64,000 nt of DNA, from positions 57,660,001 to 57,724,000 of the forward strand of contig NC_042997.1 of NCBI RefSeq assembly GCF_006345805.1, read 5' to 3'. This DNA is from Octopus sinensis (Eukaryota). The notes under the pieces were generated by a model that saw only the letters and a list, made by a program, of their open reading frames with translations, was not told the origin of the DNA and did no database searches. The number at the start of each line of letters is the position of its first letter. The first letter of the stretch is position 1. This document shows, piece by piece, positions 1-64,000 of this stretch. Both the position numbers and the translations under genes were made by a program.

Positions 1-1799
1 TGCTTTATGATTGTGCTATTTCATATTTTTCTTTTACCAAGTTATCTAATGAAGTTAGTCAACATTTCCAATGAGAACCTATACAATAAAACAGGCCTAG
101 AACTAACAAGAAAGCCTCTTTATTGTCACTCAAGGAAAGATATATATGGATAATGCATTCCATGACACACTGTGCTCGAAGAAATATATGGGATGGTCAT
201 AGCTGATTTGGGGTTAAACACCAGCAGCAGCAGCAAGATGCCTCAGGAGCATCTCTGGAAAGTAAGATGTATATAAGATGTCTGAGATGTGCAGTCAAGA
301 TTACACAGGAAAGAATTAGATCTGGAAAGTAATAGAGAAATTAACCGAAGACCATGTAGTATCATGCCATGACAGAAGAGCCATTGCATGGGAGAGGGGA
401 GTAGGTGAAGAAAGATGATTTCAGCCTTATGCTTCACTAAGAATGAAATTATCTAAGGGAAATGCTAAACTAAAGGATGGACAAATAAGAAAAAAAGGAC
501 TTCAATAGCAATAACAAGATTGTTGTTAATGGTTAACTTCAGTACACTGAATAAGGATCTGATTCAAATGTATAAGTTATCAAGTATGTGAGGGGTCCTT
601 TGATCAAGTGATTGGCTTTCTTCTAAGTGCAGTTTAGAATACTAGAGATCAAAGATGAAATAACATCCAAGATTTGCAAACAATATTTTATTGAAGAACA
701 TACTTAGGCACTCTTAAGTGCTAAGAACAATTCAAAAAGTTATTTTACTCACAAGATATCTAGAAATGTGGCAAATGACATGAGGGTAAGCTGTTGAAAT
801 ACTGGACTAGACAGTCATGAGATCAGGCTTAAGTTGCCATAGACTCCTGAATAAGGTTCATAACACTGCTTCAGCTTGCCTAACTGAAAAGAAAAGAGAC
901 CTACCCCCCATTTCTACTTCATAGTTGAGAGAACAATTGGAAAGGTATTCAACTGCAAAAATAATTGTTCTATGTAAGCATGTAAAGATGGCTATAAAAT
1001 TTCTATTAGATGACACATACAGCCAAATTTTGTCGCACAGTGGTAAAATTGGTTGAATTAACCATAATATACAGACCTTGGAGGAAGGAAAGCAGAGTCA
1101 AATTCTATGTGATATGAACTCAGAACAAATTAGATACAATAATGCATTGAGTCTCATAGTGTAAGCCAGATCCACTGCTGCCTAAGGCTAGACTATCTTT
1201 GTGAATAGATATAAATGCTTTTCAAGTAAACAGAACCATATACTTTTGAAGAAATATTTGGTTGCTCAAAATCAACTTCTTAGCCTTACCAATAAAACAT
1301 GGTGGGAAGTATAGTAAAACAGTGGAGAATGATGATCTAACTCAATTTCTCAGTAAGCTAGTAGTAGTGTTTATAACATAAGCCCTACAGTAAAACAAAG
1401 ACCAAGATTGCAATAGGATATAAGTGAAGTTTATATCATTTTTTAACATCTATTTTCCATGTTGGAATTAGCTGGACATGACTACAGTATGGCAAATCAC
1501 TCATTTCAATTCCTGCATCATCTCATCATGTGACCCAGCAACATGAGATCTGACACTGCACTGCTATTCCTTTCCTTGTCTTCCTCTACTGCAGACACTT
1601 TTTGATATTAGTGTACAAGTTAATGAGGAAGCCTCTATATATCACTTGACATCCTAAAAATAGCAACCAAATTTTCCTCAAATCACTGTCATTAAAAAAG
1701 AAGCAGCAAGGCCACATAAGACAATATGGTCTTCAAATATATACCAAATGATCATAGATGGAACGCTTTTGATCAATCAGGACAAATCTCACGCACAGC

Positions 1800-2250
1800 A
1801 ACAATAACAACAATTGTTAGTACTACTCTTTTCCTCTAGCAATCATTGTCCATTCACATCTCTTGCTCAAGTCAGCACAGTCAAGTATCCTTCATATAAT
1901 AGCTGATGCTTTTATTGCTCAGATGCATTCTCAGCTCACTTATGCACTGGCTTTTGTGCAAGTTAATGTCATATCCAATGGTTTATATTGCACTCATTTC
2001 ACTTCAACTTTTACAGATATTTTACATTCAGAGTCTATATTTCATTAATATCTAGTATCATGCTTCTTCAACATGCTTCATGTTGTCTGTATTTTACATG
2101 GAGAGTGTTCACTGAATTTCTTCCATATGTTTGATAGTTTAGCTCCCAAAAATTCATTCCAATGTCTAATTTTTAAAGTCATCAAATATTTTTTTTTATT
2201 GAGCCCAAGAAGGATGAGAAGCATTGCCTGTAACATGTGGAAACTAGACT
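1800..2250 (-). mobile_element. Degraded RTE-clade LINE 3' ORF fragment
   Basis: Minus-strand remnants resembling WKKF..LL / ETW.L / SELR.KL of the RTE reverse transcriptase C-terminus. Confidence 0.5.
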
Positions 2251-4524
2251 CAAACAATGGAAATTAAGAGAAGAGGGAGAAAACATAAACTAGAAATGTA
2301 AGAGAGAAATTTCATCAAAAATGCCTATGAATTCCTAAGTATATAAAATGTTGGCTTGGATCTGGTTTCTACAGTGTTAAACAAATAAAAAAAAAAAAAA
2401 AATTTGTAATAGGATGCCAGCTTAACATAGGTAATGCCCTCTCTCAAATGAGTCCTGATGCCTTTTCCCTAGCAAAGTGAACTGAAAATTATATAATTAT
2501 ATCTCCTATCTACAGATGAAAAGATACCTGAAATTGAGTTTGAATACTGAATCAAAAAATAGCTGGTAACATAATAGCTGGAGCAGATATTGATTTATTT
2601 CACATTGCTCTTTTACCACCTCTCATTGTAACTTATAGATTTTAGCCTGGTATTTCACAGAAACTCAAAAAGACTTTACCCCAAACTTTTCACTGTGATA
2701 TTCATATTGTTAATACTTACTTCTAATTCTGGTATTACTTTATTACTTTAGCTACTAATATCCTTTATGAGCTTTGTGCTATGGCTGAATGTTTTCATTT
2801 TAGCAATTATAAATTATTAATAACATGTAGTTTTAATATTTTCGTTTTGCATTTAAATATTCATTTTAGTAAATGTCAGTCATTTTAACACTATAAATGC
2901 GTGTGCATGGGGTTGACATTAACCAATCATTGCTAGTATATATTTAGTGAACGTGAAACTGGTGACAGAGATAGTCAAATACATAAAGACAGGCAAAGAG
3001 CCAGTGGAATAGACAAGAGGTCCAGTGCACATATGCTCCCCCCATACACACACACACACACATATACAGATTGTTAGATCATTGTTGTATGAATTAATAA
3101 CTTAATTTATGAACAATTAGCTATTATATAGATCGATATAATGGGTATAACTCATTTTCTATATTTAATAATTGTTATTCACTTTAGACTTAAGTGGTTC
3201 ATGTGGAACAACAAGTGAAACCACCTGTCTTTACATTAACAAACAATTAGAATGAAAGGTACAAATTATAAGATACAGTCTATCGCTCTTAATGACATTT
3301 CTCTTTCATATTGTCAGGAATGATCTCAATGTCAATAATTTCTCTAAGATAAGTTCATTATATGTTTATTACTTAAGTTGGTTATTCTCTAAAGCAGTTT
3401 CAGTGTTTATTTTACTGAGCTCTCTCAGAGTTGAAAAACTGTGTCATTTTAAATGGGATTTGAAAAACTGAAATATAAGCTCTAAATGTGAATCAATTTC
3501 AGTGCTTTAATTCCTATAATTAAGTTATCTTGGCTGTCATCTCACCTATTTTGCTATTTATATTCCATTGAAACAAAATATAACTCTGATACCTTTTTGA
3601 TGTGAAGCCATAAGCTGTTGTATGACTGGGTTCAATTTTTTGGAAAGCCACATGGCTATTTATCTACTTACTAAACCTAATTATGACTGAGTGGATAAAA
3701 ATTTAAGTCCTTGAGTTCATAATATGCCGGAGTTACTTTGTATCTTTGGACAAAGCCTTTAAGTCTATTTTCTGGGCAAAAGCTTATCAAGAAATTTTAG
3801 TAAGAAGTACATAGACAAATAAGATATAGGACTTCCAAATTCAAGATTCTTTTTACTTCAAACCCTGCCAGAACATGGTGATATATTTTTCACATTTATA
3901 CACAAACACTTCTATCACACAGCTGAGCCATGCCATTTATTGGTAATAATAATTTTTTTCTTTTGATGTAATGATGATTCTAGCAAAAACAATACCTTCA
4001 TATAGAATAGCTTTCTATCTAGAGTGAATTTATACTTCATTCACCTAGTGCCATAAAACCTAAGCTAAACATTAACCCTTAGAAGCCACAAGTAACATAG
4101 GGAGTATTTTTGGCATTTAGTATAAAACATACACACCAGAGTTCAATATCAGTTAACTCACTAAATTCAAATTCTGTTGTGTTGTCATCTTTGTTTAATT
4201 AATTCAGAATATTGAGCATGTCTGTCTTCTTTGTGGTTGGGGACTTTGAAAACCTTTGATCATATAAAAATAGAGTGGAAAGCAAACACATGTAATATAC
4301 CAGGACAACTACACCACATGTCAAACAATCAATCGCTGTATATCATAATGTACAATGAAACTCAATGCCAAGAGCAGATTTAAGCATAAATTTTCAAGAA
4401 TTGTAGAGCTGGATGTACTTCACAAATGTTTAACTTTTTATTCTCATATTTGGAAAGCTAGAGTTACTATACAACAGCAAAAACATGTTAATATTGTGAC
4501 ACAATTATAACAGTTATAACAATA

Positions 4525-4740
4525 TTGGTTTCAAATTTTGACACAAGACCAGTAAGTTATGGGAAGGAGCTAAGTCAATTACATCGGCCCCATTGCTCAA
4601 CTAGTACTTATTTTATTAACCTCAGAAGGATGAAAGGCAAAGTTGACCTTGGAAGAATTTGAGCACAGAGCGTAAAGATGGATGAAATGCCACTAAGCAT
4701 TTTGCTCAGCATGTTAACAATTCTGCCAGATCACCGCCTT
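4525..4740 (-). mobile_element. SINE (gagctggcagaat..gttagca family); related copies near 12905-13290 and 24008-24230
   Basis: Shared motifs ctggcagaattgttagc, ttcaaatt, aaagttgaccttgg and tttgaaacca across copies. Confidence 0.65.
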
Positions 4741-5490
4741 ACAGTTATATCAATAGTAACAATAAATAGAAGTACGATACTGTCGTTAATGTGATTTATA
4801 AAAAGTTGATATCTCTCTCTCTCACAAACACACTCAATTGTAAGTTTATAATGAAGTAAGAGTAAAGGCTCATATATCAACTGTACTAAGCTACAATTAT
4901 TCAGCTTGTCACAGTATATATTAAGTGTGTTATTCTGTAAACAACTTTAACTGTGGAATGAAATAAAAAGACAAATGAAATCCTTAACATAATGAAACAA
5001 GTTTGAGTGTTATACTTTCAACTATCTTAACAATATAATAAAATCAAACTCTTTTTAATATAGTGAAATATTTATTAATGTTATGTTTTATTCAAGTTTA
5101 ATTGTGCATCAAAATATAAAAGAAAATTATAAAATATTGAATTTCAAAAGATCTTTCCAATATATTTATCGTTCTTTAAGGTAAAGAGGTTATGGTCCTC
5201 ATCAAATTCAGTTTGCAATTTGGTTGTTCTTTCTATTTCATTACTTGGTTGTCTTTAATAAATTTCCTAATGCTTGTGCAAAAGAATAAAACACACAACT
5301 TTTAGTTCCCCATCTATAACTATTCATTTTATATGAGAATCTATTATTTTGTATACTGTCATCTTCTAGAAAGAGTAACAAACAAATTTCTTTGCAGCAT
5401 TTAGTTATGTCTCTTTAGATTCTGACTTCAAATCACACTAAAGTTGGATAAAATGAGTAACGTTTATGTACGGGAAATATCTTTACATAT

Positions 5491-5880
5491 AGGTGCAGCC
5501 ATGGCTATGTGATGAAGCTCACTTTTCAGTCACATGGTTTTGGGTTCGGTTCTCTTGCATGACACCTTAGGCAAGCGTCTTCTACTATAACTCCAGGTAA
5601 ACCAATGCCTTGAGTGAATTTGGTAGATGGAAACTGTGGAAGCCCATTTTGTGTGTGTGTGTGAGTGCATGCATGCATGTGTCTTCATGTTTGTCCCCCA
5701 CCACTGTCTGACAATGAATGTTGGTTTGTTTACATCCCTCTAAGTGGTTAATCAAAAGAGACTGATGGATACCAGAAAACTTTAAAATATGTACTGGAGT
5801 TGATTTGTTCAAGTAAACCCCTCAAGGTGATACTCCAACATGATCATAGTCTACTGACTGAAACAAGTAAAAGATAAAAG
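5491..5880 (+). mobile_element. tRNA-derived SINE; related copies near 8895-9230, 10205-10600 and 14345-14700
   Basis: tggctgtgtggtaagaag head, B-box-like ggttcagt, gtgagtggatttggtagatggaaactg body and tgactgaaacaagtaaaagat tail; compare 45391-45783. Confidence 0.7.
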
Positions 5881-8289
5881 ATGAACTTATCCATTTTTCA
5901 AACAAATAATGTAGCCTTCGTATTAGGCTACTTCTACTATCTTAATTAGTACAGTGCCTCATATTTCTACACTTAAATCCATCCAGGATTAACTTTACCA
6001 GAAATACAATGAAACAAAATTCAACTAAAGCCTTCTCCTCATTACAAAAAGAATTCTGAGCTTATTTTTTTTTAAATGGGAAATGTAAAGAAAAGCATTA
6101 CCCTAAATGTTATTTAGACATTAAACATTAATATAAACAGCTGTCAGAACTGAAACATAGATATCCATTATTCATGTTCAACACTCAATGGAAATATCAT
6201 CTTACTAGACAATGCTTATTTTAAGTATGTGTTTGGCAATAAATGTGTAAAAATTAACACAGTCGTCACTTAGATTATTAAGTTACTGTAATTGTCATCT
6301 TCCTCCAGTAAGAAGACTGTGTTCATTTGTTTAATGTTAGCCAGCAGCTGAATTAGTCAACAGCTGTATCTGAAATATATTTAATTGTTTATGTTTAATA
6401 GATAACACCATGTTGTGAGATTACTTAGAGGCAATGATAATATTAGTGATAAAAAAAGATTGCAGGTTGTTACATGAGATTCTACATCCATTGTTCTTTT
6501 GGCTTGAGTAGGATAGTTCTGCAATTTTGTGAATGAATCATTATAAGTGATCCAGAGTAGAAAGTAAGCAACTAGCAGTGGTTCTGTAACCTAGTCTAGA
6601 CACCTTGCTTAAATTATCTACTTGGAATGCCATGAATGTCACAACATCCATTTCTTTTCAATCAAAGTCAGTAGATCTTCTCAATTATTAATAGATATCT
6701 GATTACAAATTTTTATAGTGATTTGCAGCTGAGTATACTAAATAGATAACCTAATGTATCCTTTACCTAGGGATACATCACAATAGCTATGGAAGATTTG
6801 AACTCATAACCTTGTAGTCAATGGCTCCCAAATTACTCAACCATTTTATATCCATTTCCCCATAAAAGTAAGTGTGAAATGGCTTTACAAATTTGGTTAT
6901 ATCTTAACTCTTTAGCCTTTAAACCAGCCATTTCCAGCCAAAATAATCTACCTGTTTTATCTTCAAACTGACCAGATTCAGCTTCTCACACTTACCTTAC
7001 AATATTATTCTAAAAATAAACAATCAAGTCATTGAAATCTCACAGCTACAACGTAATGCATGACTGATTCATATCAAAGTGAATAAATAAGCATTTCATT
7101 TGACAGAGAAATCTGAATGCTAAAGGGTTAATGATTTAGCGAAGCAGATGCATTTGTAGCAAAATATTTAGTCAAATATAAGCTGAGAGTAGCACATCTT
7201 AGTGGTAAGTTTCAACAAAGTAACTGCCACAGTCTTAGAAATGTTTTAGAATATTTCCTTTATTTACATAAATACCAAAAGTTTTCTTTACAGAAAACTG
7301 GCAAATTATTTTACTCCTATTACAGAAAAGAAATTACCATGTATTCTTTAGATACTTAGAAGAATATATTTTCCTTACAACATTTGGAATATTTTCTTTG
7401 GTGGTTGATATAAATCCGTAAATGTAGTGGGGCATTGTTTCTGATAAGTAAAGCAAACATGACGGAATAACTAAATGAAAATGTCAATACCTATTTATTA
7501 ATTAACTCACATGGAGTATTCATTCTTTGGTTTGAATAGATCACTAATATAGCAAGTTACTAAGTAAATATAAAGCTCCTAAATTTAGTATAAAAGTTGT
7601 CAAGTAGTTATTGACAAACATAAGCATCTCTCAAGATTCCTAAACATTCTGTGATCATTAGAAAGTTGATGTATCAATCCTATGGTTCACAGTTAGCCAA
7701 ATGACTTAGCACAGCCTGCAACTTTATTGTTCCAGTTACTAAATTTAAATGTGAGTGAACTGATAGTATTATCAGTTAAAGTTATCAGATCACTCTCGTA
7801 TTCCTCATTAATTAATTTTGATAAAAATGACTGATTGGCAAGTATGCTGGATCACTAATACAATGATGACATTCAATGCATGTTTTATCATCTTTCAATG
7901 ATGGACACGTTTTGGTGAAAGAAATCAGTTTTATCCCTACTACTTAAACATAACTGTTACAGTAAAATAAAGACCATAACAATTTTACTATCTCCAACCT
8001 TGTTTAAAGTGCCTACCAACAGACAATCAAAAGGACTGGTAATTAACATGACTTGCTACCATACATAAACAGATATGATTTTTTTTTTCTCTATATCAAC
8101 GTTTGTGCTACACTGCCTTCAAATGGCAAATACTAATTAGTTAAAATCAATTCATGATATGTCAACCTGTCAAATCATTCCACATAATTAAACATCTGTT
8201 GTTGAAATAACCCCACTGAAGACGTTTCCAAACAAGAACTCACCTGGAGGCAGGTGTTATTGGGATTTACAGGAGTTGACAGGCATTAA

Positions 8290-8500
8290 CCCTTTTGTTA
8301 CACTATTTCAGTTGAAAGATATTGCCCTTGTTTTAATTAAATTTGACTAGAAAGAAGAATTTAGTAAGATAACTTTGTCATTATTTCACTGGTGTTTGGG
8401 ACATAAATTAACGTGAAATTTTAATGGAAGGTCACTCTAAAACATGAAGCTTGTATCATAGAACCAGGGGATGGTTTCAGGCATGTTGGTATCAAAAGGG
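8290..8500. mobile_element. piggyBac-like MITE
   Basis: TIRs ccttttgttac / gtatcaaaaggg; TTAA on the left, TTTT on the right. Confidence 0.6.
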
Positions 8501-9704
8501 TTTTCCTTACAAGTTTAATGTCTGTCCTTGTACAATACCTTTTAACTAAATCAAAATTATATCTTAAGTACCTACCCCAAGCTTTCTTCAGCCTCATGTA
8601 CCCTACTCTCATTAAGACTTAACAACCTTTTCTTGTGATTTCTCTTGGTCTATTTTTCCTTTTATAGCTGAAGTTGTAATGTTTGACTTATCTCACGTTA
8701 ACTCTTATACTTACCAACTTCTGCTTCTTGTTTTATTTCCTACTAAATTCCCACTATTACTAACAGGGTCAGTAGTAGAAGAGTGAAGGTGAGAGAGTAT
8801 ATGAGTGGAAGGGATGAATCAGATTGGCATCTTGTATTAAAGATGTAACTGAATTTAGAACTACCTCTGTCGGGTGAATAATATGATATAGGCACATGCG
8901 CAGCTGTGTGGTAAGAAGTTTTTCTTCCTAATCATATGGTCACAAGTTCACTTCCAGTGTACAGCATCTTGGGCCAGTGTCTTCTACAATAGCCCCAGAA
9001 TAACCAATGTCTTGTGAGTGGATTTGATAGATGGAAACTCAAATAAGCCATGCATGCATGCATAAGTATGTATGTATAAGTATGTGTATCACTGACTCCT
9101 TGACTTGACTTCATATGATACTTATAAATGTCACCATCATGCAAGCGGTATCCTTCGTTTCTAATTTTCTGTGAAAATATGTCTGGTCATGGGTTATGTT
9201 ACCTCATTTAAAAACTGGTAAGGGCTAGTCATAGGAAAGGCATGTGGCTGTTGAAAAGTGAAAGTTAAACAATGATGATGAAGTACCAGGTTGAAAAATT
9301 TTAAAAGAAAGAACAAAGAAGTGACAAATACAAATACAAATACAGAAATATATCTAAAATGGGCTTCCACAGAGTTCTACCTATTAAATTCACTCATAAG
9401 TCATTGGTCAACCTGGGGCTATAATAGGTGAAACTTGCCTAAGGTGCAGTACAGTGGGACTGAACCTGAAGTTATGTGGTTGCAAACCGAGCTTCTTAAA
9501 ACAGTGTCACATCTCTTTACACCAAAAAGTAACTTATGAATTTGATAAATAGAAATTGATAAAATAAGAACAAGTCTAAAATAAGTACTGAACTGATAAG
9601 TACCAAGGTTGGTATGATCAACTAATACCCCTTTGAAGAAGGTACCCCAGTTCAATGACTGAAACTGAAACTGATAAAAGAATTAAAGAATACATAATGT
9701 ACAC

Positions 9705-9912
9705 TAGTGGTTCTCAACTGGGGTCCACATGGCCCTTGGAGGTCCATATAAGATTTTGTTGCAAAAATTGGTTATATTTCTAGAATACACAAAATTCTAA
9801 CAATTTTTTTAACACAATTCCCAATATTTAATTATAAAAATATGACAGGATTTTTTAAAACATTGAATGGGTATAAGGGTCCAGTAGAATAAAAAATGGT
9901 TGAGGAACACTG
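9705..9912. mobile_element. hAT-type MITE
   Basis: TIRs tagtggttctcaac / gttgaggaacactg; 8-bp TSD atgtacac / atctacac. Confidence 0.8.
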
Positions 9913-11060
9913 ATCTACACAAAAGAATCAAACGAAACAAATGAAAAAAATTACTGAAGTGTGGTAAAATCAAAGACTAAGTTGGTTAATGCACTAAATG
10001 TCTTTCAGTGGAACACATTTAATCTAGATAACACAAGTTGCGACACAACACACTTAAAGCAGGTTTTAGACAAATTCATTCAGTCACGACAATAAAAAAT
10101 AACTAAAGAAACTTTGTTAACAGGAAATACCACAGTAATTGTTAGGCCAATGAGGGAGAGAGAGAGAAAAAGAAGGGGGAAGAGAGAGCAAGAGTGAGTG
10201 AGTGAGATTGCTGTGTGGTTAAGAAGTTTTCCCAACCACATGGTTTCGAGTTCAGTCTCACTTTGAGGAAACTTGGGCATGTTCCTTTTGTGAGTGGATT
10301 TAGTAAGCGAAAACTGAGAGAAGCCCATTGTGTGTGTGTGTGTGTGTCAGTGAATATGTATAAATATGTGTAAGTGTGTATGTTTATATGCATGTGAGTG
10401 AGTGTGCCATCTCCTTGTTTTGATATCACCTAAGAGTTGTAAGAGGGTGTCACTGTCACATAAGCAGGGTCTTCATTTCCAACATTGCTTGTAAACATGT
10501 CTGGCTGTGGGGAAATATTGCCTTGCTTGTAAACATGTCTGGCTGTGGGGAAATATTGCCTTGCTTGGAAACAGGTGAAAGTTGGCAACAGGAAAATGAC
10601 CACATGCAAACATTATTTAGTAAATCAGGATTTGATTCTTACAGACATGTAAATTATTCTACCAAACCTCTGTGAGGCACAGTCACCATGGCCGTGTTTT
10701 GTTCAGAAATTTCAAATCTCAAATCAACTTGAGTTGAAGACATTCAGCTACTTCAACTCGAGTTGCAACTCTGGACTTTTGTTGAGGCAATCAAAACAAT
10801 GTGAATCAGGATTTCATATAATAAACATTAATCCTTTTTAATTTGATAACAGCATTGATTTCTTTATGAATAAGCACAGAGTCAAAGTTGACATGAACTT
10901 AGAGACTTTATATAGTTCATTCTTTTATATTTTAAGTTCAAGTGTTTTTGAGGTCTGAAATTGAGTCAACAATTGGTACATATAGCTCAGCACATTTAAC
11001 CATTTCACCTAGAGGTGCCCAGTTTTGAAGAAGACTAGTGAGAACCTTTACCCACCAGAT

Positions 11061-11293
11061 TAGTAGTTCTCAATTGGGATTCATATAAGATTTTGTTGTT
11101 AAAATTTATGTGCAATAAACTAGTTATACTTTTACAGTACACAGAATATTTTAATTTTCTTATACAATTCCTAATATTTAATTATAAAAATACAAGATTT
11201 TTTTTAAAAGCATTGAATGGCTATGTAGGTCCAGTAGAGTATAAAATAGGAATCAAAAGAGTCCATAGGCAAAAAAATAGTTGAGAACCACTG
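11061..11293. mobile_element. hAT-type MITE, same family as 9705-9912
   Basis: TIRs tagtagttctcaa / ttgagaaccactg; 8-bp TSD caccagat / cactagat; internal similarity to the first copy. Confidence 0.8.
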
Positions 11294-13766
11294 CACTAGA
11301 TGATATATCAATTATTAAAAGAACATTAAATCACAACTAATCAGACGAACACTTGTTTCAGTTGTTTCTACTCTCTGTTGAAAGACAAAAGCCTGAAATA
11401 TCAGACTTTCTTCTTTGCATGACACCTAAACTTATTAACATTCCACAACTGTCAATCTGAGTAACTGTTGCTGATGCAGATCCTCTCCAGTTCTTGGATT
11501 CTAGATTCTACCTTATTCTTAATAATAGGGCTGAAACAAGATAAGATATATTAATGAACCTACAATTGGTGTGGAATAATCATCATCATTGTTTTAATGT
11601 TCACTTTTCCAGGCTCACATGGGTTAGAAGGGATCTGTCAAGGCAGATTTTCTATGACAAGATACCCCTACTGTCATCAACCCTCACCTATTTGCAAGTA
11701 ATCTTTTACTTGTTTCAGTCATTTGACTGCCTTGATGGGTTTTAGTGAAACAAATTGACCCCAGGACTTGTATTTTTAAGCCTAACTGCTAATTTTTGGG
11801 GATATAAACACACCAACACCAGTTGTCAAGCAGTGGTAGCAGGACAAACACAGACACAAAGACATGTCTACCAACTCCACTCACAAGGCTTTGGTTGAAC
11901 CAGTGTAGTAAGTGCCATACAGTAGGACTGAACACAGAACCAAGTGGTTGGGCAGCAAATTTCTTACCACACAGACAGCCATGCTCAGTACCTAAAACAG
12001 CAAAATTAAGACAAACTTCTAGAACAAAATGAACTTAAGATTATAGTAAAGTTTAGAGTTGTGTGTCTATACAACAAAATACAACCTTAATGATAGTGGT
12101 ATTAACTTTATAGCAAAATTGACTGAATCAAGTAATATATATTGTACTATGCAAAACTCTGAGAGATGGAAGAAGAAATTGAAGAAGTTAAACAAGACAT
12201 TGTTTTAGTAACCCAGACAAAACATTATTTTAGTAACCTGAATATGAGCAGTGGCCTATCAACAAGAAAGATGACAATAAGGTAAGGTAATAAATCACAT
12301 AATCTTTAGTTTCCATCATACAGATCATTACTGTAGATTGAGGAGCTGGCTGAAGTAATACAGAAAAATGTAAACAGCTTAAATTACAATTTAAAAAGCA
12401 GAAACATAAAGAAAAAGAAGTGACATCAGCAAAATGTAATAAGGATGTGATACGATATAATTTGACCTGGGTTTTACCTATTCTGTCACTAGTACTATTA
12501 TTAGCTGTGTCAGGGTATGTATATTTCTTTTATTCTATATACATTAATACTTCCACTATAACTAAAATTGAAATAGCTTTATTTTCAAATAACCTGAATT
12601 TCTTTCATAAAGATCCATAAAATAACTCAGTACCAATGTAATATAATGGGCTGCAAATCACTAAATACAAAATATAAATCAGTTTCACCTAAAGCAATCT
12701 CAAGTAAGTGGTTTCAAATATAAGTGTCATATTGTACTATGTTTGAGCAGTTATTTATAATTTTACATGAAATTAACTGAATGGTCAAACTCTTGACATT
12801 AAACTGATAGCTATCATACATAGTTGATCAGCATGTAAAATGCATGCAACTATTAGCATAACAATTTCCCAGAAGCAAACTGGTTTAGTTCCTTTCATTA
12901 TTCAAGGTGATGAGCTGGCAGAATTATTAGTATGCCAACCAAAATGCTTAGTGGCATTTCATTTGTTTATATGTTCTGTGTTCAAATTCCACTGAGTCAA
13001 CTTTACTTTTCAATTTTTTGAGATCAATAAATTAAGTACTAGTTGAACACTGAGGACAATGTAACTGACTTACTCCTCCCCTCAAAAACTGATGGCAAAA
13101 ATTTGAAACTAAACTGGTAAAAAGAATAGTGTTGGCTTGCTGTGTTCTGAGTTCAAATCCTACCAAGGTCATCTTTGCCTTGCATCCTTTTGAGGCTGAT
13201 AAAATGATGTACCAAGTAGGGTTCAATGGCATCATCTAACCCCTCCCCTTAAAATTGCTGGCCTTGTACCTAAATTAGAAACAGTTATTCAAAGAGCAAC
13301 CAACACTATTTGCAATGTTGATTCCTGCATCAATTGTCAAATCACAATCTTTATTTCAATGAGCCTGAAATATCATTCAAAGCTTGAGAGATTGTATTCT
13401 GCATTTTATTCACTATCAATAGAAACTGACAAGTCCAGAGAAAGATTCTAAGTGCATTTTATCCTTTGGTGGTTTTACATCCATAATTCTTGTTACTAAA
13501 TAATTATTTGGTGACATATCCACCTTTGCCAGTGTATATTTCCAAAATGACAATTACTTTAGTCTCCACCAGACTTAGTTCAATTGATAACCATAACTGA
13601 TAATTTCAACCTTTCTTTGGTCTTATTTACCTTGATATATAGTCTTTCAATAGCTTTAGTACTAATACATAATCATCTTTATAAATTATCAATCTCATTT
13701 TCAATGACAGACTCAACTGCTCTCTGAAGGCATAGTGCTTGCTGTGTTTAACTCAATGTCCATTTA

Positions 13767-13984
13767 CAGTAATCCCTCACCATATCGTGGTTCACCTATC
13801 GCAGTTTATTATTTAAGCTTACATTGATTCCTCCATGGTGTTGTTTTGCATTTATAATAAAATAAATATATACAAATTATAAAAATAATAAAAAAAATAT
13901 ACAGTACTGTTTATACTTTGCAGATTTTCACCTATCACGGGGAGGGGGGTCAACATAACATCCACGATAGTCGAGGGATTACTG
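13767..13984. mobile_element. pogo/Tigger-like MITE
   Basis: TIRs cagtaatccctcaccatatcgtgg / ccacgatagtcgagggattactg, flanked by TA on both sides. Confidence 0.75.
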
Positions 13985-14759
13985 TACTCCACTATCACTT
14001 AGCATTCTAGAAAGGCTTGGTGATATAAGTGAAAGCAAGGAAAAAGATTTCATTAAGGTGTAAAAGCAATGGATGAGTACCAGAGGAAGTGAGAGACACA
14101 CATTATAACACATTACTGCAGAAACTGTCAATGTGACTGTCATGGTAAATATTACTCAAAAATTCTTATAAAAGAAGCTTCTTGTGGGTTGAACAACAAT
14201 TTTATGTTTTCTTTTGAATCACTAAAGATTTTAATGCAGTGCACTGTAAATTTCCATTCTGTAATAAACTGATTTATTAACATATGGTCATTTTAATATA
14301 TTAATAGCATTATTATTTTTGTAATATATTTTTATAGTCATAGACATGGCTGTGTGGTAAGAAGTTTGCTTTCCAACCACATAGTTTTGGGTTCACTCCC
14401 ACTGCAAGTTCTAAGCCAACCAAAGTCTCATGAGTAGATTTGGAAGCCTGTAATATATATTTGTGTTACTGTCTCCTTGCCTTGATACATGGTAGTTATA
14501 AGTGAGCGTCACTAACATGCAAGTGGTGTCATTTTTTCAAATCTTTCCTGAAAATATATCTCATCACATAGAAATATTACTTTACTAGGAAACAGGTGAG
14601 AATTGGTGACAAGAAAGGCATCCAGCTATGAAAAATCTGCCTCTATAAATTCTGTCTGACCCATGAAAACACGAGAAAATGGATGTTAAAACAACAATGA
14701 TGATGATCATTTTTGTATTACAATTGCAGATCAATATTTAATTAGAGCTGATATGGCAA

Positions 14760-16130
14760 AATGATTCCATTTTGAGATTTCAAATATGGAATCAGCATCT
14801 CAAATACACCTCAGAAATCAAAGTCTAGATCTAATATATAAGGAGTTAAATGTTAGGGTTCACCCTAGATCTGTAATTTCAAATTATGAATGGATACAAC
14901 ATCTTGTAAAGGAACATGCTAACTTCAAAAGCAACAGAATACTTTTTTATCAATAAATTTTGTTAGAGATTACTTTAATTATGATTTATTCAAATCAATC
15001 AAAAATTTCTGAGTAGAGGCATAACAAGGATCTCAGTACCTGAGGGTGAAGTTAATTTTGCATCTCTGTCCAATTTAACATGTGTAAGAAACGAGAAAAA
15101 ATTTTGCACCCCTCCACACCTGTTCCTTGGTAGGGCGACTGCTCTCCCACCACCATGTCATGGATCTGGGTTTGAGGTATTATTGTTACCTGAATGACAG
15201 TATCAATTTGCATCTTCAAATAAACTGATCATTGTAGAAATTTTTAAGCCAATTTCACAAACACTTCTAGAATCTTCATTTTCAATTTTTTCAATTTCCT
15301 CAACAATTTAGTAGATTTATTGTCTGAAAGTAGTTCTTTTTAGGCATTTGCTAAAAACCTTTTGATGATACATTTTGGACAAGATTTATACTTGTTTCTA
15401 TCACTATGACACCATGACTGAAATCATCAAAATCACTATATTTTTTTTTTTTCTTGTCGATCATCTGAAATTTAGAAATTATTTCAAGCTGTTGAATGAC
15501 TTCAATGTATGCGCTAAGATTCACTTCATTTAAATAAAGATATTCTAAAGCTTTTAATACAATGTTCAAATGATTGTCATCAATGTCCTCATTCAATTCC
15601 AACTATCTTCTGCAGTATGTCCTTAAGTTCCATTTTCTTTTTACAATGCACAAAAACTTGCTGACTCACGTAATCTCAGACAATAACTTTGAATCATTTT
15701 GGCCAGATTTTTGAGGCAGTGATAAGAATCTGACTCTTTCAGTAACGATTAATTTCTTTTGGGAACGAATTAATAACAATCTCAGAGATTTCTTCGTATT
15801 GCTTGAATTTGTAGAGTAAATTAATTTCATCAACTTCCAGAGGCTTTGCCATTACAGAAACTTTTCTGGTGACGATCATACCAGCCTTTGATTAAACTAA
15901 ATCCATGTTTTGTTCCTTGTCAACCGTGTCCAAAAGACTTCTTTCTTTCTTTCTTTTTGTTCTTGCTGTAGCAGGAAAGCATCGCAGATAAACCTTTGTC
16001 TATTTGGGTCATCGCGTGGAAGTACCTTGTTAACCGGTGATGCCAGTGTCGTATCGTACAGTTTATGCAAGTACAACAATAGTAGATGCTTTACGTTCTT
16101 AAGATTTTTTCAACCGAATAACCAAATTCT
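14760..16130 (-). pseudogene. Unidentified decayed coding-like tract in RILPL intron 1
   Basis: Purine-rich, protein-like reading segments of 40-110 codons in changing frames (e.g. AGMIVTRKVSVMAKPLEVDEINLLYKFKQYEEISEIVINSFPKEINRY; NEDIDDNHLNIVLKALEYLYLNEVNLSAYIEVIQQLEIISKF) broken by TGA stops and indels; no family recognised. Confidence 0.3.
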
Positions 16131-17241
16131 GACATTGGATTAGGAACCACCTTTAGTTTTAATCGACATGTAAAACGCATGTAACACTACAGTAATATTA
16201 GCATAATAATGACATCACAAAAAAAGTAACTGAATGTACATATAGAAAATTAAATAAAACCAGACGGGTGTTGAAATTGTTGGCAGTGTGTAAGAGAGAT
16301 CGCATTTGACAGACAGATGTACAGAAAATGTGCAGGTAAAGAGCGGAACTGAAGAAACAAATCGGTTACATCCCATTCACCTTGATAAATGAACTATAAT
16401 GTTAATTTCACGAACAGTTAATTAACACAAGAAATAATTTGTCGTCAGTTATAGCAAACACGAAGAAAAGAAAAGGTGAAACTAAGCAGCAAAGAATGGA
16501 AAACATTTAGCGACCACGAACTGGACTTGATTAGGAATATATTTTCAGTTTTAAAAGCAGACACAATCATATAATTATATACATCAGAAGTATCGTATGT
16601 GTGTGTGTGTACACACACACACACGCGCGCGAATATGTCTCTGTATGTGAGTGTGGGCTTGTGTGCGCGTCATGGAAACGAATGTGTCGTTCCGACAGCA
16701 AAATTATTCTGAGAAAGGCATATTGAATTGAAACAATATGGGCATATATTTCCGTCTGATACAGTTGGCGGGGAACAAAAGTTGATTTTGGATATCCAAA
16801 ATCGACTTTGTTGCAAATTTGTAAAATTGATTGACTGATTAATTTTTTTAAAACAGAGGTTACTCTATTTAGCATCAGAGATACTGACTGAGAGAGAGAG
16901 TAAAAGGAAGGATGTATATTAAAATGGACTTGATAATAGAGATGTTGTCTGACTTATATAATTATCCTAGATACCCCTGACACCCACAGTGGTTGTACTA
17001 GCTGCTGCCAGGTTATGAAACATTTAAGACGACACGACTGTTTATGAAGTTGAGAAGTCAGTATCATACACAACAAATGTAAACAATCACGTTAGAGAAA
17101 TGAAAACATAATCGACCAGAAGAACAGGGAAAGAAAACCTTTCGCTTTACTCTTTTTAAAATTATAAGGTTTTGCAATTTGTTTACAGAACTAGGGGGCT
17201 CTTGATTATTAATTTTATAAATAATAAGCGTCAACACTCAC

Positions 17242-17586
17242 CCGTTCGTACCTGGCCCTCTCCTGAGCTTTTTCAAGTTTTTCGGCTTCTAACCTTGAAA
17301 TAGTGTATTTAAGGTCTCCTATTTCATTGTTTTCCTGTTCATAACGAATGGCTAGGGCTTCCAAAAGCTCAAGGGATCGTACGACTTTGTGCATAAGCCC
17401 TGTGATCGCCTCTGATCCATAGCAGTCTATCAACTTTTCAAGTTCTTTGCCAATGCCTGATGCCTGGTCATAAACGTCTGCAACGGAGATACCATAGCTA
17501 TTTTCAATACTAGACTCGCTAGACATCAGGAAATGTTCGTCGTTCATTCTAACTCTCCGAATGGTTTCAATTAAACAGGAATCCAT
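17242..17586 (-). CDS. RILPL1: RILP-like protein, first coding exon (RH1 domain), 115 codons; remaining exons not found in window
   Basis: Translation ISVADVYDQASGIGKELEKLIDCYGSEAITGLMHKVVRSLELLE matches the RILP/RILPL RH1 pattern (LTVMDVYDIAS..GHEFERVID..G.EAI..LMPKVVRVLE.LE) better than JIP3/4. It ends RARYER|GTGAGT with a phase-0 donor at 17241. The symbol is family-level; the start could also be the second Met. Confidence 0.9.
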
Positions 17587-17894
17587 CTAATTGACAAATA
17601 ATTTGGGCCTGTATACCACCACCCTAAATCGAGTCGTGGTATACAGCAGGAGCCCTTTGCGAGAATTATATATAAAAACAAGCTAATGTCAGACTTGGAA
17701 AAACTGATTCAATACAGTAGCACTATTGACGAGAGTAAGAGGGAGGATGTTCCCTCTTGACAGTTTTAGCGACAACTTTCCTTCGCTTCACTTCGGCACA
17801 ATTTAATCTTCGATCTCCATAGTTTCATTTAATCTTCCTCCTTTGACTCCTTCTCCTCTTACCATCATTAATGTTTTCCTCCCTTCTTCTCTCT

Positions 17895-17970
17895 TTATCC
17901 AATGTCCCGTCACCCTGCAAATGTCACGTGATAACAATTTTACGTCACTTCCGCGTTAGTAACAACCAGC
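17895..17970. promoter_or_regulatory. Putative RILPL promoter motif cluster in a CpG-retaining region
   Basis: CCAAT 17899-17903, GTCACGTGAT 17923-17932, TTACGTCA 17940-17947, CACTTCCG (ETS, reverse) 17946-17953, GTTAGTAAC 17955-17963; about 330 bp upstream of the ATG. Confidence 0.5.
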
Positions 17971-19029
17971 TGTCGTATGATTCATATAATTTCCCGGTTA
18001 TTAATACACCATATATTAAAACGAATGTGATAGAGATAGAATATAATATACGGATTACGAAAAATAAATAGACTAAAAATAATCTAAGACGTATTATACA
18101 CTCTGACACACCACCCACATTTGTTTATGCATTGGTAGTCATTTAGCGAGCTGGTTTCAATTCCCACTCCACTCATGCCCTTGATAAAAACATTCCCTTC
18201 TACAAATCTGAATCCATATAAAAAATTGATTTATATAGAGGGAAGTGAAATGGTCAGGTGAGTAAGTTATTGGACAATTGACTCAATTTCATGATTCATT
18301 TTGTGTTCGCTGCTAGAGAGCACTAGAGCTGATGAAACTGAGTTAGCTCTCTTCATCTTAAAAAAGGTGTCATACTCACAGAGGGATTTTAACAAGACCC
18401 TGAGAATCCAACTGGATGTCTCTTAAGGGGTCGACTGACCTACTAGAAATAGCAACCAAATCTCTTTCAAATTACACCCTACCGTATTAAGGACATATTG
18501 GATAATGTAGTCAGATATGCCCATAAAAAGACTGAGTGTTTATATCAGGAATACTTTTGACCATAACTGTTCAATAGTTTGACACGCTAAACAATAACGA
18601 GCGAGCCTCTACGTATTCATTCGGTCTGCTCGAAATAGTGACCAAATCTTACCCTATTGTCTTAAAAAAAAATCACATAGGATTACTTAGTACGTGTTAC
18701 ACCATTCGAAGGGTGCAAGAATGGTCGTGCCTGAAATGCTTTTGATTAAAGGTCAGTCCCTCTAAGCTTTATCAGAAACACTTGTCAGTTTACGCAACAA
18801 TCAAATGTTTAATCATATGATACCTATTTCCAAGCATTTGAAAGTGTTCACACAGACATGGCGCCATGACACTGTTTTGAACTGTGACTCTTTCCACTAG
18901 TGATCTCGTAACCTACTAAATGTGTTCATCTACATCTCTCATATAGAAAAAAAAAATTAAGTAGTAATTGTGTTTGGGGAGCACTATGCTCATCATCATC
19001 GCACGCGCGCGCACACACACACACACACA

Positions 19030-19250
19030 TCGTGGTCGTCGTCATCATCATCATCATCATCATTTAACGCCCGTTTTCCATGCTGGCATGGGTAGGACGA
19101 TTTGACAGGAACTGACTTTTCAGAAGACTGCACCAAGCTCTGCTGTCTGCTGTGACAGTTTCTACAACAGACTGCCCTTCCTAATGCTAAGCGCTTAACA
19201 GAGTATAGGTGCTTTTTATGTGGCACCAGCAGCTGTGAGGTCACCAAATA
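19030..19250 (-). mobile_element. RTE-tail SINE fragment with (ATG)n tail
   Basis: (cat)n-ttaacg..ttccatgctggcatggg motif shared with copies at 22000-22110, 25620, 38390, 49532 and 55692. Confidence 0.7.
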
Positions 19251-19663
19251 ACTTACGGCTTCTCAATTTGAGTGAGAAGCAGTACTGAGGGACAGAAAAG
19301 CTGTCTTGCATCAGAAGAGAAATACCTCAGATGGAGAGAGAAGAGAAAGATGGTGAAGATGTGACTGGGAGGGGTCAGGGGTCATACAGGGTGGTGTATA
19401 TAGTGAGTGGACTGGGAATTGGAGATGAGTAGGTAGGTGAGTTCACAAAATTTCAAAAGGCTAGTGAGTGCTAGAGGTGTGGGGATGTAATGAGTAGACA
19501 CTAGTAGAGAGCAGAAGATATTTAACAGGGACATACTGTGTGCAGGTAGGTAGGTTGATATGAAAGGAAGGGGAAAACAATGACCTCTGTGAGGCTCAAC
19601 ATCTGAAGGTCACTTCTCGTCACTTCATCCGATATCTTCCTGGGTTTTCCTGTTATACATACA

Positions 19664-20050
19664 CTAGCAGTATCGCCCGGCGTTGCTCGGGTTTGTTTCG
19701 ACCCTTTAGAATTGGAATTTTTGAAAAGTAAAAATCTTGCATTATGTAGCTTGTTATTCTCTTTAAGTGAACATTTTTCTGGTTGAAATACACCAAAAAA
19801 TGGTGACACAGCAGTCAAAAAAATCGTAAAAAATAGGGATTTTCATAGAAAAAAAAGCACCTTTTTGATGTAAATAATTTTTGGTGTTAACATGGTCCAA
19901 TTTGAATTTTATCTTCTAAGGAATGAAGAGCAAGCCTTCTTCTATCATACTCTCAATTTTGGTCAACTTGTGCTGCAGGGTCTCAGAGGAGATAGTGTTA
20001 GTTGAAGGCTACCAAACCTGCCACACACAGACAACTTCAGCTTTATATAT
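19664..20050 (-). mobile_element. Non-autonomous Helitron-like element
   Basis: Minus-strand 3' end cccgagcaacgccggg hairpin followed by CTAG (19667-19664) and T; 5' end merges with (TA)n. Confidence 0.55.
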
Positions 20051-20391
20051 ACATATATATTCATATATATATATATATATATGTTTTCAATTTTTTTTCT
20101 CTTGTTGTCTGCGTGTTTAACTTGTTTGTTTTTGTACTTCATGCTGTTTACAGGTGGTGGCTTCCTGTACCCATATGTGCATATATATATAGATATAGAT
20201 ATAGATAGATAGTATAATCAGCTGAAATTGCGAGGATAATCTGATGCTTGACTGAGGAAAGAAAACTTCGAATGACCTGTCCTGGTTTTCTTTGTATCAT
20301 CTATCTGGATGTTTAGTTGTCCCATTTTTGTATCACCTAGCTATCCGGATGTTTTGCTTTCTTGTCCCACTTTGTATTTATATATATATAT

Positions 20392-22506
20392 AGCAAGAAA
20401 AAAGCAACAAAAATGGATCAATATCGCCAGCCTCATCTGGCACCTGTGTCGGTGGCACATAAAAACACCATCCGAAGACCCGGCAAGACTAGTCAGGCCA
20501 TAACCCGTGACCCCTACCTGGGACGTAGTCAGTCCACCTGTGCATACCTTCCTTCTTGTGACACTTGTGAAGACCTGTTGAGGCAAGTAAAAATCAAATC
20601 AAAACAAATCAAAATAGATGAACATCAATGGAATTTGTATCTTTGTGGTACCAGTGCCGGTGGCACACAAGAAAACCATCCGAACTTGGCGGTAGCCAGT
20701 ACCGCATCGATTGGCTTCCGTGCTGTGGGCATGTAGTACCGCATCGATTGGCTTCCGTGCTGTGGGCACGTAACAAACACCATCCAATCGTGGCCGTTCG
20801 CCAGCCTCATCTGGCACCTGTGTCGGTGGCACATAACACCATCCGAAGACCCGGCAAGACTAGTCAGGCCATAACCTGTGGCCCCTACCTGGGACGTAGT
20901 CAGTCCACCTGTGCATACCTTCCTTCTTGTGACACTTGTGAAGACCTGTTGAGGCAAGTGAAAATCAACAAATCAAAAAATCAAAATCAAAACAAATCAA
21001 AATAGATGAACATCAATGGAATTTGTATCTCTGTGGTACCAGTGCCGGTGGTACACAAGAAAACCATCCGAACGTGGCCGTAACCAGTACCACATCGACA
21101 GGCCCCCGTGCTGTGGGAACATAACAAACACCATCCGATCGTGGCCGTTCGCCAGCCTCATCTGGCACCTGTGTCGGTGGCACATAAAAACACCATCCGA
21201 AGACCCGGCAAGACTAGTCAGGCCATAACCCGTGGCCCCTACCTGGGACGTAGTCAGTCCACCTGTGCATACCTTCCTTCTTATGACACTTGTGAAGACC
21301 TGTGAAGACCTGTTGAGGCAAGTGATAATCAAATCAAATCAAAACAAATCAAAATCGATGAACATCAATGGAATTTGTATCTTTGTGGTACCAGTGCCGG
21401 TGGCACACAAGAAAACCATCCGAACGTGGCGGTAGCCAGTACCACATTGACTGGCCTCTGTGCTGTGGGCACGTAACAAACACCATCCGATCGTGGCCGT
21501 TCGCCAGCCTCATCTGGCACCTGTGACGGTGGCACATAAAAACACCATCCGAAGACCCGGCAAGACTAGTCAGGCCATAACCCGTGGCCCCTACCTGGGA
21601 CGTAGTCAGTCCACCTGTGCATACCTTCCTTCTTATGACACTTGTGAAGACCTGTTGAGGCAAGTGAAAATCAAAAAATCAAAAAATCAAAATCGATGAA
21701 CATCAATGGAATTTGTATCTTTGTGGTACCAGTGCCGGTGGCACACAAGAAAACCATCCGAACGTGGCGGTAGCCAGTACCGCATCGACTGGCCTCCGTG
21801 CTGTGGGCACGTAACAAACACCATCCGATCGTGGTCGTCTGCCAGCCTCGTCTGGCACCTGTGTCGGTGGCACATAAAAAACACCATCCGAGCGTGGCCG
21901 TTCGCCAGCCTCGTCTGGCACCTGTGTCGGTGGCACATAAAATCACCCACTACACTCTCGGAGTGGTTGGCGTTAGGAAGGGCATCCAGCTGTAGAAACA
22001 CTGCCAGATCTGACTGGCCTGGTGCAGCCTTCGAGCTCCCCAGACCCCAGTTGAACCGTCCAACCCATGCTAGCATGGAAAGCGGACGTTAAATGATGAT
22101 GATGATGATGATATCGGTACAATTGTTTCGTATGAAGACCACCTTTATTATGGCTGCAAATATTGCAGCAAATACGTGTGACCCGTACTCATCAGCCGAA
22201 AAAACATCTGAGTTCTCAAAACATCTAAGGGGGTGAGGCTACACTCATGAAACATTAGGGATAGTTCTATAAAAATCAAATTTAGATAATAAACTGACTT
22301 CCAGTTCTGATTTTTATAGAACTATCCCTAATGTTTCATGACTGTAGCCTCACCCCTTTAGATGTTTTGAGAACTCAGATGTTTTTTCGGCTGATGAGTA
22401 CGGGTCACGTGTATTTGCTGCAATATTTGCAGCCATAATAAAGGTGGTCTTTGTACGAAACAATTGTACCGAAATATTGATCCATTTTTGTTGCTTTTTT
22501 CTTGCT
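20392..22506. mobile_element. Foldback (almost fully palindromic) MITE of about 425 bp, interrupted by a retroelement
   Basis: Left arm 20392-20426 plus 22117-22278, 29-nt loop, right arm 22308-22506; the arms differ by about 6 substitutions and a 2-bp indel; TA-rich flanks. Confidence 0.9.
20427..22110 (+). mobile_element. 5'-truncated RTE-LINE 3'-end insertion carrying a tandem array of about 340-390-bp units
   Basis: gatgaacatcaatgg recurs at 20617, 21005, 21357 and 21695; ends in the canonical aacccatgctagcatggaaagcggacgttaaa(tga)n tail; TSD ATATCG at 20421-20426 and 22111-22116. Confidence 0.9.
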
Positions 22507-22622
22507 TATAATCACCCCGCATTATCTTATGGCTAATACCGTATAGATTTCTGGTGCATCTAAGTTAAGTACCTCATTCATGTGAATTCAACAGAACTCA
22601 CTTGAATCTTAATTGCTTTTAC

Positions 22623-22664
<42 letters not shown>

Positions 22665-25616
22665 CTTATATTATTATATATAATACAGATGGATTAATAT
22701 TTAAATGTAATTTGTTATGTTAATCATCAACATCTGGGAGAAGTGGCATGGCTAAGTATGTGAACATATTTTAAAAGGCACAGACGGGGTTGGATTGTTA
22801 AGAAATTATCTTCACAATAATGAGGTTCAGTCCTAGTATATAACACCTTCTACCATTGTCTAAAGAGAACCTCACACTTATGACTGAAACTGAAAGGACA
22901 GAGGTTATGTGAAAGCCAATCAAATAGCCTGTATCAGTGATAATGGGCCTCACCCTGTCATATAGTGTTATGCTGATTGTGCTTCAATATTATGTTCAGG
23001 ACGGTTGTCCCCTTTATTTCATACGAGTTGTTGCCCTTGGTTCAAGCAGAACCTTTCACAGTTGAAGCAATGCCTTTAATCCTAGTATGACAAGAAATAT
23101 TATTTCTGGTACAGTTTGCTGTCGTGCATTTGGATTCAATGGCTAATTTCATCAATATGGAAGTTTATACAGAATGAAAACAAGACTTAAGAATATGGGT
23201 AATATATTCTTATGCTCTTTGTCCAAAAACAAAACAAAGAGCTGCTGGGGCCCTCTCTAATATACATGAATGTTTACGTGACCTAACAACCACTGACATT
23301 GGACTAAAGACATTGGACTGATGAGCTTGCCAAGATTTATCATTCTTTAAGATTACATTACAAGAGCATAAATGGCATTAAAGAATTATATTCTTACAAA
23401 TGACCTTCAGTTACAAATCTGAATGGCTTCCTCATTTAGTAAAAGTATTTTTTATCAAAGACTAACCTTAACCTACTTTTGTATATATGTCCAGAATTGC
23501 AGGTGTGGAAGCTGAAGAGATGTAACAATGGGCTGAATGGTATAAGGTCATGCAAATACTGATCAAATTGTGAGGTGTAGTGTGTGTTTATGACAATCCT
23601 TTATTTCTCTGGCTGCAAGTAACTTATAGTATTTCTATGGAAATGAATTACCACATGAGAAGGATATATGATTACTGTAGTAAAAAAAGAAATTTAAAGT
23701 AGGAACTCATGAGAGTGGAATAGTCAAGCATTTAAAGTTAAACGTTATTCAATTCAAGATTTATGCATATCATCCATACCTTCAATAGAAATAAAGAAAG
23801 GAAGGTCAGCCGGTCAGATGATATGATTATCAACACAGACTTGTCCAAATCTATTATTTGATGTTTGTAGAATGGATAATACTGAAAAACATCCCAAAGT
23901 AAGCTGTTTGAATCTTATAAAGCATTATCAAAGCTTATATCTAAGAGATGTTCCATATAATATTTAACTTAGGAAAGCATTCAGATCTGAATATTATCTG
24001 CTCTTCTAGGCCAGTGAGCTGGCAGAATTGTTAGCATGCTGGGCTAAATGCTTAGCAACATTTCGTCCATCTGTATGTTCTAAGCTCAAATTCCACTGAG
24101 GCTGATTTTGCCTTTCATCCTTTCAGGGTCGATAAAATAAATACCAGTTGAACTCTGGGATCAAAGTAATCATCTGACCACCCTCTCTCTCTCTCTAGCT
24201 TACTGGGCTTGTACCAAAATTTGAAAACAATATTTGCTCTTTTGATGACATTTATGTCATCTTAGAGGATGGGTCTTTATAAGGTGGTTTTATCATAATT
24301 TGTTGGAAAAAAGAACAAGATGGCTCCAATTTGTTGGTCACTTAAAAAAACAAAGTCTTTTAGTTTCAAAGACTCTTGCACTCAGTGAAGTAGTAGTGAT
24401 GCTAGTTTCTAAGTGGCTGCTATGATACAGCAGATTTTTCCGCTGTCCAGATTATGTGATGTACTTTGTGAAATTGGCAATTTATCATTTATAGAGTCCT
24501 TAAAGTTATCTATTCTTGTTAGTAATTGTCATCTTAGAGGTGATGTAATAAAATTAAAAGAAATGATGATCATCAAGGAAGTTAAGTTAAAATTGACCAG
24601 AAGTCATGGACAGATTTCAGATCAACTTCCTCTAAAATTTTGAGACAAACTGAATTATTACTGTTTATTTTTTCGTAGCACCACTTCAAATAATATGTTT
24701 GGGAACTTTGGATATTTGTAGTTTGGGGAATTTTCCGTCGAAGGCATTGCTTAAACATGGAACTCTATTTGAAGTGTTATACGATGTTTTGTGAGAACTA
24801 GCAGTGGAAACTAAAAACCTGAGGAGACTAGCGAAGTTGATACGAGGTTGTCTCCCTTGTATAAATTACAACGCATGCAGTGAACTGTTGGAGAGTAATA
24901 GTTTTCAAAAACGTAAATGTTAATTGTTGAGATGTGTAAAAATATGATATGAGATATTATATGATTTGAAGAGTTTGAAGCCTTCCTTTGCTAATATATT
25001 ACTACTTTAATAGTTGGCAGTTTCAGCGATCGAATAACTGAACATCTGTTTATTAAAACTGGGGATTCATTCATTCACTACATTTCATTTTTCATGTAAA
25101 ATGATTTTCTTGGTTATATAACTTTATAGTTCACCCACAGAGTTTAACTACGAATTTAATACTCAAATAACTCACTGAAAAAGGGAAATTTAAAAATAAA
25201 ATGTTATGTTTTCCTTAGTGATCATTAATATATCAGGGTCTCTGTTTGCCTTTGTGTCTGTGTTTGTCTCTCCATCACAGCTTGACAACCAATGTTGGTG
25301 TGTTTATGTCCCCTTAACTTAATGGTTCAGCAAAAAGAGCCCAATAGAATAAGTACCAGGCTTTAAAAAACGTACTGGAATCAATTCATTTGACTTAAAA
25401 TTCACGGCGGTGCCCCAGCATGGCCGCAGTCTAATGACTGAAACAAGTAAAAGATAAAAGAAAATATTAAATATATATTTATTTCTTTATTTTTATTTTA
25501 TTATGTATTTAGATATTGGAAAAGTACATGTGTCTTTTTGCTTTTCCTTACCTTACTTACAAAAACAGATTCAACCTACTTTATGCTTGAGAGAATAGTA
25601 ACAACAAAGAAACTAA

Positions 25617-26405
25617 ATCATCATCATCATTATCGTTGTTGTTGTTGTTTAACATTCACCTTCCATGCTGGCATGGGTTGGACGGTTTGACTGAGGACTG
25701 GCAAACTTTGAGAGTGCCTTGGGCACTTTTTCCTTGCCACCAGCATGGGAGCCAGTCAGGTGGGACTGGCATTGGCTGCACTTGAACGGTGCTTTTTACA
25801 TGCTAGTGGCACAGGTGCCAGTCAGGTGGCACTGGTGTTGGCCATGCTCAAATGATGCTTTTTATGTGCCACTGGCACAGGTACAAGTAATGTAGCGCTG
25901 GCATCGGTCATGCTCAAATGGTGCTTTTTATGTGTCAGGCAGCACTGGCATCGGCCATGACCACGATTTCACTTGGTTCAGCAGGTCTTCACAGGCACAG
26001 CATATTGCCTGATGATTGAAGGATGCTTTTAAACAGGACAGTTATTCAACACTGGCATTGGCCACAACTACAATATCACTTGGCTTGCCAGGTCTTCTCA
26101 AGCACAACATATCTCCAACAGTCTCGGTCGCTTATCATTACCTCTGTGAGGCCCAACATTCGAAGGTTGTACTTCACCACCTCATCCCATGTCTTCCTGG
26201 GTCTACATCTTCCACAAGTTCCCACCACTGTTAGGATGTAACACTTCACACAGCTGTCCTCATCCATATGCAACACATGACCATATCAGTGCAGTCATCC
26301 GTCTCTCTTGCACACCACATCTGAAGCTTCTTATATTCAGCTTTTCTCTCAGGGCACTTACACTCTGTTGAGTATGCACACTGACATTACACATCCAACA
26401 GAGCA
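25617..26405 (-). mobile_element. RTE-clade LINE 3' fragment (ORF end plus 3' UTR)
   Basis: MDEDSCVK...GRCRPRKTWDEVVKYNLRMLGLTEVM...LEKTWQAK* followed by the same 3' UTR and (GAT)n tail. Confidence 0.85.
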
Positions 26406-26815
26406 TATACAAAAATAGCTGTAAACACTAAAAATTTTAAATTGATTGAAAAAATAATAAAACTAAATTAATAAAAATAAAATAAAAAATAAAACTAGAC
26501 AGGTTTATCTCAATAAATCCACATTCCTTATAAATCTATATTATTTTCCAATTTTCCACAAGCAGCACAGGTCACTCCAGTAGAAAGTTTCTATTTTAGA
26601 TATTATGTATAATTGTTCTTCAATTATACATGCTATCTAAAATAGAAACTCAAGACAATCAATACATCTCTCACAAAATGTCTAATCCAACATGTTTACT
26701 TACAGCTAAAATAGGGCATAGAAAGGAATACATTTATTTTCTCAATTAGATATTGTTGCTTAAATAATGACATGATCAAGTCTTCAGAGGCTGCATTCAT
26801 GCTTATAATAAATTA

Positions 26816-26865
<50 letters not shown>

Positions 26866-26902
26866 CATGTATGATATGTGTGAATAAAGCTCATGTGTGT
26901 GC

Positions 26903-26931
<29 letters not shown>

Positions 26932-26939
<8 letters not shown>

Positions 26940-28029
26940 AAAGGGCTTAGTAAAATAATTACTTTGCCGCATACTGAACTCATTAGAAATAGCAGCTAAA
27001 AAACTTTTTTAAAGCTATTTCTAATACTTAAAGAAAATCTCTCTCATATATAGTGTTTGCTTAATTCAACTCACAAAAGTTTGGGGGTAAGGACATCGAA
27101 AAATCAAATGCTAAGGTTATTTGAGAACGTACGTTTCAAGATTAGTCAAAACAACACTTCTATCATCAGCTCAGAAATTCCTTGGTTTGGATTTGGAAAC
27201 ACTGAAAATAAGAACATACCCTTTCGAAGATCTGCTCGTAACTAACAGTGCCAACAAATTCAAAAAAGCAAGCGAAGAATCTCTGTTCTAGAAATAGCTT
27301 TAAAAAAGTTTTTTAGCTGCTATTTCTAATGAGTTCAGTATGCGGCAAAGTAATTTATTTTACTAAGCCCTTTTATATAATGTAATAATTTGAATTCGCC
27401 TTGAATGGTCCTTTGCATACTGAACACTTGGTGAAATTGATTAATAATAATTAATTAATTTTGCCTCAATTGTTGAAATTATAATTAATCTCCCTCTGAT
27501 AATGCTTCGGATTTTACCGAAATAAGCATAGTGTTTGATGATTTTAACCCACGCTGGTGGAAAGGGGAGAACAGAGATTCTTCGCTTGCTTTTTTGAATT
27601 GTTGGCACTGTTAGTTACGAGCAGATCTTCGAAAGGGTATGTTCTTATTTTCAGTGTTTCCAAATCCAAACCAAGGAATTTCTGAGCTGATGATAGAAGT
27701 GTTGTTTTGACTAATCTTGAAACGTACGTTCTCAAATAACCTTAGCATTTGATTTTTCGATGTCCTTACCCCCAAACTTTTGTGAGTTGAATTAAGCAAA
27801 TACTATATATGAGAGAGATTTTCTTTAAGTATTAGAAATAGCTTTAAAAAAGTTTTTTAGCTGCTATTTCTAATGAGTTCAGTATGCGGCAAAGTAATTT
27901 ATTTTACTAAGCCCTTTTATATAATGTAATAATTTGAATTCGCCTTGAATGGTCCCTTTGCATACTGAACACTTGGTGAAATTGATTAATAATAATTAAT
28001 TAATTTTGCCCTCAATTGTTGAAATTATA
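26932..28029. repeat. Near-identical inverted plus direct duplication block (X Y X' Z W Y' X' Z) between (TA)n tracts
   Basis: 26932-27289 is the reverse complement of 27568-27925; 27289-27483 is directly repeated at 27833-28029; an identical 62-aa spurious ORF occurs on both strands. Confidence 0.95.
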
Positions 28030-28910
28030 TATATATATATATATTGATAGATAGATAGATAGATATACATGTGCATGAAGGTGTGGGTGTATGGTCAAGA
28101 AGCTTGTTTCCCAACCGTATCGTGATATTTCACAACTTTTGTGGCTTATGAACATCACAGATCTGAACTGAACCAGTGACAAACTGAATCATCAGTCTAT
28201 GACTATATATAAATAGTGTAAAAACTATTTGCTGGTATGCCATTTTAGCTATTTTTATTGCTGTTAAATGAGGCAATCTTTACTGTGACACTGCAAGACA
28301 AAGGCAGCCACCTCAATTATATGTACAGTTCATCTCATGAGCATTCACCCTACTCATGTTCACCCACAAAGTTTCTTCAGACTTACATGACTTGGCCCTC
28401 ACAACCTTCTTCTCATTTCAACTAACTTGAATTTTATTACAAGTTTTCCTCTGGCTCTTTCCCATTACTTACCACTCTATGTCACTCTGCTTATTAATTC
28501 ATACTCTCATTAGCAATTAAATCTAAAATACAATACATCTGCATTTTCCTCTCGCTCTTTCTCTGAAGAAGGAAAAGTATTTGAAACATTAGTCTTCCCT
28601 TCCCTCTCTCTCTTTCGGAGTGGCACTGAGCAGCTATACGCACACATACACACACGGCAGTAACTTCCACCTACCGAATTCAATCACAAAGCTCCGGTCG
28701 GCTCAGGGCTATAGTGGAAGACACCTTCTTACAGCATAAAATTTACTCCACTATTCTATTTTCATTATTCTTATTTTTTAATTTCAAAGCCACCCTGATC
28801 AAGTAGACCTGTGATCAAAGACATCCCATTCACAATCCCAGGACTATACTGTTCAATGTGTTGCTTCTTGAAATGGTAGGGTAATTTACAGGAGATTTTG
28901 TTGCTATATA

Positions 28911-29430
28911 AATAATAATAATAATGAAATTATTGTATACAGCGCTCAGGTGCACCACAACTTGTCAAAAGTGCATATAAAGTATATGCAGTAATGTACA
29001 AATGTCTGGAAAGCAAACAGTGTATGAGTCAGGTACATGCTTGCGTGTGTATGGAGGGGAGAAAATTAAGTGTAGCGTTGGCGAATCTCAGGAAGCATGG
29101 AAGTTTTGAAGGATGCAGTGCTCCGACAACTAACAACTGATGCCGGCAGTTTGTTCCATGCTTCAGCAACTCTTAGCGTGAAAAAATGTTTCTGAAAGTC
29201 ATGGGAGCTGTGCTGTTTTCTGACTTTGTAAACATGTCCATGGGTGTTAGACAAATGGAGTTTGAAAAGGTGCTCAGAGTTATTGTTTTTAAGATGGTTA
29301 ATAATTTTATGGGTGTCTGCCAAGTCAGCTGCCAGACGTCGGAGTTTCAATGTATCCATGCCCAGGGAAGTAAGGCATTCAGAATATGGCAAATGCCTGA
29401 TGGAGGGTATATCTAGCAGGTCAAGTGAAC
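28911..29430 (-). mobile_element. CR1/L2-clade LINE 3' fragment with (ATT)n tail; a tail-only copy at about 31644-31692
   Basis: LPYSECLTSLGMDTLKLRRLAADL...THGHVYK...FFTLRVAEAWNKLPASVV, the typical CR1-type C-terminus. Confidence 0.85.
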
Positions 29431-32400
29431 ATATAGAGTTAAACTGATCATCTATATATACACACACATACAATCAGGCTCTACATTCATGTACACACAA
29501 CTGCAGAGTTGAAAATGATAAATAGGGATGGCATCCATGGTTGTGTAATTAGCTAATGAAAGATGCACTATGACTCAAGCTCCTAATTCAAATTTATAAT
29601 GGAAATGGATGGTGTCAGAGTCATGGGAATCTGCAAAAGCAACAAAAATAACAACCAAACCTGGCATGTAATTGTCATCATCATCATTGTTTTAACATTT
29701 ACTTTTCCATGCTTTTGCAGTAGACTGCAAGCTAATGACAGTTTGTATGAATAGTGAGGGTCTTATTTACAATCAGCAAACATAGAAGATGAGAAATATG
29801 AACTCTCACACACACAAAACAGGCCCCTTCCATTTCTGACTACCAATTTCAATCACAATGTATGAGCCAAACTGTACCTATTGTCCTATAGTACAGGACA
29901 CCAACCAATAGTACCCATGCAGTGGGACTGGACCATGTAGTTCTGTAGCAAACTTCTTAACCATACAAGCATGCCTGCATTTATTATGATGATAACAATT
30001 ACAATAAAACATAATGTGCAGCAATTGCCCATTTTGTTACATAAAAATAGGTTCCAAAATTTATGAGAAGTCATTGCTGAATACTCTAAGGTGTCTTTAT
30101 ACAAAGGGTTGTACAAAATATTGGTTTCAAATTTTGGCACAGGGACAACAATTTCAAAGGAGAGGTTAAGTTGATTATATCAATCCCAGTAATCAATATG
30201 TTGGCTCTAGAGTTGTAATTGGCCTTGACAATGTGTCAGACTACTAGCCAAAGCATTAGTAGTTTGTATCCTATCACCATCACTGTTTAGTGTCCATGGT
30301 CAAAATTATTCAAGTAGTATTTTGTCAGTGTCCACTACTTGTAAAGGATATGCACCACTATCTAATTTAAGCAGTGGGTAACAGTGTTTTGTTAATATGT
30401 TCTGGTGACTATAAGTCTATCTATGAATTCAGAGAAATTAAAAGGAATTTATTTCTGCGTTTCCATTCTTCCTTTAAAATCACACTGATTTTTCATATAG
30501 AGTTACTAATGAATGGTCTATGATTTGATAGTAACTTTATTGATACCTGAAGATAATCAGAAATCATGCTGGTCAAAAGATGATGTTAATAGTCTGAATA
30601 ACTCTTATTATTTAACAAAAAAAATCAAACAAAAAGGAAAATATTTCCAATTAAGCAATAATTCTGATGAATACATTTTTTTGGAATTGTAAGTGGCTTT
30701 ATCTCTAAAAGTTGCAAACAATAAGCTGTGACAAATTTTCACCAGTTAAACTTTCTCCAGTACAGTTAACAAAATCAGCCATCATATTTCTGTTGTGTGT
30801 GTGTATGAGAGAAAAATCTACAAGAAATATACTGGATAATTACACTAATTTCATATAACTGTTGCAGAGAGGGACAGGATTCCTAATAATGACATAACAA
30901 ATTGTCTATTATTGTTACGTTTTGCCCTAACTGCAGGTTTACAATGTTACTCAGTCACTACAAGCTCTAATGATTACAACTAGATTATGCATTGTTGATG
31001 ATGTCTAATAAAACTGAAACATGACCAGAATAGGCAACATACTGCTAAAGATCACACTCATTTCTCATCACATTCTCTATTTAATAAATTTTAATTAAAT
31101 TTTGGAATTTTCTCTTCTGCCATTTTTTTTTCTTACTAGAATTAATCAACTATGTAATGATTATTTCTATTATTAAGGATGTAATTTTAATTAAATTTCT
31201 TGGTTCACTAAATTGTGTGTATTAGTGCACATTTTACATTTAGTTTTCATGCATAAAGTGTTCCTAGGTAAGTTTTCGTAATAATATTCCATGTTCATTC
31301 ACGAAATACTTTCTCATTGCATTTCAGAGTAAATTTTAGAGTTGTCTCCCTTGCTTCTATTGTATTACACTGCTAATTATTTGATCGATCTGGAACTAAA
31401 AGATATAAGGGTACATTATTGTAGACGAAATCATTTAAATAGCCGACAATATATCTGTTGATACATGCAGCATCAGGTTCATTCTCAAAGATGATAACTT
31501 CTTTAATCTATAGTTTACATTAAATACACTGTATGGAATTCCTACCTACTTCAGTTCTAAATACTGAGCATGGCCATTTCCTTAAGCATTTGCATCTTAT
31601 CCTGCTAAAGTGACTCTGTGAGGTATATTTTTAGGCCCTGTTAATTATAATAATAATGAAATTATTGTATACAGTGCTCAGGTGCACCACAAGAAACTAA
31701 TTTCCACATTTGGAACTTCTAATTCTTTGATTTGCCACAAAATAGATATACATGCATGCATATATGTATATGAAGAATGTGCCATCTGGGGCTTATCTAG
31801 ACTACTACTATTTATTAATACACTAGTATCTTCCTATTTACCTACTGTGTAATGAAAATGAAAGTAATTAAAATAGAATAAGTAAACAGTAGATAGTTAT
31901 GGAGTGGTGGTAGCAGAGATATTGGCAGTGATGTTGGAGTTGGTAATGGAAAATGGAGAGAGAAAGGAGAAAAAAGAGAGAGGTGGGAATAGTGGAATAA
32001 ATGAAGTGATACAAAAAGAAAAAGCATTATTAAATGTGTGAACCTATTTTAAAAGGTTGAATGGTTAAGAAATTTGCAATCATGAGGTTCAATCCCAGTA
32101 TGTAGTACCTTGTGCATGTGTTTTCTATAAAAATTTGAGATCCAGTTAAGTAATGTGAGTGAAAGTGGGATGTGGGAACTATGTAAAAGTCCATAAAATG
32201 GAGTACATCAGTAATAATGGCCCCAGCCATGTCACACAGTGTTATGCTGGTTGTCCCTGAGGATTATATTCAGAATACAGGCATTTGTGTAAATTTCATC
32301 ATATCAATTGTATTCTATTACAAATAGGTAAAAGGTAGGGTTGTATAGTGAAAAGTGATAGTAGCCAGCCATTATAAAGAGACAGAAGCCAGTTGACAGA

Positions 32401-32805
32401 GGAAAAGTTGGAAGATCGACAGTACATGTACACTATGTTAATAATCATGTCTGTGCTGATATAGTATTCATACTGTGATACTGAGTGGATGTCATAATGT
32501 TCCAACCTTTTGAGGATAATAATACAGGTAGTTACAATGATGAAATAACTAAAATAATAACTCTTTGGAACTAAAGTGTAATTCATTCATTGCATTTAAA
32601 TTTTCATGTAATTTTGTTTGTTGTTCATATAACCTACTTATATAGAATTCAACTGCAAATGTGACAAAACAATGGAATCAATATTATTTGTGGTTGGATA
32701 CGAGGAATGATGGCAGTGATTTACAATAAATCAATGGTTAACTAGCTTACAGTGTGAAAAAAAGTGACAACAAAAAAATATCTAAAAGGTAATTAAAACT
32801 TTGTC

Positions 32806-32811
32806 TTTATT
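32806..32811 (-). promoter_or_regulatory. Candidate QNG1 polyadenylation signal AATAAA
   Basis: Plus strand reads tttatt, 36 nt downstream of the stop codon. Confidence 0.45.
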
Positions 32812-32846
32812 TTTCCACACTAAGAATGTAAAGATTTTTTTTTCAA

Positions 32847-33011
32847 TTAATAATATATGCATCGCACCTTGTGGATAGGGATAACATCCATTTCTTTAGC
32901 ATGTAATTGACGATAATCCCACAAAAATTGATCAAGTAATACAGAATTAAACAAGGCATTTTTGGTTTCTTCATCTTCGTCCAGTAATTTTTGGGATTCC
33001 TCTCGAATCAT
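32847..33011 (-). CDS. QNG1: QNG1 last coding exon (MIREESQKLL...LLDQFLWDYRQ...IPIHKVRCIYY*)
   Basis: 165 nt including TAA, tttcag acceptor; LLDxxLWDY and HxxRCIYY C-terminus. The nine exons sum to 1026 nt = 341 aa + stop. Confidence 0.97.
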   Translation of the reverse strand: MIREESQKLLDEDEETKNALFNSVLLDQFLWDYRQLHAKEMDVIPIHKVRCIYY

Positions 33012-33467
33012 CTGAAAAAAGAGTGAAAAAAAGGAATATTTTATTGAAAACTGAAAGCGAGTCAATTACATTTTTCATAAGTTAATCAGAAGGGTAATGA
33101 CTTTCCCAGGCCCAACTAGATTGTTGAGACTGAATTAGTAGTTGATGTTTAACATGAATGTTTGTAGGTCCTTAAATTTTTGACTCGTCACTGGATCTTT
33201 AAGCTTCTATATTTCCCTTTTCCAACAATTTGTGTCTCTACTGGGTATACATACTTCACCAGGGAAAAAAGCTTTACACTCACAACCATCTGTTTATCCT
33301 TTTCTTGGAGAGAATGAAATCTATTTGGCTTGTTTGTTCACCTAATTGATGGGTGTGTGTGTGTGTGTGTGTGTATGAATGTGTGCATGTAAGTATATAT
33401 ATATATATATCACATATACACAAAAATATATGTACATGCACACATACAAATATAAATATGCATCTCA

Positions 33468-34250
33468 CAGTTTGGCTGACTGTTGGTTATAGCTCTAATT
33501 AAGAATGCAAATGCCCAATTCTATCTCATTATAATCATTAATATTCTTAATATTCTTTCACATCGGCAGCCTCAGTTTTTGATGTTTCACAGTGCTGAAT
33601 TCTAACTCATTATTAGAATTACTTTTCTTCTGCTCCAGCAGCAGCAATGTTAAAGCCATTCGTTCAATTATGTTACCCTAAATCCCAAAATTCCATCTCC
33701 TCATATTCTGTCTTCAACCAGCCTAACTCTGGTCTCTCTTTCTCTCTCTCTTCCTCTTTCTTAGTTTCGTTAACCATTTGCTTCTCCCAACACTTTACTT
33801 CTGCTCCCCCACCCCACCCCACCCTATATAAACTAACCCATTCAGATTCCCCTACTTCATATTTTAATACCTCACCACACGTGGTAGAAATCAGAAGTTC
33901 AGATAAGCACCTTTGTTTTCCAACCTAGCATACCTCTTTTCCAGTGCAAATTACAATTACTTTATTATTTCATTTTATTATCTATCACAGTTTCGTCTTC
34001 TATGCTGTATGTTTAGAGGAAAAAACTTAAGAACCCTTCGCTCAATCCAACTCTTCCTCTTTCTCCCTCTCTTTCATGCTCATTTATTATTGTCATTTCT
34101 TCATTCATTTATCTAATTTTGTAACAGTTTGGCTGACTGAAAACTGTTGGTTATAACTCTAGTTGAGAATGCAAATGCCCAATTCTACCTCATTATCATT
34201 AATATTCTTTCACACCAGCAGCCTCAGTTTTTGCTGTTTCACAGTGCATC
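33468..34250. repeat. About 130-bp direct repeats (33468-33595 and 34126-34250) flanking pyrimidine-rich DNA; possibly a Penelope pseudo-LTR arrangement
   Basis: cagtttggctgactg..ttggttata..gaatgcaaatgcccaattcta..cagcctcagtttttg..gtttcacagtg is seen twice. Confidence 0.55.
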
Positions 34251-34314
34251 TGCCCTTCCCACCCCCACCACCTGTACCAGAAGTCTCTATCCTCTGACCT
34301 CTATCAGATGTCTC

Positions 34315-34985
34315 TTCCATGATAGAGAAAGTTGTCATGGCAATACCTGCTTAGAGGCCAATGCAAAGTTGTAGAAATTGTATAGAGACGAGTGTATGAG
34401 TAGTTCAGATGTTTCCAGGATGGCCGAAAAAATGTCGATATTGACGAACATTCTGGGAGACCTGCAACCAGCAGAACTGAGAAAAGCATCGCAGATGTGT
34501 ATGCAGCTATGAGGGGAAATTGTCAAATCACCATCCGTGAGATATCAGAGGATGTGCAGATTAGCTATGGTTCAGTTCAGTTCATTATCACTGAAGATTT
34601 GGGTATGAGACGCATGTCTGCCAAGTTTATGCCAAAACTGCTTTCAGTTGACCAAAAAGACACTCGAATTTCAGTTGCACAAGGTCTCCTTGATTGTGTC
34701 AAGAATGATAAAAATCTTTTTGAAAACTTTGTGTAGGCCTCTAAGCAGATAGTGACAAGCTTTTGACGAAATTTTATGCAGATTCTCTCAACTTTCTCTG
34801 TCATAGTCAATGTGACAATCACATGCTATACACCTTCCTTCCAAGCACTGCTATAAATAGTGGAAATGAGCTAGAACATTAAAACTTAGTGCGCATACAC
34901 AGCAGAGGTCAAGGTCAGTCTGTACCAAGCATGCTTTAGCTTCGTTACTATGGTAACAGTCCAGATACTTATTGATCAGACCACG
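34315..34985 (+). mobile_element. Non-autonomous mariner derivative: HTH fragment plus inverted copy of the 5' end
   Basis: ITIREISEDVQISYGSVQFIITEDLGMRRMSAKFMPKLLS, then reverse-strand RICIKFRQKL..EAY; ends cagaccacg|TA. Confidence 0.8.
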
Positions 34986-35766
34986 TATATCATAGTCATA
35001 TAAATTCTGTCCTCCATACTGGCATAGGTTGAACAGTTTGATAGAAGCTAGCCAGCTGGAGAGCTGCTTGGGCTCCATTTGTCTGTTTTGGCCTGGTTTC
35101 TACAGATTGATGCCCTTCCTAATACCATCCACTTTACAGAGAGTACTGGATGCTTTTAATGTAGCACTGGTGTGAGTGGTTTTATGTGGCATCAGGAGAG
35201 GAACTTTTAGATGTATACATATATATACACACATACAAACACATATACAAATACACACGCACACACAAATTAAAACGATAGAAAAATTAGTTTGAAGCAA
35301 TGGAAGAATCTTTTCTTTACTTATATATATAAAAAAATATTTGGCTTCCTTTCTTCCTCATGCCATAAAACATATTCTAGTATTTCATATGTATTATTGT
35401 TCCTGATTAGCCTCAAGGTATCTTTGATCAAGTAAACTGATGATTTAAGACATCCTATTCATGACCATTACATCCTTCTTTTTTATTCAGGGCCATATTA
35501 TCTGCCTAGAAGGGTTTAATGAAACAATTTGACCCCATACTTATTCTGGTGCTTATTCTACATCAGGCTCTTTTGCTGAACTGCTAAGTTACAAGGATGT
35601 ACACAAATCAACACTGGTCATCAGGCAGTGGTTGGGTCAAACGCAAAGACAAACACACACACACACACACATGCACACACACATGCACACCTAACTAGAC
35701 CTACAATCATGTATACACACCTACAGGATTAAAAGTAATAAATACACAAAACTCAACACAAATTAC

Positions 35767-35834
35767 CTCAACAGACCAGATTGAGCAACCGCGGATCTCT
35801 ACTTCTAATCTATCTCCATTCTTCATGAGAACAC
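35767..35834 (-). CDS. QNG1: QNG1 coding exon 8 (VLMKNGDRLEVEIRGCSIWSVE)
   Basis: 68 nt, tttcag acceptor, GTAATT donor; GDRxEVEIRGCSxW motif. Confidence 0.96.
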
Positions 35835-35839
35835 CTGAA

Positions 35840-35851
35840 ATAATAATAATA

Positions 35852-35891
<40 letters not shown>
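35840..35891. repeat. (AAT)n microsatellite abutting the QNG1 exon 8 acceptor
   Basis: About 17 units with one interruption, starting 3 nt from the CAG acceptor. Confidence 0.95.
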
Positions 35892-35893
<2 letters not shown>

Positions 35894-36129
35894 CAACAAC
35901 AATAACAGAAGAAAATTCTAATTGGGCCCCCACCTGCAAGGTCATGTGCTGTTTATCTTGATATGAGATCACCATGTCGCGCACACATGGTTGTGATACA
36001 TGTGCCTAGTGTACCCTTATCAGATGGGTAGTCATGATGGGTATACTGGGCTATATTTTACCCCAGTGTCACTTTGAAGAGTACAATACACTTAGTGAAT
36101 GTCATGAAAGAGCAAAGCTGGAAAGAAGT

Positions 36130-36715
36130 GGCAGAGTAGGCTGACACCTTGAAATTTTGGATGGAAAAGGACATGTGTCCAATGTCAGAAAATAAACTAA
36201 TGAACCAAGTGAGAGTGATTAGGAGGAAGGATTACTTAACTGGAGTTGAAATATCTCAGATTAGTGAGAGTCTGAGAGACCCTGCGGATGGGCTACAAAG
36301 GATGGTCAGAGTTGAAAACGAAGGTAGGAGTTGAAAGCAGAGAGAAGAGTAGACAGGAGGAACAGGGAAATGGAGAAAGGGTTGTTAAGGATGAGGAATA
36401 GGAACGTTATACAGTGAACCCTGATACTGTGGTGGGTGGACATGCAGGAGAAATGAACTAACTAGATAAGGAATTGCTTGAAATTCAAAGATGACTCACT
36501 GACTCAAATGTTCCAGAAGAAAAAATCCCCATGGATATGAGAAGAGTAGATAGGAGTATGATAAATAAAGTAACACAAAAGATAAATATTGTCATACCAT
36601 TCATCCAGATGGAGGATATAACACAAACAAGAAATCTCTGAGCTATTGTGCTACTTGTTGAGGAGAAATTACAACTTAAGAGAACAAAAAATGGTGGAGC
36701 AAAAGTACCATGGTA
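36130..36715 (+). mobile_element. R4/Dong-like non-LTR retrotransposon N-terminal fragment
   Basis: ENKLMNQVRVIRRKDYLTGVEI and RRVDRSMINKVTQKINIVIPFIQMEDITQTRNL..V.EKL..VPW resemble R4/Dong ORF motifs. Confidence 0.55.
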
Positions 36716-36935
36716 CACCAAACACAACTTGATTTATGTTGCTTGTACAACAGAACAACTAAACAAAAGATTCAATGGGCATGGATATGACGTCAGGCAC
36801 AATAACAGTAGTTCAACAGAACTTGCCGAAAATTTTACATCAAACAGCTGCAATTTTGAAAAAAACTTGAAAGTGCATGTTCTCAGAAAATATTCTGAAT
36901 CTGCTACACTTTCAGTCCTCAAAATGCATCAGGAG
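36715..36935 (+). mobile_element. Penelope-like GIY-YIG endonuclease remnant
   Basis: HNLIYVACTTEQLNKRFNGHGYDVR resembles YVGxTxxxLxxRxxEH. Confidence 0.6.
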
Positions 36936-36939
36936 AAAT

Positions 36940-37620
36940 ATGTAGATGTCTCAGATATCAGATACAGCACATCATTAGCCTCAGCAGACTGGACTTACTG
37001 CACAGAGGTGTTGGCAACAAATGGACCACCTGATCAGTAGAAGGCATTTCTTCCACATGAAGTAAAAGAGTAAATGAGGCTTCAATCTGGTCAGACAATA
37101 ACTGGAGCGAGTAATTAATAGTTTCTGTTACCCAGGTGATCTAATGAGCAGTAGGGGTGAGTATTCTGAGAGTATAGTAGCCAGAGTAAGAATGGGTTGG
37201 AAGAAGTTCATGGAGCTATTACCACTTCAGACTAAAGAGCAAATTGTATGATGTTTGTGAGCAAGGATTAATGATTCATGGTGGTGAAATATGAACCTTA
37301 AATTCAGAGGATTTGAAAAGAGTATAAAGAAATCAAGTGAGCCTGCTTTACAGCATGTCAAATTTTAGTGTGCATGAATAATGGATTTCAAATCAGTTAA
37401 AAGAAAATCTGGATGAAAGAGAGAAGACTGCACTGGTATAGATATGTGATGCATATTGATGATAACAATTGTATAAAAAAGAGCATAGTATTTAGTGAAT
37501 GAAACCTGTACAAGAAGTTCTAGAAAAACCTGTGATGAATTAGTGAAGACTGATCTCAAGACACTGAGTCCCACAAAAGAGATGACAAGGGACAAGTGAT
37601 GACATGCATCACTAGAAAAG
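36940..37620 (+). mobile_element. RTE-clade LINE RT/C-terminal fragment
   Basis: INSFCYPGDLMSSRGEYSESIVARVRMGWKKFMELLPL. Confidence 0.75.
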
Positions 37621-38193
37621 ACCTTCAGTCCCTGTGCAAGTAGGTCAAAGAAAACACTGAAATGGAAGTAGTGAGGGTAGCTGGGATGCTCTCATTGCAT
37701 TCATCCTCTATGTCTCTCTGATATTGTCTTTTCTTTCTTTCACTAGCTCTCATCTTTCTCTCATTCTTTATCATTCACCCCCTCCATCATCCATTCATAT
37801 TTACTTGTATCAAGTGGGATAGCATAGGATCACCCTCTAGTCAATCAACCCCAACATCTGATCACTCTTACTCCTTACACTATTCTTTCCCTTCCATTAC
37901 CTTATCAATCACTCTCTTTTATTATACTCTCTTCTACCGCCCTTTCACAACAATAAATCTGTTACTTCTATCATACATTCACTTCTCTAAACACCTCACC
38001 TTAAGTTCAGTTTATGTTATCACAGACTTGAATTACAAGAAGCTTATCCCAACTCTATGGCAGAAAATATGAAAATTTGAAATGATATTTACAATATCTG
38101 AAGAATATTTTCTATACTGAAATTTGAAAGACTTATTTCAGACCAAAATGCAACTTTGAATAGGATGCCAAATAAAAGGAAACAGTAACTTAC

Positions 38194-38264
38194 CATCTTT
38201 TAGTATTTTCATCAAACTATCTGAATATTTTAGTGCACCATAATAGGCAAGAATTTGAGGTATC
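38194..38264 (-). CDS. QNG1: QNG1 coding exon 7 (IPQILAYYGALKYSDSLMKILKD)
   Basis: 71 nt, ttgtag acceptor, GTAAGT donor; PQxLxxxGALKYS motif. Confidence 0.96.
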
Positions 38265-38385
38265 CTACAAAACAATTTTAAGATAAGTGCTTTGAAAATA
38301 TATTGTTCCTTGTGAAGTTAAACAAATAATAACAAATATTAAGAATTTCTATTCTTTGGTAAAAAAACAATTGCAGTTAGATAAT

Positions 38386-38960
38386 CATCATCATTGTTTA
38401 ATGTCTGCTTTCCATGCTGGCATGGGTTGGACAGTTTGACTGAGGACTGGTGAGCCAGAGGCTGCACCAGGCACAGTCTGATCTGGCAAAGTTTCTACAG
38501 CTGAATGTCCTTCCTATGCCAACCACTCCAAGAGTGTAGTGGGTGCTTTCACGTGCCACTGGCATGAGGGCCTGTCAGGCAGTTCTGCTTAAAAGGTAGT
38601 TTTATGTGCTACTTGCACAGGAATCAGTCCAGCAGCACTGGCAACAATCATGCTTGAATGTTGTTTTTCACATGCCACCGGCATATGTGCCGGTAGGGTG
38701 ATGCTGGCAACGATCATGGTTGAATGGTGCTTTTCACGTGTCACTGGCACAGGAGCCAATCCGTGGCCCTGGCAACGATCACGTTTGGTTGTACTTTTAA
38801 CGTTCCACTTGCACGAGTGTCAATCAAGCGGTACTGTCATCGGCCATGTCAGTGGTTTTGATTTTGATTTCACTTGCCTCAATAGGTCTTCACAAGCAAG
38901 GAATGAGGGGTATTCAGAAGTGGGCTGGTTACACCCACAGGTATTGGTTTGTCGGGTCTT
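38386..38960 (-). mobile_element. RTE 3' UTR / tail fragment
   Basis: (cat)n-gtttaatgtc..ttccatgctggcatgggttggac; gattttgattttcacttgcctcaataggtcttcaca matches the 20.4-22.1 kb unit in reverse. Confidence 0.75.
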
Positions 38961-39627
38961 CTCAAGTAAAGTGATGGAAAAAAATCATTATTAAAGAACA
39001 AAGCTTTGTGGCTGATTAAATGTTTAATCTTACACTATTTATATAGCATGGAATTATGATGATAACAATAAAACATAATATGCAACTATTGCTTTGGCTG
39101 ATATATAAGAGTAAGTTCTAAAGATTGTGTTAACATATTACTAAATATCATAAGAAATTTTGTGCTTAGGATTGTACAAAATATTGAAAGCATATACTTG
39201 TAAAGTTACCAAAAAATATTCTGAGTTAGTGGAGATAAAATTTTCAACTTTTTTGAAATTCAAGATAGTCTAAGATTTTTTTATTCCCTATCTCAATTAC
39301 AATGTTCAAAGCATAATCCTTCATGACCATTATTTATAAACAATGAATAAAAATTGAAGTAGTTTCAAGTAAATGAAATTGAATATACCAGTCAAGTAAG
39401 AAGCCAAATAATAAGAGTAAAATTTTAAAAATGCAATTTTGAAAATAAACCATAGCAATGATTAAATTACAATAGCATGACTTAATTTATTTTTTTTTTG
39501 TGGCATGAAGAATTTTTTACTGAAACAATGATATGATTGATTTACACCCCCAAAATTTTCTTCTCATATGATTAAACTTAAATTTAGGTAGAGTTTTGAA
39601 TAAGGCTGCAGGAGACAAATATCTTAC

Positions 39628-39742
39628 CTGTAATCAGCAAACATAGTGAGTTTCTCTATATCGTAAAAGAAACCCAAACTTTGACCTTCAAAACAGGTCC
39701 ATATGTCCGCTATGAGAATTTGTGCTCTTTTGTAAAAGGAAA
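39628..39742 (-). CDS. QNG1: QNG1 coding exon 6 ([14 protein letters not shown]...LTMFADY)
   Basis: 115 nt, ccacag acceptor, GTAAGA donor; FYKRAQIL and catalytic MFADYR motif. Confidence 0.97.
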
Positions 39743-40829
39743 CTGTGGGCAATATAATACAGTGTTGTATAATAGCAATATTATAAATATTATAAGAAGG
39801 CATCTATTAATAACATAGTATAGAAACTGTATAAGACAAGTACTAATATCAGACATGTTAGCAAAAGGTGACTAACAACAGTATAGACCTATATAAAGTA
39901 ACTAAAGACAATTTAATATATATCACTTTAATATATCTAATATAATTTAGTTTAGGAAGCTAATGGCAATATAATACAGGTCTGTATAAAGGAATTGATG
40001 ATAATATAGTATAGATTTGTATAAGGGCATTTAATAGCAATATAGAAAAATTTAGATAAAAGTGATAAATATTTGTAGAAGGCAAAAACAGCAATTTATC
40101 AAAGATTAAGTACTTAATTATCGAATGCACATTCTTGGTGATACTTTTATCTAGCATTCTTTTATACACAAATATCATCCTGTCAGTTTCACTAATGAAA
40201 TAAAAGCATTTATATTATAAAAGCTGCAATGCAGAAATTATATAGATTCAATCATATAATCAATAGAACTATACTTTTCCATGTTTAAGATAAAATATTA
40301 TTAGAACACTAAATGTTATTTGATACAAGGGCCTATGAAATAAAACACTATAAATTCTGTAATCTACAATAAAAGATCCTAAGGTTAATGTGGGGATGAG
40401 ATGAGCTGGAAGGAAAGGGCTGTGACGTTAACGGTCAAGGGGCTTGATCAGAACAAGAAGAGTGAGAGAAGGAAGACCAGGTTCATCCTATTTTGCCTTG
40501 GGTGCTCACAACAAACAGACATGAGGCGAGTGAACTGATAAGGATGGGTACTAGCAGCTGCTATCGTTAGGTGTGCAAGTTTTGGATTGAGTACAGCTGG
40601 ACAGCAGATGACAAGAAAGTAGGTGAATTGTTTCTTATTTTCCCACAATACAGTTCCCTCGTACAACAGTTAAATATTTAATATAACAATAAGAACTAAT
40701 ATAGCTAGGGATTCCTTAGTTTAATAGATCACCATTTTCTACTAGGTCATAAGTATAGTAAGATGTTAAATAGGAACTATGTTAAATTTAGCTAGTAAGA
40801 ATTTTGGTCATAATATCAGAGGTTATAAT

Positions 40830-41230
40830 ACTGCAAATCTGAATGAAAAGGAGAAGCAAACAGCTGGCCAGCAACAATCATGAGAACTACCAATGGTAAC
40901 TGTCTCACAAAGTCGATACAGTACTAATGTAGAACAAACAGTAGAGATGAACCCAAAAATATATACTGGGGTAGCTGAACTAACATTCAAAAATCGAATT
41001 CATAAGCACAAACATTAATCTGTCAGCCATAAACAAAAATTCACTATGCTTTTGTTGAAATTATTTGCTTAATTATAGATAAGGCACAACCAAACAAGAA
41101 TGGCAGCTTCAAATAAAAAATGAGGTGTGACCTTTGTTTGAGTGAAAAAATAAGAATTTTAGTTCAAGGGAGAAATAATTTGAACAAAAGAATGGAATTG
41201 TTAGCACTTTGTATGCAAATATCAGCTGCC
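40830..41230 (+). mobile_element. Penelope-like element GIY-YIG / C-terminal remnant
   Basis: NGNCLTKSI..Y, KIYTGVAELTFKNRIHKHK and RCDLCLSEK..LNKRMELL. Confidence 0.75.
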
Positions 41231-42038
41231 TCAAATTTTCTCTGGTTCAGGAAGAAAAAATGCTGTTGAAATGAGTAATTACTGTAAGTATATAAGTGTG
41301 TGTGTGTGCATATATGTATGAGTGTGTGTGTGTGTGTGTGCACGCGTGCATGTATGTATGGATATATGTACATGCAGATGCATACAAAATGTGCACTGAC
41401 ACACACCACATTAATGCATCACACACGTTATCTTTAAAATTATTTAAAGCATTACTTAAATAACAATACAATTTCATGAGGAAAATTATTAGAGTGACAA
41501 CGCTTGTATGAAGTTGAAAACATTTCAAGTATTTACATGAGAATTAAAAATGAAATGAAAAATTAGCTTAAAACAGCTGTTTTTGCACATGCTATTTGGT
41601 GTATTTTTTTTTTCTTTTTAAAAAATTCTCATAAAGATAAGCATTTTCCTCATAACTTGCATATCATTATCACCATCATTTAACATGTTTTCCATACTGG
41701 CATGGTTTCTGTGGTTGGATGCTCTTCCTAATGCCAATCACTCCATAAAGTGTACTGGGTGCTTTTAACATGGCACCAGCACCAGTATCAGTTTTGCTAT
41801 GGTGGACAGTTTCATATATTTTAAAATATATTCAAACAAGATATTTGAAGTAGAAAACAGGCTTCGGTTATCTGCTGAATTATCAGGATGGAATACCATG
41901 GATTATAATAACACCTTAAAATGAAGTTCTTACTTTTCCTTATCATGTCTATGACATTATTATTTTATATTTTATTATTCAATAACAAAATTTACTAAAA
42001 ATATATATTCCAAATAAAATAGGAATTCTAATAAATAC

Positions 42039-42162
42039 CTTGCTTGGAACCATATGTGGCTTCATCTCTATAAGAAGGAAAGTTGTTGACAATGAGCTGT
42101 AACAAATTTTCAGCACTGTTATCACTTTCTCTGATACAGTTAACAAAACTACCTTGATATTT
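42039..42162 (-). CDS. QNG1: QNG1 coding exon 5 (KYQGSFVNCIRESDNSA...FPSYRDEATYGSKQ)
   Basis: 124 nt, aaacag acceptor after poly-T, GTATTT donor; GSFxNC and FPSYRD motifs. Confidence 0.96.
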
Positions 42163-43699
42163 CTGTTTAGAGAAAAAAAAAAATGATTGTACAAGAACTA
42201 CACTCAGTTAGTAAACTTATTTTATAATAACTGTTGCAGAGATTGACAAGATTCCTAATAATGACATATCATAAATTATCTATTAATGTCATGTCTCTCT
42301 TACAGTCTGCAGATTTATTATGTCACTTTGCCTCCATTCTCTTTCATGTGCTTATTCACGCACTCTCCATGTCCTCACATATCTTCCTTACCTTCCTCCC
42401 AGCCACTCCAATTTCCCTCACCATCACTTGCTAGAGTCATGTCTTCCTCATCTCTAAACATATCACTCACACTCTTATGGAACACTACTTCTATTCCTCC
42501 AACTGTTTCCTTTGGGTATGTCCCAATACATCTCCAACACCATCTGCTTCTCTCTCATTCTGACTGCCTCTCTAGCTTTCTCTCTAACTCTATCCCACCT
42601 TTCTTCTACTTCCTTGTCCAACAGGGGTAGCCAAATGTCTCCTCTATAGTAAAACAACTGTCTCTGTTCCTCTATTGTGCGTTAATCTCTTGGCTGGCAC
42701 ACAGCCACTTCCTTCAATTCAATTCCTTCTCTTAATTAAGAGCTATTTGGTGACTCCACTGGTGCTGGTACTACATAAAAAAGCACCAGTACCAGTACCA
42801 CATAAAAAGCACCATTCCATTCTGTAAAGTGATTGGCATTAGGAAGAGCATCCAGCTGTAGAAACCATGTCAAAACAGACAATTGGAACCTGGTTCAGCT
42901 CTCCAGCTTCTGTCAAACTGTCCAACCCATGCCAGCATAATAAAAGACATTAGATGATGATGATAATGAGAGTTAATTAATGAAAAACCTACATCTCTCT
43001 TTTTAAACAGAATTAGTCATTTAGATAATAAAAGTTCACATTATTAAATTTTGATATTTGAAATTTTTGGCTTAGTACATCAAATACACTTGAGCCTGCT
43101 CTAAGTTTACAAGCAGTAAGTTAATGTTCCCTAGTCAAAATTTATAGCAACCCTTACAAGCCAACACATGCATTCATGCAAAGATGTGGTGTTGCTAGTG
43201 TGTCTGGATGTTAACAATTGGTTGAATATGAAATAGCAAGAGTTATGTGGGAATTAGTGAATAATTTGGCTAAGAATTTTGCATCAAGCGAGAAGAATCT
43301 CAGGTTAAGTCAGTGTGAAAGATTACATTCCTCAGTTGAATCATTTGGTTAATCTTCAGGAACTAAAAGGCTGAATAGTGCATTGAAGTGATTGAAATAG
43401 TTGATCATATATTGATCATATACCTGTGGACACATGTAATATCATGTTCATTACACAAAACGATAACCTCTTTAAACCTGCTCATCTATCCTTAATACTT
43501 TCAACATCTCAAAAGTAATGGACATTGTGAGACACAACCAAGTCCTTAATCACTTTCCATGTCTCTCCCTCTCGCTGACCACTACTGTGGTTTCTGTAGA
43601 GCCATAGACACTAGACATCTGCTTCTCTATATCATGCATCACTGTTCTCTCACCCTTATATAATGTTGATATCAGCGAAGATTTTGATTAGTCTGGTAT

Positions 43700-44450
43700 G
43701 GAAACTTTTAAGTGGAGTTGCTCATCTACAGGTTCCATTTTTAAATCAGTTTCTAAATTTAGAGTTTCCATCACATTGTGTCAATGGATTTCTTTTTTGA
43801 GCCATATACTATCAACTCTGGAGTTTCTCACAGTTTGTTATCCAGACTCTTTTTTTTCTGTATATTAATGATCTTACCATTACTCCTAACTACACATATA
43901 CCTTTGAAGATGACCCAATAATTCACTCAACGGAAATATTCTGCACACAAGTATTATTTGTGCACAACCTAGACATCTCATGCAGACTCAAACTTTTTTC
44001 CATAAAGGGAAACGTGCAAAACATCCACCAATGGTAATTTAGTTTCCTTTATCAGGACTCAGATACAATCACTACACATATGAAGAAAATAATTTTGACT
44101 ACACTCTTTCTATACATGAACAACATATAACTACACTCCTCAAAGTCCTCATAATAACTTATGACTACACTATCATTAGCAAAAACTGCATCCTAGGTAC
44201 TAGGTTTCTGTTTCAGAGTAAAAATATTTCAGCTCTAATCAGTCATTAACCTTCTACAAAACTAGAGCAGGAGCTGTGAACAGCTACTAGAAACACTAAC
44301 ATTTTAGCATAAAAAAATAAACATTATGCAGCTACTTAATAAGCATTCACACCCCAATGTTCTATAATGCTCACAAATGTTTTATTCCTTTCCACTATCT
44401 CTCTTATTGCCAATGCATAAACCTCAGCTACTAGTAAGCTACATACACCC
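43700..44450 (+). mobile_element. Highly degraded LINE reverse transcriptase (CR1/L2/Jockey-like)
   Basis: LFFLYINDL...FEDD remnant of the LFxxYINDL..(Y/F)ADD motif near 43850-43915. Confidence 0.45.
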
Positions 44451-45017
44451 CTCCATACCAATTCAACCTAAGCTCACCTACTGACCCATCTTTCTTTCTG
44501 TTATAATCCTTATTGTGTCTCACTTCACAAACCCTACAATAAATATTTTGCTCAATCCACCTTCTTAGAACTGGATCCCTCTGCAACTCCTTTCCCACTC
44601 ACATATTCCTTATAGACATGTCTACAAAACTTCAAGTTGGATAAACTTCAGTCACACTGATCACACTAGTCTAAGTAGCTAGCAAAGATCAAGGCACTTC
44701 CTCTGATCCTTAACATGAAAATGAAAGAAATCAGGATCATAAATTGTCAAAAACCAATTGAATTTTTTTCTGTGCCACCCTTACACTACCACTATGAAAA
44801 CAAGATCTACAACAAGGATACATAAATGAAAGCAAACATACTTGATCCCCTCAGATTCTGATCACTTTCTCTAATCTATGAATGATGTCTAAAGTTATGT
44901 GCTTTATTAATCAAGAATTACTCAAGAAGTAGCAGTAATGAACCTTATTAATTACTAATGTTGAGGAATGTGTGTGACAGGAATGAGTTTCAAATGTTCA
45001 ACAGTATTGTAACAAAC

Positions 45018-45167
45018 CTTCATAATAATCTTGCATGTTTGTTTCAAGGCTTGTAACCTTTCGGAAAACAATGGTATTTCTTGGTTGGAATCAGACTTTA
45101 ATATATCAGCGAGTTGTTCTCCAGAAATACTTGCACAATATGCAGGTGTAGTGATAGGGATGCCATT
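45018..45167 (-). CDS. QNG1: QNG1 coding exon 4 (NGIPITTPAY...LKQTCKIIMK)
   Basis: 150 nt, tttcag acceptor, GTTTGT donor; GIPIT and ILKSD...PL..ER motifs. Confidence 0.95.
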
Positions 45168-45390
45168 CTGAAAAGAGAAATTTAATATATCTGTTAATGT
45201 AGGGAAGATTCTCATTGGGAAATATTTCTGTATGAAATCACAATAGAAAACTAGAATTATAGAGATGCCATTCAAAAAACAAAAAAAATATATTTATAGG
45301 AAGCTTAATTAATGGTAACCACAATGGCTGTAATATCATGAGTGACAACTATAAGGAGAATGAATGAAGTGAAACTTATGACTAGAATAA

Positions 45391-45783
45391 GAGTGGCTGT
45401 GTGGTAAATAACTTGCTTACGAACCACATGGTTCCGGGTTCAGTCCCATTGTGTGGTACCTTGGGCAAGTGTCTTCTACTATAGTCTCGAGTCGACCAAA
45501 GCCTTGTGAGGTAGACGTAAACTGAAAGAAGCCCTTCATATATATGTATATATATATTTGTATGTATGTATGTGTGTGTGTTTGTGTGTCTGTGCTTGTC
45601 CCTCTAACATCGCTTGACAGCCAATGCTGGTGTGTTCATGTCCCCGTAACTTAGCGGTTTGGCAAAAGAGACCAATAGAATCAGTTCTAGGCTTACAAAG
45701 AATAAGTCCTGGGGTCGATTTGCTCGACTAAAGGTGGTGCTCCAGCATGGCCACAGTCAAAATAACTGAAACAAGTAAAAGAA
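45391..45783 (+). mobile_element. Near full-length tRNA-derived SINE
   Basis: gagtggctgtgtggtaa A-box, ggttcagtccca B-box, internal (TA)/(GT) tract and ccagcatggccacagtc..actgaaacaagtaaaagaa tail. Confidence 0.85.
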
Positions 45784-46252
45784 TAATACAGGTACAAAGA
45801 GATGATTATGTATAAGTGATTGCTATTACTAAGGTATAAAAAAGTAACTTCTATAACTTGGCTGCAAGAGGTGACTCCATATATTTTTCTTCAAACCACT
45901 GATATTATGAGCACTCATTAAATAGATGATAGGCCAAACACACTACTTAGTTTAACATTATCACCTGGTCCTTGCTGACTTTTAATGGATTTCATATTGT
46001 TGCAAGTATTCACACAAGAGTCCCAGTTCCTTTCTCATCCATGTTTTTCTTGCCTGGGAGGGACTATAAAGCTCATCACTACTCCTCCTTTTCTGACTAA
46101 TTTATAAAAAGAAAAGTTAAATTCAGTTTGAAAATATCTAAAATATTTGTGAGCACTATCTTTTTCTCATAATACAGAAAAGAGTAACTGTTAATCATTT
46201 TTTGAATCATGGCATGAATTGAATTCACAGTAAAAGTTAAAAATCCACTTAC

Positions 46253-46385
46253 ATCTAAAGCTCGATTGACTGCAGCACATAATGACCAGTAACCTGTGTA
46301 AGCTTTATCCTTGTAAGTTACTGTATATTTATTGCTAGCATCTTCACTCCAAAATGAAAAATTCATTGTGTCAAGCACAAAAATC
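46253..46385 (-). CDS. QNG1: QNG1 coding exon 3 ([15 protein letters not shown]...[16 protein letters not shown])
   Basis: 133 nt, ttgcag acceptor, GTAAGT donor; DTxNFSFW and [13 protein letters not shown] signature. Confidence 0.97.
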
Positions 46386-46514
46386 CTGCAAGTAAAACAT
46401 AATACATATCAGTTAGTTTTCCAGGGAAGCATAGTGAAATTCTTTCAACAGACTCCTACCAACACTACTATAATCAATTTTTGGTTATTATAATCAATAC
46501 TTGGTTATTGAATA

Positions 46515-46868
46515 AAAGAGTAAAGGGTAAAGATCCCCTTCAGTCATGAATGACCACTAGACTGCACCTAGAAAGTTACCCTTCGAGGCACATATCTGGG
46601 CAAAGGTGTTTTATAGAAGACCAGCACTTGCCCATGCATACCAGCCTCCCTTCTCCATGTCACCAATGTTATCCAAGGCAAGGGAAAGGCCGATACAACT
46701 TGGCACCTGTGATGTCACAACTTATTTTCTACAGTTGAGTGAACTGGAGCAACATGAAATAAAGTGCCTTGCTCAAGAACACAACACACAGCTTGGTCCA
46801 GGAATTGAACTCACTACCTCATGATTGTAAGCCCGATGCTCAAACCACTAAGCTATATAGCTTCACAT
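46515..46868 (-). mobile_element. tRNA-derived SINE of a second family
   Basis: Minus-strand head ttagtggtttgagcatcgggcttacaatcatgaggtagtgagttcaattcctggacc, followed by gtgttgtgttcttgagcaaggcactt. Confidence 0.7.
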
Positions 46869-48534
46869 TGAATGGAATATAAATTTAGGGAGATGGAAGC
46901 AAACTTTTTTATACATTTCAGTCAATCAAATTTCAGAAATAGAGAGCTTGTTCATTTTTCAGTGATACTGGTAGTTCCATTTCAAGAAGACATCTTTTTA
47001 TCATGTAAAGAAATGCAAGAAACACATTGACTTGTACATATAAGTATATATATCAGAGATGTACCCTCAGTGTAGGCAAGGTAGACAGAACCTATCCTGA
47101 ATAAAACTATAAATTTTGATTAAATATAAATGTACATGATTTTTAATTTATTATAAAATGCTAATAAATGCATAATCTAGTAAATGACAATTTTGATGTT
47201 AGGCACAATCTTCTGTGCTTTCCAACCTAACATATACACCAACATATGATATTAAACCTATGAACCATGAGTGACACTTTATCATAAAGGCAGCCCTGAT
47301 TGAGCAGTCATAGACCAATGGAGTTGTAGTCGAGACCATCCCTTACTTTTGTATATTTAATATTGCATTATTCAATTGTCATTTCTTTTCCAAGATGGGG
47401 GGGTGTGACATGAAGGAATGTGGTTACTATTTCTAGCTACATATGATATGGTATTGTATGTATGTGAGTGCATGTATGTACACGCACACATACAAATGTG
47501 TGCGTACGCATGCATGTATGTCATTATTCAGTTTATTTCAAGATTTCTTGCCAATAGAGAAAGAATTAATTAATACAATTTTGTCCAGAAATCATGTTTC
47601 CAAAATTTCAATTTTCCTCCATTCTCACTGCAATTTCTTAATTTGTAACCTTTTGATTTTTTTTTTGTTATCTACGTAGAAAAATACAGAGATTATGAAT
47701 CTGGGAAATACATATAATTTTTATAGTTTAATTTTACATGTAATTTTTATAGTTTAATTTTTCTTAAAGAAACACTCAATGCCCCTTCCTCCAACTCACC
47801 CACCCATCACCTACTCACTTTCACTTTTATCTGATGCTTCCTGCATGCATAGAATTCTACTGAAATAGCAAACTTACAAAATACCAGACCACCACCAGAA
47901 AACCTGACATGATAGAAACAACAGTTAAACGACATCATTTCTGAAGAAACTTCTCCGCTTTCCAAAAAGCTAAAAGTGAAACATTGGAAGTGTGTAACTT
48001 TTTGAAAGTGGTGAGGTGATGGGTAAATTTCTTAAAGATTCATACTCTGTTTTTTCTCCAAGGATTACCAAGAAAAAAAATTTGAAAAAAGCAAAAAATG
48101 AATTTGGTATAGAGAGGGAGAAAATTTAAATGTTGAGAACATGTTTTGTGGGTGAAATCCTAATGTCCTGTATCGCAAACATAGGAATCCGAAGAAATTT
48201 AGGAAATAAATAAGGAGCAAAAAGTCGCCTCGGACATACTAGAAAGAAGAGGTAAAGGACAGGATTTCTGAGAAAACTTTCTTTAAAGTTTATATTGAAG
48301 ATCAGGTTTTTAAATACACTCATCACAAACAAATTACACAATAGAAAAAGATTATTTCAATTAAATGTAAGCTTTAAATCTGTGCATGCACACTGCAAGA
48401 AATGACATAATTCACACAGAAGTTTTACCTAGAGCGTGTGTATGTGTGTGTGTCATAGGAAGTTATTTTATGGCATTCTTTTGTTTGAGGAAGCAAAGTT
48501 ATCAACTTGACATATGTGGGATCATATGATTGTT

Positions 48535-49818
48535 CGTTAATTTCTGTAGAATTCTTTTAATTTCTTTATGCTTTGAAAAGAGCAGAAATTGAAAGAGAGG
48601 ATAAAATGAAAAAGCGACATTTGCTTTGAAGTGAAAGGAGAAAGTGAAAGATGTACATATATATGAAATGGACGTGTGTGTGTGTGTGTGAGTGTGTGTA
48701 TCAGAGAGAGAGAGAGTGAATGAGTGAAAGTGTGTGTTGTGATGTATGAATTTTTTGGCATGTATGTGTCACCACTCTTTCTCTCTCTCACAGTCACATA
48801 CACACACACATACACATTATCTTTCATGTACACATACATAAATGGGCGGAGGTAAAGAATATGTACACCACCCATTTTTGACGTAGCCCTAACCCTAAAC
48901 ATTGGGTGTGCATATTCTTTACCTTCGCCCAGAAATACATATGCATACATCTTTTTTGTGTGGGAGAGAGTGAAAGAGAGAGAGGGACTGTATTTCCTCA
49001 TAATATATAGAGAAATGGATGTCTTTTAGTGCAAATTTTTTGGTTATGACTTATTTTAATACAATATTTATGAGTACATTTACATAAATGTTTGTCTGAG
49101 TAGAATTCTACGCATGAGTTAAACATCAGACAAAAGTGAAACATTAGAAGCAAATTGAAATATTGTCCAAAAATGACCTTAAAATTGTGCAACCAGCATA
49201 ATTGCTGAGGTTATTTTAGTTGAAAAAAAGAGTTGTTGAGTGAAAACATAATTTATTTGGTAGATAGATAATAAGCAGCAGTAATGTTTCGTTATAACTC
49301 TCAAAGTTGTCAATGAACTGGCATCTGGATCAGCTGTTTTATTCATTAATTTCTGTAAAATTTTTTTATTTATTTGCTATTGTTTTAAAGTGAAAGAGAG
49401 GAGAAAGTGAAAAATATATGTGTATATGAAATGGATGTGTGTGTGTGAGTATGTGTTTGAGAGAGAGAGAGAGAGAGAGAGTGTGTGAGTGCCACTTACA
49501 CATACATGAGAACACACACGTTCACTCACTCTCTCTCTCACATCATCATCATCATCATCATCATCATCATTTAACGTCCGCTTTCCATGCTAGCATGGGT
49601 TGGAAAAAAAGATGTATGCATATGTATTGATGTATATACATATAGATGACAACTCACCCCTTCAGTCACTCTCTCTCTCTCTCTTTCTCCCTTCCTCTCT
49701 CTCTCTCTTTCACACAAACACACACACACTCATTTTATATACACATACATCTTTCATTTTCTCTTCTCTTTCACTTTAAAACAAAAGTAAATAAATAAAA
49801 AATTTCTACAGAAATTAA
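48535..49818. repeat. Composite inverted-repeat region: arms 49346-49480 and 49700-49818, plus a diverged copy of the left arm at 48535-48720
   Basis: ttaatttctgtaaaattttttatttatttgctattgttttaaagtgaaagag versus ctctttcactttaaaacaaaagtaaataaataaaaaatttctacagaaattaa; SINE tail inserted in the loop. Confidence 0.7.
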
Positions 49819-50280
49819 CTAATGCAAATGACAGCTCTGCAAGTCAAAATGAAAGATTGCCTAAGCAACTTTCTTTATTATAATACAGATGTGACTAATT
49901 CGGAGGAACATTACTTTCATTATTCACACATGGTCTGTCTCATAATCGAACATTGTAATTTTGGTTGAAATTGAAAGTGTGAAACTATTTTCACTTTGTA
50001 ATGAAACCTAGTCATTGTAACTTTCAATATCAGCGCGTTTCACTGTTGGTTGGTAGTAAAAGATATCATTTACGATAGGTGACTACAAGAAAAATGATAA
50101 TGTTAAATTTTTGTAATGCAAATAAGTGAATGAAAATATAGTTTAGTGGGTAGCCAAAAGCTTACTGAATCTTTTGATACCCCATACATCAAAAACGGCA
50201 ACTCAGTTTTGGAATGCATAAGGAACATACACACACATATAAACTCTCTTTTATATATATAAAATATATATATATATATC

Positions 50281-50568
50281 ACGTGACCGACCAGACCATC
50301 AGATGATGTTACACATCGCTGGTCACAATGCGTTCGCATTGTTTTAGCCTTTGAATGACGCCACCCCGCTGGCTAAGCGAGCAGGCCAACAGAAGAAAGA
50401 GTGGGAGAAAGAGTGGTGAAAGAGTACAGCAGGGATCACCACCCCCTGCCGGAGCCTCGTGGAGCTTTTAGGTGTTTTCGCTCAATAAACACACACAACG
50501 CCTGGTCTGGGAATCGAAACCGCGATCCTCCGACCGCGAGTCCGCTGCCCTAACCACTGGTCCATTGC

Positions 50569-50572
<4 letters not shown>
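50281..50572 (-). mobile_element. Young tRNA-headed SINE (CpGs intact)
   Basis: Minus-strand head gcaatggaccagtggttagggcagcggactcgcggtcggaggatcgcggtttcgattcccagacc has A/B boxes but no 3' acceptor strand. Confidence 0.8.
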
Positions 50573-50660
<88 letters not shown>

Positions 50661-50664
<4 letters not shown>

Positions 50665-51677
50665 ACGGACCACCTGCCGTCGCTCGGTCGAACAGGAAAG
50701 TTCGCCACGGACCCAGAGAGAGAATTCAGTGGGGGAGAAGGTGGCGGCGAACCTGGCAACCACTCCCGGAGAGAACAACAACAAACAGAGGAAGAGATAC
50801 CGAGAGAGACACAAAGAAATACAGCAGAAGGCAATTGGCTACATTTAACCTACTAGTTTATAACACTTTATAATTGTTACAACATCAAATAAATCAAGAT
50901 ACATATCAGGTACATCAAAGAGGAAATACATGCAAGAAACAACAGCATTTAAAGAAAACAACAAATCAATACAGGTATACAACAGATCAAAGCATTCGGG
51001 TACAATAACAGTTCGGATTGATGCAATATACAGTCCGGAGACAACAGTTCTGTTTCAAATCACATTAACGTTACAGTTCAGAGGACAATTAACACATATA
51101 TGTTCAATGTTCATTAAATTCTTTTCAGACTACAACAGAGTCTTTCTTTTCAACAACTCTGTACACAATGTCTTTACACAGTTCTCTTTTCACATTAATT
51201 CATTAACACATCAACAAGTCCTTTACTCACTTCTGTAACAGTTCGTTATAGTCTCTTTACATAATTCACATATCAACACAATTAAACACATTCCATACAT
51301 CAGCCAATGCCTTACATTATAGTCCATCTCTATTAGCTGCTTAATCCTCTGTATATCTCCTCCTCAGCCCCTCAACATTTCTCTCACTGTCTCGCCTGTC
51401 CTCTCCCATGACTGTCTTCCTCTTTCGGTACACTGTCACCAGCAGAACAGCCACTGCTAAATCCAAACTGCCAACTGCTTGCCTTGAATCCCAAATGCTG
51501 ACTGCCTCTCACAAACTGAACTGCTTATTTAAGGGGGTAGGCCTCAAATGAACCCTAATTCACCTGAAAGGGTCGGGGAGTTTCCCCAGAGCTAATTAAT
51601 CAACCTGCATCTGGCAGAACAATGGATTCATTCCCAAAAGTAGGTCGCCAGCTCTGTCCTTAAGTTGAACCACAACA
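50661..51677. mobile_element. Solo LTR (1017 bp) in a (TA)n tract, QNG1 intron between coding exons 2 and 3
   Basis: TGTTACGG...CCACAACA termini (TG..CA with a short imperfect inverted repeat), ATAT on both sides, no internal coding sequence. Confidence 0.75.
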
Positions 51678-52038
51678 ATATATATATATATATAAAGTCT
51701 CAGTCATGATCACCCTTACAGAAAAACTTCAACTCGAGTTCAATTTACATAGATCAAAACTACTTTTTAAGTGAGGTTGTTTGTATGGAGAAGATCAAAT
51801 GAAAATTCAAATGTCAAACTTCTTTATGATGATTAGTAGGAAACCTAGATAAACTCTGATCTTTCATATATACACACAAATACAAATAGAATACAGTCAG
51901 GGGCATGCACGTGTGCACATACACACACACACACACACTTGCATGCACAAATATTTAACATGACAACCTGTATCAATGTACAAAGAGATATATGAATTAT
52001 GTAATTAAATGTGATAGAAAAGTTGAAATACAATTTAC

Positions 52039-52133
52039 CAGTCGACAGTACTGACATCCATTGTCTTTGGGTTAAGAGCATGCTTCTTCCAATTTGTTAT
52101 ATCGAAACTTTTATTCTTCACAGATTCATATAT
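52039..52133 (-). CDS. QNG1: QNG1 coding exon 2 (IYESVKNKSFDITNWKKHALNPKTMDVSTVD-W)
   Basis: 95 nt, tttag acceptor and GTAAAT donor; WKxHxLNP motif of DUF2419. Confidence 0.92.
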
Positions 52134-52342
52134 CTAAATAGACAGTGCATGGAAATAATAATTCAGTTAACTGACAAAGAATGACTCCTGCTTATATTTA
52201 AAAAAAAAAACACAAAAAAGAGACAGGTTATTTCTAATTAAATAGAAGTGAATTTTGTACAGTAGTTTATTATGCAGATTTTCTTATATTATTCTCAGCA
52301 ATATGTGCCCCTTTTTAGATATTTGCATGGACTGATACTTCA

Positions 52343-52609
52343 ATATTAAATTTTTATGGAAATCACAGAAAGAAGGCACTGACTTAAGGAATGATATTGG
52401 ACCTTGGTGCATCAACAGTCATGATTCTATTCACTCATAACACAATGTCCAATTCATATTTAAATCCAAACATAGATTCTGTTGAAAGTATGTTCAAGAT
52501 ATAAATATTGTAACCAGTTTAAAAATGTTATTTATAAGAAAAATAACAGTCCTGCTATCATTCCTTAAGTCAGTACCTTCTTTCTGTGATTTCCATAAAA
52601 ATTTAATAT
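52343..52609. repeat. 54-bp inverted repeat (1 mismatch) with a 159-nt spacer, probably inside a hAT-type MITE
   Basis: 52343-52396 versus 52556-52609; hAT-like TIR agaaccactg near 52676-52685. Confidence 0.9.
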
Positions 52610-54237
52610 GCCCATTCCTCTAGTGAAACCCAGTGACCTCACAATGCCTCTATAACAGTGTTATTACTGGAGTTAAGAACCACTGTTTAAGACTGATTTA
52701 GTCATTCATCTACCTGGATTGATGTGTTATACATGAGGTCATTGAAAAAAGAAGCGTGATTCAGGTGCAGCATGCTAGACTACATAGATGTTTACTGTAT
52801 TGGTTTGGTGGCTCACAACTTTGAGTTCAAGCTTCTATAAGTACCAGTCCAACAGAACTAAATGATTTAAATGAAAATTAAGAGGAAAACAATGATTGTA
52901 CATTTAACATAGCAACTAATAGCATCTAAGTAACATAAAACAATCTCTAAAGGAATACTTTATTTACTAAATCTGTGACAGGTCTAAAAAAATGACACTT
53001 CAAAACCAAGGTGTATTCTCTTTTAGCTTGCTACTTAAAAAGCAATCAGCTAGAAATATATCCCTGCTGCTTTAATCCATATGACTAATGAGAAAAAAAA
53101 AAACAACTCAGATAATAGCCTACAAAAAAAAGGCACTAAAAAGGGGAGGAGAATATAAAAATGTATAAGCACTAAATAAGCTTAATGCACACACACTCAC
53201 AGCGCACGCGCGCACACACACACACACACACATGCATGCATGCATATACAAAAACACACAGACATTGTGTTTTTCATAAAAATATATATAATACTCTATT
53301 TTCTTCAATCTATCCAACTGAAAAATAAGGAGCATTGCCACTTAATAACTGATTGCTTATTTGTAAAAATTCTTGCTTAATGTAGTAAGGCCAAGAAAAT
53401 GTTTAACTGATTAAAACTATACCTGTAGTAAAAATTATAAAAAAAACATTCACAAAATAAATCACCAGCAGAAACAGCCACAACAACCACATCTTAAGGC
53501 AATTTTCCAGTTAAAGCAGAAGTTAGATTTGTGGTCTCTATAACAATCTATTCCATTTTGTTCTAGCCTTTACATTCACCCTCAACAACACCTCCTTCTT
53601 TATTTTCTCTTCCATCACTTTTAGCTATCTTTTTCTCAGTTTCCCCCTTCTTCTACTTCCTTCCACATTCATTTCCATCACTGCTCTTAGTTACTTTCGT
53701 CCTTACTTGGTACATGACCCAACCATCTCCTTCCCTTTCTTTCCACAACATCTTTTACTGGTTCTATTCTTATCAAATGAAAATTGAATGAAGGCTTCAG
53801 TGGAGAGCAAGTCTGGTGATAGTTCTAGATATATGTTTATCTTATTACATCTCAGTGAATTATGGCATATTCCAGTGCTAGTTGTCTGAACATAAGATGA
53901 TACAGACATAGAGTTTGAGTGAATAAACTCAGACATGATAACTGAAAAAATAACTTGAGAGAAATTACATTTGTATGAAAAGTAAATAGTTACATCCATG
54001 CCAGACAGTATTGTGAGCCAAAAATATTTAATTCATTAAAATTACAACCATATTGAGAAGAAAAATATCAAGATCAAACAAACACACAGCTGTTTGTCAA
54101 CCCTACTGCTATTATTAGATTTAGTCTCATACTACAAGAACTTATTCACTGCATTAAATAAGGTTTTTTATGTTGTATGATTAAACTGCTTACAAAACAA
54201 ATGATTAAAAAAAAAACAGGAACATCTTTGGACTTAC

Positions 54238-54342
54238 CAAATTAGCAACTTTTGCCACACCTTCAGAGCATATTGTTACATCTTTACTTGTTTCTGCTAT
54301 ATACTGGCTGGAAGCTTTGGGTGATAAGATGCTTTCAGACAT
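54238..54342 (-). CDS. QNG1: Queuosine salvage protein, coding exon 1 (MSESILSPKASSQYIAETSKDVTICSEGVAKVANL)
   Basis: Matches the C9orf64 N-terminus (LNPRESSKFIAENSRDV.I...GV..VA.L). The acceptor at 54372-54373 leaves 29 nt of 5' UTR; donor GTAAGT, phase 0. Confidence 0.93.
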
Positions 54343-55691
54343 ATTGACAAATCACTTAGTTAACACTGTTTCTGGTAACAGAAACAAAAGATGAGTTATT
54401 ACAATACAAAATACAGCAGACATTTAGAACTACATCAAACACATTCTAAATCCAATAAATAATTTAGCATTAGGCATTTAATGTTTTAAACTTTTACATT
54501 ATCATCATCCTCATCATTTAACATCCATGTTCCATGCTAGCATGAGTTGGACAGTTTGACATGTTTGTTTTGGCATAGTTTCAACAGCTGGATGCACTTT
54601 CTAACACTAACCACCGTACAGAGTCTACTGGCATGGGTGCTTCTTGTGGCACAATGAAGAATGGCGAATTATACATCTTTAATTAAATGTTTTTTTCGGC
54701 AAATAAAATTCCAACATATGTTTTTGTTGTATAAGTGTCTGGGGGTTCTTAATGCAATAGTTCTGTACCTCCAATCAATTTAAATTAAATCAATTATGGT
54801 GCAAATTCCAATCCAAAAGCTGACATTCTTATATAACTTTTTACAAATTGTTCCCCAGATAGGTTTATGAAGCAAACTGAAATATCTAATACCAAAGTTT
54901 GCTTCACTTGTACAGAGAACATCTTGAAAAAAACTATATGAGAATGTCAGTCTTTGAATTGGAATTTGTACTGTAGCAAGGATTCAAACCCTGACTGCTA
55001 GATTCTCAGTCAGATACCATGAATGAGCCCTCAAAGTTTCACATGATCAGTCTATAAGTCAAATAATCAGCATGAGGCTGTGGAATGATATGGTTTTCTC
55101 AAATGTTCTAAAATTTAACTTCTTGTCCCCTATTAAAAACCGTTTCCGGTGCTCAATCCATTGCATGGTGTTGAAGGTGGCTGACTGATTCATGTGCCTC
55201 CTCTCTTGCCAAGCAGACAGTTCTGAACATTTGCACAGACAACTCCAGTTTCTCGGACAAATCTATTTTGAGCATTCACCCAATGTGTCATAAGAAACCG
55301 CTATGGAGATGGCGTAGTTTTTCTCACTATCCTATTTGGCAATTATTAATATTGTTCATTGTAAATAACCAACACCAAATATCATTATGCCTGGCAAGAA
55401 ATATCAAGTTATGTGTATGTGACTTTGCTTCAGTAATTATTCTTGCAGCCAACACTGACACCCACTTTGGCAATGGCGATGTATACTTTTAAAGTATATC
55501 TTCATTGATAACTCAGCTTGAGTAACGAAGCAAACCTGTATGCCAATACTGTGGTTGATTTAGTATAAATTGAAGTATAGAACTATCGCATCTAAGAACC
55601 CTAGAAACTTATGCATCAGAAACAAATATCAGAATTTTATATGCTGAAAAATATTTTGCTCCAATCTTTATCATGAATATATATATATATA

Positions 55692-55935
55692 TCATCATCA
55701 TCAACATCATCATTTAGCGTCCGCTTTCCATGCTAGCATGGGTTGGACGGGTCAACTGGGGTCTGTGAAGCTGGAAGGCTTCGTCAAGCCCAGTCAGATC
55801 TGGCAGTGTTTCTACGGCTGGATGCCCTTCCTAACGCCAACCACTCCGCGAGTGTAGTGGGTGTTTTTTACGTGCCACCTGCACAGGTGCCAGACAGAGC
55901 TGGCAAACGGCCACGAACGGATGGTGTTTTACGTG
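55692..55935 (-). mobile_element. Young RTE-tail SINE copy
   Basis: (cat)n-ttagcgtccgctttccatgctagcatgggttggacgg..ctaacgccaaccactcc..gtgccac. Confidence 0.85.
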
Positions 55936-55949
55936 TATATATATATATA

Positions 55950-56160
55950 GTTAATCCAAACATGAAAACACAACAACGTGAGGACGTGGAACAAGTATAG
56001 TGTTATTGGACGCTCAGGAAAGAAAGAAAGAAGGAGAGTTTAACATTTTGAGTGGAGCTCTTCGTCAGAAACATAGGAGAAGGAAAGATCCAAAGAAGGG
56101 AAGACGGAGGAAAAAAAAATCGCCAACGGTACACACGCGGTCACATTTTGAATATATATA
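55950..56160 (-). mobile_element. Penelope-like terminal repeat remnant with a decayed minimal hammerhead motif
   Basis: Minus strand gtttCTGACGAaGAGctccaCTCaaaatgtt; flanked by (TA)n on both sides. Confidence 0.5.
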
Positions 56161-56170
56161 TATGTACATA

Positions 56171-57173
56171 CAGGGGTTGGACAAAATAATGGAAACACCT
56201 AGCATCATAATTTTGAAATATTTATAAACCCATCAAAAGCTTGTTTATTTTTATGTTTTTTGATTTATTATTAGTGTTGCTTAATATGTTTTGCTAAAAT
56301 TGCTGTTCTTTTCATCAGAAAAAAGTAATTAAATTTCATTAAAATGACAGATCTATCGGACTTTCAAAGAGGTCAAATTGTTGGTGCTTGTATGGCAAGT
56401 GCCAATATAATGAAAACAGCCAAAATGTTTGGTGTATCAAGAACTACTGTCTCAAAAGTAATGACAGCTTTGAGAAAGAGGGAAAAACTTCTTTGTCAAA
56501 ACAAAACTCCAGAAAAACCAAAACTTTCAGATAGGGGAAGTGTATGGAGAGGACTGTATGAGCCGCACATAAATGTACAAGTAGTTCAAACGTTTTCAAG
56601 ATGGCCAAAAAATGTCAATATTGGCGAACGTTTTGGGAGACCAGCAACCAGCAGAACTGAGAAAAGCATCGTAGACGTGTGCAGCTGTGAGGCGAAATTG
56701 TCAAATCATCATCCATGAGTTGTCAGAGGATGTACAGATTAGTTATCGTTCAGTTCAGTCCATTATCACTGAAGATTTGGGTATGAGATGCGTGTCTGCC
56801 AAGTTTGTGCCAAAACTGCTTTCAGCTGACCAAAGACATTTGGACTTCAGTTGCACAAGATCTTGAGTGTATTGAGAACGATGAAATCTTTTTGAAAACT
56901 TTACGTAGGCCTCTGTGCAGGTATTGCTAAGCTTTTAGCAAAATTTGATGTAGATTCTCTGCTCAACCTTCCCCGTCATGGTCAATGTGACAATCACATG
57001 CTACACACCTTCCTTCCAAGCACTGCTTTAAACAGTGGAAGTGAGCTAGAACGTTAAAACTTATTGCATATGCATAGCCGAATACAAGGTAAATCTGTGC
57101 CGAGCGGCTTTACTCTGCGTGCTTCAGCTTCGTTACTGTAGCAACAGTCCGGATACTTATTGGTCAACCCTCG
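56171..57173 (+). mobile_element. Tc1 left end (56171-~56535) joined to a mariner derivative (~56536-57173)
   Basis: TA|caggggttggacaaaataatggaaacacct TIR and MTDLSDFQRGQIVGA..TAKMFGVSRTTVSKVM; then the mariner HTH region and a right end ..ggtcaaccctcg|TA shared with 34315-34985. Confidence 0.8.
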
Positions 57174-58879
57174 TATGTGTGTGTGTGTAAGGAATGGATC
57201 TAAATGATAAAACTTCATCAAACGTTACAAACGAAGAAAGGTAAAAAAAAAAACTAAATCAGGAGGATTATCGCAGTTTAAAAATCTTTAAAATGTTTAC
57301 GAAGACCTGAGATTTTATTGGTTCTCTATATGTTTAAAGAAACACTTACAGGTCTGGGTGTGGAAAATATAAATGTACAAAAGTGGGCACTAACATACTT
57401 AATGCACTGGGCTAAAATATGTTAATTAAACTATCCCGGTAGTGAGAACTAATAATTATCTTATTCAACAAATCTAGTCAACGAAAACAATGCGACATGT
57501 CTCGCCTCCCATTTCTGGATTAATGATAATCAACCTTGGCATAATTCAAAGGGAAATAACTAAATACAGTTTATCTGGCACACTTCCAATCCTTTACTTG
57601 TTAAGACTGATAACAAGCTTTCAGACATTGACCTTTGTAGTGATGTTGCAGCTTCTTTATAAGAGACATAATGTTAGTGACAATAATACAATTTTATTGT
57701 TGCTGGTAGCAATGATGCTACTTAGTACTTTAGATGATCTTTAACTCCAGGTGAATCTTGATTGAACAAATCTTATAATCAAAGCCAGTTCAGCCATAAC
57801 CATCTCATCGTTTTAGGGGTGTCTATGACTATACATTATCCAATGTGTCCCTTATTTGTAGGCCGTGTTGATACTGACATGACAATAGTGGCTTCGGTGG
57901 AAGTAGTAACATTAGTCAATGCCAAAGTAATGACCTTTTGTGAATGTAACCATTCTAATATGAATATATAGCTAGGATTACTATTAACACGGCGATTTTT
58001 TTTTTTTTTTTTTAGTACATATTCTCCGGGAGTGATAATGAAAGCAAAACCATTCGGGAAAATACATTAAAAGAAAATGACATGAACAATCTGCAAACGG
58101 CGAATCTTTGAATTTCAGTTAACAAAATCGTAATATGCAAATAAATAAGAGGAATCAAGCGTAAGGGCATGTACTGCAAGAATGGCCTAAAATAGCCATT
58201 GGCTTAGAAATATTTAGTACTTTAATACAAAACAATTAGTGTCAGACAATGTTGTGTAACAGGATGAGAGGTCCCCGCACTGGACCTCTCATCCTGTAAT
58301 TGAACCCTGATAATCTGGTTTCGTTTTGCTTAGAATGGCTTAAAAATATAGATTTAAAAAGTATTTATCTCTTGAGTTAGAAAAAGGTATAGTCTTTAAC
58401 TAAATTAAGTATGATTTTGAATGCAATTATGAAGGGGCAAAAATAACAGAGGGTCAGAAACACTATTGAATATTTAGCTTAACTAATTAAAGTTTAAATA
58501 ACGGTATTTTTGACACTTACTTTTCGTTCTGTGAATTATATGTGAAGAAATTTGGTTTGTGAGTAGGTATGAACGAAAAATATGTATAAAGATAGCAGAT
58601 TAAAATATTTTGTAGAAACTAATTATTTGCATTAAGTTATTTATCTTTGTTTCAAAAGTTCAAGGAACATAAAGGGAAGGAATGTATCTCGTCTCTAGCT
58701 ATACTTTGATACTCAATATTGTAAATAGTTTTATGTAATAACTTAAATGTTTATTTTCTTTTTAATTTGATGAGGAAATTCTGTTAACTAAATATTTCTA
58801 AATTAATTATAAACAGATAAATATAGCAATAAATAAAAAAAATTACATGTATATAAATAATAATTCCAAAGCTGTGGAA

Positions 58880-58930
58880 ATGTATTTCCGGTACCCGGTT
58901 TCATAACGGTTTCGTTCACCGGAAGTTTTT
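58880..58930. promoter_or_regulatory. Putative QNG1 promoter (paired ETS sites); a non-coding first exon may end at the GTAAGT donor at 58520
   Basis: ATTTCCGG 58884-58891 and CCGGAAGT 58919-58926 in CpG-rich DNA. The acceptor before the ATG exon requires an upstream exon; minus-strand GTAAGT donors occur at 58515-58520 and 57344-57349. Confidence 0.4.
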
Positions 58931-60199
58931 CGTCTGTGTCCTGCAAGTGTATTTATGATTCTGTAGTTTCAGCTTTATGCCGTGTGGAAAAAGAAAAATT
59001 CTATATTTGTAGTTCTTATTAACGAACATACACCTCTCTCTCTCTCTAATAGCGGTGCGCTAAAAATCGCGAGTTCTTGGAATCTGTATGTTTTGAGTAT
59101 CGTACGCACTAAATGTGAAAAGAAAGTTAAGGGGGCTCCCCCTTTTACGTATATTTTCAGGTTTTACATTTTTTTTTGTTTATCATATTAATGTTCTGGA
59201 GTAGCTTAATCTACCATACCAACAAAAGTGTGCTCTCACCGACTTTGTTTCCAAATAATTTTCAGAAAAGGGGATATTTTTTAAATGAAATTATCTACAA
59301 TGCTTTTCTGCTGGTGTTAATTACAATTATATCGTATAATTATATGGTGTAAATTACAACTATATGAAAGAAAATAAAATAAAGTAAGCAAGCGCACATA
59401 CATATCGACACACATCAAATAATGTTTCTAAGTGCATCAGCATGGCTGCAGCTATGAGCTGAAACTACAGCAAAAAAAAAAAAGTTGTATTTTGTAGATA
59501 TGTCTGTCATACATGTCAGTATTTGTGCTCGCCCATCAATTTTTGTCTTTTTCTTTTCTTTCTTTTTTCCGCATTAAATTCCGGTATAATTGTAACCTGC
59601 ACTATCTGAAAGGCATTTGTAGAAAATTTCATCTAAAAAAGTCCCGTTTTTCTGAAAACAGAGTCATAGTTGGGGGCACAATTGTGTAGGTATGCCCCTT
59701 AGACGTTCAAAATGGAGATCTCGGGAAAAATAATAAAGTCAAAGCTGAAAAATTACGGAAGAGAGAGAGAGAGATTAAAAAATCACTCCTCCCATTTTTT
59801 TCTTTGTAGATTCGTAATCTATACTTAAATCATACACATCCGAATAAATTATGCATTTTGGCACACTTGATGATTTGCGACTTTATTCTCTTAGAATGCA
59901 ATAGAGACAGATTGATTGGAGGGGTGTGCAACGAATTGGTCACAGCGTGAACACATTAGCTAGATTGCCCTGCGATGTTCGCTCTGGCTACCTGCAGTCT
60001 GAGTTGAAATACTGCTGGAACTTTCGTCGGAGGGAAAAGAAATATTAACGGTATGTTTTTATGAGCAGAAGGTGAAACTAAAGTGTGACCTGTGAGCATT
60101 ACATGATGTATGTATATAATGTTATTTGTATAATGATATAGACCGAATGAGTTATTATTAAAAAATCTGCGTTGTTCAGAGAAGCCTGGTGCGCTGTCC

Positions 60200-61033
60200 A
60201 TCAGGTGTCAGAATACGTGGTACCAACCGAGCAGAAACCATTATGCCATGTTCATTGTGCAGAGTACTCTCAACTCTCTTACGGGATCTAGTAATAGCAT
60301 TGCTATTTGATTTATAGTCAATCGCCTGTCATCCATCACCATGTGGTGAACACAATCAATGTATTCCTTGATGGTGGCAGTTGCAGGACGTCCAGACTTT
60401 AGGTCATCTTCAAGATTCTCCATTCCCCTCCTAAATGTAGCAGACATATTAGCATGAATGTCATTGATCTTCCGTGAGCAAGCAGGACACAAATTTTGTT
60501 GCAATTCTTTTCATTTGCTAGTCCTTGCTCAAAATTTGTTGGCAGGAGCTCCAGGACACACCAGTCATATCAACAAGTTTGTCAATTGTTCGGTGGCGGT
60601 GCTCCAAGATCAGTTCATGAAGTTTCATGTTTTCATTCATTTGGGAGGTCAATGGACGCCCTAAACGAGGTTGGTCTTCAAGCGACAAATGACAATTCGT
60701 AAAGCGTGAAAACCACTCATAAACTCGTGTTTTGCTCATGGCAGCGTCCTTCTAAGCTGTTAGAAGCATGACAGCTGTTTCGGCCTCTGTTTTCCCAAAC
60801 AGAAAACAGAATTTCACGGGAGCACGCTGATCCCTCATTTCAGCCATCGCAAAAATTGACGAACAAGGGAGAAGCACTGCAAAGCAAAGATGCGCCATGT
60901 GACAGTAGAACTACACTCGACGACGCTGGTCAGCATACCGATGCCTGGGGTCACATCAAGTGACTTCTAGCATCCGAAGCCTGAACTACAACAGGCCTGT
61001 CCCACAGAGAATATTTCTGGTTACTTTGGGGGT
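60200..61033 (-). mobile_element. Two adjacent mariner transposase 5' fragments
   Basis: MSKTRVYEWFSRF...LEDQPRLGRP...RTIDKLVDMTGVSWSSCQQILS and LEDDLKSGRPATA...DDRRLTINQIA. Confidence 0.8.
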
Positions 61034-61239
61034 ATCCCCTTGTATGTATGAATGCAAGGAAGGGGCGATCCAGTGTGTGAATACCGTGAAAAACAATTAG
61101 AGATCGGATTCCTTCAAGAGTTATGTCTCTTGTCCCAAAACCTGCATAAATGATAACTGCCAACAGAGTGAGGTCAGGGAACAGGTGAAAAGGGACTGAT
61201 ATGTGTAGGAGTGTTGGAGGAAGGGGATTAGGTAAGTTT

Positions 61240-62660
61240 AAACTCGTGCTTTACCAGACTTCAGGTTGTGGTGGTGGGAGGATTGAGTGAAGGAGCCCTA
61301 AGGTTTATAATCATGTTGGAGCCTGTTGGTAACAATCACATTCTTTCATGTGGGTACAGGCAAAAAACTTCACTCTTGCAGGCTTGGATAAGTGTCCGGG
61401 TGAAGAGAGTTCTTCAAAACAGTTCTTTTCTCAGCTAGACATAACCTGCACTTCCTGCTTTTGTTGAAATTAGGCTTGCACTTCTTAGCACTCTCCACTT
61501 GATCTTGTAATCCATGGTGCTTTCCTCCAACGACCATGCATGCTAAGCCAGGGCTATTATATTCCACTTCTCATTAATATTAAAGGAGGACTTATGATTG
61601 TTATGGATGTATGTAGACAAAATCTCCTGGACTTTCTGTTGCACCCACATACTCTCGCACATTTGACTGCCTGTTGGGGGTCATTTGGCGTCACTTGTGT
61701 CTCATATACAACGATCACGGTGTTGCAGCTGTCGTTGAGAGGTCATGTTGTGTTGCTGCTACTTGAACATCTTGTCTCTGTCTCTGACGTGGGTCCACCA
61801 CCTAAAATTTTCAAGAGACTAGGTGTAAACTAAAAGAAACACTTAAAGCGTATCTATTAAATATTTTATAGAACCTATTCATACAGGGAAGTGTATAGTC
61901 ACTAAGCTAAGGTAGATCTTACCAATACAAGCCTTAACATTTTGGGAGAACAAGTGAGAACCACAATACCTTCCAATTATGTTTTCTCTTGTTGGGGTTA
62001 TGGTCACGTGTGTAATTAATCCTATCTTTAAAATCGGTGGCAGCCAGAGGCCTCATTGTGGTATGGAGCCGTGAGGTCGAAAGTCTCTTGTAAACAGATT
62101 GGAGAATCTTCTCCTGATCCCTTTCATAAGGTTCGCGAACACTATGGTTGGAAAAGGAAGCTATATTAATGTATGTCAGTTTGTCATTCGGCTTCTTAAA
62201 AGCACCAGATTCTAACTTTAAGGTCACATCAAGGAAATTATCTGTCTTTTGGTTGGTTTCTATAGTAACCGGGAAGCCTAGGGAATTCAAGGTCCTTCCT
62301 AAGCCTAGCGAGTATGTGGGCCACCAATGTTGCCTAAGCTAGTTGAAGGGAATTTCTTATTAAGTAAATCTAAAATAAAAATGCCAACGAGGTCACACAC
62401 ATCAGCGTTGTCGAAAGCACCATTCGCTACGTCGAAGAAGTCTTTTAAATCGGTGCGCTTGGCCCAGGCCAGTCCGTTGAAAAGCAGGGATTTTTTGTTT
62501 TTTTGTATGTGTGTATGATAATGCCTCTGTCCTCATCTGTAATCTCATTGTGTGCGTGTGCACTGGCGTAGTTAGTGGGTGCGGCACGTTTCATCTTGTA
62601 GGCTATTGCTGTAGGCATTATGTGTTTTTTGTGGGGTTCAGGGCTGCCCCGGGTAGCACA
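61240..62660 (-). mobile_element. Degenerate Penelope-like element (RT C-half plus GIY-YIG)
   Basis: ITDEDRGIIIHT, TIETNQKTDNFLDVTL..KPND, PLNDSCNTV.VVYE..EYVGATE and KCRLCLAEK in shifting frames. Confidence 0.85.
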
Positions 62661-63142
62661 CACTCTAGTGTGTGTATGTGCATGTTATGTGGAATTGAGG
62701 TCTAACTGATTGAATGCGTATCGTTTTCGTTTGTTCACTCACTGCGTGTATACATGTGTATATGTATACTGTTTTCTCTCTCTCTCTCTTTCTCTTTCCC
62801 ATCACCGCTTATGAAATCTGGCTGACGTTTTTTTCATTGTCTGGCCGTTGCCACCTCTCTGACACTTGTTACTACTTCCCTTTTTCATCTCTCTCTCTCT
62901 CTCTTACATACACACATGTACACACACTAAATCCCGTTTATATTTACTTCTACACCCGTTGATGTTTCTACGCTCCAACGAAGGATTCTCTTCAAAACGT
63001 CACGTTTCCCTACTTCTCTGCGGCCTAAAAATTCTGTTTAAATCTATATGTATCATCTTTTAACAACACTGAACATCTCTACTTCCCTCGGATTCTACTG
63101 TTTTACTATACTAGTGCATTTCTTATTGCCATATTCATAACT

Positions 63143-64000
63143 ATGGAAGTTGATATTGCAAGCGCGAAAACTGGGAAATGTATTGTTTCCTTCAGTAACC
63201 TCAAACCTCTATCGACAGTGAAAGATGTTAAAAAGGAATATAAGAAATTCAGTCCGAAATTGGCATTTGAAAGACAATCATTTCGTAAAGAAGCGCGAGG
63301 CAGGCTTCTTAGAGATGACGAAACACTAGCAAGTTTGGGATTCAACAAGAAAGCTGTCCTTTACTTCAAAGACCTTGGTCCTCAAATAGGATGGACCACA
63401 GTATTTCTCGCAGAATATGCTGGACCCCTTTTTATCTATGCATTCTTTTATATTCGTCCTAGTTTTATTTATGGACAGAATGCTTTGGACGAACCTCGTG
63501 CCTTCGTAGTGGATCTCGCTGCCGGTTGTTGGTGCTTTCATTATGGCAAAAGACTACTGGAGACCCTGTTTGTACACCGATTTTCTCATGCAACCATGCC
63601 TATTCGTAATATTTTCAAGAATTGTGGGTACTACTGGGGCTTCTCGGCTTACATTGCTTATTATATGAATCATCCTCTGTACACTCCACCTACCTTCGGT
63701 AACAAACAAATATATACAGGTCTTGCACTTTTCATCCTCTCAGAAATCGGTAATTTTTCTATTCATATTGCACTACGCAACCTCCGGCCCCGCAATTCTA
63801 CGCGGCGGTTGATACCTTATCCGGGCCTGAACCCTTTCACTTGGCTCTTCCATCTCGTTAGCTGCCCAAACTACACCTACGAGGTGTTTGCTTGGATCGG
63901 TTTTACAGCGATGACACAGTGTTTTCCTGTCGGACTCTTCACCCTGGCAGGTTTCTATCAAATGACTGTATGGTCTTTCAACAAACTTGTAAATTACAAA
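63143..64000 (+). CDS. TECR: Very-long-chain enoyl-CoA reductase (TECR/Tsc13 family), intronless, 3'-truncated by window edge
   Basis: 286 open codons from ATG 63143: ubiquitin-like N-terminus, then YFKDLGPQIGWTTVFLAEYAGP, HYGKRLLETLFVHRFSHATMP, NIFKNCGYYWGF, NHPLYTPP, NPFTWLFHLVSCPNYTYEV; no introns or stops. Confidence 0.97.
   Translation, partial: MEVDIASAKTGKCIVSFSNLKPLSTVKDVKKEYKKFSPKLAFERQSFRKEARGRLLRDDETLASLGFNKKAVLYFKDLGPQIGWTTVFLAEYAGPLFIYAFFYIRPSFIYGQNALDEPRAFVVDLAAGCWCFHYGKRLLETLFVHRFSHATMPIRNIFKNCGYYWGFSAYIAYYMNHPLYTPPTFGNKQIYTGLALFILSEIGNFSIHIALRNLRPRNSTRRLIPYPGLNPFTWLFHLVSCPNYTYEVFAWIGFTAMTQCFPVGLFTLAGFYQMTVWSFNKLVNYK

What the first reader, a model, noticed from the sequence alone, without database searches (positions are those of the whole stretch)
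63143..64000. Intact intronless TECR: probable functional retrogene
There are 286 uninterrupted codons covering nearly the whole enzyme, whereas the neighbouring genes have short exons and multi-kb introns and vertebrate TECR is multi-exonic. Key motifs (DLGPQ, EY, HYxKR, NHPLY, PNYTYE) are intact. CpG-containing codons are frequent, unlike the QNG1 exons, implying escape from germline gene-body methylation as for tissue-restricted genes. It may be a duplicate of the fatty-acid elongation-cycle reductase, relevant to cephalopod long-chain PUFA synthesis. It is absent from the ORF track because it runs off the edge.
Basis: partly seen in the sequence, partly recalled or inferred. Interest (0 to 1): 0.7.

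Follow-up and report, generated by a model that had tools for sequence, protein, structure and literature searches.

The report
Ancient intronless octopus TECR gene
This is an intact, selectively maintained octopus gene for the last enzyme of the fatty-acid elongation cycle; it lost all 11 ancestral introns, but every TECR gene found in octopuses and cuttlefish is intronless too, so it is an old replacement of the original gene, not a recent extra copy.

Summary
Window 63143-64000 (+) holds 286 stop-free codons of a TECR (very-long-chain enoyl-CoA reductase). The window is Octopus sinensis chromosome CM016859.1, and there the ORF closes 18 codons past the edge, giving 304 aa. All 13 published catalytic, NADPH-contact and HACD-interface residues are present. 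dN/dS is 0.06-0.12 across orthologues out to Argonauta.

An RNA-mediated origin is well supported: Haliotis and Pecten TECR each have 12 coding exons with 11 introns at identical positions and phases, and all 11 positions fall inside the uninterrupted window ORF. But no intron-bearing parent appears among annotated octopod proteins. The second octopod paralogue (B, next to BolA) is also single-exon, and so is the cuttlefish gene, where a Sepia esculenta mRNA is colinear with a genomic contig.

The simplest history is one retrogene replacement before octopuses and cuttlefish diverged, then a duplication older than the Octopus-Argonauta split. Copy A (this gene) is the more canonical copy; B has lost an invariant NADPH-contact tyrosine. 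High CpG is real but belongs to a ~10-kb domain and to all the cephalopod copies examined, so it does not indicate tissue-restricted expression. This is a new example of a known kind, of modest interest.

The parts
63143..64000 (+). Codons 1-286 of the 304-codon TECR-A coding sequence, a single coding exon. The last 18 codons and the TAA stop lie just outside the window, at window-equivalent 64001-64057.
   Evidence: L009 (O. sinensis CM016859.1) is identical to window 53143-64000 and continues ...NYK|REFSDFPRNRTAIIPFIL*. This equals the annotated protein P0147.
63143..63373 (+). N-terminal ubiquitin-like domain (TECR_N), residues 1-77.
   Evidence: PF21696, E = 3.1e-15, full-length match 1-77 of 77.
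63593..63988 (+). Membrane reductase domain (Steroid_dh / 5-alpha-reductase fold), residues 151-282. The domain continues beyond the window edge.
   Evidence: PF02544, E = 2.6e-19; colinear with the solved C. elegans TECR.
63413..63418 (+). Codons for catalytic Glu91-Tyr92, equivalent to CeTECR E95/Y96 and human E94/Y95.
   Evidence: mapping. Residue roles are from PMC13464631.
63632..63634 (+). Codon for catalytic Tyr164, equivalent to CeTECR and human Y168.
   Evidence: PMC13464631.
63034..63142 (+). Upstream block conserved from Octopus to Argonauta. It probably holds the 5' UTR and core promoter, and includes the near-invariant 21-nt element TCGGATTCTACTGTTTTACTA about 50 nt before the ATG. 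No conserved splice acceptor is present.
   Evidence: the A. hians alignment starts at 63034; four-species alignment; the candidate AG at 63113-63114 is deleted in O. bimaculoides. A promoter role is inferred, not shown.
55600..64000 (.). CpG-preserved domain (o/e about 0.5-1.2) that contains the gene. It extends to about window-equivalent 65,600 and is flanked on both sides by strongly CpG-depleted gene bodies (o/e 0.0-0.3).
   Evidence: 500-bp profile of L009.

Best explanation
The window holds copy A of the octopod trans-2-enoyl-CoA reductase (TECR). TECR is the NADPH-dependent endoplasmic-reticulum enzyme that carries out the fourth step of each very-long-chain fatty-acid elongation cycle. 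The ancestral molluscan gene had 12 coding exons. In the cephalopod lineage a processed, reverse-transcribed mRNA copy replaced it (retrogene replacement) before octopuses and cuttlefish diverged. In octopods that single-exon gene then duplicated into A (this locus, downstream of QNG1) and B (next to BolA), before Octopus and Argonauta split. Copy A keeps every known catalytic, cofactor-binding and HACD-docking residue and evolves under strong purifying selection, so it most likely acts as a canonical, probably the main, TECR.

Shown here: the identity of the gene, its completeness, the absence of all 11 ancestral introns, selective constraint, the three intronless cephalopod lineages, and transcription of the cuttlefish gene.

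Inferred: the reverse-transcription mechanism, that a single event was responsible, loss of the parent gene, and enzymatic activity and expression of copy A.
For: Identity: Pfam TECR_N plus Steroid_dh; solved CeTECR at 3e-101, colinear.

Completeness: L009 is identical to the window over 10,858 bases, and the ORF ends 18 codons later.

Ancestral structure: exact GT-AG exon chaining reproduces the Haliotis and Pecten proteins from 12 exons each. The 11 introns have identical positions and phases in both, projecting onto octopus residues 2, 19, 36, 51, 86, 123, 159, 183, 198, 217 and 262, all inside the window ORF (gene spans 14 kb and 9.2 kb).

Intronless relatives: A. hians A (909 bp); A. hians B and O. 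bimaculoides B (915 bp); O. bimaculoides A; and a 122-kb genomic contig of lineage C with 304 open codons. Lineage C is cuttlefish: the contig from run SRR20545815 is poly(A)+ RNA-seq of Sepia esculenta, and it is colinear with the genomic contig from about -310 to the stop.

No other cephalopod TECR cluster appears in two searches whose top 120 hits reach down to 56-59% identity.

Tree: cephalopod clade 100/100; A 100/100, B 100/100, C 97/92.

Selection: dN/dS is 0.06-0.12 within A with dS up to 1.06; 0.08 in B and in C.

Functional residues: all 13 are kept in A (roles from PMC13464631).

Orthologous position: the O. sinensis and O. bimaculoides loci are colinear over 20 kb, and A. hians shares the proximal upstream block and a downstream block.
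Against: No poly(A) remnant or target-site duplication was found. That is expected, because synonymous sites between A, B and C are saturated, but it leaves intron absence as the only retroposition hallmark.

Absence of a parent rests on annotated proteins only; whole genomes could not be searched.

The 10-kb flanks showed no synteny between the C locus and either A or B, so relocation is not demonstrated, and intron loss in place by cDNA gene conversion is not excluded.

The branching order of A, B and C is unresolved (A+C 74/21; AU p = 0.42 for A+B and 0.15 for B+C). The duplication may therefore predate the octopus-cuttlefish split, with loss in cuttlefish.

The locus tables give the coding range only, so a 5' UTR intron further upstream in copy A cannot be excluded.

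Transcription of copy A itself was not verified, because its Logan run series could not be traced.
Confidence: 0.75

Rival explanations
1. One reading: a comparatively recent, lineage-specific retrocopy of an intron-containing TECR that still exists elsewhere in the Octopus genome, kept as a tissue-restricted duplicate.
For: The coding sequence is intronless while molluscan outgroups are multi-exonic. A second TECR does exist in the genome. CpG is not depleted.
Against: The second TECR (B) is itself single-exon. No third copy appears among annotated octopod proteins. The Argonauta orthologue is at dS about 1.06 and is intronless, so the gene is old. The cuttlefish gene is also intronless. Copy A is the more conserved copy at functional sites. 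High CpG is shared by all the copies examined and by a 10-kb domain.
Confidence: 0.06
2. Wholesale intron loss at the original locus, either by gene conversion with a reverse-transcribed cDNA or by successive intron deletions, with no insertion at a new site. The intronless gene then duplicated.
For: This gives the same end state, with all 11 introns gone in A, B and C. No poly(A) or target-site duplication was found. It also explains simply why no parent gene is found.
Against: Losing all 11 introns without relocation is rarer than retroposition. A and B lie in unrelated contexts (QNG1 versus BolA), 126 Mb apart in O. bimaculoides and on different scaffolds in A. hians, so at least one copy moved. 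Neither copy sits beside a GET3/ArsA-type gene like the Pecten neighbour within the flanks seen, although synteny at this evolutionary distance is weak evidence.
Confidence: 0.15
3. A processed pseudogene or otherwise non-functional open frame that only looks intact inside the window.
For: The window cuts the ORF, so the stop codon is not visible, and no expression data for copy A were obtained.
Against: The ORF closes normally in the same genome. It is intact in five species. dN/dS is 0.06-0.12 over dS about 1. All 13 functional residues are kept, and only 3 of 72 otherwise-invariant positions are changed.
Confidence: 0.02

Closest known systems
TECR / TER / GPSN2 (C. elegans art-1, yeast Tsc13, Arabidopsis CER10): very-long-chain trans-2-enoyl-CoA reductase
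   Same: The two-domain architecture is the same (TECR_N ubiquitin-like domain plus Steroid_dh membrane domain). The protein is full-length colinear with the solved C. elegans enzyme (3e-101). The catalytic Glu-Tyr and Tyr, seven NADPH-contact residues and two HACD-interface residues are identical. It is 56-65% identical to TECRs across animals outside cephalopods.
   Different: The coding gene is a single exon, against 12 coding exons in other molluscs. Three of the 72 positions invariant in 40 other animals are changed (G218N, A278S, Y292F), and H282L is shared by all cephalopods. Activity has not been assayed.
Retrogene replacement / orphaned retrogenes (for example amphioxus SYCP1, tetrapod Sowah; PMC5803294)
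   Same: A single coding exon is found throughout a clade whose outgroups have a conserved multi-exon gene. No parental copy is detectable. The gene is under purifying selection and keeps the ancestral function. Paralogue B lies head-to-head with another gene (BolA), much as AmphiSYCP1 does with CHIC.
   Different: Here the replaced gene is an essential housekeeping lipid enzyme, and the replacement was followed by a duplication in octopods. Loss of the parent rests on annotated proteomes only. Relocation is not demonstrated and no insertion scars remain.
Octopod TECR paralogue B (O. bimaculoides XP_052831176.1; O. sinensis XP_036359893.1; A. hians GAB1599215.1)
   Same: About 70% identical to the window protein, 304 aa, a single coding exon, dN/dS 0.08, and CpG not depleted.
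   Different: It sits at a different locus, beside or inside BolA, 126 Mb from A on the same O. bimaculoides chromosome. The invariant NADPH-contact Tyr (CeTECR Y289) is replaced by Ser or Asn. Y138 is Phe in three of four B sequences, and Leu96 is Pro in the three mapped.
SRD5A steroid 5-alpha-reductases / polyprenol reductase SRD5A3
   Same: They share the Steroid_dh fold and the NADPH-dependent double-bond reduction mechanism (7c83, E = 7e-5; PMC13464631).
   Different: They lack the N-terminal ubiquitin-like domain and have an extra first transmembrane helix. The match is far weaker than to TECR, so this gene is not a member of that branch.

Membership tests
TECR (very-long-chain enoyl-CoA reductase) | N-terminal ubiquitin-like TECR_N domain | tested here: met
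   PF21696, 56.4 bits against a cut-off of 27, profile positions 1-77 of 77.
TECR (very-long-chain enoyl-CoA reductase) | C-terminal Steroid_dh (5-alpha-reductase fold) membrane domain, colinear with a solved TECR | tested here: met
   PF02544, 70.1 bits against a cut-off of 22.6. C. elegans art-1 structure at 3.3e-101, residues 8-285 against 12-290.
TECR (very-long-chain enoyl-CoA reductase) | Catalytic Glu and the two tyrosines shown by mutagenesis (human E94, Y95, Y168) | tested here: met
   E91, Y92 and Y164 are present. Roles are from PMC13464631.
TECR (very-long-chain enoyl-CoA reductase) | NADPH-coordinating residues (CeTECR R141, R150, R219, Y248, E251, K285, Y289) | tested here: met
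   all seven are identical in copy A (window residues 137, 146, 215, 244, 247, 281, 285). Paralogue B lacks the last one.
TECR (very-long-chain enoyl-CoA reductase) | HACD-docking residues (CeTECR T185, Q263) | tested here: met
   T181 and Q259 are present.
TECR (very-long-chain enoyl-CoA reductase) | Enoyl-CoA reductase activity in the elongation cycle | not testable with these tools
   This needs complementation or an in vitro elongation assay.
Retrogene (processed, reverse-transcribed gene copy) | All parental introns are absent from the coding sequence | tested here: met
   11 introns with identical positions and phases in Haliotis and Pecten. All 11 positions lie inside the uninterrupted window ORF.
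Retrogene (processed, reverse-transcribed gene copy) | Poly(A) tract remnant at the 3' end of the insert | tested here: not met
   there are only 7-13 nt A-runs 530-1540 nt after the stop, not shared across all species. The age of the event (saturated dS) makes decay expected, so this does not argue strongly against retroposition.
Retrogene (processed, reverse-transcribed gene copy) | Flanking target-site duplications | tested here: not met
   only short two-copy matches at chance level. The 11-nt pair near the ATG is not conserved among orthologues.
Retrogene (processed, reverse-transcribed gene copy) | An intron-containing parental gene elsewhere in the same genome | tested here: not met
   the annotated proteins of O. 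sinensis, O. vulgaris, O. bimaculoides and A. hians contain only the intronless A and B copies. A whole-genome tblastn was not possible.
Retrogene replacement (orphaned retrogene) | Single-exon gene throughout a clade whose outgroups keep a conserved multi-exon gene | tested here: met
   (octopods and the cuttlefish lineage) against (gastropod, bivalve). The cephalopod clade has 100/100 support.
Retrogene replacement (orphaned retrogene) | Parental copy lost from the genome | tested here: inconclusive
   No parent is found among annotated proteins, but unannotated or decayed copies could not be searched for.
Retrogene replacement (orphaned retrogene) | The retrogene lies at a locus unrelated to the ancestral one | tested here: inconclusive
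   the 10-kb flanks share no genes between loci A, B and C. The outgroup neighbour (an ArsA/GET3-like gene in Pecten) was not seen near A or B. The flanks are too short for genomes this gene-sparse.
Retrogene replacement (orphaned retrogene) | The retained gene is functional (constraint and expression) | tested here: met
   Constraint: dN/dS 0.06-0.12. Expression is shown only for the cuttlefish lineage, from poly(A)+ RNA-seq. Expression of copy A was not tested.

The most novel reading that the evidence does not exclude
All coleoid cephalopods run an essential housekeeping step of fatty-acid elongation on a retrogene that replaced the 12-exon ancestral TECR before the octopus-cuttlefish split. 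Octopods then split the job between two copies: A as the canonical reductase, and B with a remodelled NADPH pocket (loss of the invariant Tyr289 equivalent) and therefore a changed cofactor, substrate or regulatory role, perhaps tied to the specialised lipids of the cephalopod nervous system.
Probability: 0.15. Interest if true: 0.55.

Novelty: new member of a known kind. Interest (0 to 1): 0.33.

Why it matters
The enzyme and the gene model are already in public annotation ('very-long-chain enoyl-CoA reductase-like'), and retrogene replacement is a known phenomenon. What is new is the history. A core lipid-metabolism gene appears to have been replaced by a processed copy across coleoid cephalopods and then duplicated in octopods.

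That gives a clean, datable rare genomic change: 11 introns with identical positions and phases in a gastropod and a bivalve, and none in octopus or cuttlefish. It could serve as a character in cephalopod phylogeny once Nautilus and Vampyroteuthis are checked.

It also adds to the picture of reverse-transcriptase activity shaping cephalopod genomes. And it flags paralogue B, with its lost NADPH-contact tyrosine, as the copy worth functional study. For the scan, the lesson is that 'intronless next to intron-rich neighbours' does not by itself mean a young retrocopy.

Tried and rejected
1. Poly(A) remnant and target-site duplications. I searched the extended O. sinensis locus and its orthologues and found only chance-level short repeats.

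2. A 5' UTR intron. The candidate acceptor ...actag|tg at 63113 is deleted in O. bimaculoides, so I rejected it as a conserved splice site. More distal UTR introns in copy A remain untested.

3. Synteny between the lineage-C locus and A or B, by tblastx on the 10-kb flanks. Nothing matched outside the CDS, so this is uninformative.

4. Branching order of A, B and C, using a careful ML tree plus AU tests. It is unresolved. Shared derived residues conflict: G218N favours A+B, and Y292F favours A+C.

5. dS between the paralogues. It is saturated, so the duplication cannot be dated from sequence.

6. Expression of copy A. The contigs from runs SRR11869384 and SRR11869390 are colinear with the genome, but the run type could not be traced. 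I therefore do not count L004 as transcript evidence.

7. The bacterial-type promoter and terminator scan does not apply to a eukaryote and was disregarded.

8. Pfam on neighbouring ORFs. It gave only sub-threshold helix-turn-helix hits consistent with transposase debris, and nothing for the 111-aa minus-strand ORF downstream.

9. Literature. No paper in the library links TECR with cephalopods, retrogenes or intron loss.

10. P0161's 321-aa length is an artefact: a metagenome gene caller read through the TGA stop. The real ORF is 304 codons.

Full report
**What is in the sequence.** Window 63143-64000 on the + strand is an open frame of 286 codons that starts with ATG. The nearest upstream in-frame stop is at 63026-63028, with no other ATG in between. 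The stop-free run (63029-64000, 324 codons) is twice as long as any other in the six frames of the window. From local base composition, about 0.001 such runs are expected by chance. The ORF list omits it because it runs off the window edge.

**What the protein is.**
- Pfam gives TECR_N (residues 1-77) and Steroid_dh (151-282), both far above their cut-offs.
- The best solved structure is the C. elegans very-long-chain enoyl-CoA reductase art-1, at E = 3e-101, colinear over 8-285 against 12-290 of 309 residues. About 18 residues are therefore missing at the window edge.

**Source and completeness.** The protein search found an annotated 304-aa protein (P0147) identical to the window's 286 residues.
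- Its locus is L009, on Octopus sinensis GCA_006345805.1 chromosome CM016859.1. L009 is identical to window 53143-64000 at all 10,858 positions.
- There the ORF continues ...NYK|REFSDFPRNRTAIIPFIL and ends with TAA.
- So the window corresponds to 57,660,001-57,724,000 of that chromosome, and no lesion lies beyond position 64000.
- A Q_salvage (QNG1) gene lies upstream on the minus strand.

**Ancestral gene structure.** TECR spans 14 kb in Haliotis cracherodii and 9.2 kb in Pecten maximus.
- An exact exon-chaining search, which required GT-AG introns and perfect reproduction of the annotated protein, gave 12 coding exons in each species.
- Ten of the eleven exons after the first have identical lengths in the two species; one is 113 versus 110 nt.
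- All 11 introns have the same positions and phases in both. They project onto octopus residues 2, 19, 36, 51, 86, 123, 159, 183, 198, 217 and 262.
- The common ancestor of gastropods and bivalves therefore had these 11 introns. All 11 positions lie inside the uninterrupted window ORF.

**Relatives in cephalopods.** Two protein searches and the cluster listing show only three cephalopod lineages.
- **Lineage A.** It comprises the window gene, O. vulgaris (one residue different), O. bimaculoides (98%), an unidentified Octopus relative (95%) and Argonauta hians (87-88%).
- **Lineage B.** It is about 70% identical to A and is found in O. bimaculoides, O. sinensis/O. vulgaris and A. hians.
- **Lineage C.** It is about 74-75% identical to A.
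- **Gene structure.** The coding range equals the coding length, so there is a single coding exon, in A of A. hians (909 bp), in A of O. bimaculoides and O. sinensis (915 bp), and in B of A. hians and O. bimaculoides (915 bp).
- **Lineage C in genomic DNA.** On a 122-kb genomic contig its ORF is an uninterrupted 304 codons. The 321-aa call for P0161 is read-through of a TGA stop.
- **Identity of lineage C.** One of its contigs comes from run SRR20545815, which is poly(A)-selected RNA-seq of juvenile Sepia esculenta. So C is the decapodiform (cuttlefish) gene and it is transcribed.
- **No UTR intron in C.** Contigs about 99% identical to that Sepia RNA-seq contig are colinear with the genomic contig from about 310 nt upstream of the ATG to the stop. 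No intron is present there either.
- **No third copy.** All animal TECRs in these lists are at least 56% identical to the queries, so an annotated intron-bearing octopod TECR should have been listed. None was.

**Phylogeny and timing.** In a careful maximum-likelihood tree the cephalopod sequences form one clade (100/100). A (100/100), B (100/100) and C (97/92) are each monophyletic.
- Their branching order is unresolved: A+C has 74/21 support, and AU tests do not reject A+B (p = 0.42) or B+C (p = 0.15).
- Both A and B include Argonauta and Octopus orthologues at similar depth (dS 1.06 and 0.90). The duplication therefore predates that split.
- The most parsimonious history is one loss of all 11 introns before octopodiforms and decapodiforms diverged, followed by duplication.
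- The duplication occurred either on the octopod stem, or earlier with loss of one copy in cuttlefish.
- From general knowledge, not tested here, the coleoid crown is of the order of 250 million years old.

**Function and constraint.** Pairwise dN/dS within A is 0.06-0.12. B and C give about 0.08.
- A 2026 cryo-EM and mutagenesis study of the HACD-TECR complex (PMC13464631) names catalytic E95/Y96/Y168 (C. elegans numbering), the SRD5A-like tyrosine Y138, NADPH contacts R141, R150, R219, Y248, E251, K285 and Y289, and HACD-interface residues T185 and Q263.
- After correcting a +1 offset in the deposited chain, all 13 are identical in the window protein and in every A orthologue.
- Paralogue B replaces the NADPH-contact Tyr289 with Ser or Asn. 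Three of four B sequences also replace Tyr138 with Phe. Both positions are invariant in 40 non-cephalopod animals.
- Of 72 columns invariant in those 40 species, copy A in the Octopus species changes 3 and copy B changes 5.
- The window copy is therefore the more canonical enzyme, not an obviously specialised duplicate.

**Locus features.** The O. sinensis and O. bimaculoides A loci are colinear over about 20 kb. A. hians shares the gene, about 110 nt upstream and a block about 4 kb downstream.
- A 21-nt element about 50 nt upstream of the ATG is nearly invariant out to Argonauta. A tempting AG acceptor at 63113 is deleted in O. bimaculoides.
- AATAAA or ATTAAA signals lie 220-250 nt after the stop in three Octopus species (offsets recomputed).
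- No poly(A) remnant or target-site duplication is detectable. That is expected for an event older than saturated synonymous divergence.
- In O. bimaculoides, A (129.09 Mb) and B (3.04 Mb) are on the same chromosome, 126 Mb apart. In A. hians they are on different scaffolds.
- B lies head-to-head with BolA in A. hians, and inside the annotated BolA range in O. bimaculoides.

**CpG.**
- It is a property of a ~10-kb domain, from window ~55.6 kb to ~65.6 kb, flanked by gene bodies with o/e 0.0-0.3.
- It is also a property of every cephalopod TECR copy examined (0.82-1.05).
- It fits a lack of germline gene-body methylation. It does not single out this copy, and it does not show tissue-restricted expression.

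**Conclusion.** This is an intact, constrained TECR gene of RNA-mediated origin. Its history is an ancient retrogene replacement shared by coleoid cephalopods, followed by an old duplication. It is not a recent retrocopy with a living intron-bearing parent.
- The main gaps are a whole-genome search for parental relics, Nautilus and vampire-squid data, chromosome-scale synteny, and direct evidence that copy A is expressed and active.
- No paper in the searchable library reports this. The phenomenon itself is well known (PMC5803294).

Noticed in passing
L003 5001-5915 (O. bimaculoides) and L002 5001-5915 (A. hians): The second octopod TECR paralogue (B) has replaced the invariant NADPH-contact tyrosine (CeTECR Y289) with Ser or Asn. 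Three of four B sequences also change Y138 to Phe, and Leu96 is Pro in the three mapped. B is nevertheless under purifying selection (dN/dS 0.08). It sits head-to-head with, or inside an intron of, a BolA gene.
   Followed up: partly
window ~1-54342 (- strand gene, start at 54342): A QNG1 (Q_salvage, PF10343) gene lies on the minus strand. Its first coding exon is short, with the frame closing after 45 codons. Its gene body is extremely CpG-depleted (o/e 0.07-0.3), in sharp contrast to the adjacent 10-kb CpG-preserved domain that holds TECR.
   Followed up: partly
window 56344-56866 (+) and 60241-60739 (-): ORF fragments with sub-threshold helix-turn-helix Pfam hits (HTH_28, HTH_23, HTH_32) look like decayed DNA-transposase remnants (Tc1/mariner-type, by my own reading of the sequences) in the intergenic stretch between QNG1 and TECR.
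   Followed up: partly
window 16001-24000: A second region has raised CpG o/e (0.6-0.7) and the highest G+C in the window (0.47 at 20-22 kb), inside otherwise CpG-depleted sequence. It may be a promoter or CpG island, or a young repeat.
   Followed up: no
L009 13001-16000 (window-equivalent ~66.1-69.1 kb, outside the window): A strongly CpG-depleted stretch (o/e 0.0-0.1) begins about 2 kb downstream of TECR. It contains a 215-nt block conserved with A. hians (L009 14934-15145 against L001 13414-13628, 78%). This is probably an exon or conserved element of the next, methylated gene.
   Followed up: no
L008 10001-10966: The 321-aa protein P0161 in the protein collection is an artefact. The metagenome gene caller read through the TGA stop of a cuttlefish-lineage TECR gene carried on a host-derived contig in an ENA 'metagenome' assembly (ERZ21867824). 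The true ORF is 304 codons.
   Followed up: yes
L004 1623-1958 (-), equivalent to L009 ~11220-11640: A 111-aa minus-strand ORF sits about 350 nt downstream of the TECR stop in the sister-species contig. It has no Pfam match, and the equivalent O. sinensis region aligns only at about 80-85% DNA identity with gaps. It is probably spurious.
   Followed up: partly
L011-L020 (Sepia-lineage contigs): The longest cuttlefish-lineage contigs are about 2.6 kb (roughly 480 nt 5' UTR, 918 nt CDS and 1.23 kb of 3' sequence). The Octopus-relative contig L004 has a very similar layout (372 + 915 + 1225 nt). This hints that L004 may also be a full-length unspliced mRNA, but its run type could not be established.
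   Followed up: partly
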